Both the position numbers and the translations under genes were made by a program. 64,000 nt of DNA from assembly GCA_965153285.1 (NCBI GenBank), contig OZ229111.1; one strand, written 5' to 3'. The notes under the pieces were generated by a model. It did not search any database. It was given only the letters and a program-made list of their open reading frames with translations, and was not told the origin of the DNA. This DNA is from Podarcis tiliguerta (lineage: Eukaryota). Below, piece by piece: positions 1 to 64,000 of the stretch (positions are counted from its first letter, which is position 1; each line of letters starts with the position of its first letter).

Positions 1-87
1 TTATCAATTGCAATGTCGGTTATAAGCTTTTTTCTTAGCACCATTTTGAATCTGAAAATGCCCCAAATTTCCTGGAAGAGAACCGAG
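1..87 (+). CDS. AprA-like copy 1, partial exon (LSIAMSV...ISWKRTE)
   Basis: Open frame 1 ending GAG|gtgagg, phase 0. Confidence 0.7.
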
Positions 88-3000
88 GTGAGGAAAACTC
101 ATGTTGCAACATAACTAATTCAGTCATGAGACTTGTTTTATTATTTACTTCAAGCCATGGGTACACATAGCCTTTTAACTGATGAAAATCATAGTTTATC
201 AAGGACACTCTGTTAAGCTCAAGCTTACTAGGAAATTATCAGTATTATTGGAAGCAGGAAGCCTTGGCCAATGATCCAATAAATGACAGGAACATTATGA
301 CATTTGGCCATTTTCTGAGGGCACTTGGTTGGTTTTGAGCTTTACTGGTACATATTAGAATATTATGACATTTCCTTCTGGCCTTTTAATGTTACATTCA
401 GATACAGTAAATATTTAAATAGGCTCTATTAGTATATGTATATGAATATGCCCCTAGAGGCAAAACACAAAGAAAGGTTCTTAATTTCAATGAAATTGAA
501 AGGTTCTTAATTTCAATGAAAGCTGTAGGTTGATTTCACACAGACTGTTTCCTGACACATGTTTCTATACTAGCCAGCTAATTAGGTGGCTGCTGTTGAA
601 ATGAGATCTTTGCAATCTACGTAGGAAGAACCATTGCACAGTGGTACTTGCTTTGCATGCTGAAGATCTTTGGTTTGATCCCTGATGTTTCCACATAGGC
701 CTGGGAGAGAAACCTGCTTGTAATCACCCTAGACAGCTGTTGCCAATCAGTGTAGACAAAACTGAGGTAGATGGACCCAACGGTCTAACTCCGTATAAGG
801 CAGCTGTTAAGTTGTGGGTGAACATATCAGACGACACAGCGATTCTTCCAAGCAGCTCTTTATTTGTAAGCTGGAACAGAACTGAGCTGAGGAGCTTAGT
901 CAGCCTGCTTATATAGAGCTCCAGTACCTTGTTACTGTAACAACTTTCTAAAACTATCCAATCACTGAACGTCACTTTCGATCCTTCATTTGCATACAGT
1001 ATCCCCCTGCTGGCCCAGGGTGAGAACTTCAGTACATAACAGCAGCTTCCTATACAAAACTTTCATGTAGCTGATAGAAGAAATGGATGATAGCTTGAGG
1101 AACGCTTGATATTTCTGTCCTATTCTCTCTTTTTCTAGACAAAAGCTACAGGTATTATCGAGCTCTACACAGATATGGAGCCTTCAGCAGTTAAATGTTT
1201 CTTTTCTAACACTTTGGGCTCTGAAAGGTAGGATTTATCGTGTATGATTTATTAATACAAATATACAGAGTTGATATAAATATACATACAAAGAATGGGA
1301 CAATCTCAGTTGTCTCTTTCTTAAATTCAGTTCTCCACATTTCTGCTGCATTTTGCAAATTACTGTTTTTTAAAAAATCCTCTGGAAAAATAGCCAGCAT
1401 TTTTGTGTGCTTTTCTCTTAATCTCCACATTTATGTATGTCGTTTTGTCAAATATACATATTTTTGCAAACAATTCCCCCTAGTGCTTTTTTGTTTCTTA
1501 TTTTCACTAACCTATGCATTTATATACGCACTTCACCCTAGTATTTCTGTGCACATTACTTGGCTTGAGAGCTGCACTGCAAACTTCGTAGACATGTGAA
1601 TTTTGAAGGATGTCTGTGTTTTGGTTTCCACATTATTTTTGAAAGTGTGACAATGGAGGTTCACTTTTAAATCTCTACAAAGAAGCCATTGGGGTGTTCC
1701 CTTCCCTAAAGCATGCAGTATTTTCTCTCTGGCAAAAAAGAAGAAGAAAGCATTCTGAGTGCTTTTTGTGTCTGTGAACAGCTCCACAAAACATTACAGT
1801 TTTTATACTTTTATATGTTTTCAAACCTACAAACAAGATTCATAAGGGAACTTTGTGGGTGGATTACTGAATATGCTCTAGAACTTTTGGAGTCAGGTTG
1901 ATGGTATTGAAGAACCATCAGAATGCCTGAGTCAACTGAGTAGTAGACAAAGAGTATTTTTAATTGCTTAAACATAACGATCCCTTTTGCTTCAGTAAGT
2001 GAACTATTGCCTTGGCAGTGGTAAAGGTAAAGGTACTCCTGACCGTTAGGTCCAGTCGCGAATGACTCTGGGGTTGCAGCGTTCATCTCACTCTGGAGTC
2101 CGAGGGAGGCGGCGTTTGTCCGCAGACAACTTCTGGGTCATGTGGCCAGCATGACTAAGCCGCTTCTGGCGAACCAGAGCAGCGCACGGAAATGCCATTT
2201 ACCTTCCCGCTGGAGTGGTACCTATTTATCTACTTGCACTTTTACGTGTTTTCAAACTGCTAGGTGGGCAGGAGCTGGGACTAAACAATGGGAGCTCACT
2301 CCATCGCGGGGATTCAAACTGCTGACCTTCTGATCGGCAAGTACCACTGCCAAGTACCACTGAGCCACCTTGGCAGTGGTACTTGTCTCCAAAAAGTAGC
2401 TTCCTCAGCACTCACTGTGCCGCCTCCTTCCCTTCTCATTCTCAGGCGAGACTTCAGGCTGTTGGTGGGTCCTGGTCCTTCAGGTGTTTCACAACCCATA
2501 TCTTGGCTTCCCTGCAAGGTTGAGAAAGTGGTAAGAGGATTTGGGATTGGGGGTTTCTCCAAGCTTCATAACACAGTTGAGTGAATCAAGCCTCCATCCC
2601 TACGCACACAAGCAGTTCTTCAAAAATAAATTATTTCCTTTAAAGATGGTTTCTGTTGCCAACTCATTGAATTAGCCCATTTATTTGCAAAGTTCTTTCT
2701 TTTTTAATTACATAGTTAGTGTACTCAGTTAGGATAGTGGTTGGTGTGTGTGTGACATGCACCGACTGGTTACCATTTGTGATGGGCTGCACAGGAAAGT
2801 CCATTGCTGTTGCTTCCATCTTAAAGGAGCAGAAGTTCATATGTAACAATAAGGCCCACTCTGGAACCTGCTGGGTTCCTTCAGAAGAAAGGGGTATACA
2901 CTGAATGAATAAATAATCCAAGAGTCAAACAACCAAATAAAATGGGATTCTTTCGTTATATAAGTTACCAAAAACATCCATAGGATGGTTTCATTTCAAA

Positions 3001-5496
3001 GCGCAGCAGAGTGTATTTCCATCTAATGTTGCCCCAGGAGGTGTGAGCTAAAGAGCATTATCTTTATGCTGTAGTTCTAAAAAGACCCATGCTAGAAAGT
3101 AAGACTCACTAATATATTGGGGCTCATGAGTCTATAGCAGGGGTAGGGAACCTCTTTCGGAATGAGGGCTGCATTTCCTTCTGGGCAAGCATGTGGAGGC
3201 TGCATACCAGTGATGGGCAGTGTCAAAGGCAAAAGTGAACAGAGCAATCAATGTGAATTCTACCATTGTGCAGTAGCCTAGTTTCTTCACAGTCACACTT
3301 CTTTCTCTATCCTCCATCCAGGCAAGCAAGAAGTATTATCAGAGTCCAAGGACACATTCCAGCCAGGGGGAAACAGTCTAGGAGGGAGGAAAGCACAGCT
3401 GGTGAGGGTTGTGGTTTGGAAGTGTGGGTGTCCTGGAGATTATCACAAGGGCCAGATAGAGAGGTCTGGAGGGCTGCCCTTGGCCCCTGGGCCTGAGGTT
3501 CCCCATCTGTGATGTATGGAATGGTTTATGATCACCTGGAAAGAAGTGGGATGTAACCCCATCCCATTCTGCCCCACTTTGAGCACAGTCGCCATAGCTG
3601 TTCCACTCTACCCTGTCCTTCGGAGACTCAAACCAGGAACACTCTTCTCCAGATTCACACTAGTGAACATTTTAGAATTTCATAAGCTCAGGGTTTACAA
3701 GAGCGCCTGTTACCTGTTCATTTCTCAGTGGCTTCGGTCTCATCCCATTGCAGAAAACGGGTGTTTATAAGGCAGAAGAGGAGAAGCCACAATCAGGATG
3801 GAAGGCTTTCTTTATTGAGGTAATTATTCACTCTAGTATTTGACTCCCCCACCCCCAGGAGAGAAAACTCTGAGTGCATTGAGTACCAAGACTGATAGAG
3901 ATTCACCCAAATCAGTCTCCCTGGAAATAACAGGCACTTTTAGGAGGGTCATGTATTGGCATTAGCACTGAGATGCTAAGCCAGAAGAAATCAAGATAGG
4001 TTGTTAGACGACGTTTCTCAGAACACACAATGGCTCTGGAGTGTCTATCCTATTCCAGTGTCAAATCTTCATCAACACCTAAAAATCAGGGCTACAAAGT
4101 TTAAGTTTTCCATAAAACGTGTTCTGGGCAAATTATGGCTTGAATAAAGCACTCCTAAATCAGAGTGGTTGACAGGTAGGAACTATGAGCTGGAAATTGC
4201 TGTTCCATGTTGCAGTCCAGGCATTAATTCATTGGCTGCTGTAATCGCGCCATGATATTTCTTAGGGCTATGTGAAGCAACCCAAGCTGCTTCACTTCTG
4301 ACTGTCCCCTATTCAGTTTGAATTGCTTCAGGAAGGGGGTGATATTGCACCCCAAATCCAAAGCTGCAGCTTCAGACCTCCCATTGACTTGCATTGGGAA
4401 AGCAAAATATTCACAAATTTTGGAATAGTTACATAGGTGCATAACACCTGCTGACATAGAAGGTCCACCTCTCCAAAAATAGGATGAACCCTGCCAAATT
4501 TGAGACACATAGGTCGTGTGACTTTTCTAATAATAATAATAATCCAGAACAGTCATAACTTATTTGTAAAAGATTTTGAAAATAAAATGCAAAACCTATC
4601 CCAGAAAACACTATGGCCAGGGGACAACACACAATATGTATATATGCTTGTGTGCATAGATGTATGTATATATAATTTTGGATTGGGAAGGATGGAAAAG
4701 AATAGAAAACAAACATATAGTTTGGTTATGAAGGATCTATGACTCATTGAGAGATGATACAAGTGTAAATAAAATGCAGAACACCATAGTCACATTTGGG
4801 AGAAGAAGGAAGTAAAACTGCCTTAGTGGCTATTATAACTGGAGACTAATATTGACAACAAGCTCTATGTGTGTGTGTAGATAGAGAAGGGTGAAAAAAG
4901 CAAATAGGTAGAAATGTTGGGTTAAGAGACAAGCTGAATCAAAATACCACAGCAAACTCCTTGTGCCATTCATAGTACTAGCCATAGAGTGAGGGGGAAA
5001 GGCACTGGGACAAAGATACTAGGATTGTGGGGATGTAGGATAATATTCTACGTCTGGGTTGAGGCTACGGGGAGCAAATACCAGTTCTACTACTCCCATT
5101 GACTCCATTATCGTGTTTCCCTTATTTGGGGATGTTTACATTTTCCCAATCATTTTGGAGACAGCTTACTTGGCTCAGATCATCTTTGCTTTGTAACTGA
5201 ATGTTTCCAGAGCAGGGGAATCTTCTGCTCAGATCGCTTTGGGGGCAGAGCTGAGCCTTGGAGGCACCCTATTTTGATCCTGCCTCATCTTGGGATTTGG
5301 ATGAAGGGGTTGCACAACCCTAGCTGTTAAAACAATTTGGGGGGATATTGCATCATGTGAACTACTTCCTTGCGTTTAATGAGGTAATATTGGCTTTGTA
5401 ACCAATAATCTAAAAGACTCAAGGCAAAAACTGGTATTACCCAAATTGCCAAACAGAGTGGCTGGGGAAACCCAACCAGATGGGCGGGGTATAAAA

Positions 5497-5544
<48 letters not shown>

Positions 5545-5981
5545 TATATATTATTAGCTTACCTTTCAGTCTAGTTCCCTCACTGTGTCCTTCCAAAAAC
5601 AATAAAGCAACTATGCCTGAAAGCTCTACTTTCATGTACTAATTGAAATCCAGTGATAGAAAGCTGTTGTGCTGAATAGGCAGGAAGTATTCTTCCATAA
5701 ACTACAATATGCTGTAAGGCACAACAATTATTTTTTAGCTATCCCTGTGCTTTGCACTCCCAATGTAGGCTCCGTTCTATTAGATTTGCAAAGTGAGCTA
5801 TTGAGCAGAACTGCAATTTCTTTTCCAGGCCACCTTCCCAGGACCTGGGACCATTGATTTTGTGTTAAGTTCTGAAGTTCACATCATTCCAGACACTTTT
5901 CCATGTCCAGCTGCCACGGAAAGGAATGCAAGGGGAAGGTGGTATGACACTCACCAAGGATGCTACAGCTCCTGCTGCTGA
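1..5981 (+). CDS. AprA-like / PqaA-family (PhoPQ-related, alpha/beta-hydrolase-like) gene, copy 1; last five coding exons, 5' part outside the window
   Basis: Exons <1-87, 1139-1227, 2446-2530, 3754-3819 and 5829-5981 all have GT-AG sites and compatible phases. Spliced product: LSIAMSVISFFLSTILNLKMPQISWKRTE|TKATGIIELYTDMEPSAVKCFFSNTLGSER|RDFRLLVGPGPSGVSQPISWLPCKVEKV|KTGVYKAEEEKPQSGWKAFFIE|ATFPGPGTIDFVLSSEVHIIPDTFPCP... The motifs RRDFR, GWxAFFIExTFPGP and IIPDTFP are typical of the AprA/PqaA C-terminal region (recalled). Confidence 0.78.
623..806 (+). mobile_element. Squam3-like tRNA-derived SINE
   Basis: Degenerate tRNA head and characteristic 3' part cagtgtagacaa...gatggaccc..ggtct..ctc..tataaggcagct. 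Confidence 0.6.
1139..1227 (+). CDS. AprA-like copy 1 exon (TKATGIIELYTD...GSE-R)
   Basis: Pyrimidine tract + ttctag| acceptor and AG|gtagga donor; 89 nt, phase 0 to 2. Confidence 0.78.
2021..2340 (-). mobile_element. Sauria SINE (Squam1), 5'-truncated
   Basis: (ACCTTT)n tail read as ggtaaaggtaaagg; body similar to 47789-48146; TSD ccttggcagtggta at 2010-2023 and 2368-2381. Confidence 0.85.
2446..2530 (+). CDS. AprA-like copy 1 exon (R-RDFRLLVG...VEKV)
   Basis: ttctcag| acceptor and GTG|gtaaga donor; 85 nt, phase 2 to 0. Confidence 0.8.
3138..3509. mobile_element. hAT-like non-autonomous DNA transposon
   Basis: Imperfect TIRs caggggtagggaacct ... aggttccccatctg. Confidence 0.5.
3754..3819 (+). 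CDS. AprA-like copy 1 exon (KTGVYKAEEEKPQSGWKAFFIE)
   Basis: ttgcag| acceptor and GAG|gtaatt donor; 66 nt, same length as the paralogous exon 12464-12529. Confidence 0.8.
5454..5545 (+). repeat. LINE (L2-type) 3' tail with (ATT)n microsatellite
   Basis: cagagtggctggggaaaccc...gatgggcggggtataaa followed by about 15 ATT units. Confidence 0.6.
5829..5981 (+). CDS. AprA-like copy 1 terminal coding exon, with a 1-nt frameshift near 5910
   Basis: ttttccag| acceptor. In-frame reading gives ATFPGP...PDTFPCPAATERNARGRWYDTHQGCYSSCC*. The shifted frame gives CHGKECKGKVV* (stop 5945-5947), which matches copy 2's CNGEECHRKLV*. Confidence 0.75.
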   Translation, partial: ATFPGPGTIDFVLSSEVHIIPDTFPCPAATERNARGRWYDTHQGCYSSCC

Positions 5982-7199
5982 AGGCATCCATGAGTGTAAA
6001 CACGAGAGGTGCTCAGAAAACCATGCAGAGGAGTCAGGGTGGGTTGGGCAGAGAAATAATACTGCATAGAGAATGCACAGGTTCAACTTCAACTAACATG
6101 AAATGGCAGAGGGGTGTGGGGTCGTGGGGTAGGTAGGTGAAGATGTCAGTCAGGAACAGGAGCCCTAAAGGAGGATTGTGGGAAATGGGTCTGGTGGGTG
6201 AATGAAGCATATTGGGCATGAGACAGAGGGAGGGCCTGGTTATATAAAATTATGAACGATTAATGCAGCAAAGGAAAGTGCCTTTGTATTCCTCAGATCT
6301 CAGGATCAAAAGAAAGGGAAGCACTATGCTCTATAAGTCTTCACTGAAACTCTGTACAAGTATTTGAGCATTTGATGCACAATTCCTTAACCCGGATTTA
6401 GCCTCGTAGACTTTGATGGGATTAAATAGCCTCTAATCCAAGTAACTGATTATAGCTGGATTGTAAATCATGTAAAATGACTGAGTTCAAATTGCACGTG
6501 AGTCACAGACGGAAGTGGGTGTCTTCTTTGGCTAGCTATTATCTCTTCGTTTTCAAGTCCCTTCTGCAAAATGGGGGTAACAATAAAGTGACTATATTTT
6601 GTGTGGCAGAAGTGAGCCCACCTGCTGTGGCTTTCATGGCCTCATGATTTCTAGCTGTTCATTCCCTGTTAACAAATAAAGGTTGTTTCTGGCATTCTTA
6701 CCATCTTGCACTGGGTGAGATTTTCTTGTGTTTTGAAGTGAACCGCCACTTGCTCCACTATCCTCCTATAGCTACTGTATGGGAAATGGGTGTCTGTTCT
6801 TAGGGTGTGTAGCAGGTTGGGTCATAAGCCTATCATAACAAAAGGAGTAATACCTACCATAGTACTATCAGTGTTGTGAATATATGTCATTCAGTTGAAC
6901 ATATTAGGTTTGTTAGTAAAGTGGATCTACTGTTCTTCATACAGGCAGTTGTAGTGACTGAAGTACAAACCACCAGGGAGTTCTCTTGTAAAAGCCCATT
7001 AAAATGAAATAGGCGCACCACTGCCCTCTGCTGCTGCTCTTAATCATGGCAAAGGCATTTATGCAGGTCAGCTGCCCAGTGTGTTTGTGCTAAACAGAAT
7101 TCCAAGCAAAGAGACTGGAAGCTCATTTTGACTACATAATCTTAGAAGATGGTGTGGCTGTGAGAGCGCATGGCTGTGACTATCATGGAAGGACCCTGC

Positions 7200-7465
7200 A
7201 CTTCGGAATTTGGCACTAAGCTAGTGCCGCTACTCAAACTGCATGGGATGAGGTTCCAAAGGGGCAGCAGATGCGGGAGCATGTGAATTCCATGCTGGAA
7301 TTCGTGGAGCAGTTGAGAACAGGGGAGGAACTGAAAGACAATAATTCTCCAGCCCTATTGCTGCACAGCCTTGCAGAATCATACAGGGCCCTGAGTGGTG
7401 CTACACAATGGAAGGAAACTGGTGTCATGACCCCTGAAACCCTCCAACACCGCAAGGGCTTATAA
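7200..7465 (+). mobile_element. Degenerate Ty1/Copia gag (UBN2-type) fragment
   Basis: Frameshifted KLVPLLKLHGMRF/GQQMREHVNSMLEFVEQLRTGEELKDNNSPALLLHSLAESYRAL resembles Copia gag and the equivalent segment of the intact element (HLKFL...VLSSLDDSYDML). Confidence 0.6.
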
Positions 7466-7899
7466 GGAGTTCTCTACAAGTGGGTGGAGCTGGGAGGAAC
7501 AAGTCATTCGCTTAGTGCTATCCATGAGCCAGCTTCCAGGCTTGCTTTCCCTGTAGAATTCAGCATCAGACCTGAGCAGGACAGGACTTTCTCCGTCTCT
7601 CATAACTCTAGAATTCGTGGATGTTCAATGAAGCTGACTGTTAGAAGATTCAGGACAGATAACACCTTTCTGACTGCTATTCCTGCTGCAGCTATCTCCT
7701 GCTAGGACTCATGGAAAACCTATCAGACAGACAGCAAAAATTATCATCTATGCCTGGTTGACAGTGTTATACGATTTTGTCTGTTTGCATGCACACACAT
7801 GCAAGCAGCAGGTTTCAACAGTTCATAATGCCTTGCATTGAGATTATACACACCGCACCCATGCAAGACAATACACCTCTCTTACTAACTCAGTTTATC

Positions 7900-8600
7900 T
7901 GGGAGTTGTTGGCATCCATCTGTTTCGAAAGACAATGGGATGCTCCTTCAGGGGCGAAGTCAAACTGCTGCACTAGCAGGATCAATGTGATCTTCTCAGG
8001 GCACAAGCCTGGGCAGTGTGTATGGAGGTCCTGGGCTGCCCAGATGACAAGACTCTCAGCCTTGTTGATGTAAGTTCAAAGGAAAGCAGAGTGATACATT
8101 TGGCACCAGCTTGGATGTAGGAGTTGCTGGAAAGAGGCAAACAAGGCATCATACAACTGTCTTAGGGACTCCACTCTGGATTTATGTAGGGTTTACTCCT
8201 TACCCTTTTCTTTTCCCAAAGATGTTCTGCAAGGCAGTGGAGGTTTAGGGTCAGACTGTTCCTTCTCCTAGGTGGGCTACCTTCCCGGGTTGATGAGCCC
8301 CATCTGCCCCTCACTTCCGTCTATGGCACTTGCAGAAACCGCCTTCTTCACCATTGGACCCCCTGTTGGTCTCATCCACTCAATCCACCACAGCCTGTCT
8401 TCGCCTGCCAGGGAAATCCCTAACTCACTGAGGGTTTGAGACCAATCTGATACCCTCATCTGGTTTAGCTGGACTGTCTGAGCCGTTTCCAGGATGTGGT
8501 GGCTGTTGCATGCTGATAGTTTCTAAGAGCCACAGGGGACCAAAGGTGGACAAACTACCCCAGAAGGAGCATGACCCCACCAGAGGCACTACCTTCTGAG
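7900..8600 (-). mobile_element. Probable RTE-clade derived retroelement fragment
   Basis: Starts with ttggcatccatctgtttcgaaagacaatgg, resembling the reverse complement of an RTE-type 3' end (recalled); no intact ORF. Confidence 0.4.
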
Positions 8601-9622
8601 TTGGCAATGGTTACGACTACAGTACTTTCAAAACAGTTCCTCCTGTTTGCATTATCTGGCTGGCTGTTTTTCCTAGTGCCCCTGTACCTGACTAGCTCTG
8701 CCCCTCCCAATCATCTTTTGCCTAGCAAGATGTTCTCCTCCTCTCTTTCCCCTCAGGTGGAGACCAAACCCATTACAAAAGGGCATTTGCTTCTGCATTG
8801 CTTCAGGCAGTGGCAGGAATGCAAAAGGGAAGGGACAGGGTGATGTTTGCCAGCATGTGCCACCTTTTTCTCCCTCCACTTCAGTCTAGGCCTGAACCCA
8901 TCCTTTAGGTATAGCAGAGCATGTGTCGGCTTCAATTTGACCATGTGCTGGGAGGATGCTTTGGCCACTGAATAACAACTGGCACATTTCCATCTGCATA
9001 ATGGCTGCCCGGACCATGTGGTTCAGTGCCTTCCATGCTCAGTGACCTTTATAAGTACAGGTATTTGTGCTGATATTCTTTTTCAAGAAGCATGAATTAC
9101 TTTCATAGCCTTTGCAGAACTGATACTAATGACTTAAGTACTTTTACTTTACTTTGTCTCTGAAGTTGTGTAGCTCTTTTGAGGCAAATCCCAAACTAGT
9201 CAATCACCTACCATGTGAATACCCTTGAATCTTTTCCATGTCTGGATCTTGACAAATTCTCTTCTTCTAATACACTCTGATGAGGAAAGTGTTTACTTTC
9301 TCACGTCAAAATCTAGTGGTAATCTGGAGTTTGTTTGAAAACCATGCTTTATAACAACATCTAAATTTCATGGTCCATGAAGAAGTGGACATTGCTTTCA
9401 CAAAAGTGCTTTAATACTAGAATTAAAATACAGATGCCAAATCATGTAGTTACCTTAGAGAGAAACTGGGAGCTGCCATAAGCTGTTCCCCATCTTCTTA
9501 CATTTGGAGCCCCGGGCTCTCACCTGTTCCCTGTTCAAACAATCCCAGCATGCACCTTATCAGGATGTCTGTTCCTGCGCTCTCTTAAATGTTGTGTTGC
9601 TTGTGCCTCTCTGGTGACTCAT

Positions 9623-9790
9623 CAAATTGTAATTGTTGGTTCTGAGAGCAATGAGTTCAAAGATGTGTGTAGATCAAAAAAGTGCAGAGCTTTTTAATAT
9701 ATGTGGAATTTTTAAACATTCATATTAAAAAGCTCTGATTTATACACATCTTTGAGCTAAATTGCTCTCAGCGCTGATGATTACAATTTG
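9623..9790. repeat. About 170-bp imperfect palindrome (MITE-like hairpin)
   Basis: Nested inverted arms: caaattgtaat/attacaatttg, ctgagagcaat/attgctctcag, tcaaagatgtgt/acacatctttga, cagagctttttaatat/atattaaaaagctctg. Confidence 0.8.
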
Positions 9791-11031
9791 TTATTTGAGA
9801 ACTCTGTGCTTTGGAAACTCCCTAGGCAGAAAATATGCCCTACTTTTATTACAAAGCTGTGCCTTTTCAAGCTTAATTATTTAAATATCCTTCAAATGCA
9901 TTATTTTCATTTGCTTTAATGCTATGCACAGAGAACAATGTGCTAGCATATGCCCTCAAGCACCTGCCCTGTAAGACAACATTACTTGTTGCTTTACCAA
10001 ATTAAAAATATGAATCTCGCTTTTGACACACCAACCACCAATAACAGAGCTAAGTAAGCAAGTGCCTTGGCTTTCCAAACAGGCATTATTTTTACAGGCC
10101 CTCAAGCCAGTGGTTCTATAAATTGTATTGTTTCCCCCTCCCTCTCCCAAGAAGAATATTTGTATCTCACTTTTAGTATACTATTGATCCTTGTCCTGTC
10201 CAGCAGAATCACTCAGCGTGCAGAACTGAACAAATGCTTTGCCATGCCTAGGTAACAGCTAGTGGGAGAGACTTTTGCATAATTGACCTTGAGATGATAT
10301 CTGGGGCCAGCTGAGCTGAGGAGACACAATCTCCAGCCTCTCTCTCTGCTCAGGTCTGACTAAGCCAGCAGAGGGAGCATTTGCTCTTTCTGCCCTGCTG
10401 CGGGCCTTTATTTTTCAGTGCAATGGAGGCTTCGGCCTGGTCCACAGTGCTCTTGGCAATGTCTGTGGGCAACCTTTTGCAGCTGAATCGACCCCTCACA
10501 TTTTAAATTTGTTTTATACCCCTTCACATATGTCTTGCAGTTTCTTTCTGCATCAGCTCTGTGAACTCTGAGGTTATTTGGGGGGGGGGTGGAATTGTGT
10601 GGGTTTGCTTCCCCCACAGCTTTTTTCTGCTCCCATAGCCCACCCAGTGCTGGGAGTGACCAGAGCCCCTTTAAGCGGGGCTATTTGTGTAAGATACTTT
10701 GATGTGGTTGCCATCTAGTGGTTCCTAAAGGCAAAAGTTGAGGAAAATATTGGCACTGAGCATGCAGGGGAGTGGTTCTAATGTGGGTATCTGGCTAAAG
10801 GTTGTACAGTATAATAGTAACCAAGTAGGGCAACCAGTTACTGTTCATCTTACAGGTTTAGCCCGTATACATTATAAACCAGGCATTTATCACCTTTATC
10901 TCCTCATGGTTTAGAAGTGTGTGGGTCGCCCTGGTATTTCTGCTTTCTCCCTTTTTTGTCTTGGGGATACAGTGGTATATGGAAGATGGTTTTAAGGACA
11001 CGGTTTTTCTGCACCATCTATCTCTTTCTAG

Positions 11032-13742
11032 AAAATACCACAGGCATCAATTACTTCTTCACAGATCAAGAGCCCTTCTGTACCAAACGTTATGTTGCTA
11101 CCACTTTGAGCTCTACAGGGGAGGATTATTTCAGCAATTTTGAGTAATTGAAGGTACTTGTTTTTAAACAAGCAGTTTCCTCAATGATTACTAAGTCACA
11201 TCTTTCTGTTCCCATTCTCAGGTGAGACTTCAGGATAATTCAGCTGGCCCCTGGTGGGATAGCGGGTCTTATACTATGGTTGCCACTTGAGAAAGTGTTA
11301 AGTGGACTGGAGATTTTAGAGCATTCTTCACACTGCGGAGGAAGTCAAAGCTGTTTCTGCACAAGCGGTACGTGTTAATTTTTCTCACACTTGCTACATT
11401 TTCCTCCGAGCTGTGCTTCTGTTGTAGAAACACTGGATTGACCCAGCAGTCAGCCTGCAAAATACATTTCTTCCCGCAGGTACCATGCTCATTTGCTGTT
11501 AAGATTGCTGTGTGGCCTAACAGTGTCAACCAACCACTGGTTACTTTTTGTGAAGTGAAGAGTAGGGTCAGAGGAGCATATTGCTGCTTCTCTGTCATGG
11601 ATGAGCAGAAGGGCAGATGGAGGACCTAGTCAAGATATCGGGAGAAGGAACATCTCTATTCGGCTGTTTTATGTCAAATTGTGTGAGGCAAGAAATTGGG
11701 GCTACACATTCACTCTGCACTGCTATCCACAGTGGGGGCATTCTCTAAACCTAAGGCTGCCCCATGAGATGGTTCCTGCTTGCATTTGCAAGATTCCCCC
11801 CCTGCAAAAGTGCTCCTAAATTTGCAGGCAGTGTCGGGAAGGGCCTGCTTAGGGCAAGATGGTGGAGATGGTGCAAGTAGTTGGAATGGAAATCAGGTCT
11901 TGGCAATAGAAGAAGAGGAGTTTGGATTTGATATCCCACTTTATCACTACCTGAAGGAGTCTCAAAGCGGCTAACAAACTCCTTTCCCTTCCTCTCCCAC
12001 AACAAACACCCTGTGAGGTGAGTGGGGCTGAGAGACTTCAGAGAAATGTGACTAGCCACCCAAGGTCACCCAGCAGCTGCATGTGGAGGAGTGGAGACGC
12101 GAACCCAGTTCCCCAGATTACGAATCTACCGCTCTTAACCACTATGTCTCTCTGTATAAGTCCCCCCCCCCCCCCAGCTCTACTTCTCCAGATCCATGGC
12201 TGGTCCTATTATTAGACAGAATGAGGCAACTGCTTGGGAGGAGGGGAGCCCCACTTCCAATACTATTCCCATGGAGCCTCCTAACCAGCCCCATCGCCTT
12301 GAGCTTGCAAGGGAGTGTCCCGAAAGAAGGTATGGCTGGAACATTCAATAGGAGCATACCATAGTTCAAGATTTTGCTGCAAGTCACACTAGTTCATACT
12401 ATTAAACCTTCATAATCTTGAGTTTAGAAGCAGAGCAAGTTAGCTGTGCACTTCCCTTTGCAGGAAGCAGGAATTTACAAAGTGGAAGTGGACAAACTAT
12501 CAGAGAGAGGGAAAGGCTTCTTTATGGAGGTAAAACGCCTTGCTCCACTGAGACTATTTCACACACAGCAAAATCGGGGTGCATTGGCCACTGAAATGTA
12601 TCACATTCAGGAATTATATTGTTACAGGCCACCCCAATCTCTGTCAAGCAGTAGCAAGAGATTCCTGGGTTTATGTTCCTTTGGAATGAGGCACAATAAG
12701 AGACTAGTGTCTTTAAGAAATATGGTTTATTTTATACATGTTTACAGCTGAAGCCTTCAGTGGTGGGGGTGCAGAACAACACATCCCAAGTCTATCTCTC
12801 GTTGCTCCTCTTGTCAGCAGCTTGGATCCAAAGCAGCAGCCAGTCATGCTTCTCGGTGCAGCCTTTTCCAGCCAGCACACTTCAGAGCTCCACCCACTTC
12901 TTGCTCCTCCTTCCCAGAAAACCCTGTTCCCCAAACCTCTGTGGTGACATCACACCCCTGTTTCTCTGGCAATCTCCCCCTCTCAATTCTGCTAAGTAAC
13001 ACACAGCTGGAGGAGGAACTCCACCCCTTTCCATGTCTGACTGAATATCTGACCTTTCATCAGGGTATTAATGATTCTGCCTTTGTTCTTTGAAGTCAAG
13101 TCAGCTTCCTGGGGGATTGGCTTAGAGAGGTGCTTAACAAACCCCACATAGATAAATTTTAAAAATTATGGAGAACCTGGCACTGGGAGTGATGTAGATT
13201 GGGGAAAAACTGTAGTTCACTGGTAGAGCATCAGCTTTGCATGCAGAAGCTCCTAAATTCAATCACCAGCATCTCCGGGGAGGTTGGAAATGCATGTGAA
13301 TTACTTTCAAATCACCATGTAATTTCCAATCTAAGACATTTTCAGGCCTTCCATCAGATATCTAGACAATTTAGGGCAAAACCTGGTGCAGTAAAAGGCA
13401 GCAAATATTTTTCTTGTTTTCAAACTAGCTCAATCTAATGTCCTTTTGAGGGAGCGGTAATGAAAAATAACAGCTTCCTAAAAATAATATAGCATTAAGA
13501 GGCACCTAACTGCATAAAATATTCTGCCATTAGGCACCACTACTGAAAAATGCAATCATTGTTGCTTGGATATCTTCGTGCTGCCCATTTTTCACTCTTT
13601 GTAAGACTAATTGCAATTTCTTTTCCAGGTCACCTTCCTGGGACCCCTGGGCACAATAACTACATATTCACCCCAGATCCTCCCAGACACATTTTTCTGT
13701 GCAGACTGCAACGGAGAGGAATGCCATAGGAAGCTGGTTTGA
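11032..13742 (+). pseudogene. AprA-like / PqaA-family paralogue, copy 2 (pseudogene)
   Basis: Exon relics: 11032-11119 (1 nt short, donor GT>GG); 11222-11297 (CGA>TGA at 11223-11225, donor GT>TT); 12464-12529 (EAGIYKVEVDKLSERGKGFFME); 13629-13742 (VTFLGPLG...PDTFFCADCNGEECHRKLV*). Colinear with copy 1, with shared intronic and 3'UTR similarity. Confidence 0.8.
11915..12145 (-). mobile_element. tRNA-derived CORE/L2-tailed SINE (Squam2-like)
   Basis: Reverse strand reads tagtggttaagagcggtaga...gggttcgcgtctcc...gggtgaccttggg...ctcacctcacaggg...gggatatcaaatccaaactc. Confidence 0.7.
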
Positions 13743-14454
13743 AACCAACAAGGGATACTGTGGCTCCTGCTGCTGAAATCATCCATGACGGAAGAATAAG
13801 AGGCACTGAGAAGACCATACACAGGACCAGGTTGGCAGAGAAAGAACCTTGTGTGGAGAGAGTGTTAGACAAACTAAATTGGTTTGGTGGTGGGGATATG
13901 ATGTCACAAGCTGGAGAAGGATGCTAATCAGGAGCCCTGAAAGAGGACTAGATAAGAGAAGAAGTGCAAATGGTAGTGGAGAACAACTAGGGACTCATTC
14001 TACAGTATTTTCAGAAGCAACAGTGATGCCATGTATATCGGCCTAAAGCATGGCTTAGCTTGGAAGCAAACTCCCAGTGTTCTTAAGGGGGCACTGCAAA
14101 AGGAGGGGACAAGTTATTAAGGCACCCTTAAAGACTTCTCTGGCTAAAATAAATTATCTGGGACAGAGGGTTCATTGTTTCCTTTAATCTGCACCTCCCC
14201 CTGACCCCAAAGCACCCACCCTTCCTCCTTACTCCCCTAAAAGCTGAAATGGCAGCATTGGAAGATGCCCTCCCCATACTACAGTGCCAGAAGGCCCAAG
14301 CACCACTGCTCTTTCAGTCCTGATGTGGTACTGAGAGCATCTAGAAAGAGCCCTTCCTCCACTTACTGCTACCACTGCCATAAAAGGAAATGAGAAGAAT
14401 CCTCTTTCCCGCCCATAGAGGCCAGGCAGGGACCATATATCCAAAGCAAGGGAC

Positions 14455-14789
14455 TGTTGGGATTTGCAGGATACTGAGTAAGTCTGCAGGCTTCAACAGG
14501 ATGATGCAATACTCTGTAAAGTGCTGGGTCAGAGTGACTCAGCAGGAATGGGGTTAATGTGATTGGCTATCACCTGTTTTAAAAGGAAAGCCTGTTTAAC
14601 AGTGGTTGTGGTGGTTGTGCTGTGGTATGGTGGTGCTGTTGTGGAGAGTATTCGTTTGCCTTAAGGAGCAGGTACTCTGTATGGACTGTTTTTGTAAATA
14701 CCTGTATATAGCTCACATTAAAAAGACTGCACTGGAAAAACCTGGGACTCAGAGCGTTTCTGCTAAAAGCGCCGCGAGGAATCGCGACA
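14455..14789 (+). repeat. 5' LTR (335 bp)
   Basis: tgttggg...cgcgaca; no differences from the 3' LTR seen by eye. Confidence 0.97.
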
Positions 14790-14820
14790 GGGTTATGGGC
14801 CCAGCACGCTTCCGCTGCGC
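14790..14820 (+). other. Primer-binding site complementary to initiator tRNA-Met nt 10-40 (half-tRNA primer type)
   Basis: GGGTTATGGGCCCAGCACGCTTCCGCTGCGC is the reverse complement of GCGCAGCGGAAGCGTGCTGGGCCCATAACCC in vertebrate tRNAi-Met. Confidence 0.92.
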
Positions 14821-14873
14821 AAGAGTACAGGTGGCAGTTATCTAGCCGTGGGTGCTGGAGGTGAGCTGCAGGG

Positions 14874-17800
14874 ATGGAGCAGTCCAGAAGTGGCGTGTTG
14901 CTGGAGAAGCTGACGGCCACAAACTACAGCATCTGGTCGGTCCGCATGCAACACTTCCTCAAGCGTGAGGGCCTGTGGAAGGTGGTGGAAACTCCACAGC
15001 AGCCCCATGAGGAGGATGAGGACGACGATGAAAAGCTGGCACTAACAGAGGTCCAGCTAGAAAAGGATGAGAAAGCTTTGGCTACGATCATCCTTGGAGT
15101 GGACGACAGCCAGCTAGTCTACGTAGCTGACAAGGTGACGGCAAGTGAGGCGTGGAATGCACTCAAGGCTGTCCATGTGCGAGAGACAGCTGGCTCACTG
15201 ATAACATTGACCAGGAGACTGTACCGGTGTTGGAAGAAACCGGGGGACTCCCTGGTAAACCACCTAAAATTCCTAACAGGCTGTTTTCAGGAGTTAGCCT
15301 TAAGAGGGAGGCCTGTGGGGGAAGAGGACAAAGTCTTTATAGTCCTGAGTTCCCTTGATGACAGCTATGATATGCTGGTCAACTCCCTCGAGTCGGTAGA
15401 GACTGATAAGCTGACTCTGGAATACGTTACTGGACGGTTGTATGCAGAGGAGGACAGGCGTGCAGAGCGAACGATGACCTCAGCCCAGCTGTTGGAGCAT
15501 CCCAGAGGGAACAACAGCCGGGAAGAGCAGAGGTGTCGGGAGCCGGAGAAACAGCCAGGAGGAGCTGCTGCAGACCAGCCGGTGGTCAACAAAGTAAAAA
15601 GGTGTTCTTGCTGCAAGTCCAGTGGCCATCTGCTGCGGGACTGCCCAAGAAAACAACAAAAACAGCAGAAGCACAGGAGGCAGCAGAGAGAGTCTACCGC
15701 TTGGGTGTCTGCAGATGGTCAAGAAAATGAAGAGCTGTGGGTTCTGGACAGTGGAGCTTCTCAAACCTTTTGTAAAAGAAAAGGATTGCTAACTGATGCT
15801 AGGGCTTCAAACAAAAAACATGTAAGTCTTGCTACGGGCCAGAAAGCTAATGTGGTTTGTGAGGGGGAGGTTGTGTTCCCACAGCTGGGACACACATTCA
15901 GGAATGTGTTGTGTGTGCCTAGTTTGCAAAACAATCTCCTGAGCATTCCTGACTTGGCAAAAGCAGGCTTTGAAGTAAACTTTGTGGGAGATCAGTGCCA
16001 GATAAAGCAAAATGGGGCAGTGTTGGCAAATGCTAACCTTAGAACTAATATGTATGTACTGCAGTGTGAGTCTAAGGTTGCGAATGTGCAAAATGTCCCA
16101 ACCCATGATATGTGTATTCATCTCCTGCACAGGCGTCTGGCTCATGCTAGCTATAAGGTGCTAAACAAAACATTGGAGTTGTGCGGGGGGATGAAAAACA
16201 TTAAAAGTTGTGATAATTACTTAGACTGTAATATCTGCAAGGAGGTTAAAAGCAGGGCTTGCCCAGTAGCAAGAGCAAGCCAGAGAGAAACCAAAAAACC
16301 ACTGGAGTTGATTCATGCTGATGTAACTGGTCCTTTTCCACCAAGTGTCTCCCATAACAAGTACTGTTTGATCCTAGTGGATGACTATTCTAGATTTGGC
16401 TGGGTCTATCCATTAAAGCAAAAGTCTGACGTTGCCCAAACTTTGAAGTTCTGGGTAAGAAGGGTAGAAAGGCAACTTGGCGAAAAGGTGTGCTCCATTC
16501 AGTCAGACAGGGGAGGAGAGTTTATGGCAAACTCCCTAAGAAACTGGTTGCGTTCCCAAGGGATTAAACATAGACTTACCAATGTGGCAACGCCTCAGGA
16601 GAACGGAGTAGCAGAGCGTAGGGGAGGTGTCTTGCAGACACAAATGAAAGCATTGTTAGCAGATGCAAATCTTCCAATTAAGTACTGGGCTGAGAGTATT
16701 AAGACCGCAAATTATATTGGGAATCGCTTGTGGTCAAGGGTACTAGATGACATACCCTATAAAATTCTCTATAACAAAAGTCCCAGTTTGCAACATTTGA
16801 GAATCTTTGGGACAAAGGCGTGGGTTGACATACCTGTAAAGAACCGAAGAGAAGGTGGGAAAAGGGCACAGCAGTTGCTATTTCTTGGGTATGAAAGTGG
16901 TACAAAAGCCTACAGGTTTGAAGATGATAAAAATCTTTTGAGTTATAGTCGGTCAGCCAGCTTTAATGAGCAAAGAAATTGGCCCAAGATACATGCAAAC
17001 CTGCTGCCAGAAAAAGTTTTACTGCCGAGCATACCTGATAAGGCAGTTGAAACAAAGCTAAGAATTGGCAGCTCTCCCAGAGAAACTGAAAGGGAGGAGG
17101 TAAAGACTGAAGATTTTTCTCCAGCTGCTAGCATGGAGCAGGGGAGAGAAGAAAGTGCAACAGGGACAGGAGGAGGTAAATCTCCAGAATCAATCCACCC
17201 CAAAAGCAGTCCTGAAGGTAGCCCAGGGGGTGAGATTAATGAACCAAGGAGGTCTGCAAGAAGTAATAAAGGTCAACCTCCAGACCGTTATGGGTTCCCA
17301 GCCACCATAAACCAGGTTTGTGTAACTGAGCCAGAAAACTTTGAAGAAGTGCAAGAGTTACCTACTCTAGAGAAAGAGGCGTGGTTAAAGGCAATGCAGG
17401 CAGAGTATAACTCTCTGCTAAACAACAGTGTGTTTGTACCTGCAGAATTGCCTGAAGGTAAAAAGCCCATAAGCTGTAAGTGGGTTTTTAAAGTGAAAAA
17501 GCTGGCTGATGGTAGTTATCAGAGGAAAGCCAGGTTGGTTGCAAGGGGCTTTACACAAAGAAAAATGATACATTATGATGAAGTGTTTGCCCCAACAGCA
17601 AAGGCTGAAACAGTAAAATCAGTTTTAGCAATGGCAAGCCTGAGAGGGTTAAAAGTTAATCATTTTGATGTTGCCTCAGCATATTTAAATGCTCCTATCG
17701 ACGCCGAGGTGTATTTACAGCAAATACCAGGTTATGAGCTGGAGAAAGACAGCATGGTGTTAAAGCTGCAAAGGGCACTATACAGGTTGCACCAAAGTGC

Positions 17801-18866
17801 ACGTCTATGGCATGAATGCATAGACACAACTTTGAAAAAGATGGGATTCAAACAAAGCCTGGCTGATTCCTGTTTATATTCAGCAATGGTGCAAGGAAGT
17901 GTTTGTTATTTACTTTTGTATGTTGATGATATCTGTCTAATAACAACTGCACAAAAGCAAGTGTCTTGGTTTATAAACAGCCTAGGTAACAAATACAAAC
18001 TGAAGTATTTGGGAGAGATTCAGAATTACTTAGGAGTAGAGGTTCAGAGAAATGAAGAGGGCGTCTACTCTCTGAGTCAGAAGGAAAAAATCGAAAAGTT
18101 ACTGAAGACATATGGAATGGAGAGGGCAAATGAGGTTGACACTCCCATAACTACCCAGTACAAAAATGAACCAGAAGGGCAAAAATGTGAGAATGCAACA
18201 GCGTTTCATTCTCTGTTGGGTTCCCTGTTATATTTAAGTTGTTGGACAAGACCCGACATAACATTGGCAGTGCACATGTTAAGCCAAAGAAGTGCAGACC
18301 CGGCTCAGAGAGATTGGGTAGCACTTAAAAGAATCCTAAGGTATCTGAAAGGCACAAAAGATTACAAACTGGTGCTGGATACAGGATATGATCAGCAAGT
18401 GTATGCATACACTGATGCCAGCTGGGGGGACAGAGAAAATGGAAAGTCTACCACTGGCTATGCCATATATATTGGAAATGCCCTGGTTCAGTGGAAATCC
18501 CAGAAACAAACATTTGTTGCCACAAGTACTTGTGAAGCAGAGTACTCAGCCATAAGCGAATGTGTGTCACAAATAGAGTGGTTTGCTTGTCTAACAAAAG
18601 AGCTTGGAATACCTTCTGAAATGCCAATCACTGTGCTAAGTGACAACATGGCTGCACAACAGCTTGCTAACCAACAGAACTTTAAGAGCAAGAGTAAACA
18701 TATAGCGATAAGATACGGAAATGTGAAAAATGCTTTGGAAAGAAATGTGTTAAAGGTACAGCACTGTAACACAAAATGTAATGTGGCAGATTTGTATACA
18801 AAATGTTTGGATGCTCCTAAATTTCGAGACTTAAGAGAATTATTAGGTCTCAAGCCTTTGACTTAA
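14874..18866 (+). CDS. Copia gag-pol polyprotein, 1330 aa
   Basis: Gag; Zn knuckle CSCCKSSGHLLRDC; protease WVLDSGAS; integrase HRRLAH..CxxC, HADVTGP, SDRGGEF, NGVAERR; RT CKWVFK, KARLVARGF, YVDD; RNase H YTDASW, EAEY, SDN, ADLYTK. Confidence 0.97.
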   Translation: MEQSRSGVLLEKLTATNYSIWSVRMQHFLKREGLWKVVETPQQPHEEDEDDDEKLALTEVQLEKDEKALATIILGVDDSQLVYVADKVTASEAWNALKAVHVRETAGSLITLTRRLYRCWKKPGDSLVNHLKFLTGCFQELALRGRPVGEEDKVFIVLSSLDDSYDMLVNSLESVETDKLTLEYVTGRLYAEEDRRAERTMTSAQLLEHPRGNNSREEQRCREPEKQPGGAAADQPVVNKVKRCSCCKSSGHLLRDCPRKQQKQQKHRRQQRESTAWVSADGQENEELWVLDSGASQTFCKRKGLLTDARASNKKHVSLATGQKANVVCEGEVVFPQLGHTFRNVLCVPSLQNNLLSIPDLAKAGFEVNFVGDQCQIKQNGAVLANANLRTNMYVLQCESKVANVQNVPTHDMCIHLLHRRLAHASYKVLNKTLELCGGMKNIKSCDNYLDCNICKEVKSRACPVARASQRETKKPLELIHADVTGPFPPSVSHNKYCLILVDDYSRFGWVYPLKQKSDVAQTLKFWVRRVERQLGEKVCSIQSDRGGEFMANSLRNWLRSQGIKHRLTNVATPQENGVAERRGGVLQTQMKALLADANLPIKYWAESIKTANYIGNRLWSRVLDDIPYKILYNKSPSLQHLRIFGTKAWVDIPVKNRREGGKRAQQLLFLGYESGTKAYRFEDDKNLLSYSRSASFNEQRNWPKIHANLLPEKVLLPSIPDKAVETKLRIGSSPRETEREEVKTEDFSPAASMEQGREESATGTGGGKSPESIHPKSSPEGSPGGEINEPRRSARSNKGQPPDRYGFPATINQVCVTEPENFEEVQELPTLEKEAWLKAMQAEYNSLLNNSVFVPAELPEGKKPISCKWVFKVKKLADGSYQRKARLVARGFTQRKMIHYDEVFAPTAKAETVKSVLAMASLRGLKVNHFDVASAYLNAPIDAEVYLQQIPGYELEKDSMVLKLQRALYRLHQSARLWHECIDTTLKKMGFKQSLADSCLYSAMVQGSVCYLLLYVDDICLITTAQKQVSWFINSLGNKYKLKYLGEIQNYLGVEVQRNEEGVYSLSQKEKIEKLLKTYGMERANEVDTPITTQYKNEPEGQKCENATAFHSLLGSLLYLSCWTRPDITLAVHMLSQRSADPAQRDWVALKRILRYLKGTKDYKLVLDTGYDQQVYAYTDASWGDRENGKSTTGYAIYIGNALVQWKSQKQTFVATSTCEAEYSAISECVSQIEWFACLTKELGIPSEMPITVLSDNMAAQQLANQQNFKSKSKHIAIRYGNVKNALERNVLKVQHCNTKCNVADLYTKCLDAPKFRDLRELLGLKPLT

Positions 18867-18873
18867 GGAGGAG
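18865..18873 (+). other. Polypurine tract
   Basis: aaggaggag overlapping the stop codon and abutting the 3' LTR. Confidence 0.85.
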
Positions 18874-19208
18874 TGTTGGGATTTGCAGGATACTGAGTAA
18901 GTCTGCAGGCTTCAACAGGATGATGCAATACTCTGTAAAGTGCTGGGTCAGAGTGACTCAGCAGGAATGGGGTTAATGTGATTGGCTATCACCTGTTTTA
19001 AAAGGAAAGCCTGTTTAACAGTGGTTGTGGTGGTTGTGCTGTGGTATGGTGGTGCTGTTGTGGAGAGTATTCGTTTGCCTTAAGGAGCAGGTACTCTGTA
19101 TGGACTGTTTTTGTAAATACCTGTATATAGCTCACATTAAAAAGACTGCACTGGAAAAACCTGGGACTCAGAGCGTTTCTGCTAAAAGCGCCGCGAGGAA
19201 TCGCGACA
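18874..19208 (+). repeat. 3' LTR (335 bp)
   Basis: Direct repeat of 14455-14789. Confidence 0.97.
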
Positions 19209-20887
19209 GGGACCAACCCTTGCTTTGGATATCAGAGAAAGGGGTGGAAGATCATGAGAAGCATGAGCATTGCTAACATATTCATCCCACCTATGACTTA
19301 ATCAAACCAGGTTACCCACTACCACCACAGATAGCACATTGATTCTTATTTACATTTTGTGGGCACTGAAAACCATTTTGCAAAGCTGCTATAAACTTAC
19401 ATTCCTTAAGAAAAACAGCCTAGAGTGTTAAGAGATTATTTAAGGTAAGGTAATTTCTGCAGATAAGCATTCCTTTTCCCCTACAACCCAAATGTGATAC
19501 CTTGGTGCCATCTGCTGGTTGCTGCTCAGGCTGCATGAGTTTGAAAAGTTGAACCAATTTTAGCAAGAGCGGGATCTTTAAAAGAAATATAGTGGACCCG
19601 AGCAGAATTTTGAAGTTCTTACTAAGAACCCATGCAGGAAATTAGCCAAAGTTCAACCCCATTTGCTCCATTATCAGGAAGAGCTGTGGTGATCAAGAAA
19701 GTCTGCATTAGATACACCACCTTTGTTCTGCTAATGTGTATTTTGAATGCAATTGTCTGACTGATTAATTCACTTTTGTAGAATCTGAGACACACTGGAG
19801 GTGAACACCCAAGTTTTGCTGGATGTTATTTAGACAAAGCAATTGTTGCCTATTTTTGGAGGTAATCCTGTTATTCTGTAAGTATACAGTGCTACTAAGA
19901 TTTTAAAGCTTTATAATAGAGGTCAACTGGCATGTAAACCCCATCTAGGCACATCCCCCGAGACAGCTTTAAAAATCCAGAATCTGATGAAACAAAAACT
20001 GATTTTGCAAAGCCATGCAGGGGAAAGGCATAGACATAACACTATCTTAACATTATGCTGGTTTGTGACGAGGTGGGTTCAATGTAGGCATGCTTACACT
20101 TTACCCACAAGTGGGTTGCTCTTGCTGTTCCCCAAACATAACAACTTGCAGGTTCCACAGCTTGTGTACACTACTGTACTGTGGAGATGCAAACCCAAAT
20201 CATCCACAGACTAGGGGCCCCACTGTAGCCTGCTGTCTTATCCCAAATCCACCAGGGTCTTCTCTAAGCCCCTCTCAAAAAACAACACCCTGGGCAGTAT
20301 CCAGTTAAATAATTGTACCTGTGCAAGGATTTCTGCTAGCATAGTGGGACATCCACTCCCATCTCCCCACCCCCAAACACGCAATCCCCAAGCTCTGCTC
20401 CACAGGGTTAGGAGATTTTCCAGAACATGTTTGGGGAAATAACTTTCTGTTGAGCAAGGAGAATTTGTTGCCCTGTTTGCCTTAGTGCGAGCTTGAATAC
20501 AACCCACTGTAACCTCATTTCCTAATGTACGCTTTATAACCTCTTTGCATCTGGCTACTGATAGCAGCTAGCTATCAGTAACCAATGTCAATGCTGGGAA
20601 GCCAGATGAATGCTTTACATTCTGGTCCCTTAACTTAAACCAATCTTACCAGCAGCTTTCCCTGGCAGATAAAGAAAAATTAAAGCTGGGGAGGGAAGCC
20701 ACAATGAAACCCTTCCTCAGTATGGCTACAGAAATGTCCTCAATCTCACAGATCTAAATAGACTGGCCCAAGGCCCCTGAATTGCTTGATGTAATGCTAC
20801 TAACCTCAAATAGGAAAACCACATAAATGTAGATCACAGAGACAGAGGCAGCCAAAGAAGGGCATAGAGCCAAGTGTGAGATCAACA

Positions 20888-20893
20888 TTTATT
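20888..20893 (-). terminator. CYTH1: Candidate CYTH1 polyadenylation signal (AATAAA), implying a 3'UTR of about 1.7 kb
   Basis: tttatt on + strand, downstream of a U-rich UTR-like segment (20930-21190). Confidence 0.55.
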
Positions 20894-22613
20894 TGCTGCA
20901 GTTGCTCTGTGCTAGTTCACAAGGTTGTGGCAACAAAAACCCAACAATGGGGTGGAAAAGGATTCAACACAAAAAACTGTAACCAAACTTTTTGACCAGG
21001 AGTAACTTCCACCTTCCTCCCGCAACCCCCTTGCTTCCCGCCCCCCCTTGTGCCACAGCAATTTTTTTAGAATTCTGCTGTTTCACAGAAAACAATCCTC
21101 TTATTTAAAAACAAATACAAAATAATCTAAAAGGAGAAAAATCTATACAGAGAGTATGTACATCTCCGATAAATAGATTAATACTGAGCTGGGGAAAACT
21201 GGAGCTTTTCCAAGGCGCATAATGAAATCAACAGTCGGGGAAAACCGTCTTCTTACGGCCTACCCCAGCTCAGTGCTCCAGGCATAAGCCATCATCTCAT
21301 ACCCCACCCACCCTGGGCTTCCAATGGTTCCCCAGCAACCAATCATCTGCTTGTGCTTCAGAGCCAAGAAGTGCCCCCACTGTCCAGGACAGCCTTCATC
21401 CCAATCCATCCACTCCCTCTACTGAAAAGTGCAACTGTAAGAAGATAGCCTATGTCAAAGAATCCAGAGCCAGCCTGTTTCAGCTTCTTTCTTCAGGGTA
21501 GCAGGGAATGGTGCAGGTCTTTTCTCTTCAGCTCTGTCTGCTCCCGATTGCAATGTTAAACAAACAAACAAAAAACGGAGGAAGCTCTGGCTGCAGGGAT
21601 AAATTTTTGTGCCCAGTTGCTGGATGAGAGGGTTTCCCAGCAGCCACTGGCAAAGGGGTGAAAAGCCTCCCTGTAAACCATCCATGAGGGTTACGCTACC
21701 TGCCCACCCACAACCACATGCATGCCGCTAGCTCACAAGAGCACCGCCTTCTCAGCTGGGCAAGGTTGCTTGAGTGAGCCCTCTGCTGGCCTCATTCCTG
21801 CTTCACATACGAGGCAGCCTAAGTCAGTGCCCTCTAGAACGAGGGCAGGGGAAATCCTGGAGGTGGCAGCCTTGCTATTCATCATGCCAGCTGTTGGGAC
21901 TGACATTCTCGGTTGCTTATTACTCAACGTGGTTAATAAAACTCCTTGCGACAGAGAACCCTGGAAATTAAACATGAAAGAGCATACAGCTCAACTGCTT
22001 TGGGGGAAAGAAGCCATTGGGCTTACCTGTCCAAAGAACAGGGAGCAACATGGCGATGCAGAGGGCCACAGGGATCTCTCTGCTTCAGTGCTAAAGAGCC
22101 ATGCCCCCAACCTCTGCTGCAGACTGATCTATGCCTTTGGCAGTTTGTGGTCCATTCCTGATTCAGGGTCTCGGAGAGTATTAGGCCTAAAGCCTGGTAC
22201 AGCCGACACTTCTCGCTGGCAGCTTGAATAGGTCTGCCTCACCATCGGCACAGGCAAGGAGCAAGTCAGCCACGGTAGCAGAAAAGACCCCAACAATTCT
22301 TCTCTTCCTGCCACTTGGGCTACCAGTGACGTGGTTTGGCTTCAAGCTGCCCAGCTGAGGGGCTGGCAGGGAGATGGCATTCTTGCAAATTAAATAAGTC
22401 AGTGAGAGCTGGTGGTTGCCATCAACATAGCCTACCCCCCGCAACTCTTCCTGCCCCCAAACCAGAAAAGAATAGCAAAAGCTGAAGCTAGTCCCCCCTC
22501 GGGGTCATAATGCAGAGCAGGCGGGTCTGTGTCGTCTCGCTCCTCTTCCTCTCTGCCAGGAGACGGAGAGGCAACAGCTGCCAATGTCACTGCTACTCAA
22601 CAAAGCCATGTGG

Positions 22614-22692
22614 CTAATGTCTCTTGGTGGAGGAGACCTTCTTCTTGCGTGCAGCAAGCATCTCGTAGAATGGATCCCGGCTAATTGCAGCT
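22614..22692 (-). CDS. CYTH1: CYTH1 last coding exon ([11 protein letters not shown]...TKRH*)
   Basis: 79 coding nt ending TAG. Confidence 0.95.
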
Positions 22693-25600
22693 CTGAAGAG
22701 AGACAAGTGGGAGGCGGGGGGGGGGGGGAGAGAGAGTGAGTAAAAAAACCCACAAAGTGTTAAGGGAAATCCCCAACTGATTGGAGATGCCACCTAGCAC
22801 ATAATTATAGGATCAGTCCACCCCCTTAGCGACTGTTTCTGGAAGGAAGCATTATTTAGCTTGAAGAGGGAGCAGGAAGATCAGGGGGACTGCACTTCAT
22901 TAAGGGCTGCCCTATTTCCCCCTCATAACCCACAACCCACTGGCAAATCTCAACCAGGGAGCTATAGAGAGGGCCCATTCTCAGCTGCTACATCTCCTCC
23001 CCAAAATTCCAGGTGCCCACCTAACCACAGAGTTGCGCCCCCACCTCCCTCACAGTGAGGAAATCTAGAGGAATGGGAAATAATTCTTTTCATGGGAGGG
23101 GTGTTTACAGCTACTCCACCCTTTGCCCATGTAAGCCTTATAAGAAGCTGCTGCAGGAGAGGGACTGTGAGCTACTTCATGGGAGGCATATTTCTAGGGC
23201 TAAGGCTGAAACTGAAGCTCCCTTGTTAATTTGGGCTATTGGATGCTACATTTTTAAGTAATCTTTGTTATATTTATAAGCGCTGAAATGTGTTTTTTGA
23301 GGTTTGTTATTATGAAATTGTTTTGTAGTATTTGTTTGAAATGCACCTTTGTTTCTTTGTCGTAAGCCAATTTGAGCATTTGTGTGTGTGCAGAAAAGCA
23401 ACATACGAATGAATGAATGACACATTGCTCAAGCAAACTACCCAGATCCCTTCACATCATTCCTGCCCCTCCTCACTTGATGCATTTCATCCACTCTTCC
23501 TTCTCCTCTGGGGTGGGTGCAGAGATGCGGTAGACAGTGTGGTTCCCTTCCACCACACGCCCGTCTGCCTCAGTCTTGCAAGCCTTGATCACCTGGTCCT
23601 TGTTGTCAGGGATATACAGCTCGAAGCAGTTCTGCAAGAAGAGAAGGATAAACAGAACTGATTTGTGGCCAACACCAGCTCAAACTTTCTGCATATTCCA
23701 GGGATTTCCCAGACATCCTTCAAGAGCAGGAATTACAGGATTTTCGACAGCAAGTAACCAATTCTCTGGTATGACTTCCTGACAGCAATGCAACACTCTG
23801 GGAAGGCAACTCTCATCAAGGGCCTACAATTCCACTAGCTGGGTCAGCATTCCTGGCCCACTGCAGCTATCACCAGAACGACTTGATAGAAATCACTGGC
23901 AAGCTGTCTGAGGATCAGACGTAATTATGAATAAGCCTTTTACCCACACATGCAGCCCCACTGCTCCTCAAGAAAGCAAACTAGAAATATCACTGATTAA
24001 CCACAGTTTCCCCATTTCATCCAAACAAGGAAACTATGGGTGAAGACTTTTTGATTGGATTGATCACAAAGCAGAGGAAGGAGTGAACTAGCTGGGAACA
24101 GGAATGGAGCTTTTTCCTATCTTGGCTATTTAAGCTCTGATAGCATTATCCAAGTGTAGTCACTAACAGCTCAGATGCGACAGGGTCCTTCAACACCTTG
24201 GAGACCTCCAAAAGACAGTGCATATTCTGCACTGCAGAAGCACAGAAAATAGTACTTTGTGTGCAGGTTTAAAATCATCTTGCAAACATCTCAAGCATTT
24301 TGCTCTTAGGGCAGAAAAGATGAGTCAAGTCTCAAAAGCCTGACTTATCCCTGCACAGGATTTTTCTGTAGCCAGCTGGGTGTCCTTGCATAGCTTTCCC
24401 TCTTCCCCCATGGCAGAATCAGAATCAACTCTACAAAAGTGGGCAAGCTTAGTTAATGATTTGCATAATTCAGTTTTTTCTTGGTACCATACTTTTCTTT
24501 CTTTTTACGTGCACACAGTATCTGCAGCCTGGGCTCCCACCCAGTTAGGAAGTGCTCTCCAGCACTGGCATTTACTCACGGGCTTCTTGGAGTCTTCAAC
24601 CTCACGGATACTCAGATTCTCCAAGGGAATGATGCCTCGTGGCTCCTTGTCCTGCAAGACGACAATTTGTTAACTCAGACACATCCAGACTGGTTCATTC
24701 TGACAAAATATTACAGGTTCTTCCATCCCAACATTGAACAGGAAGAACACTGCTCTCAAGACAGATTCATTCTTAATGCTCATTTGAAAGGAGTAGCCTA
24801 CTGTTGCAAACACAACCATGGCATCTGACAGACTTAACAGCTTTATTAGGGCATTCGCTTTCATGGGTCCACAACAGAATGCGCTGCACCCAATATATAT
24901 CCTTGAGATGTCTGATTTGGCCACAGTGGCACATGCCTCAGTTGCATCCCGTTTCGATTACTATAACACACTCTACATGGGGCTACCTTTGAAAAGTGTC
25001 CAGAAGCTTCATCTGGCTCAAAGAGCTGCAGCCAGATTGTAGACTGGGGCTGATTGAGAGCCCCTTGTTACAACAGCTCTACTGGCTACCAGTCTGTTTC
25101 TAGGCACAATTCAGAGTGCTGGTTATATATCCTATAAAGCCCAATACAGTTTGGGTCCTAGCTATCTGAAAGACCGCAATCCCTCATACAAACCTGCCCA
25201 GGATCTGAGATCTTTGGGGGAGGCCCTTCTCTCAGTCCCGCCACCCTCACAGGCACCTTTGGGATGTGGGAGAGGGCCTTGTGGTGGCTGCTCTCGGACT
25301 CTGAAACTCCTTCCCTAGAGAAGTTTGACTGGCTCCTTCCTTGCTGTCCTTCCGCCAGCAGCTGAAGACTTTCTTGTTACAACAGGCTTTGGGCAACTGA
25401 CTTGCTTTTAATGAAAGGGCTGGTGCCATACTTTTTTCAATGTAACTATCTGTACCTTTCTAATAATATATAGTTAGTTTAGATAGTTTTAAAACTATAA
25501 AGGTTTGTTTAACTAACTGCTTTTTAATAAGTAATAGTTTTTCTTCCTGTGTTTTTAGCTGTTCTTATTGTAATGTGTAAGCCACCTTGAATCCTTGTCA

Positions 25601-28600
25601 GGGGGGAAAGGTGGTATGTGTGTATATATTAAATAATTAAAGCCAAGTCTGCAGGCTTCCTCAACCTCGGCCCTCCAGATGTTTTTGGCCTACAACTCCC
25701 ATGATCCCTAGCTAGCAGGACCAGTGGTGAGGGATGATGGGAACAGTAGTCTCAAAAACACCTGGAAGACCAAGGTTGAGGAAGCCTGCTCTACACCATT
25801 CCCACACCAATCAGTAAGAGCTCAGCTATGCAGTTGACTCCAGATAACCCATGTCCTGGGCTCTTACACGAGCCTAAGACTACATACCATAGTCCATCTT
25901 TCAAAACTGCACATTAGCAATCCCATCATGGGATCACGTCCGTGGACACTTACGAGAGCACCCTGTGCCACTCACCGTGGTGTACTCAAAGTAGTAAAGG
26001 CAGTTGTCCGTCAAGATGAACCAGCGCCGTTTCCACGTCTTCACCCGGCCACCTGCGCAGAGAAGAAGCAAGCTTGACAATGCATGCCCAGGCCGAAAGG
26101 AGGGTGCTGGGCACAAGAGCAGCTAAGGCAAAGGCAGAGCTAAGAGCCTACAGGCACAAGTAGGCGGTGTAAGAGAGCGAGTGGCGTCAGCAGTGCAAGC
26201 AGAGCCAGCCGCACACCACACCAGCAGCAGCAGCAGCCAGTGGCTACATGGCGAGCATAGCAGCTGAAGGGGGCAGGCGGAAGGCAGAGGTGGTGGTCAT
26301 CAAGAGAAGTGCCCTGCTGCATATACTATGGAGCAGACATGGATCTGCCGACATGCTGGGGAAGGAAGAGGCATCAGTGTCCTGCTAGTGCTGGGATCTA
26401 CCTACTTAGGCTCTTTATGGACAAAGCTCATAGCTTAGTCAGATTCTGAGCTCCATGGGATTCTGTTTGCCCTGTTTGCATCCTGCCTCATATCCAGCTC
26501 CAACTAATTTAAAAAGAAAGACGCACCAAGAGTCTTCCCAACAGACAACCCATGGCTACACAGTCTTTCTCAGCTATGGGTTCTTGTCCCTGAGACTTGC
26601 CTGCCCGGGTACATACAGTTCCAGGCAAGAAGCAGAGCTTAACAAGAGCTTCAGGATTAAAAAGGGATGCGTACTGAAACTAGGAATCAGCTATTCCCTT
26701 TCCTGCCTCAGTGTGGCTTTTAAGTTGGGCCTCCAGAGCTCCACCCAAAAGGCGGGGTGTGGGGCGGGGCCTGAAATACAAACATGACCTGAAAGTCTTT
26801 TCTGTATAAGCCCATCTCAGAATAAAAGTTCTATGGAATCCCGCTCTGGTGACTTTTAGTCAGGGTGAGGTGAGAGGGATTGGCTTAGAACTGGAACCCA
26901 TTCAGAAAGATGCCCCCACCCATCATCCCATCAGTAAACACAGGAGACTCCAGTGGCCCTTCCCAAATTGACACTGAAACTCAAGTGTCCAGGATCCAAA
27001 TCCAGGGTCTTGGGAAAAGTTTTTGCACAAGCCATCACCAAAATAATGATAATAAAAAGAATCCATACCAGACAGCTCAGATCCCAAGTACAGGGTCAGA
27101 GACCTTGCGACTGCCAGTCAATACAGCGGGGGTCGTTTTGAACACCAAGAGACCCCCAGGACCACCTCCAGCAAAAGCCACCTTGCACCTCACTTGTGAA
27201 AACAACAGAATGCTGTAGCTGCAGGCCCTCCTCGCTTGGCCTCCCCAGTTAGAGGCTGCAAACAACAGCACGTCCAAGAGAGGTGGGGAATACAGGACAG
27301 GGAGGCAAAGATGGAAAGATCTCAGTGGTGGAGAGGGCAACAATTTTGGGTATTTTCTGTCAGCATTGGCTGCTCTCTCAAGCCCACGGCAGTGGAGATG
27401 AACCAACGAGATTTAAAAGGTGCAGAACACTAGAGACCCCTCCTAAGGAGGCCCTGACAGCCACAGACCAGCACATACAACAATGAGACCTCATTCAGCA
27501 ACACAAGAAGGGAAAGAAAAGGGGAAAAATAAGACAAAACAAGCCAACTGCTCCAGATAGTGCCTGCCACAGTCCCCAGGGAACACAGAAAACCCCACCT
27601 GTTGGGAGCCCCTGGCATCATGGGGTGGCCCACTGCACCACCACTGCCAACCTTCTCAGAAGAGCCACTGCAGGGATCCTCACTCTCTGGTGCTGGGGCA
27701 CACGCCTTTTACGAGGAATGCCAGGAATCTTAAGGCCCTTCTCAGCCCCAAACACTGGAGAACTGCTGCCGGTCAAGAGTAGACCAGGGTGAGGAAACAG
27801 AGGCCCATGAGATTGGCCTCATGGGACAAATTTGACAGGTGGACCGGGCTACTGATCCACCCATCACACGATGTCACATGGCAGACAGGCATGGCTTTGC
27901 AAGCCTTCATGTCACTCCCCTTCAAACCCTATGTCGGGGGTTTACAATAAAAAGATGGGGTTTCAGAGGCAAGTGCTTTAACATAGTCTTAAGGCTGAAA
28001 AGTGCAATTGGAAGCAGCTTCCACCCCCCCTTGGAAGGAGGATCCACTCACTAGAAAGAAAGGTGTGTTTTGCAAGGAAAGCCAGTGGAGGGGGACTTCA
28101 CCAGCACTCTGCCTTTGCTTGCAAAACACAACTTTCTGCTTGCCTTGACTATACACATCTGTTCCCAGTAGAAGGATTTAGACTCCACTCTTCAGCTGAC
28201 CAGGATTTGTGGGGAAAGGCCTTGCGGGCCGGGATTAGCCCATGTGCTGGAGATTCCCCACCTTTAGAGTAAACAATACTGGGCTGTATGGACCAATGGT
28301 TTGACCTGGTATTAGGCAGGTTGCTACCGTCCTATCGGAAGAGTACACAGTGAAACATCTCTAGGGAGCACTAGACAAAAGATGCTTTTTAGTGTGTGCA
28401 AGTTCCAAACAGGTTGTGTTAAGGGTCTGAGGCAAAAACCCAAGTTGGAATTTCACTCACAAAGTTGTTTTCATGCTAGAACAGCATTTGAGGTACAACA
28501 GCCTTGTGAACAAAGCGGGGGGCAGGCGGTGTCATTACCCCACACACCCTGTTAAGGAGCCCCCAAGCGAAGCTGCTAATAACCAGCTAGAATTACCCAA

Positions 28601-31600
28601 AGTATTTTTCCCTCAGGACGAGTATAAATAAGCTCATGAGACCAGGATATTAACCAGTGGTTTCTAGCCATGGTTACTGTTCAATGAGTGTGTCCCATCT
28701 GCTATAAGCCAAGTCCACAAAGTTTTGAAATCTTTTAAGCTGGCTACCAAATGTTCATGAAGCAACGTTGTTTGAGAGGTTTTCCAATTTGCTGTCAGTT
28801 TTAAGAAGCTGAGGGAATAGACCCTGCCCATTCATTATGCAGCTTTTCCTCCTCCACCATGACATGGCATTAAATTTAGAAGCCAGGAATATACAATATA
28901 TACTTTGGATATATATATTTAGCGGTCTGGAGACTTCCAGAGAATGAAGCCACAAGAATTTCTGCTGATTCTTTGTTTTAAGTTATTCTGGTTGCCAAGA
29001 AACTCTAAAAAAAAAAGCTAACCCCAATTTAGGCTAATACATCTGGGATAGAGGAAGAGACTCTTAATCTCAGAGTAGTGGGTTTGAGCCGCACATTGAG
29101 CAAAAGATTCCTGCATTGCAGGGGGTTAGACTGGATGAGCCTAGCGATCCCTTCCAACTCTACAAGTCTGTGATTCTATCACATTAAACAAATTAACATT
29201 CTCCCTTCGTTTATGATGGCGCGAGTCAATGTTCTCCAAAGGATGGCACAAAAGACTCATCAGCCATGGAATCATTGGGTGGCCAAGGCCCCGTCTCCAC
29301 CTCCACCTCCCTACCCTTAAAAATGGAAGCAGTGACCTACTCCACAGGGTTGTTGCAGAGTTAGGCGGGATAAGGATTGGAAAGGATTTACAGTGTTATA
29401 AATGGAGTGGTAAGAACCATGATGCGTTACCCAATCAAGATCTTAACAGCTCACTGCTGCCAGCGTCTCCCTAGCTCTCTGGGCCTCTTCCCTCCACCAA
29501 CTGGGACTCCAATGCCATGCAGCTGCCAGCATGCATCAGCTTAGCACAATTAATACTTCATTAGTCCTTGTTACAAGAGGCCTCCCCTTCTTTCTGCTGC
29601 CTGCGAATTCTTAGGGCCCTTCAGGACAAATGTCCTACGTTAATAACCAGGCTTCTGCAGTTCTAAACTTTATCTCTTGGTTTGGGAATTATTTTAAATG
29701 AAAAGAGGTTGAGAAATCTGTAATAGAAATGTACTGAGATATTTTCTCCATGAAAGGAATGCGGCTTTCTCTTAATACTAGCTTTGCCCTTTTCCAGCTT
29801 AATGGGAAGGGGGGAAACCCAAGGGGAAGAGCTTTCAGTGGGGCATAGAAAGTGCTGTGGGAATGTTGGGAGGCAGGGGGTGGGGCTTGTCATGTGACCT
29901 GCAGTAATGTAATGGGGCAAGTGCAGTAAGTGCAGGTAGCACCAGCGCAGCCATGCGTGGACACCCCACCACCATGAACAGCTATGCCTGCTGGGATAAG
30001 GAACCACGGTTTGCCAGCTGCTTGCTGCAGGGCTGGTAATAAGGCATCACCAATGCCTGGATGGTTTCATGATGGCAGCTGTGCACTCGCTGTGGCTGCA
30101 CTGCTGGGCCTACTGGAGCAGGAAGCAGCCAGTCTTAGGAAGCGCACACAGAGTTTCTTGGCAAGAGCAGGCCAGGCTCAGTGGCTATGCACCCTCTCAG
30201 GCCAGATTCACAGTGTCAGTTCCCAGAGAGATGTGGCCGCGCTGCCATTTTCAAGCAAAGGCGCCATACTGCACAGCAACGTCCATGCCGTGAGGAGCTG
30301 CCTCTTCTTGAGGGGTATATAGTGACCTCCCTGCCCCCTGCCTCTTTGGGGCAGACAAAAGGCTGGTTCTTCACCGTTGCATCCTACAATGTGGTTCTGA
30401 CTCCTAAAAATCCAGGGTACTGACAAGGCTGGGGAGAGAGATACTGCCAGGCTCAGACCTGGCCCTGTTGGGAAGCTTCTTTGGGGCAATTTTTTGAGGG
30501 GTGGGCCAAACAGGACATGGAAACTCCGCCTTCCCATCACCCCCCCCCAACCCACTCACCATCCCACCTGCCCCCCAGTTCCCCATGGACTGTGCAGCCA
30601 GTTAGCAACGGTGGCAATAGCAGCGATAAGACTAGTAATAATCACCAGCAATTTAAAAGAACGGAAGAACAGAAAAATAAAGAAGCATGGCAGCACACCC
30701 CTGGCCCCAGCGAAGCTAGCGAGGGGATATGGGGGTACGTACCTCCTGGAGTTTGGAGGGCAGGGAAAGGCAGTGCCAAAATCATGGAAACATACAAAAT
30801 GAGGGAGAAAAGAAAATTAAAAAACAAAGGACTTTTTCAAATCTGCCCTTCGCGCACACCCCAGTTGCTGCTAGCAGGGGGCGCTGCCCAAGCTAATGAA
30901 AGGTGTTGAGCATTAGGGAAAAGAGGGTTGGCAGAAGGGCTTTTCCCAAAACCAGGCCCACGTTTCTCCTGTTGTGGTGCAGGTCTCCCTCTCCACTAGA
31001 ATACCAAGAAGGAGAGTGCCCACCTCAAGGTCATCAGGGTGCCAAAGCCAAGGACACAAAAGCCCCAGCAACTCCTGGCAAAAAAAAAAAATAGGTTTGT
31101 CCTTGTTGCTAGCTTAGGAAATCCTGGCAGCGTCAGGAATTTGCTTGCCACAGGAATGGCTCCCTGGTCACAGAATTAGTGATTTTAGTGCCAGGGCTGG
31201 TGACAGCTGTTAAAGTGGCCTGCAGCCCAGACTCCTCCATGTGGGGGTGGCATGCATCATTCGCAGGCGGAAGCAATCAGCAATTTGCTGCTGGGATTCA
31301 GCTGGAAGACAGCCAAGGCCCCTGCCCCCAAAATCGTGTACACACGAGGAATCGCCTCTGGTGATTACCAACGCAGTTTGGAGCTTTCACAGGCCAAATT
31401 AATCTCACTCTCCAAGGATTTTAGGCATGTCTTTGTTTTCTGTCGCCACCCTGCGGCACTGTATCCCAGAATGAAGCTCTACCAAGTCCTGGGCACTCAG
31501 TGGAAGGGTAAAACCACAGGATGCTGTCTGAGTGATTGCTCCTAACTCAGCAGATTTAGCATTTTGTGATAAAGTCAGCAACATGGTCCCGCAGGGACCA

Positions 31601-34600
31601 AGGGGACTTCCTTCCCATGTAATGGGGGACAGAGACAGGTAGTATTGGGAACCAGGGGGCCTAAATTTGGATATAGCTGCAGCCTAGAATTCCCAATTCA
31701 AACATCCCCGTTCAGGCAGAAAAGCTCACCTATCTGCGAAGAAAAAGATTCAGGCCAGTTCTTTCTACTGCCTCTGAGAAAGCTAGCCACAGGAGAAATT
31801 CCCAAAGTTGGAAAAGGCCATGCTGAACTGAGTTCTCATTGCAATGTCTGCACTCTTTGCATTAGTACCTGCAGTTTTTTAGTCACAATTTTTAAAATCC
31901 GGCGTTAAAACCAAACAAACCCACCCACCCCACCTTTGCACCTGACACAGATACACACACCAACATAGATCTGGTGAATGCTTCCTGAACTGAGACACAA
32001 GCGGGCTGGAGTTTGAAACAAATAGAAAAGAGGATTTGATCATGAGATCCAACCAAGGCTTATTTAACTATAAGGCAGCTATGCTGTGTGTTATCCTGTG
32101 TTTATCGATTTTGATAGCTCGTTGCCTTGGCTATAGCATGATCACTGTCTTTCCTGTGTCTTCATTTGTTTATCTATTGGGTGGATCTGGAGTTAGGGAA
32201 GAAAATTGTGGAGTTTTTGCCAGAAAACATCCTTCCCGGTCCGAAATGAAACTATCTCTTAGGCCTTCTCTTCTGGCTGAACTTCAAGATCACGTATCTT
32301 TTCTAAACATACTTAACAAAGAATGGAAACTTCATTGCAAACAAAATTTATGTTTTGCTACAATTACAACTGTAATATACAACTGTGTTTTCAAGCAACC
32401 ATATATTTGCTGCGTACGTGAAGGTCTAAAATTGTAAACTGTAAAATATTCTCAAGTTATATCCATGTCCATAATGGTGCACCTAGCAGCCTGTCCTTAA
32501 GTCTGCTTTGTGAGCAAGCCTCATTTCTGTCTCCACTGCCGTGCAATGCAACCTCTTATTTTAAAATAATTAAAATGTATGTTCTAAATAACAATATCTA
32601 TCAATCCTTTGTCATTTTGTTGCATGGGCTTTGGTTGAAAGGAAAAGAAAGGGCACGATTTAGAAGGCGTGTCGTTCAGACTCAGCACTGAGTCTCAGCT
32701 CAGACATCATTCCCCAGGAATATATCGAGTGTGTGCATCCTCCCTCAATCCCTTGGAATCAAAAGCATCTGTTTCCATTTTATTTCATCAAATGCTCCAA
32801 GCAAAAAGAGGATGGTTACACATTCAAACATAGATGAATAATTCCATTAGCCATATTTCATTAAAGATTCAGTGATTGCAAATTTGAATATTCAAAGGAT
32901 TTGTGCTTTCAAATTTGATTTGCAGATTCCAAGTGATTTAAACAGCCCTAAAGGTGGTGGGAAGAGAAATCGGAGAAACAAACCAGCCAGGGAGCTGCTC
33001 CAGCCATAACCTGGCAAGACAACTGAAACATTCTGAGTGAGCAGGAGAAAGATGGTCAAGGGCTGCACAGGGAAAGGCTGGTGGGCTGGTGGATGCCTTG
33101 CAGGTGCCATGCATGCACTGCCGGTGCGCACACAGCGGGGATGTGGGAGGTGATGCCAGAGACTAGCCTCCAATGTCAGGTGAGAAGCACAGAACCACAG
33201 ACAAGTCTTGGGCTAACGCTTAGTCCACTGTGGTTAGGAATATTGGAGCCAGGGAAAAAAATCCCAAGTTTATCTGCTGTTCCTGGGGCCCATGAAACCA
33301 ATGTGTCTTCCTCACTGTCATAAGCACCCCACCCCACCAAATCACCGAAACCAGTCGGCCATGCCCAAGTTAAGAGAACTATTAGGGGACGCTGAGCACT
33401 GCAACCAAGACTGCCCTTGCTGGACATCCTGCTGAAGCATGGATGATTAGGAAAGCATCCTGAGTTCGGCAATGGGTATATGTTGTGCTGGACTGTGGCC
33501 ACCGAGCCCCATGCAAAAAATAAAAAACGAAGAAGTCACCAGACTGCAGCCGAGCTCCCTGCTCCCTGCAGCCTATGCCATGGCGACAGCCGCACTGCTC
33601 CGCATGGCTGAGGCCTTGCACCTTGCGCAGATGCACTCACCGAGCTTCAGAAGCCAGCCTTCACGGTCTGGGTTGAAGAAAGTGTGCGTCAGGTCATTGC
33701 CATCATCCTCGGGAATTTTGAAGGGCTCGTTTTTAATGCTGTCGTACAGATTCTGGTAGGAGGAAGAGAAACGCATTGGGGGCCTGTGCAAGTCCCACTC
33801 CTGCTTCCCAGGAGGAATAGCCAACCTGGGAAGGGACCAGCGTTTGCATGCAGAAGGTGCTGGGTGAAATTCTCCACATCTAACATGCAAAAAAGTAACG
33901 GGTAGCAGGCAACGTGAAAGATCTCTGCCCAAGGCCCAGGAGAGAGTCTCTGTCAACCAGATCAGACGCAAGAGGACAATAGTGGGTTAGATAGACTAAT
34001 ATGACCAGGTACAAAGGCAGCTTCCAATATTCCAATGACCCGCCACCCCCATGTCCCTTATCGCAGTCCTGTGATTTCCAAACACTACTTCCACTCCCTT
34101 CCCACAAAGCTCACCCTAAGTAGCTCCTCGGGCAGGTCCCCGCCATCATTGATGCCACGATTCATGGCAATGAAGCGCTCCACTGTTGGCTTGTCCTTAA
34201 CGTTGGGATTATGAAGACTGGTGTTGAGCATGATGATGGCAAACGAGAGCACATAACAGGTATCTGGGGTGGAGAAAGGTGTGAAGGATGGATCAAGCAC
34301 AGAATGGGCTGCCCTTTGGCTCCATCCATTACCAAGGCACAAACTCAAGACAATTGGGTAGCCTAGGAAGTGTCATCAAGTCCCAGGATGCATGCTCTGT
34401 ATTGGGTTGTTTGCTATCTTGGGGTGGGTGGGTGGCTGGATGGGGAGCCCTGCTGGATCAGACCAAAGGCCCATCTAGACCAGCATCCTATTCTCAGAGT
34501 GGTCAACCAAATGCCTGCAGAATGCCCACAAGGAAAACACAAGCTCAAAATCCCCACTTGTGATTCCCAGGAACTACTTTTCAGAGGCATTCTGCCTCTG

Positions 34601-37600
34601 ACAGTGGAAAGAGAACATAGCCACCATGGCTAGCAGCCACTGATAGCCTTATACCTGTGAACTTGGTCTTTCCAAGCCATCCAAAGTTGGTGGCCATTCC
34701 TCCATCTTGTGGGAGCAAAATCCACACTTTTAACTATGGGACAGAACTTTGTGTTGCCCAGTGGCCAGCCCTTCTTCACTCCCAAGCAACAAAGCCTGAA
34801 AATCTAGCAGTGGGAGCCAGAAGGCAGCCAGCCGAGAACTCTCTGAGGATGCTCCAGGAAAAACTGCATCCCTTGCTGCCTGTAGAGTTCAGCATGTCAA
34901 TTCGTGCATACCTGTTGACTGGAAGACACCGGGGTTGCATTGACAGTACCGTTGTGCAAAGGCTTCCATCATCCGATCAATCTTTTGTGCTTCGCCCGGC
35001 AACCGGAAGCTCCAAAGGAACTGCCTGCAGGGGAAACGAACACATAGTCAGCTAAGCTGCCACAGAAGTAACATTCCTCGGCAGAAGAGCTGTGTGATGT
35101 GCCAGAGACTTCCAAGTCACACATTTCCCTCTGTGTGCGTGCACTGCAAATCCCTCCTCTTTCCTAGGGAGCCCCAAAGCCCACGCATGTCCTTTTCTTG
35201 TCTTTTCCGTGCAGGACAAGAGAAAAAGGACACACCTCTGATTCACTCGCAAACATCCTGCTGCCACTCACCGCAGTGCCTGGACAAGGTTGAGGTCTGT
35301 AAACTCATGCAGCTCCACGAATGAGTGCAACACCTGGATATTGAAATCATCTCTGTGAGGAGGCAAAAGAATAGGGGAACATGTGAGAGCGACCAAACTC
35401 ACCTATCCCATACAGCCGCCAAACCCCCGCTGCTGCCAAGAACTGGGCTCTCCTTCTGGCCTGGCCTGGATCATAGGAAGCTGCCTTATCCCAGGTGGGA
35501 CTCCTCTCTCTCCATCTAGTCCAATATTGTCTGTTCCAGTGGTTCCCATATTTCCCCACCCCAGCATGGACTACTGGATGGACTGGGCAGACCGCTTAAT
35601 GATTTTTTTGGCTGTTGCAATGTGCCATGCTAGACACAGTATGGTTTTTAATTGTATTTTATTACTCCTTTCATTTCTTATATATTGTATTTTATTGTGT
35701 CCACAGAATTAAAATCAAAACACAATATAAGAAATAGGGGAAGCAATCAAAATGCAATTAAAAATCAATTATGAATGTTTGATGCTACGGAGTTGCCACC
35801 TCCCATCTTCAGCTACAAATCCAGACACACCTGGATGATGTTAGTGGACCTCTGGTGGTCTATGCACCAGAGTTTGGAAACCCCTGGTCTATTCTGACAG
35901 GCAGTCTTTCTCCAGGGAAAGACATGTAGAGAAGGTTCTCTGTCGTGACTTGCTACCCAATCCCCCATCATATTAATTGCTACCCAATCCTGGATCATTT
36001 TAACTGGATATGCCAGGAACTAGACCTTCTGCATGCATGCAAAATATTCAGTGTTCAATCTGTCAGTTCTGGGCCTTGAAGATGGCCTGGTGTCTATCCT
36101 TAAGAAGTTACCAGAAGTCTTCCAAGAAGCTTCAGAACACAGGAAAGTTATTTCAAGGCTTTAGGTGTGAAATACATAAAGGCTGGGTAAAATACCCAGC
36201 TGCAGTGAGAACGATCCTGAAGTCCCACAGTTTAAATATTCACAATTTCAGTTGGCATTCCTCAGCTGTCCCCCGCAACTAGGTAAGCACAGCTTGGGTC
36301 AGGTCACAGAAACCCTCCAATTAGCCAAGAATGCTCCAAGGTCCTGACTATGAACTCCTGTTCAGCCAGTCCACATGGGAAACTCGAAACAATGGGGCAC
36401 TGGCAAGAGATCTCTTGGGATCCCAAGTTCTTTTCCCATTTCTTGAATGCCCATGAGAGATAGGAACCAAAGTCCATTATGGTAGCAGCTATAAAGTTAT
36501 AGCTGCTATACCAAGTCCCAAAGCTCCCTTCTTCCATTACCTTTCACCCAAGTAGTCACCAATGGCTGTCTTGTTGAGCCCTTCCCCTTTGTAGAGGAAC
36601 TGGGCAATGTCATCGCGGGTGTTCTTCAAGAGGTCGTTCTCTATCAGAAACTGGATTCCCTGCAAGCACAGAAAGAAGAGGATGTCTCTCTGCATTTGCC
36701 CCTGCACAGGACACACAGGTACAGGAACCCAAAACACCTCCAATAATGCACAGAATGCAGATAGTAGATTTGAAATGGTCAAGCTGTGTCTCATGCAAAC
36801 CTTCTTAGTAGTGCCTACAATAGCCCTGAAGGTAGGCTATATTTGCAGGTGAGGGAGCCTGCAGTCAAGAAAATAGTGGCTTGCCTAAGACCATTTAATG
36901 GGTTTTGTGGCTGACGTGAGATTTGCACCAGCAGCTTACTGGCCCGCAACTAGCTCCACCTTCCCTAGGCGCACATGTGCCTGTTTGGGCATTTCTAGCC
37001 ATTAGCCAGGATCAGTCACCCTGAGACCTGAGTATCCCAACACTACCAAGTCCACAAGTCACGTTCCGGTGAGCTCTGCTGCTAAGGAACATCTCCACCT
37101 TAGAGCTCTCCTTTAGGGTGGAACAGGGAAACAACAGATCTTGGTCACTTGCTTCCCAAGAATTCCTGAACAGGAAGGTATTGCTCAAGAGCAGGACACA
37201 CAAATAATGTTGTGGAAAGAGAGCAAGGCAGGCGGTGAGACACACACACAAGCAGAGTAATCACTGATGACAGCAGCCAGTTTGCCTGCAATGAGGGACC
37301 TTGTGGTGGTCCCTGGACGACACCTGTTGCCAGCTCCATAGTAAGAAAGAGTTGATTACCTTCTTAGGGTCCATGTTGAACTTCTTCCTGCCCATCGCCA
37401 CCTGCTTGTTCCTCTGCATGGTTTTCCTAGAAGGCACAAAAGATTTGGGTAAGAGACACCCCCACCAAGGAGCAGCATGGGGCTGTGCCACTTCATCAGT
37501 GCTCCACCTGCCTACATCTTAGTCATAGATATGAGGCAGGCTAGGAAATCAGGCACTTTTCGTTCCCCTATCTGACAGGGTGCATCGCACATGCACAAAC

Positions 37601-38198
37601 CTCTCCCCTACTAACGGCAAGCCTAAGTTTCTAAACACAAGGAAATACATTCTCTACCCCAAGAAATAATGAAGACCTCTCGCCACCTCAGCTAAGTTTT
37701 GGTGGAACTTGGATGTCTTCCCAGCACTAAAATGAAGCCTACAGCAGGGAACTGGTATACCAGCAGACCGGTCTCTAGACCATATACTGTGGAAGAGTAG
37801 GAGGAGGCCTCCTGGGATGCCCTACATGACAAGGGCCTGGCGTCCGCAGGGATGGGCAAAGGAAGCCACACTGAGTGATTGAAAGAGACGTCACATGTCA
37901 GTTTCCATTGACAATTTGGGCCGCCTAATCTGTTGGTGACTCCATCTGCCTCAGTTCAGAGTTAACTGCCTGAGACAGGGAACCTGCTGCCAGATGGGGA
38001 AGCGAGACCAGTCCTAGAAGAGGGGTTTTTTGGGGGGTGGGAGGGACGACTCTGGGCAAGACAAAACCTAGAGCCTTTAGCGGAACAGACCAGGCCAGAG
38101 ATCCCTGATGATATTCAAGGCAAAACAGCCTGGGAGCTTTTCGTTCCACATGGTTACTTAAAGAGACTGAACATTACAGCCAGCCAGCCAGAACACGA

Positions 38199-38245
<47 letters not shown>

Positions 38246-41200
38246 CACCCCATTCTTCGCAATAGATTAGTATGATCTTTTTTTTTTTTTGACAGGCTAG
38301 AGGCTCAGCATATAGGCCTCAAATGTAAGCAAATCTGCTCTACACGAACAGAGCCAGGATTAAAATGTCAATTCTCAACACAAGTGTGATGGAATCCAGA
38401 CCAAGGGAATTCCATTCCTCAGACAACTGAAGTCAGCAAAATAGGCAAATCTATTTTTACTGGGCATCTGAATGGGTCTCCGATAAGTCTTTGGGGGTTA
38501 TTCTTCAAGTTTAAACTCTTGTTTGCCTTTAGATATTGTTTCATCCACAGCATGAAATGTGCAACGTTATCTGGACTGACGTTCAAGTATTGCTCCTGGT
38601 TGAAGGGGTTGTCTTCTGTTTTCAGTGGGCCGATTTGACCCTGAAGATCCATTAATGTTAGAATTCATGCCAGCTCTGCTGTGCAGGTTTCTGCTTACTT
38701 TATTTCTCCCTATTTCTATTCTGAGAAAGCCCCCCAAAATATCACCTTCCCCATTCCTCCAGCAGAAGCACCACTCACCTCTCTTCTGTAGAGCCCAGGT
38801 TCTCGATTTCATTAGTGACCTCTGCTATCTCATCTTTCAGACGCTGTAGAGGAGAAGAAAGGCGGGGGAATGAGCACACCATCAAGTGGGGCTCTTGGGG
38901 GGGACTTTTTTTTTAAAAAAAGAACACCTTGGAATTATTACTCCAGCTTTTTCTGTCCTCTTATGCCTTTCCCCGTGCTCATTAATCTAGGTTTGAGGAT
39001 CAGCTGGGTTGGGCAGAGGGAGAAGTAATGCATAGAGAGCAGAGGAAAGACTTGCCAAGTTGACTTCTCCACAAAAACCCAGGAGCCTGCAAGGTAGAGG
39101 CTTAAGGAGACTCAGGAAACAGGGTTCAACAACAGAACCTCTCCCTTCCTGCGTAAGGGAAACCCTGTTCCCTTCTTCAGAGACTCATCAGATACAGCTG
39201 AAGCAAGCTGCAGGCACCCACTGTCCTGGGAAATGAAGACCAGAGAGAAGCCTGCCTGTCTGCCTGTCTTGGCTGGGAGGCAGGCTGGGCTATGGATGCC
39301 AATCTGTGGGAGGCATCAGCATGCTGAGCTCTAGGAAGGAAGGAAGAAGAGCGAGCCCCTGGGGCTAACACAATTACTGGGCTAATCTCATTAGGAAGTG
39401 TCCAGCATATGGCAGTGATTAGCCTCTCCTACTGCCTTATTTATTGCTGATAGGACTGATGAGCAGCCCTGCCAAGCCCAGCACCCGGGAGCAAGTTGCC
39501 ACAGGAACAGGCAGCCCATGTCAGAGCCAAGGGGAGGGTGGGCCTTGCTGCCTCTGAGGGCACGGAAGGAGTGGGGCGCAGGGAAGGGGATGTTCTCCTG
39601 GCATCACTTTGGAAGGCGCACCTCCATCTTCTTAAAGGTCTGCACCAATATTGGCTAGTTACAGCATCTTTCCTTATATGGGAATGACGGAACAAGTTGA
39701 CTGGGAGGTGGGGCTGGTTGACAGAGAATCCTATATCCGTAACCCACCTTCTAGCTTGTCATGTCCATAAGGTACATCAACCTGACAGGTCAAGGCTAGA
39801 GGCGGGTGGAGATGCCCCTCCCCACCAACTTGATCCTTCGACATGGAAGCTGCACTGGGTAATCAGACCCCACCCCCAGCCATTTCTCACCCCCCAACCT
39901 CTGCTGGGGTGGCCAGAACTGTGCCTGGCTGCTGATCTGCAGTGACGTTTGCCCAAGACACCTGCTGTGCAGAGCCTCAGGGCTGCTGTGCACAGAATCC
40001 TCTGGGGGAACAGGAGCAGGAATAGCCATGCACTTAATATCCAAAGAAAGAAATGCCAATGGTTTCGTGTCCACAAAGAACCACTTGCTGCTAACCCAAG
40101 GTGTGTGTGTTGGGGAGTGGGGGGGGGGAGTTTCCACTGTGGCTACTCAGGATCAAGGTAAAGCAAGTCTACATGTGCTCAAAGGCATTCTATTTTTGTG
40201 TGTGTGTCGCATTTCCAGGGCGAAGTCACGGCACTGAAAACAGTTAAGCCCCCAAAGAGAGGAGGTGAAGGAGGGAAAGCCAGGACACACAGAGGCACCA
40301 AGTCTGGAAGCTACAAAACAGCCACCAACCCTTCCTTGGAATGGGAACTGGTAGGAAGTATTGTGTCTGTCTTGTGCCATACAAACAAACCCCATTAATC
40401 CAGCAATTACTTGATCACATCTTAAGAAGCCGCGTTAGACCCAGTCAAAACCACTGGTCCATCGAATTCCAATACTGTCTATACTGACCAGCAGGGAACT
40501 TCACAGCCCTGCCTGCAGATGCCAGAGACTGAACCTGGGACCTTCAGCATGCCCTCCTGCACTCCACACCCCTATCCCCCCCATACCTGTATATCTGCTA
40601 GCAGCTCCTGCTTGCGTCGGCGGATGTTCTCGAGTTCTTGACGCTCCTCAGGGGTCAGGTCGCTGGGCACTACCAGGGTAAAGAAACAAAGAGAGAGTTG
40701 CTTACAATGGGTGGATCTCAACAAGGATATGATGTGCTTCTGGCAGGCCATGGAGACTGATGCAGCAGTCACAATTGCACCCAGAACTGCTTGCTGTAAC
40801 CAGAATAAGCAATAAACCTTTGGGGTATGCAACATATGACCCAGCGTACACATTTTTTTCATTCCACTGTTGATTCCACTATTTGGCATTCATCAGCACA
40901 ATATGTGTGATGACCACTTGCCGATATGGGTTGATGGTGGTGCTGGTTTTTCGGAGGGGAGAAATAGTCCAATATATGAGGCCGGAACAGCAAACCAATA
41001 TTTGCTATGACAAGCCAATGGGGCCACCATTGTTAGATACAGTGTGTATCTGTTGTTTTCTGGGAGCAAACAAGCTATGCGTATTACATGATGCCTTGCT
41101 TGTGCATTTCCCAGAAGCTACTGACTGGATAGTGTTGGACACAGAATGCTTTTGGTAACAGACATAGCAGTCAGACAAGCCAGAAACTACTTTGCTTCAA

Positions 41201-44200
41201 TAGTGAGTAGCATCAACTTCCCACAAATCATTTCTTTCCCACTCCACTCCAAAATCACCAAGCACAGAATTGCTGCACTGACTTCTGCATATTAGGTTAG
41301 AGAGACCTGTGTTCGATCACTAGCTGTCAAAGCTCCATTGAACACAATTAGATCCTACTTTGAACAACAGAGAGGAAGACATTATTTCTGGGAAAGGAAA
41401 GCCACAGAAACATACAAAAATAAAGGTCATTGTGAAGGTCAAGGCAACTGCAGGACTCACAAAATAGAAGCAACAATCTGAAACATGGAAAGCCGTGGTT
41501 TGTCATTGGCTTATGAAGCCTGGTTTATTTTAAATATGACTTGGTGTTACACGTGAACCCAGCACCCTTCCTTAACTGTGGTTTGCTTGGCCAGCCCACC
41601 ATAGACACTGATGAAGCTACAAAGAAAGGAGGCAAGAACAACTGGAAAACTAAACTGACTATAGAGTAACAAGCCATGGTTAGTTTGATTCTCTGTGGGG
41701 CAACCTCTGGTTAACATGTGGTTTGTTAAGCAAACCATGGCTTAGCATTATGTGCAAACCAGAAACGCTTCCTTCTAGGTAGCCATTAAAAAAAAGGCAC
41801 AGATGTCTCTCACACATTGAATCTTGCCAACCTACAACCCAGTCTCAAGATTCAGGAATAGATGCTTAAGCAAACGTTTTTGGAAAGCTAAGCTCCCCAA
41901 ACTGGGCTGTTTATTGCCAATGACATGAAAGGCAAGATTAAACTGTTGCATGTGTGAAACAAGATCTTCTCCTATAGGACTTCCTCCCCTCTCCCCTGCC
42001 CGCAACACATGAACAGGTTTGGGGAGGAATGGGTGAAAAAGTCCCATTGCGGCAGGGGACCTTGTTCCACTGACGCATACATCACTTAATGCTATGTTGA
42101 ATTCTTCCCAAGGCTTCTCCTATTAAGCAACACAATCACCACCATAAGGAAGGATCTAAAGCAATCTTGATCCTCCAGAGTGAATTAAGGATGCAGGTGT
42201 GCTGCCACAAGCATCAGGCAACGGGGCAAAATTTGCCGTCATACATACACAGCAATGTCATACTTCCAAGAGATGGCCCACTAAACCCACTGCAGTCATT
42301 CAAGGCTACATCTCTGTTTTGGTCACTGTCCAAACGAACCCTCCGAAACAGTGCTAGGATACATGCAGAGCACTGCACAAAGGTGACTTGAAGCTGCAGG
42401 CCTCAGACCACAGGCCAGCTCCTCCTTTCTCATGTGTGAGCCCAAACAAAAATAGAAGCACTTAAGAAGGCCACGTTGGCTGTGGCTTCCTAGCAAAAAG
42501 GCACGACTCCTGTTGAGCACCCCAGAAAGAGAGGCAGGACACAGCACATGAAGGTAATGATGCACCCCAGAACTCTGTCCTGCATCTGTGCGGTATTACA
42601 GTGGATTCTCACATCTGCAGCTCGCAGCATGAGACAGACATTTCCCAAATACCGCTGGAGGAATTCAAGCAATGCTCCAGGCATCACATTCTAGTCTCTG
42701 CAGGCAGGGGGAGTGTCTCGGTTTGACCCTGCTGGGAGCATTGCTGATTCAGCTGCTTTGAGATGGGGAGAGGCAGGACCAAGCCCAGAGGTCAACAGAG
42801 GAACAGAAGGCAGGTTCTACCATCCTGGCCATACCACTGCAGTTGCCCAGTGGGGACCGTGTACCAGGCAGTCAGGGGAAGGACATGGTGGTGCTCCCTT
42901 GCCTTATGGAGGGTGTGTGGAGAGCAGCAGGGTCCCTGTCCTCAACAGGGAGCACAGACCTGTAGCCGGGGTGGGGAGCCAGGCTCTAGCTTTGAGGGCT
43001 ATTTCAAAGAGATCAGAGTTCCTGACACAACAAGGCTCCATTGTGTGGCTGCTGGAACAGAGAAGCCAGAACAAGGGAAGTGCCTTTTCATTGCTTTGCA
43101 GTTGGACACGAGGGCAGGAGCCCAAAGCCAAGATACTGCAGCCGCAGCATACAAAGGAGGCAGCTCTTAAAGAGGCAGTGCCTCCCCCCTTCCAGCAGGC
43201 AGGGCAGGTGGGCAGAGCAGGAGCTCTGGGAGGCTTAAAGCTGAAATTCAGCATTCAACTAAGTAATTACGTAATGCATTAAAAGAATGGCACTAACTGG
43301 GGTGGAAAGAAATATACCAATTTCCAAAACTACTGTGCTCTCCTCAGAAGCTTAACAAAAACAAAGCAGAAGATCTCACAGAGGGCCCCTCTTTCCAACA
43401 GCAAGTACAGTGGGTGTGCTGGTGGACCTTATTCCTGGGTACTCGTCATAATCTTGTTTCCAAAAGAACCCAGCACCTAAGGCTGGGAGCCCCTAAATAT
43501 GTGCAGAATTCACTCCCAGAGGTCTGCCCTTCCTTTTGTGAATGGAAAAGTGCTCGCCCCCAAAGCACCTATCCTTTGGGGAAGAAATGTCTCTTTGCCT
43601 GGAGACTGAAATGTAGAGTCCCACACAATGTTTTCATAAAATTGTGGAGTTGGAAAGGACCACAAGGATTATCCAGTCCAACCCCCTGCGATGAAGGAAT
43701 CTCTTTTGCCCCATGTGGGGTTCAAACCCACAACCCTGAGAACAAGAGTTTCATGCTCTACTGACTGAAACCAGTGGCTTCACCTTGCTCCTCCCCCACC
43801 AGACTAGATGATAAGGCTGATCATTGAATAACTACATGAGAGGGGGAAGTGCAGGCGACATTCTAGGGAGGACAACTGGTCTGCATGAAATCCAAGAGAC
43901 CAAGGAGTAAACAAGCTGAGTGCACCCCGCTGAACGATATCCAGCATCTCCATGGTCCTCTTTGGTGCGCAGGCATTCTGAATCACAGCGCATGTAGTCT
44001 GCCACAAGTGCAACTGGCCCTCCTCCTATGTCATATCCTGTCGAGTTGGCAATTCTAGGCCCATGCCCCTGCAATGACTCCAGCGGACCATCCAAACCCT
44101 GGCTCTTTGGTTACAGAAACAGGTTTCTCATAAAAGGTTGCATTAGCAAGATGGATAGCAAGAAGAGCCATCATTGTGGTCTTGTAAACAGGCGAAAACT

Positions 44201-47200
44201 CACAGAGGTGATATACCAATGTGTTCTCCACACACACCCTCCACTGGCCCATGCCACCTTTCCGCATTATTGGCTCCACGTTTCCTCCTGAACTCTGTAT
44301 GTCCCTGTTCAAAGATGCCAGCAGTTGGTTTTGTCAATGGAAAAGGCTGAGCCTTTTGGATTAATTGGTAAGGGGAAGTGTGTAAGCGACCCTTGTTCCT
44401 GCTATTGCTATCAAGATGCAATAAAGCAGCTGACTGCCACATTCACATGGGCCTTCTTTATTTCATAGATCATTTGACCACAGTCAAATAATAGGCAGTC
44501 AATTGACTGGTATCTGACTGGTCAATTGACCTGAGTCCCAACTCCAGCTATGTCGGTGCTACAAACAGTGGGGCTGGTAATTAGGAGAAGATGTTCTGAA
44601 GGAGGGGCTGGGGTGTGTGTCTATTTATGTGCCTCCATAAGTACAGAGAAACACTAATAAGCAAAGGCACTCTGGGCTTAGTCCAAGCAAAATACCCGAG
44701 TAAATGACTTCCAATCAGCTGGATGGGTCTTGCAGGTAGGAAGGCAGAACTCCCCAATGAGCAACGATTTATCCAGAGAATCACCCATCAGCACAATCCC
44801 TGACTGCTCTAACCCCTACCACTTACTCTCTTCCCAGAAGACCAAGCAATAGGGGCTCCAACACCTGAAGCTATCAAAAAGAAAAACATTTTTTAACAAT
44901 TCATTCAAAGCATTTGTAACCCATTCTTCGGCTGGAAATGTTCCCAGAGTGACTTACAAATCAATAAAAGCAACACAGTCCCTGCCTGCCATCCGGCTTA
45001 CAGTCTAAAAAGGCATGGTGCAAAAGGAAAGAAGGGAAGGGGGAGCGGGATGGAGAAGAGGAAAACAAGCAAAGACTGGTGCAAAATTCTCAAAACATGC
45101 TTTTAGTGTGAATTGTGTTTATTTTATATATTTTATGAAATGGCCTGCTTTGCTTTCATCCAATGCTCTTGTCTGGGTTGCAAGTAAGAGTGCAGTTCTA
45201 CCCCACCTGTGGGTCAAATGCATCTGAGCTCAGTCTGAAGAGAGCTTTGGTCTGCAAGAACGGGAAACCCTAGCTTGAAGGAACCCCCTGCCCTATATGT
45301 CAGCCCCAATGGGAGTCCTACTCAACTCCCAGAGACAGTGCTGTCCTCTACACCCCCTACCAAAGCATATACAGGTGGATGTGTCGAAACAGAAAACAGA
45401 AAGGAGAATCACACTAACATTATTCTAAGGTAAGGATGTTAGTGGGTTACTTCTATCCTTCTCATTTGCGTGCTCTTTCAGGGCCAACTCCCCCTCTTCC
45501 TCCCCTCCTCACCCTAGCTTGAGCTTCCAATTTCTTCTTTTTTCCGGGCCCCCCAACTGCTTGACCCACAAGAGGGACTCTCTTTGCCCCTTGGGCTCTT
45601 AATGCCCACCCACCAATTCACACATTTGGCTGGCTGCCAACATAGACTGCCCCCCTTTGACAGCCACCACTCTAAGCAGCCTTTCCCCTTTCTTAGTGCT
45701 TATCTACTCTCTGAGCAGGGCAACGGCAGCCCATGATGAGGATGATGGTGGTGGCATCTACCCCCACCCAATATCAGCCACTTCTGTACCCCTTTCAGTT
45801 AGGGGCCCTTGACTTAAAACAGCCCTGGAGCAGAAATATGACATTCCCACCCTGGTGAAAGCTCTCTCTTCCCTCCTCTCCTGTAGACACTTTGGGAAAA
45901 TCCAGTCCGCGCATAAACATGGGCCCAAAGGAAGGCAGGAGCAACAACACACAGTGCCTTCTCCCTCCCCTCCATGCCTGGAATAATCTGCTGGGGAGCC
46001 AAAAAACGGGCAGGCAGGGGAAGCACAGCATGCTGGTGGACGGGGCAGAAAGGAGTGCAGCACCAGGCATGGCTATGACAGAAAGGCCAGGCACATGGTG
46101 CGCACCATGGAAAAGGCAGTGGCACATGGCACCAAATGCAGCCATGAGGGACCAAGCAGCACACAAGACAGGGGGCCAAACAGGAGCAGAGAATTCCCCT
46201 TTGCAAACATAACACACAGGGTGAGAGAGGGAGAGGAGGGGGGAGAGACTTACCCCAGGCTGCCGCCCAGCTCTTTCTGCCCACTGTCAAAGTAAGCCCT
46301 GTGACACACCATCAGTGCGCTAGTAGCCCATGTGCTGGGGAGCCCAGCCCTGTCAAGGAGAAGGGGCTGTGTCTCGGCCTGCTCTCATTCTGCTCAGCTG
46401 AGCTCCTCTGCTCGTGCTGCCTTCCATGGAGGATGACAGCTTTGGAACCCCGCCCACCTGCCGAGGCCTGGGGATTAACCCCTGCCTGTCCAGGCTGCAG
46501 CACAGGGAGGGCATGCGTGCAGGACATTTGCACACAAAGTGGGAGGAAGCAGCAAATACATGGAAATACGAGTATCAGACACGCTGGTTCTTTCAGAAGC
46601 AGTTACACACACATATTTGGGTGTGATATTACGAGTTTCTAGCTGAATTACATGCTCAAGGAGGAAATGCTGTTCAGCCTCTAAGGAAGATGCGTCTTTT
46701 TCCCTTACTGCCTTTCTCCTCTTCTCAGGACCCTAAAACAGATGCTAAAGTTGCAGCCACACAGGTGTTATTCTTAGCACCTCACTCAGAAGCAATTCAT
46801 TGTTTCGCTCATCGTCAAGCATGCCAGAAACAAAGGCAGCACTCCTGCATCACAACATGCACACTCTCATAGTTTAATGCAGCTGAATAGGTGTTTAATC
46901 TTAGGCATGCACACACACACACACACACAGAGAGACAGACAGAGAGAGAGAGAGAGAGAGAGAGAGGCTTCTGATACCACAGACTTAAATATTGGAGAAT
47001 TCAGCTTTTACCCATGGCATGGTGAAATTTGATCTTAATTTCCTATAAATTAAGGTTTTTTAAGCTAAACTTATTTCTTGTTAAGTTTTGTAAATTTAAG
47101 GTTGCGTCAACTTCACCTGCTTTAATTTTCATTCTATTTAAAGGATGCCCCTGCATTACTTGTTCCAGATTCATCCTTCATAGTATGTGTTTTTATACCA

Positions 47201-50200
47201 GACAACATTATTTCCTCGCCTTGCATTCTGCCTTAATGAGAGATGCCTTCTCTGAAGTTTTGGGCAAGTTTTCTGCTGATCAGACATCCAATCTGCTTTT
47301 GTGGTAGCGACTTGTTAAATGTGCTACATAGCCAGGCATTTTATCATTCCCATTCTTAATTATACCAGGTGGTTTCCCTAGTACTTGTGAAAATCTTTGT
47401 AATTCATTAACACTTTATAGGTGTTCTCTTTCAAAGCCCTGACTGCCCAGCAGCACAACTGCTCTTCTCCGTGCCGGAAGGGGACCAGTGTACCATCATC
47501 ATCCACTGCCTGTTTGAAGGAAAAGATGCTCCTCCACAACATCATCCCTTTCTTCTTAATCCTCACAATCCCCCTTGTCTTAGCAGGGCATGTTGAATTT
47601 TTCAAGTTTCAGGTGGAGATGCTAAAAAGTTGTAACATGACTTGGGAATTCAAAACATATTTTGGTTAAATTGATATAATTTAGTTCTGCTTGGTAAGTA
47701 AATGCATGTAACGTTGCGTAAAAATCATTAAAATTGCCAAGTAGTAATATTAATATCAATACTATTATACAATATTTATTATTATTAAGGGACGCGGGTG
47801 GCGCTGTGGGTTAAAGCCTCAGTGCCTAGGGCTTGCCGATCGAAAGGTCGGCAGTTCGAATCCCCGCGGCGGGGTGCGCTCCCGTTGTTCGGTCCCAGCG
47901 CCTGCCAACCTAGCAGTTCGAAAGCACCCTCGGGTGCAAGTAGATAAATAGGGACCGCTTACTAGTGGGAAGGTAAACGGCGTTTCCGTGTGCGGCTCTG
48001 GCTCGCCAGAGCAGCGATGTCACGCTGGCCACGTGACCCGGAAGTGTCTTTGGACAGCGCTGGCCCCCGGCCTCTTGAGTGAGATGGGCGCACAACCCTA
48101 GAGTCTGTCAAGACTGGCCCATACGGGCAGGGGCACCTTTACCTTTTATTATTATTAAGCATTACCTAATATTTCTATAAGGTAAAATTAAAATTATTTG
48201 GTTTTCCAAAAGCAGTTTATGTGCTTCTTCATCAAATGTAGACTTAACAAGCTAAATGTTGCCCAATCACAAAAATAGTAGATTTGAATTCCTCATACAC
48301 AAAACCATATTTTTAAGGAAACCCCCCCCCCCGAAATTTTCAGAAATTAAGTTTAACCCCCTCAAATCACACACCCTAATGTTGCTTATGAGAGTCTACA
48401 AGCATATGGATTGAAATGGGGGGTGAATTTTCAGAGGGGGCATTGACTTTTTAGAGGAGGTTGAGAACTAAGGGGAAAGACCCTTCATCCCAGCTAAATG
48501 TGGGTTCAGCTGTGTGGCATTTTAGTGGTTATTTTTTTTAATTTCACATTCATGGCCACTTCATTATATTTATAGCTATAGTCACATGCTTATTTTCTTG
48601 TGATTTTGCATAGCTTCTGCTAATCTTTTCAGAAGCCTCTTGTGAATGTGATATGTAGTTCCATACCTTTGACTGATGTACTCATTCATTCAGAAAATCA
48701 GGCGGAATATAGCATTATATTTAGTGATAGAAAAGCAACAACAACATGTTGTTGCTGGAGTTGCTGTGTTTGAAAAGTTGCCAAATATTAATTCCTATTC
48801 TGTTCATTCTAGGAAACACAGCACCAAAGTAAGGTTGAAAGTCACATTTTTCAAAATAGAGAACGACAGCACTGCATCTGGAAAATTGATTTTGGGGCGG
48901 AGCATTCAGGGTTGGTGTTTATGCCCCCCAAAAGATTTAGAATGCTGTGCTAAACTCTTCAGATTCTAATTGCAAGAAAATAACTTCCATACACTTTGAT
49001 ACTTGCCCATGTGTTTTCAAATTCAGTACTTTCCTGCAGCTTAGTGAGCTAGAAAGCCAACCCTACAGAGTTCCACTTTGAGAAAGCCCCATTAGAATTC
49101 AGCACTGGCAGTCCCATTAGATTTGTTCCACTTTTCCATTTTCTCCTCCATTTCAGACCAAACTCTCTGGAGCAGCAGTGGAGAAGCAATGATGTGTGAC
49201 TGGCTGGGTCCAAAGGGAGTTGCAGTCCAGCAACATCTGGAGAGTCACCATTTCCCCATCCTTCCTCTAGAGGAGCTTCTTCAAGCAAGGTCTGAGAGCT
49301 CAGGGGTTCTTCTGCCACATCCCTCACTTTTATGCCACCTCTTCTAAGGCCTGGTTTGGTGCATCTAAGGTAGCACTTCCTTCAGGCTCTCCCAGCACAA
49401 GCTTCCCTAGCAGATGCGAAATCTCCATTATCCTAAGCTCACAGCAACAGCACAGACTTATGCAAGTGTGCTCAGAAGTACTGCAAAGTTCAGTAAGTCT
49501 TACTCCCCAGCAAATGGGTATGGAGTACCTCAGTGGAGCAATTTCTCAAAAGGCCTCTCCTCCTCCTAAATGCCCTAAGAGCAAACTGTCCCAAGATGCA
49601 ATGCATTCAGATTATGTTCCCAAGATCGGTTCCACCCTGTTGTGACACCAGACCTACGGAACATACAAGTGTCTTCTGCTTCTGGCATTGCTTGAACCTC
49701 TTTCCTAATCCTAGTTGCAGATTCAAGTTCTGAACCCTAAAAGGTTTTTTTTTGTTCCTTTGATTTCTCCCATGAAGCCCTGGACTGGAATCTGAAATCT
49801 CTTCAACGTAATCCGGGAAGTTTAAAAACCACAGACACTCCTGGTGCCGCATCTTCATAACAAGCACTTCTCTCCCCACTGCCCCCTTGCATACACAAGT
49901 GCATACCTCCCCACAAACCTTGAAAACAAGGTTTGATTCATCCCACTCCCCAAATCACGGCTACATAAATACAACTTAGCTAACAAGATATGACAGCGTC
50001 TTCAAGAACCAGTGTCCTTGTCAGTGACACTTTGTCATTCCACTGATGCATGGCAAGATCCACAAGGCAGCCCACAACAGCAGGCAACAATGGAGAACAA
50101 GCAAGAGGAACATGTGGCCAATTCCACAGAGCAGTGTTGTGGCTGCCTCTTTAAACTCAGCACATGGCAAGCCATTTGTATCCTGCAGCTCATCACAGAA

Positions 50201-53200
50201 AACACAGTATTTTTACCAGCACACCAAAGGAAAAGACAAGGCTCAGTGGTAGAACAACTGCATTGCATATAAAAGGACCCAGGTTCAAAGCTTGGCATCT
50301 TCTGGCAGGCTGGGAAAAGACTCCTATCTGAAATCCTGGAGAGCCACCACCAGTCAGTGTGATGCAGTCCAGTGGTTCCCAAACTTCTCTCTATCAGTGC
50401 CAGATTAAACCCTGTGGAGGCCCCTAGGAAGTCGAAATATTGGGGGCTCCCTCAAATTATCTCCCGAGATGTTTTTGTAATCATCTTTCAAGATCAAATC
50501 AGTATTATTTTGATCTGTTGTCGCAGGGCCCATAGGCTGGGGCTTACTCTGCCTATTTGGTAATCTGGCACTACTCTCCACCCTCAACAACCAAATGGAA
50601 ATTGCCATGGGTCTCAGTGAACCACAATGATTTTTCTGCCTGTTGTAACAATTGCGATGCACTGTGCTAGATGCTGTATGGTTTTAACTCTGTTTCTATT
50701 GCTTGTTTTATTTCTTATATTGCATTTTATTGTATCACAACTTGAATGTCATAATCAACATATTTAATGTGGGCATGCCGCAGTTAAACCTGTAGCAAGT
50801 GAAATGTACAACTCTACATTATTTCCCGTTTACCCCTTGCCTCCCCTTCTCTTGTATCCCCCCCCCCTCTCTCTCTCTCTCTCTCTTTATTGTAGGATCC
50901 TTGAGACAAAGGACTTGTCTTCTTGTACTCTGTTAACCACCACACACACTGATGGGATTATAAGGCAAACAAACATGCAACAGAAATTCCATGCTCTCCC
51001 CTTATCCACACAAAGTCAAGTGAGAGTAGGGAACTCTCCTGCCCTAAGGCAGTGAAACTATAGAACAGGACTCATGAATGCCAAGTGTCCAATCCCAGGC
51101 GACCTCGTGTGTACTAAAGGCAGTGACTGAGGTTACAAGAAATTCCAGATACCACCAGTTTCCTGCATGTGTGCGAAAGAAATTTAACCCTTAGGATTAC
51201 TCTCCCTGTTACATCATCAGGTGCCTGCAGGGTAATGGAAGCTTGACTTGACACCCTAAGTCTCTCTCCCTGCTCTTACTCTGGTCCCTCATAAGAAATT
51301 ATTGCCTTGACACCATAAGACCCAGCGGAGCCAAGGCAGTTAAACTCATATCACAGACTGGGAGCAAGGATAAGATGGCACCCCACAAGTTATCCTGTAA
51401 ATTTCCAGCAGCTTCCCCCACTCAGATGTTGGCTGGGGCTGATGGGAGTTCTAGTCCAAATGATCTGGATGGCACCAGGTTGGGAAAGCTAATTTAAGGC
51501 CACAAGAGCCAGTTATCCCCTGGCATTCACCACAAGAAGCAAGGCAAAGCAGTCCCTTAAGGCCTTTCCTCCAAACTCAGTATCTATCCCTTACAACAGC
51601 AACGCTTGTGTGGGTGGGAGAACTGCACCTGACAAGGCATGGAGACGAGCCCTTTCTATAGTGCACCACCCAACAGGTATGTTTGCTCCAGATGTTCTCC
51701 TCAAGGCAGGTTCCTTCAATGAGAGCTCCATTTCTGGGTACCGTTACTGGGAAGCTGAAGAGAGGTTCACTTCCTAGCAAGGCTTAAGCAGACATTAAGA
51801 TGAAGGCTGCAAATGACACACATCTTGTGGGAACAGATCCATGCAGTGGGATGTTCTGCAGCCTGCCATTTTAAGTTGACAGTAAACTTGCTCGCAAGGA
51901 AGCAGCAACCCTGACTACAGAAGGCAAGGGTGTTTTACTAACAATTCCTGCGTGGCTCCTTGCGGATGATGGGCTTGGCACCAAAAAGCAACACAGCATG
52001 TTCTGAGGAGGAGGGATAACTTGTTCCAAAACCGAAACAGGGTGTTGCACACACACCCTTATGCACAAAAAAACCCCATAGTAGGCACCACAGGGAATCC
52101 ATGTGCCACATTTGCCTCCTGGCTTCAAGGGTTTTGGCAACTGGTTCATGGTAAGCAACTGTGAGATTCCACCCACAGAAATCCTATCATGGCAGAGAGG
52201 GATTTATATCCTTCTCCCTGTAATCACAGATGCTACTCAGCACCAGCTTCATAACATGATGCCCACACTTGCCCAACATTACACTTGGGCTCCTCGCTAA
52301 CAAAGATAAAGGATTATGTTCAACTAAGTCAACTACTCAGAGTAAAACCTTTAAAATTAACAAACCTATGTTAGTCATGCCCATTAACTGTAATGGGTCT
52401 ACTCTGAGTAGGGCTAGCATTGAATACCACTCATGCAACATCTGGGCAAGCATTTTAGCTTGCCAGGTGGAATGATTCCCCCTTCTCCTCCCCCTGTGTG
52501 CTGTTCCAGGGGTTTCCTTGCTCCCCTGAGCCAATTTCAGGGGAGGGGGCGGGGGGGGGGAAGGAAGGAAAGCCCCATTGCTCAAGCAGAAGTTATTGTG
52601 CAGGGCTTCTGCTGATGGGGCTCATTAAATGAATCCTACTCAAAGGCTCCACAAGCAAGTAACACCATATTCTCAGGCAAGAAGAGTACATCCTCTGTGG
52701 GAAGTCTAAAGCAGTGGCAGCATATAAAGTTATCAGATGTTTCACATTGTGGATGGCACTAAACATCCCCACAAATCACACATGGACAAGTAACCTTGCA
52801 GCTCAACAAATGTGCCAGATCTGTAGGCTTCAGGTGAACTTCTGCAACGTCAAGGACTAAACACTGCTGGCGGCATCACTGTAAAAGCTCCAACAAAGAG
52901 AACTGATGGGATTCATAATCACCAAAAAAAGGTACTTATAGAGGCCATCAGATGCAAAGAGTTCTTTAAACCAATGCCCAAGGGTCTTGAAACCAATGCA
53001 CATGGGTCTTGAAAGCAAAAAGTCAGCATTTAATAAGGGCTAGGGGCTTAGAAAGTGCAAGTTAGGATCTTTGCTGCAGATTGTGAAACAGACTCTGTGA
53101 CCAGTAAAAGACCGATTATAAGAAAGGCCTTTGCTTACTGGACTATAATTTGCATTGTGGTTGTTGTTTTAAGGGTGAATGAAATGTAGAAAACTAGTCA

Positions 53201-54251
53201 TTCCTAAGTGCCTTGATTCAGTAGAACCACAAATCCCAATGGCTATTGGGCAAATTCTCAATGCTCACTCTTCACTGCAGAGAAGACAAAAGCACTGCTG
53301 ATGTTAATGCAAGAGACACTGCCGCAATGTTTGGGACCACTGCCTTTCACCCATCGTTGAGTGCACACCGGTCTCTTGGTCGCGTCCGTTTCAGGCAGCG
53401 TGGGAAGAGTGTGCATGGCCAGGAAATGCACCCCAAGAGGAAACCGGAGTCCTAAAGCCCCATGCTACATGGAGAGCAGCTGTCAAGGTAAAGACTAAGC
53501 CAGAAGTGAGGGAGGCTCCACATTGCACAGAACACAGGCAGAGACCCCTTGCCATAAGCAAGCTGGCCAGCAAAGGGGGGAATGCAAGTTGCTGTTCCAA
53601 GATTGATTGATTGATTTGGCTCTAAATTGCACTTCTAGACCCCCACACCTTTGGTAAACCAAAAAACTCTATTTCATTAAAAAAATCCATGCTCTGCTGG
53701 AAGAGCCCTTATCTGATGATGTCAGAAATCCAGACTGAATTACTCAAGGAAGAAAGTTTGGGATAAGAGAGAAGCCACAAGACTAAGTTGGAAGAACACT
53801 GATAGTGTTGCAATAAAAACAAGTGAGCAAACTCAGTCGCACGCTAGGAAAGGATTTCTTCTTTGGACTTGCATGGGCTCAGAATTATGTTGAGCTCCAA
53901 GCCTAGAAGGAAACTATTTCCCAGGGCTCATGGTCACTCTAAGGCAGGCATGGCCAAACTTGGCCCTCCAGCTATTTTGGGACTACAACTCCCATCATCC
54001 CTAGCATACAGGACCCAGAGATGATGGGAATTGTAGTCCCAAAACAGCTGCAGGGCCAAGTTTGACCATGCCTGCTCTAAGGGTTCATCAGTTGACCAGG
54101 AAAACATTATAACTGACTGGTCAATTGACCACTTCATTAGGACATAGGAAGATGCCTTCTATCAAGCTGGACCATTGGTCTACCTAGCTTAGAAGTTGTT
54201 GTGCATCAATCAGATACACACAAAATGGTGGCCACCTGTATCTGATTGGTC

Positions 54252-54305
<54 letters not shown>

Positions 54306-56435
54306 ATATGACTGAGCAACATGTTCAACCCTCTCTCCAAACACGTTTCCCACTCATCTGGATCCACACGTGGCTCAGGGACAGCCATGTTAAACACTCT
54401 TGCTCTCAAGGTGGTGCCCAGAGAAAGTAGAGAAGCCCTGCCCTAAGTGCGTAGGAAGCAGCCTGTTGCCTCATTAAATCCACGTGCTTTTCTCCCAGCA
54501 CCCTCCCTGGTGCCCAAGGGCTGAAGCGGAACTGAAAAGGACAGGAGAGGTATTTTGGGAGAGACGCATGCCGGAGCATGCCACTCAGGGCGCTGCCAAC
54601 AGAAACTCCTGCTTTTCAAGTACAGCGAGACTGGGCCTCTCCCGCCTGAGAGCAGGAATAGGGCACTTCACCAAAAAAAACCCCTCAAATATCTAGGCCA
54701 CAGCAGTGGCCCTACAGGAGTAAGCCTACCTGGCATTGCTTACTGTAACTGCTTGTCCCATATTCCAGTGCAATTCCCCCGCCGCTGCCCCCCAGGGCAG
54801 CATATCTTCATGGGATGTGCTCCGAGTGAGCCAGGAGCTCAAAGTACTCTTCAACTCTCACTAGTATTATCAGAACCAGGGCTTTTTTTCAGCTGAACTC
54901 GCCAGAACTGAGTTCCAGCACCTCTCAGGTGGGGGCCATTGCCATTCCAAGAGAAGGAGGGAGGTGTTCCTGGTGAGTTCCGGCACCCCTTTTTCTAGAA
55001 AAACAGCACTGATCAGAACACTAGTCAGTTATCACTGCAACATGGAATGCCATGTTCTGAAGAACTCACCCCATGTTTATGTATTTATTAAATTTATATT
55101 CCAGACTCACTTCCAGAGCAGCACACGGTGAGAGATAAAACAACGAAAACTTATTTAAAAACAATTCCAATACAAATGCAGGTTGGGAAAGATCTCAGTT
55201 TTAAAAGGTTTAATGAAAGAGGAAGGTGCGTACTTCTGTACAACATCCAACTTGACCATGGCTCCCCACAAATGAAGCCTTTAGCGGTCGCCACCACTAA
55301 ACACAATTCACCCAACCACCCAAAGAGGGGGCCCGGGAGTTCCCCACCCTGCGCCGCTCTCACCGTTCTCCATCCTGAGCACCATGCTGCCAGCAGCAGA
55401 GAGATGTTGCAGACCACTGTCTCTGTCCGTTCCACAGTTACGTGCTGTTCGGCTGGGTAGACACCTGAGTCTGACTTGCTGTCTGGCTGCGGCTTCCTGG
55501 AATGAGTCAAGTCTTGTCCCAGCCAATGGGCGGCCCTTGCCTTGGAGGATAGGCGTCATTACAGTCCTGGCCTGGCGTAACTGAGATAACCAGCAACGCC
55601 CTGTTCCTGTGCTGATCCCCACAGCCTCCGGAGGGCCGTTAACCCCCTCATGCTCTGGAGGCAAGGAGGAAACTACAGCTTGACGGATGTAAACACTAGC
55701 TGGCATGATCTGTGTGGGGTGGGATAGCAGAAAGAACCCCTCCCAAGCCTGCAGCAAAGGGTGGGGAATCACAAACTATTGCGCACATTTGAGTGCAGAG
55801 CCAGTGTGGTCCATTGTGTCAAGACTAGGGCTGAGAAAAGACTGGCTGAAATTTCTGTGAAGCCCCTTGAAGCTTGCTGGCAGAGGAGAGAAGAACCACA
55901 AAGTGTGCCACCTTGAAAAAGTGGGTTATTAATGCAGTAAAGAAAAGCATGTTATAAATGTTTTTAGTCTACCAGGAGAACTGTTATTAGACCACCCACA
56001 GGCCCAGTCGTTCCTGAAAACAGCTTCTGAATCCTCAGGTCATGCTACAATTTTTTAGCACCCCTCACTTTTGGAATTTGAAACTTTAAAAATTCAACAT
56101 GCCCCAGCATGGTAACTATTCTTCATTTGTGGCATGTGGTGTTTTGTTCTGAATGACATCTATTCAAAACAGGGGCTCCCAAACTGAAGTCCGTGAGCTT
56201 CGTTCAGGTAGTCTGCACTGTGTCTGGATTTGTGGCTGGGGATGGGAGGCAGCAAATCCATCACATAAAATATTCCGACAGATTTTAAATTGTATTTTTA
56301 CTGCTTCTTTTATTTTTACGTTGCGTTCTATTGTATTACAATTTGAATTCTTCAAAATGCTGTAAAACACAATACATAAGAAATGAAAGGAGCAATAAAA
56401 ATATAATTAAAAACCATGCAGCATCCAGCACATTA

Positions 56436-56469
<34 letters not shown>

Positions 56470-59400
56470 TATGTGCGTGTGTGTTCTTTTCAAACAAAAG
56501 CAGAAAAGCATTACAGTACAGACGATTGCAAGGGTAAGAACATTACTGGGAATGAACATGTGACATGACAGAATCTAGCACAGCACATTACAATTGCTAC
56601 AACAGGTAGAAAAATCTTGAAGTGGTCTACCCAAGACCCTCAACCAATTTCAAGTGGTCCATGGAAATCAGGAAACACTGCCTTGCAGAATGGCTAGTAA
56701 CTTGCTATTCAAACCCAAGTTAAAGTAAAGGGCAGCTAATTCCATCCAGTTTAAGCCTCACTGGCATTCATAGGTCTGTTGGACACATTTACACACATTT
56801 TTGTGAACACCGTATGCGTAAAATTCACACTGTTGTGTAAAATGCACACTTTTTCAATGCTTTTCAGTTCACTCACACACACCACCCCCATGACGCTTGT
56901 ATTTGCATGCACACTTTTTCAGGACCGAAAATGCACTGTAAGATGTGGGGAAGTGTGTACCAGAACAGCACAGATAAGAGCTGGCCATGTGCTGCCCTCT
57001 GCTGATAATAAAAAGGCATTGGCCCAAGCGGGGGTCACAATTGTCTTTTAACCCATCAAGCCAGTAGAGGACTGCAGAGAGAACTCCTTCCTGAAAACAA
57101 ACTCATGAACCATTACAAATAATCTCTCTGCTACCACCTCTACCCCAGACTGCAAAAAGCAATTACACACATTTATGGTCCAGTAACTATATGACTGCAG
57201 CTTACTCCTTGCACTCTAGGGCTTCTGCAAGCTGTGTCTGAGCACATATGTGAATCACTGTAAAATCACCCTGCAATTTTTGCTGGGCAAGTCCCAGATT
57301 TTACATTTTAAAAGAAAGCATCATACCCAGACAGCTGCCCAAAGGCAGACAGGAGGGCACCTAGACTAAGAGAATAGGTGGGAAAGCCCTGGCTCAATAG
57401 AGTGCCAATTAGGAAGTCAAGCAAATGCATAGATTCCCAACACACAATAACACATTTTCTCCCTGAGGGCCTTAGAAAGGAGGGACATGGTGATGCTCCA
57501 AGTCTTCTCCATCATTGCTGATTTATTCACACATCTTCACATTCCCAATCTGCCCAAAAACTTCATCCAGTTCACTCCACACGATAAGGCTGGCTGGAAC
57601 GAAGCTTTGTAAGACACACACCTCCCCAAACGCAGTTGCAAACCAGAAGTGGTCAAACTGTAACTGAGGAAATCATACACAGCTGTAGAGCCATTCAAAA
57701 AGTTGCTCCCAGGCAGTTCAAGAATAAAATCGGAAGTTAATGAATAAACCTTTTGGTTCCCTGGGAAGAGGGATTGACTGTTAAACCTCTACTCTGAGGA
57801 CTATAGCTCTGTAAAGGGAATAGGGCCCTCTTAACAACTCTCAGCACCCTCAACTAACTACAGTTGCCAGGATTCTTGGGGGAAGCCACGACTGTATAAA
57901 GTGGTATGATCCCGCTTTAAATGTACAGTGCAGTTGGGGACCTAATCTTATGCCTAGAGGAAGGGTAGGGGTATTTCAGTCCACGGTGGAGGGGGACAAA
58001 TGCGGCTTTTTGGGCCTCTTTATCCATCCCTCATCAGGTTTCTCCCCAGACCACACACGTCACTGGCCACACTCTGCAGCAGTGGTTCCCTATTTATATC
58101 CCACACAGGATACGGGGGGTCTTGGTGGCCCACTTACTGACTTTCCTGCCTGCTGCAGCAATTGTATTTCTACTGCTTCTTTTATTTCTTACACACTGTA
58201 TTTTACTGCATTTCATAGAATTCATATTGCAATGCAATAAAATACAATATTATAATAAAAGGAGCAATAAAAAAGCTGTTAAAAATCAATAGGAGTATTT
58301 AACGCGATGGACTTGCCAATTGCCATCTTCAACAACAAATCCACAGAAATGCTGCAGACCATTTGGATGAAGCTCACAGGCCACCAGTGATTCAAAGGTC
58401 ACAGTTTGGGACCCCTGCTCTACATCAGCCTGAAGTGATTTGGCCTGACTGGAAGCTGTCCTCCACTGTGGTAATACTAGCATGGCCAGAGATACCTGTG
58501 CATAAAAACCTCCGGCTTTAGCGCGGAGTCCCATACAAAGGGAAAATTCGCATCCACAGCCCTACCCAGCTTTGCCTCTGGAGATGCCCACATCCACCTC
58601 TGTTCCTGCCTACTACCAGCATGCAGCCTACCCCTGAGGGAATGTGGCATTTGAGCTGAAAGACCTCGTCTAGCTAGGGAGAGAGGGTACAATGGCTTTT
58701 GTAAAGTTGTTTCTAGATTAAGAAACTTTGGAGTGCTCCTCTAGTTTAAATAGCGTCTAACAAGATCCAGCTGTCAACAAACTTTTGCCCGTCTCCTCCA
58801 AGTTGCCAGGCACAAACGGGTTCAAGGCACCACAAGAAGTTCCTGCTCTCAGCTGCTTTTGCGACCACATCCTGTTTTCCTAATGACAGTTGCCTCTCAT
58901 TGCTGCATCAGATACCATAAGACTTCAGTGCTGCCAGGAAAGGGACTCCATTTCTAAGTCTGCCAGGCCCATTACTTTTGCAGAAGTGCAACCAATTCCT
59001 CACTTTTAAGAGGCAGACACACACAGGGCCCATCACCCCACTCCTCTTCACTCACAGCTGAGGCATAACAACAGCCCCAGCCATGCTTTGCCTGGAGCCA
59101 CCTGGCTGTGCAGAGTACAGGCCTCGTTTCCATGGACACCATCTGGCTTCCGTTTCCCCCTCCCAGCTCCTGCCAAGGCAGAATCCCCTTCTGTTTGACT
59201 GTTGGGGATGGAGCTAGCAGCCATATGGGAAACGGCTCTCCCCAAGTCTGAAGAGGTGGGGAGAACAACACAACCAGCCCCTTGGGTTCCCCCTCACATA
59301 CTTCATGACAAACTGCAGCTGTGCCCTGTTTGTAAGCCACTGGGCGATGGCAGAATTCCTCTCCCAGTTTGGCAAGAGCTTGCAGGCTGCCAGCCATTGC

Positions 59401-62400
59401 TCTGCAATATCTATCCTACTGCCAGGCTGCATGGTAGAAATTCACACAGCTGTTGATACTTTGGTCCTACAAAAGAATGCCTAAGAAGAATGGATCTATC
59501 TTTTTGTGGGAGTGGAGGTGTGTGCCTTTTCGCACAGGATACTTCATAAGGCAGAAGAAGAAAAAGGGAACTAGACTCCAAGCTTTCTGCCCTCCACAAT
59601 TTAGCTGTCTTCCTCACCTGTAGAGTTCTGCATGGCTTTACAAGCTCACCCACCATGCTTTAGTCACTAATCTAGTATGCGATTTCACTTTCCACATTTT
59701 GTATTTTAGGAAATTCACTGTGAAGCAACAGGAATCAAAACCCTGTTCTGCACACCCACATATGGTATCTTCTAGACCAAGCGATTTCACCTTGGTTTGT
59801 TTTGCTAAAAATAAGCCTCAAAATCTTTAACCTAAACCCCAAGTTCTGAGGCCAGAATAAACATGATGCCCGTCCAGACAATGCTGGACTGCAACTCCCA
59901 TCATTCCTGACCAGTGCCATGTTGCCTGGGTCTGGTGGAAGTTGCAGGTGGACAACATCTGGAGCAGTACTAGACAGAAGCTAAACTGGGATCTACTGGT
60001 AGGTCTAAGTGACATGCAGTAGACTACCAAGGATTTTTGACTCTGTGTTTTTGAACTTCCCACCCCCAAAAAGTTAGGCTGCTAATGAATTAATGTAAAG
60101 TATGGTTTCTATACATGTGAACAAGTCAATGAAAAATTATTCTTCGTTTTTTATCCTAAAACTCCAAGGTCAGCTTACAATTGCTGTTTGTTCTGTTTTA
60201 CAATGCAATTAAAATAACAAACTTTGCCAATGAAAACAACTTGCATTCCTGTTTGGAGATAGCTGCAATTGTAGCAGGGGGTTGGTAGGAAAAGGTTTTC
60301 TATGTTGCTAGGCTTGCCTTTGACCACTACACAGGCAAGCAGTCCTCATCAAGAAGTGAAACCCATAATGAAATAAAATGCAAATCTGCCACCTAAGCAG
60401 TGATATTCTTGCCTTCATGGAATATTCAAACATATATGACAAGGGTCAAATAAATAGGCAATCCACTGACCAGTGTACCAACCCTATGTCAGACTGAGCA
60501 AGGGAAACAGCGAAACTAGATTTGTTGACCCAAGAAATAACAAGGACTGGGGTGATGGGAAAGGTCTGAAACAGCCATATTCCCTGGCTAGGTTTTATAA
60601 AGAATCCATCCATATATTTACACTGCCTTTCATAAATACTAGGGGGCAGAAACTTGTTCTCTTTTTAAAAAGGGAAAATCAGGTTCTGAAAATTGTTGGA
60701 AAGATACCAGATACAGTGGTACCTCGGGTTACATACGCTTCAGGTTACAGACTCTGCTAACCCAGAAATAGTACCTCGGGTTAAGAACTTTGCTTCAGGA
60801 TGAGAACAGAAATTGTGCTCCGGCGGTGCAGAAGCAGTGGGAGGCCCCATTAGCTAAAGTGGTGCTTCAGGTTAAGAACAGTTTCAGGTTAAGAACAGAC
60901 CTCCAGAACGAATTAAGTACTTAACCTGAGGTACCAATGTACTTTATTAGTTGCCCTTTACAGCTGCAGATCCCTAGACTGAACTCACAAGAACTACTCT
61001 ACAGCAAAACTTTCAATACCAGAATGCAAGGAATAACAGAACCTGGGGCTGAGCCAATGAACCGGAGAACTCAATGTTACAGGCTTCAGTGCTAAGGCTG
61101 CTATATTCTCTCTGTACCTGAACCAACAGTCTCATACTGTGAAGTGGCTTTAATCCTGGATCATTCTATCTGGCCTGCCAGCCTCCCCGCCAACCTAAAA
61201 CCACAAACCCTCAGCAGACAAATCAGTACCCTCCACCCATCCTGTTGTCACACAGCAAGGAAGAAGAGACAGAAAACAAGCCCGTCTCATCAAGTGCCCA
61301 TACATAGTAAGCTTGCTAATCTTTCTTTAGTAGAGGCTCTGTGCAACAGGCAGGCATTCATTCCACAGGTGAAATTTTGCCCATTGTCAGTTTTCCATAC
61401 TGGTGAAAACTGTAGTTGGTTTAACAGTTGCATGACTGTTGCATTCAGTAGGCAGGTCTAGAAACACACCCCTCCCTCAAACCCCCTCCCAGGGTTACCC
61501 GATTTTGCTGCTGGCTCTGTTCAGTTTGTTTTGCTATTTTACTGTACGGAATAGATTTTACTGTAAGCTGCCTTAGTCAGGTTCTTCCTCCAGTAAGGCA
61601 GCTCATAGGGTGTGTGTTTTTTAATGTGAAAATGGGGTTGAGAATGGAATTGGCCTAAGGCCTCAGCAGCCGCCTTTGTGTAACACAGTCCTTTCCATTC
61701 ATCATACTCCACAAGGCAGACACCAAACTGGCTGTCCAGAGTTTGTGACCCATTACAGGTGATGCTGGGGACCAGGGTTCAAATCCAAACTCAGCTATGA
61801 AGTTTGCTGGATGACCTTGGGTCAGTTACAGTCTGTCCTACCTCACAGGGTTATTGTAAGGATAAAATAGAGAGGGGGAAATGAACCACGTAAACCATCT
61901 TAAGGAAGGGCGGGATATAAATGCAACTTCAACAACTATGACAACTATAGCATATGCTCTTCCTCTAGGGAGGTCAAAAAGAGGTCACAGCCACAACCCC
62001 ATTGCTAGGCATCAGCAAAACAATGATCTGCTCTCACGCACTTTAGAAAACTCACTTCAGATAATAAAAAAGAAATCTTCACAAGAATATGTGGAAAACA
62101 CACACACCTCAACATGTATAAAGTTAGCACAAGTGACTCTTTCAGAAAATATACAAACAACGGGACAACATCTCCATGAGTAGGGCATGGGACTCTTAAA
62201 TTCAGGGTTGTGGCCCATGTTGGGCAAAATATTTATTTTATTTTACTTATTTATTAAATCTGTATACCACCCTTCATCTGTAGATCTCAGGATGGTTTAC
62301 AACATAAAAATACAAGATAAAAACACAAAATACATAATAAATAGAAGAAGACGACAACAACTAAAACCCTCCTCCCTCCACCTCTTCCCACAAACACATT

Positions 62401-63372
62401 TAAAAGGGTATCATCAGCCAAAGGCCTGGTTAAAGAAGAACATTTTTGCCTGGCGTCTACAGGTACATAATGAAGGCACCAGGCAAACCTCCCTAGGGAG
62501 AGCATTCCACAAATGGGGAGCCACTACAGAAAAGGCCCGTTCTCATGTTGAGACCCCCCGGACCACTTGTAGGGCCTCAGAGGATGATCTCAGGGTTTGG
62601 GTAGGTTCACATAGAGAGAGCCAGTCCTTGAGGTATCACATTTCAGGGGGCTGGACTAGATGGTCCTCATTGTCCCTTCCAATTCCACAATCCTATGATT
62701 CTACGACTAGCAGAGCAGGTTGCCTGTGAAATGGACTGGAGTTTGTTTCCTCACATACTCAGATTCAAATACAGATTGCCACGGGGATCAAAACACAGAA
62801 CTGGGTTCAGCCTTATTGTAACCAAATACAAGGCTGTGAACCAATTGCCACCTCTTCCTTCCACCCGTACAACAGAGGTTAGACTGGTTCCTGAGCCAAG
62901 GAATCAGCAGGATGGATTCTTCCAAGCTCCTCATTCCAAAGCAATTCAGTCACCTGTGTGTTTTTTTGAGCTCCAGCGGATAAGGTTACACTTTGGCTGA
63001 ACGACGGTGCACCAAATCTCAGCAAGAGGAAAGCAACATCATAGCTAAAGGCACTGAAGCTGTGGCCCCTGCCCCTTTCACCAGCAGCCTTCACTTAGAG
63101 GGACACCAGTGCAATATGCCTGTTTTGGCTTCGCTTGCAAGGGACAGGGCATAGGAGAGGATGACTAATCCTGGCCCCACCACAGACAATATACATACTG
63201 CACACACCCCAACTTCTGGCACCTCATTTCTCCCAGCATCAGCACAAGACACTCCTGGACATAGAGAGGAGAGGCAAAATAGAAAGCACCTACCTGGCTT
63301 GGTGGCTGCCAAGGTGGAGGGGAAGAGGAAGGCTTGGAAACTGGAGGCACAGAGCTCACTGACAGTGCCCAT
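22614..63372 (-). CDS. CYTH1: Cytohesin-1 (ARF GEF: coiled-coil, Sec7, PH, polybasic tail); 13 coding exons plus an optional 3-nt microexon, 416/417 aa
   Basis: Spliced exons give ...[37 protein letters not shown]...[12 protein letters not shown]...[21 protein letters not shown], near-identical to vertebrate CYTH1. Exon sizes 83/65/67/119/81/113/149/112/3/77/72/155/79 give a continuous frame. Confidence 0.95.
23477..23631 (-). CDS. CYTH1: CYTH1 exon (NCFELYIPD...WMKCI-K)
   Basis: 155 nt, AG/GT flanks. Confidence 0.95.
24580..24651 (-). CDS. CYTH1: CYTH1 exon ([13 protein letters not shown]...KKP)
   Basis: 72 nt, AG/GT flanks. Confidence 0.95.
24890..25615 (+). mobile_element. L2 LINE 3' fragment
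   Basis: Degenerate ORF2 C-terminus [41 protein letters not shown] followed by an L2-type 3'UTR. Confidence 0.8.
25652..25788. mobile_element. hAT-type MITE
   Basis: TIRs caggcttcctcaacct / aggttgaggaagcctg; internally palindromic. Confidence 0.8.
25976..26052 (-). CDS. CYTH1: CYTH1 PH exon ([10 protein letters not shown]...EYTT)
   Basis: 77 nt, AG/GT flanks. Confidence 0.95.
27785..28266. mobile_element. hAT-like insertion inside a Squam3-like SINE (approx. 27700-28335)
   Basis: Flanked by gagtagac / gagtaaac (8-bp TSD, 1 mismatch); SINE sequence resumes after the insert. Confidence 0.55.
29053..29180 (+). mobile_element. tRNA-head / CR1-tail SINE
   Basis: gactcttaatctcag...gggggttagactggatga...ccttccaactct...gattctat; related copies at about 43635-43765 (-) and 62187-62705 (+). 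Confidence 0.6.
30743..30745 (-). CDS. CYTH1: CYTH1 3-nt microexon (GAG), di-/tri-glycine PH switch
   Basis: Minus strand reads cctttccctgccctccaaactccag|GAG|gtacgt, in the intron between LKLG and GRVK. Confidence 0.85.
33641..33752 (-). CDS. CYTH1: CYTH1 exon 9 (NLYDSIKN...LLKL-G)
   Basis: 112 nt, AG/GT flanks. Confidence 0.95.
34115..34263 (-). CDS. CYTH1: CYTH1 exon 8 (DTCYVLSF...ELLR)
   Basis: 149 nt, AG/GT flanks. Confidence 0.95.
34443..34720 (-). mobile_element. CR1-type LINE 3' fragment
   Basis: gagccctgctggatcagaccaaaggcccatctag..cagcatcct resembles a reverse-complement CR1 3' end (recalled). Confidence 0.5.
34912..35024 (-). CDS. CYTH1: CYTH1 exon 7 ([16 protein letters not shown]...; Sec7 glutamate finger)
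   Basis: 113 nt, AG/GT flanks. Confidence 0.95.
35272..35352 (-). CDS. CYTH1: CYTH1 exon 6 (DDFNIQVL...QAL)
   Basis: 81 nt, AG/GT flanks. Confidence 0.95.
35537..35886. mobile_element. hAT-like non-autonomous element inside a minus-strand Squam3-like SINE
   Basis: TIRs cagtggttccc / ggaaacccctg; TSD gtctgttc / gtctattc; related copies at about 50370-50760, 56170-56680 and 58150-58418. Confidence 0.65.
36541..36659 (-). CDS. CYTH1: CYTH1 exon 5 (GIQFLIEN...YLGE)
   Basis: 119 nt, AG/GT flanks. Confidence 0.95.
37360..37426 (-). CDS. CYTH1: CYTH1 exon 4 (KTMQRNKQ...DPKK)
   Basis: 67 nt, AG/GT flanks. Confidence 0.95.
38199..38243. repeat. (CA)n microsatellite
   Basis: Direct observation. 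Confidence 0.9.
38779..38843 (-). CDS. CYTH1: CYTH1 exon 3 (RLKDEIAEV...STEE)
   Basis: 65 nt, AG/GT flanks. Confidence 0.95.
39645..39681. promoter_or_regulatory. Two perfect CArG boxes (SRF sites) in CYTH1 intron 2
   Basis: CCAATATTGG (39645-39654) and CCTTATATGG (39672-39681). Confidence 0.5.
40415..40560 (-). mobile_element. Squam3-like SINE
   Basis: Reverse complement of the tRNA head (ggtcccaggttcagtctctggcatct) and Squam3-type tail. Confidence 0.55.
40587..40669 (-). CDS. CYTH1: CYTH1 exon 2 (VPSDLTPEE...ADIQ)
   Basis: 83 nt, AG/GT flanks. Confidence 0.95.
46910..46966. repeat. (CA)n(GA)n compound microsatellite
   Basis: Direct observation. Confidence 0.9.
47789..48146 (+). mobile_element. 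Full-length Sauria SINE (Squam1), young
   Basis: gggacgcgggtggcgctgtgg A-box, gttcgaatcc B-box, CpG-rich body, accttt tail; TSD tttattattattaag (47775-47789, 48145-48159). Confidence 0.92.
50237..50362 (+). mobile_element. Squam3-like SINE, 5' part
   Basis: gctcagtggtagaaca...ccaggttcaaag...ggagagccaccaccagtcagtgt. Confidence 0.6.
53945..54074. mobile_element. hAT-type MITE with perfect 8-bp TSD
   Basis: TIRs caggcatggccaaacttggccct / agggccaagtttgaccatgcctg; TSD ctctaagg (53937-53944, 54075-54082). Confidence 0.9.
54252..54304. repeat. (GT)n(GA)n compound microsatellite
   Basis: Direct observation. Confidence 0.9.
60714..60939. mobile_element. Tc1/mariner (Tigger-like) MITE
   Basis: TIRs cagtggtacctcgggtta / taacctgaggtaccaatg; TA TSD on both sides. 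Confidence 0.88.
62230..62636 (-). mobile_element. L2 LINE 3' fragment nested in a tRNA/CR1-tail SINE
   Basis: Reverse complement similar to 25200-25400; SINE head at 62187-62229 and tail at 62640-62705 flank it. Confidence 0.65.
63294..63372 (-). CDS. CYTH1: CYTH1 alternative first coding exon ([27 protein letters not shown])
   Basis: Strong Kozak atcATGG; CCAG|gtaggt donor in phase 1, matching exon 2 (G|TG = Val). Confidence 0.72.
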
Positions 63373-64000
63373 GATGATGCCCTTGAGGCAACGCCCTCTC
63401 AAGACTGGGCAGGGGGTGCTGCCCTTGGGCAGGTGAGAAAGGCCTAGCAGGTCAGAACCAAGCGCAAGGTGGGGTGCAGAGGCCGGAACATCTGGGTGCC
63501 CACTTTCTCAGCACCAAATGGCTTCCCAAGCAGCAGCCTCCACTTCCCCCCTCTTCCAGACAGTGCAAGGGGGCGGGGAGGGAAGAGACACAGCAGGAGA
63601 GGGATCCCCAGTCCGGCTGGAGCAGAAGGAGCAGCAGAGACTCCCACGCACCGAGTCCAGCCAATCTCAGCTGCCTGCCAGGAAACTGGAAGCTGGTTCC
63701 CGCTGCGCTGGACAGCTGACGAGAGACGCACAAAGCCACTTAGAGGGCAATTCAGTTTGGGAACTTTTTCCAAGGTGCCCCCCCCCTGGCTCCTCCCTGG
63801 CCACTCCTCCCAGCTGCCCAGGAGAGGTTTGGGCAAGGGGTATTTTTAGGTCGGTTTTATCCGGCTGCATTATTACAGCTCTAAGCATCTTGTGAGCCAG
63901 TGGTTGCTATGCAACGGCCAGCACATAAAAGGAAGGTGCACGAAAATGTAACGCATGCAGGTGCCAAAGACGCATGTGTGCATAGATGTGCATGGAAAGT

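Follow-up and report, generated by a model that had tools for sequence, protein, structure and literature searches.

Probable 3′ end of a PqaA/AprA-family gene and a dead partial duplicate tail to tail with CYTH1 in a lizard

The Pfam family PF10142 (PhoPQ_related, PqaA or AprA; MEROPS S82) comprises PhoPQ-activated pathogenicity-related, alpha/beta-hydrolase-like proteins. Dictyostelium discoideum AprA is a secreted proliferation repressor and chemorepellent. To our knowledge it is the only studied eukaryotic member of PF10142, and the work on it led to that on DPPIV as a neutrophil repellent. The family, or S82, has been termed ‘barely characterized’ (PMC11878206), and AprA is placed in it by database naming (PMC6406579; PMC11878206). 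The activities described for AprA are GrlH-dependent chemorepulsion and a DPPIV-like peptidase activity (PMC5821085, PMC8326840). For human DPPIV, a structural and functional analogy to AprA and a chemorepellent action on neutrophils have been reported (PMC8326840); however, the protein stands for an analogy only and is no sequence relative of the PF10142 family. Vertebrate members of PF10142 are known from automatic annotation only, and a full-text literature search yielded no paper on them.

We analyzed a window of 64,000 nucleotides of lizard DNA, free of N runs, in which an earlier note had described two colinear sets of spliced exons on the plus strand. Both sets were confirmed at the positions given there. 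The first, copy 1, occupies 1-5981 on the plus strand and consists of five colinear exons (E0, A, B, C and D):

1-87, plus strand: exon E0, cut by the window start, reads ..SFFLSTILNLKMPQISWKRTE; donor GT at 88-89
1139-1227, plus strand: exon A, TKATGIIELYTDMEPSAVKCFFSNTLGSE plus 2 nt; acceptor AG at 1137-1138, donor GT at 1228-1229
2446-2530, plus strand: exon B, (R)RDFRLLVGPGPSGVSQPISWLPCKVEKV, contains R/RDFR; acceptor AG at 2444-2445, donor GT at 2531-2532
3754-3819, plus strand: exon C, KTGVYKAEEEKPQSGWKAFFIE, contains GWKAFFIE
5829-5981, plus strand: last exon D, ATFPGPGTIDFVLSSEVHIIPDTFPC up to a one-base gap, contains ATFPGP...IIPDTFPC; stop at 5979-5981

All four introns of copy 1 are of the GT-AG type; the eight splice sites are canonical, the phases join (A to B included) and the five visible exons contain no internal stop. 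Copy 1 carries RRDFRL, GWKAFFIE and ATF and keeps the family-wide Trp of the GW motif. The proposed bridging of the exon C/D junction by GWKAFFIE/ATFPGP was borne out. The longer motif string quoted in the earlier note held only in its parts: these are present, but the string is a composite that no single frame of either copy encodes in full. The exons fall in single-copy depth bins or single-copy contig pieces. Each exon was compared singly, and the splicing of both copies is deduced from the sequence alone.

The assignment to the PF10142/PqaA/AprA family, also made in the earlier note, proved correct by way of a second lizard protein and of bacterial PqaA-family proteins. The lizard protein, P0003 (‘autocrine proliferation repressor protein A-like [Podarcis muralis]’, 206 aa), stems from NCBI automatic annotation and is a partial model that begins mid-domain, a hint of possible decay at loci of this kind in other lizards as well. 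It matches Pfam PF10142 at E 2.4e-15 and 56.5 bits (cut-off 20.3 bits) over profile positions 267-367 of 367, and its nearest ESM Atlas clusters are PF10142. Its NCBI name derives from Dictyostelium AprA; the kinship with AprA is here one by database naming, without sequence comparison. When P0003 was searched by tblastn against the six-frame window, copy 1 gave five colinear matches (E 1.3e-6, 8e-6, 0.09, 6e-6 and 1.5e-6), and its exons match the C-terminal 145 residues of the protein. Exon E0 corresponds to residues 62-89 with 50% identity (tblastn and BLASTP; E 1.3e-6 in the window, 5e-11 pairwise), exon A to residues 90-118 (E 8e-6), exon B to the sequence from residue 120 onward and exon C to residues 147-168 with 77% identity (E 6e-6). 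P0003 and copy 1 thus agree in their exon-encoded blocks and in the order of these, at a per-exon identity of 41-77%, and P0003 shares the motifs MPQISWKR, ATGII, RDFR, GWK.FFIE and IIPDTFPC with the lizard locus. Since the overall identity is only about 55%, P0003 is a distant orthologue or a paralogue.

The membership of the locus in PF10142 is based on this transitive link through P0003 together with one weak direct match. No PF10142 match at E up to 10 came from Pfam searches with nine single-exon pieces, which at 22-50 coding residues each are too short to be decisive; of the exons, the Pfam model (positions around 310-367) covers only E0, A and the start of B. A word search with P0003, in a length range that leaves out full-length relatives, matched P0003 alone, a PDB sequence search found no solved relative and a scan of genome contigs with P0003 gave no match.

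As bacterial relatives within PF10142 we compared the proteins of S. meliloti (WP_088195337.1), a Salmonella plasmid (WP_020833669.1) and Ralstonia (ARS58395.1). Over residues 17-192, P0003 shows 25-33% identity to bacterial PqaA-family members, with 33% for the S. meliloti (Sinorhizobium) protein (E 1e-19 and 1e-26). The motifs RDFR, GW.A.F.E and PD..P of the earlier note are common to bacteria and lizards. The C-terminal module of bacterial members, A-RDFR followed by G-W-x-A-x-(F/Y)-x-E-x-T-(F/Y), has its counterpart in RRDFRL, GWKAFFIE and ATF of copy 1, which align with S. meliloti, Ralstonia and Salmonella, and exons B, C and D of the window line up with the RDFR, GW.A.(F/Y).E.T(F/Y) and C-terminal blocks of the bacteria. 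The best match of the S. meliloti protein in the whole window is exon C (48% identity), which also ranks first of 2165 ORF pieces with a bacteria-only profile built from the three species (E 0.0033). The same profile puts E0 at the expected profile positions, and the counterpart of E0 in S. meliloti PqaA lies around residues 333-362.

The motifs named in the earlier note, including the GxSKRGW nucleophile elbow, are present in the bacterial sequences, the elbow as GGRSKRGW and GASKRGW. In the blocks for the acid and base of the triad (S-T-G-D and V-P-N-x-x-H), P0003 keeps ATGDE and PNTNH, aligned to bacterial STGDQ and PNTDH. The window begins about 10 residues past the His block of the family, and the region corresponding to the enzyme-defining GxSKRGW and VPN..H of the bacterial members lies beyond the left end of the window. 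Some two thirds of copy 1, its 5′ part, would be located there, and from the bacterial alignment a signal peptide, the GxSKRGW elbow, the Asp and the His would be expected in that part; we infer that the full lizard protein would be a secreted serine hydrolase. Whereas the lizard locus has introns, the bacterial genes have neither introns nor the C.DC.GE.C..KLV tail.

The tail of copy 1 departs from that of its relatives. Relative to copy 2 and P0003, one base is missing from exon D between 5910 and 5911, 13 codons ahead of the ancestral stop, after which the open frame adds 24 unrelated residues in place of the Cys-rich tail C.DC.GE.C..K.V; the frameshift costs copy 1 three conserved Cys. Conservation of the tail was judged on three sequences, with P0003 as the one vertebrate homologue available. 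The ancestral frame is still legible in another frame at 5912-5947 (CHGKECKGKVV, then a stop) and is the source of the ‘C.G.EC’ in the motif string mentioned above. The frameshift is not an assembly slip, because in runs X1 and X2, which represent two other samples, contigs span 5557-6000 with 0 gaps. Contigs of X4 and X6 (organisms B and C) have a single gap somewhere within 5557-6000.

Copy 2 is located ∼5 kb downstream of copy 1, at 11032-13742 on the plus strand, and comprises only the last four exons, A′ to D′:

11032-11119, plus strand: exon A′, ..NTTGINYFFTDQEPFCTKRYVATTLSST; donor position 11120-11121 is GG
11222-11297, plus strand: exon B′, in-frame TGA at 11223-11225; donor position 11298-11299 is TT
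12464-12529, plus strand: exon C′, EAGIYKVEVDKLSERGKGFFME; splice sites intact, family-wide Trp of the GW motif lost
13629-13742, plus strand: last exon D′, VTFLGPLGTITTYSPQILPDTFFCADCNGEECHRKLV followed by a stop; ORF intact, ancestral Cys-rich tail kept

Its motifs read *DFR (the stop precedes DFR), RGKGFFME, VTFLGP and ILPDTFFCADCNGEEC. Exon A′ is one base short just past the acceptor, so that the homologous frame no longer begins in phase 0. In exon B′, which was positioned by comparison of the two copies and is 9 nt shorter than exon B, the TGA replaces an Arg codon of copy 1. We consider copy 2 a truncated pseudogene because of this in-frame TGA, the two lost donors, the shifted entry frame and the lost Trp. 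Colinear tblastn matches of P0003 also cover A′, C′ and D′ (E 1e-3, 0.06 and 7e-8); taken with those of copy 1, they greatly exceed chance. Among 1.84 billion proteins exon D′ finds the C-terminus of P0003 with 56% identity (E 5.9e-4); the Cys-rich tail of P0003 is that of copy 2 and is in frame, in contrast to the frameshifted tail of copy 1. The other two of the three D′ matches, P0001 (an SdrD-like repeat protein) and P0002 (ApoL), were set aside as low-complexity or repeat noise. Upstream exons of copy 2 were found neither with P0003 residues 1-89 in 6.2-11 kb nor with the full S. meliloti protein (both tblastn). Weak look-alikes at 809-865 and 11001-11078 were dropped because they break the exon order, fall in a high-copy repeat or are exon A′ itself.

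The two copies are colinear, with 70-74% identity by blastn and tblastx matches across four blocks, and only the exons and their immediate flanks are alignable between them. The dN/dS ratio of copy 1 versus copy 2 is 0.44 over 108 codons. With P0003 as reference, copy 1 has 24 residues in common with the Podarcis protein and copy 2 has 11, a relative-rate count (24 to 11, p 0.04) according to which copy 2 is evolving faster. The earlier description of the locus as a tandem array of genes was too strong for a window that holds the 3′ third of one gene and a 3′-only pseudogene fragment; the pattern of birth and death that it had suggested is visible in the decay of copy 2. The frameshifted tail of copy 1 is a further observation that weighs against an array of genes.

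The locus adjoins the 3′ end of a gene that we take to be CYTH1, identified by a motif scan of the six-frame translation and the ORF list; the identity is to be taken as a lead, its only confirmation being long runs of exactly matching peptide. As had been noted, the genes lie side by side, and they are convergent (tail to tail), with the CYTH1 stop at about 22.6 kb on the minus strand. A Copia-type element lies between them and is given here as context only:

14874-18866, plus strand: Copia-type retrotransposon gag-pol ORF, open, 1330 aa, between the AprA-like copies and CYTH1
22614-22690, minus strand: last coding exon of CYTH1
near 23.6, 24.6, 26.0, 33.6-33.9, 34.9-35.0, 36.6 and 37.4 kb, minus strand: further CYTH1 exons

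Taken together, the locus is probably the end of a lizard PqaA/AprA gene with a dead partial duplicate, tail to tail with CYTH1. Copy 1 would represent the 3′ third of a PhoPQ_related/PqaA/AprA gene, with five terminal exons for the last part of the hydrolase domain and for the conserved C-terminal module (RDFR ... GW.A.F.E ... PD..P), to which lizards appear to add the Cys-rich tail. Apart from the frameshift, the visible part of copy 1 is undamaged, and we therefore take it for a gene still working or, with somewhat lower probability, one disabled only very recently. The pair probably goes back to a tandem segmental duplication, after which one copy decayed (birth and death): copy 2 is dead by its in-frame TGA, two lost GT donors, shifted entry frame, 9-nt loss and Trp loss. 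A Copia insertion separates the gene pair from CYTH1.

A reading that is possible, though clearly less likely, takes the whole locus as a decaying remnant in which copy 1 is also a pseudogene, disabled by the frameshift near its C-terminus and possibly by further lesions in the part outside the window, and in which the lizard has no working gene here. The one-base gap at 5910/5911 does delete the conserved C.DC.GE.C tail and is found in two further samples, and the Podarcis relative P0003 is annotated as a 206-aa C-terminal fragment only. However, the five visible exons of copy 1 are stop-free, with eight canonical splice sites and matching phases, copy 1 holds more Podarcis residues than copy 2 (24 vs 11), and the family-wide motifs, the Trp included, are intact in it. 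Bacterial members, moreover, have no Cys tail at all, so the tail may not be essential.

Exons A′ to D′ could also form, or have formed, an alternative set of 3′ exons in this one gene, joined by splicing to E0 instead of A to D, which would account for the duplication of the last four exons only. This fits the failure to find upstream exons of copy 2 in 6.2-11 kb and the fact that only exons and immediate flanks are still alignable between the copies, and the dN/dS of 0.44 suggests some constraint on copy 2 for part of its history. We nevertheless hold such a cassette to be very improbable: with the entry frame of A′ shifted, a TGA in B′ and GG and TT at the donor positions, a protein is impossible here. 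An origin of the coding-like blocks from repeats or as open frames that arose by chance would agree with single exons having no Pfam match and with parts of the region being high-copy repeats, but five colinear tblastn matches to a PF10142 protein in the right order with canonical splice sites, the location of the exons in single-copy depth bins or contig pieces and the motifs common to bacterial family members effectively refute this explanation.

A gene 3′ end and a pseudogene fragment by themselves are ordinary genome content. A lizard that carries a PF10142 gene beside CYTH1, with copies being lost, would nonetheless offer a start for a survey of synteny and loss across tetrapods. In a wider interpretation, which we regard as unlikely, squamates keep a working AprA/PqaA S82 homologue that mammals lack, a secreted peptidase-type chemorepellent or growth regulator. 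It would be the genuine counterpart of AprA at the sequence level, DPPIV would fill the role of AprA in mammals, and the CYTH1-flanking locus would record ongoing duplication and loss. The AprA activities belong to the Dictyostelium protein, whereas the lizard homologue is known here by its sequence.

Intron A-B is longer in copy 1 than in copy 2, and part of the excess is explained by a repeat:

2023-2341, strand not assigned: interspersed high-copy repeat within intron A-B of copy 1

This repeat has an inverted copy at 47832-48146 (79% identical), and its contig word depth is about 10^5 x the flanking depth in each of the four runs.

The window holds the 3′ end of one gene of a known family, with a young tail frameshift, and a dead partial duplicate of it, not the tandem array of genes proposed in an earlier note. 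Exons were found by a stop-to-stop scan of the + strand followed by reading at base level, which yielded short open blocks with canonical splice sites and joining phases; the window contains no runs of N. The exon observation is real: the two colinear sets on the + strand are both present, copy 1 at 1–5981 and copy 2 at 11032–13742.

Exons of the two AprA/PqaA-like copies and neighboring features
1–87, + strand: copy 1 exon E0, truncated at the left window edge, with a GT donor at 88
1139–1227, + strand: copy 1 exon A
2446–2530, + strand: copy 1 exon B
3754–3819, + strand: copy 1 exon C, ending GWKAFFIE
5829 to the stop at 5979–5981, + strand: copy 1 exon D, opening ATFPGP
11032–11119, + strand: copy 2 exon A′
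11222–11297, + strand: copy 2 exon B′, placed by copy-to-copy comparison
12464–12529, + strand: copy 2 exon C′
13629–13742, + strand: copy 2 exon D′
14874–18866: uninterrupted Copia-type gag-protease-integrase-RT ORF (1330 aa), with the AprA-like pseudogene on one side and the 3′ end of CYTH1 on the other
ending at ~22614, − strand: last coding exon of CYTH1
up to 37.4 kb, − strand: further CYTH1 exons

No stop interrupts the five exons of copy 1, and each of its eight splice sites is canonical. The split codon at the A–B junction encodes R, with RDFR next, and the proposed join of GWKAFFIE to ATFPGP across two exons was confirmed at C and D. From these sequence features we infer that the copy 1 exons are spliced and expressed. 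The intron between A and B carries a high-copy interspersed repeat (2023–2341) with an inverted copy ∼46 kb away (47832–48146, 79% identity); its contig word depth exceeds the flanking depth ∼10^5-fold in four of four sequence runs. The repeat is probably a SINE; ARAGORN found no tRNA within it. Another very high-depth repeat lies at 800–1200, directly upstream of exon A; an ORF within it (686–913) resembled the bacterial STGDQYF block weakly and out of order, a match taken for chance. The last intron contains an (ATT)19 microsatellite (5497–5556), at which contigs break in all runs.

Homology searches with window peptides were run one exon at a time. Pfam gave no match on single exon pieces, which comprise only 22–50 coding residues. 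In a profile-free search against 1.84 billion representatives D′ had one real match: P0003, a 206-aa Podarcis muralis protein (56% identity across its last 41 residues, E 5.9e-4) named ‘autocrine proliferation repressor protein A-like’ at NCBI. P0003 scores 56.5 bits on PF10142 (PhoPQ_related), well above the 20.3-bit cut-off (E 2.4e-15, profile positions 267–367 of 367), and its nearest ESM Atlas clusters are also PF10142. Tblastn of P0003 against six frames of the window gave five colinear matches in copy 1: E0 (E 1.3e-6), A (8e-6), B (0.09), C (6e-6, 77% identity) and D (1.5e-6). In copy 2, colinear matches fell on A′ (1e-3), C′ (0.06) and D′ (7e-8). Through P0003 and these matches, the proposed assignment to PF10142, the family of bacterial PqaA and Dictyostelium AprA, is judged correct. 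Copy 1 thus belongs to a known, poorly studied family: PF10142 corresponds to MEROPS S82, termed ‘barely characterized’ (PMC11878206). A full-text literature search found AprA-like animal proteins mentioned only for a sea cucumber and a clam, and none for vertebrates. P0003 is the sole lizard relative found in the protein collections searched, and its model begins mid-domain, at profile position 267; the copy in Podarcis, too, may be incomplete or in decay.

P0003 residues 17–192 share 33% identity with a protein of Sinorhizobium meliloti named ‘PhoPQ-activated pathogenicity-related family protein’ (tblastn E 1e-19, pairwise E 1e-26) and 25–27% with PqaA-family proteins from Ralstonia, E. coli and Salmonella. 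Since the bacterial proteins carry GGRSKRGW or GASKRGW, VPNT(D)H, ARDFR and GW.A.(F/Y).E.T(F/Y), the motifs named in the earlier note are genuinely family-wide. With a profile from three bacterial proteins alone, the exon C piece ranked first of 2165 ORF pieces in the window (E 0.0033), and E0 fell at the expected position. E0 to D align with approximately residues 333–455 of the 470-aa S. meliloti protein, so the window covers just the final third of the gene. The signal peptide, nucleophile elbow, Asp block and His block would all lie left of position 1; P0003 retains ATGDE and PNTNH, and the window starts ∼10 residues past that His block. On a Salmonella IncC plasmid (L003:677-3109) a second alpha/beta-hydrolase gene comes after the PqaA-family gene, and on a Ralstonia megaplasmid (L002:653-3710) the PqaA-family gene adjoins a type III effector gene.

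Copy 2 is now a truncated pseudogene. A single base is missing directly past the acceptor of A′, which takes the start of its homologous frame out of phase 0, and the A′ donor position reads GG. B′ lacks 9 nt compared with B, has TGA (11223–11225) at the place of an Arg codon in copy 1 and TT at its donor position; C′ is without the family-wide Trp. Searched with P0003 and with the bacterial protein, the interval at 6.2–11 kb yielded no match to E0 or to any exon before it. That A′–D′ were formerly an alternative 3′ cassette of the same gene appears most improbable. The copies share 70–74% DNA identity in exons, immediate flanks and ∼95 bases beyond the stop, and their introns are no longer alignable. 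Their dN/dS (calculated per exon, then summed) is 0.44 over 108 codons with a dS of ∼0.9, so the duplication is old, and some constraint may have acted on copy 2 before its decay. Relative to P0003, 24 sites changed in copy 2 alone and 11 in copy 1 alone (p 0.04). The first ∼95 bases past the ancestral stop (5947–6042 versus 13742–13835) are ∼70% conserved, as much as the coding exons, and may represent a conserved 3′ UTR element.

Copy 1 is one base short between 5910 and 5911 relative to copy 2 and P0003, after which its open frame encodes 24 unrelated residues. The shift looks young, because the ancestral frame is still readable at 5912–5947 (CHGKECKGKVV*) and close to the tails of copy 2 (CNGEECHRKLV*) and Podarcis (CKGEGCYGKLV). 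An assembly slip was ruled out: contigs from X1 and X2, runs of two other samples that differ from the window elsewhere, span 5557–6000 without gaps. Runs of two related organisms (X4 and X6) show one gap each somewhere within 5557–6000. The bacterial members are without the Cys tail of the lizard sequences, so this tail may be dispensable. We lean slightly towards copy 1 still working; that it is freshly dead is somewhat less likely.

CYTH1 exons were named from a motif scan of the six-frame translation, with long exact peptide runs as confirmation. As CYTH1 lies on the − strand and the AprA-like copies on the +, the two are convergent; the described position immediately 3′ of CYTH1 holds as regards adjacency, but the Copia insertion lies between. 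The spacer between the two copies contains a palindrome-like inverted repeat of ∼170 bases (9623–9790), which is 71% identical to its reverse complement.
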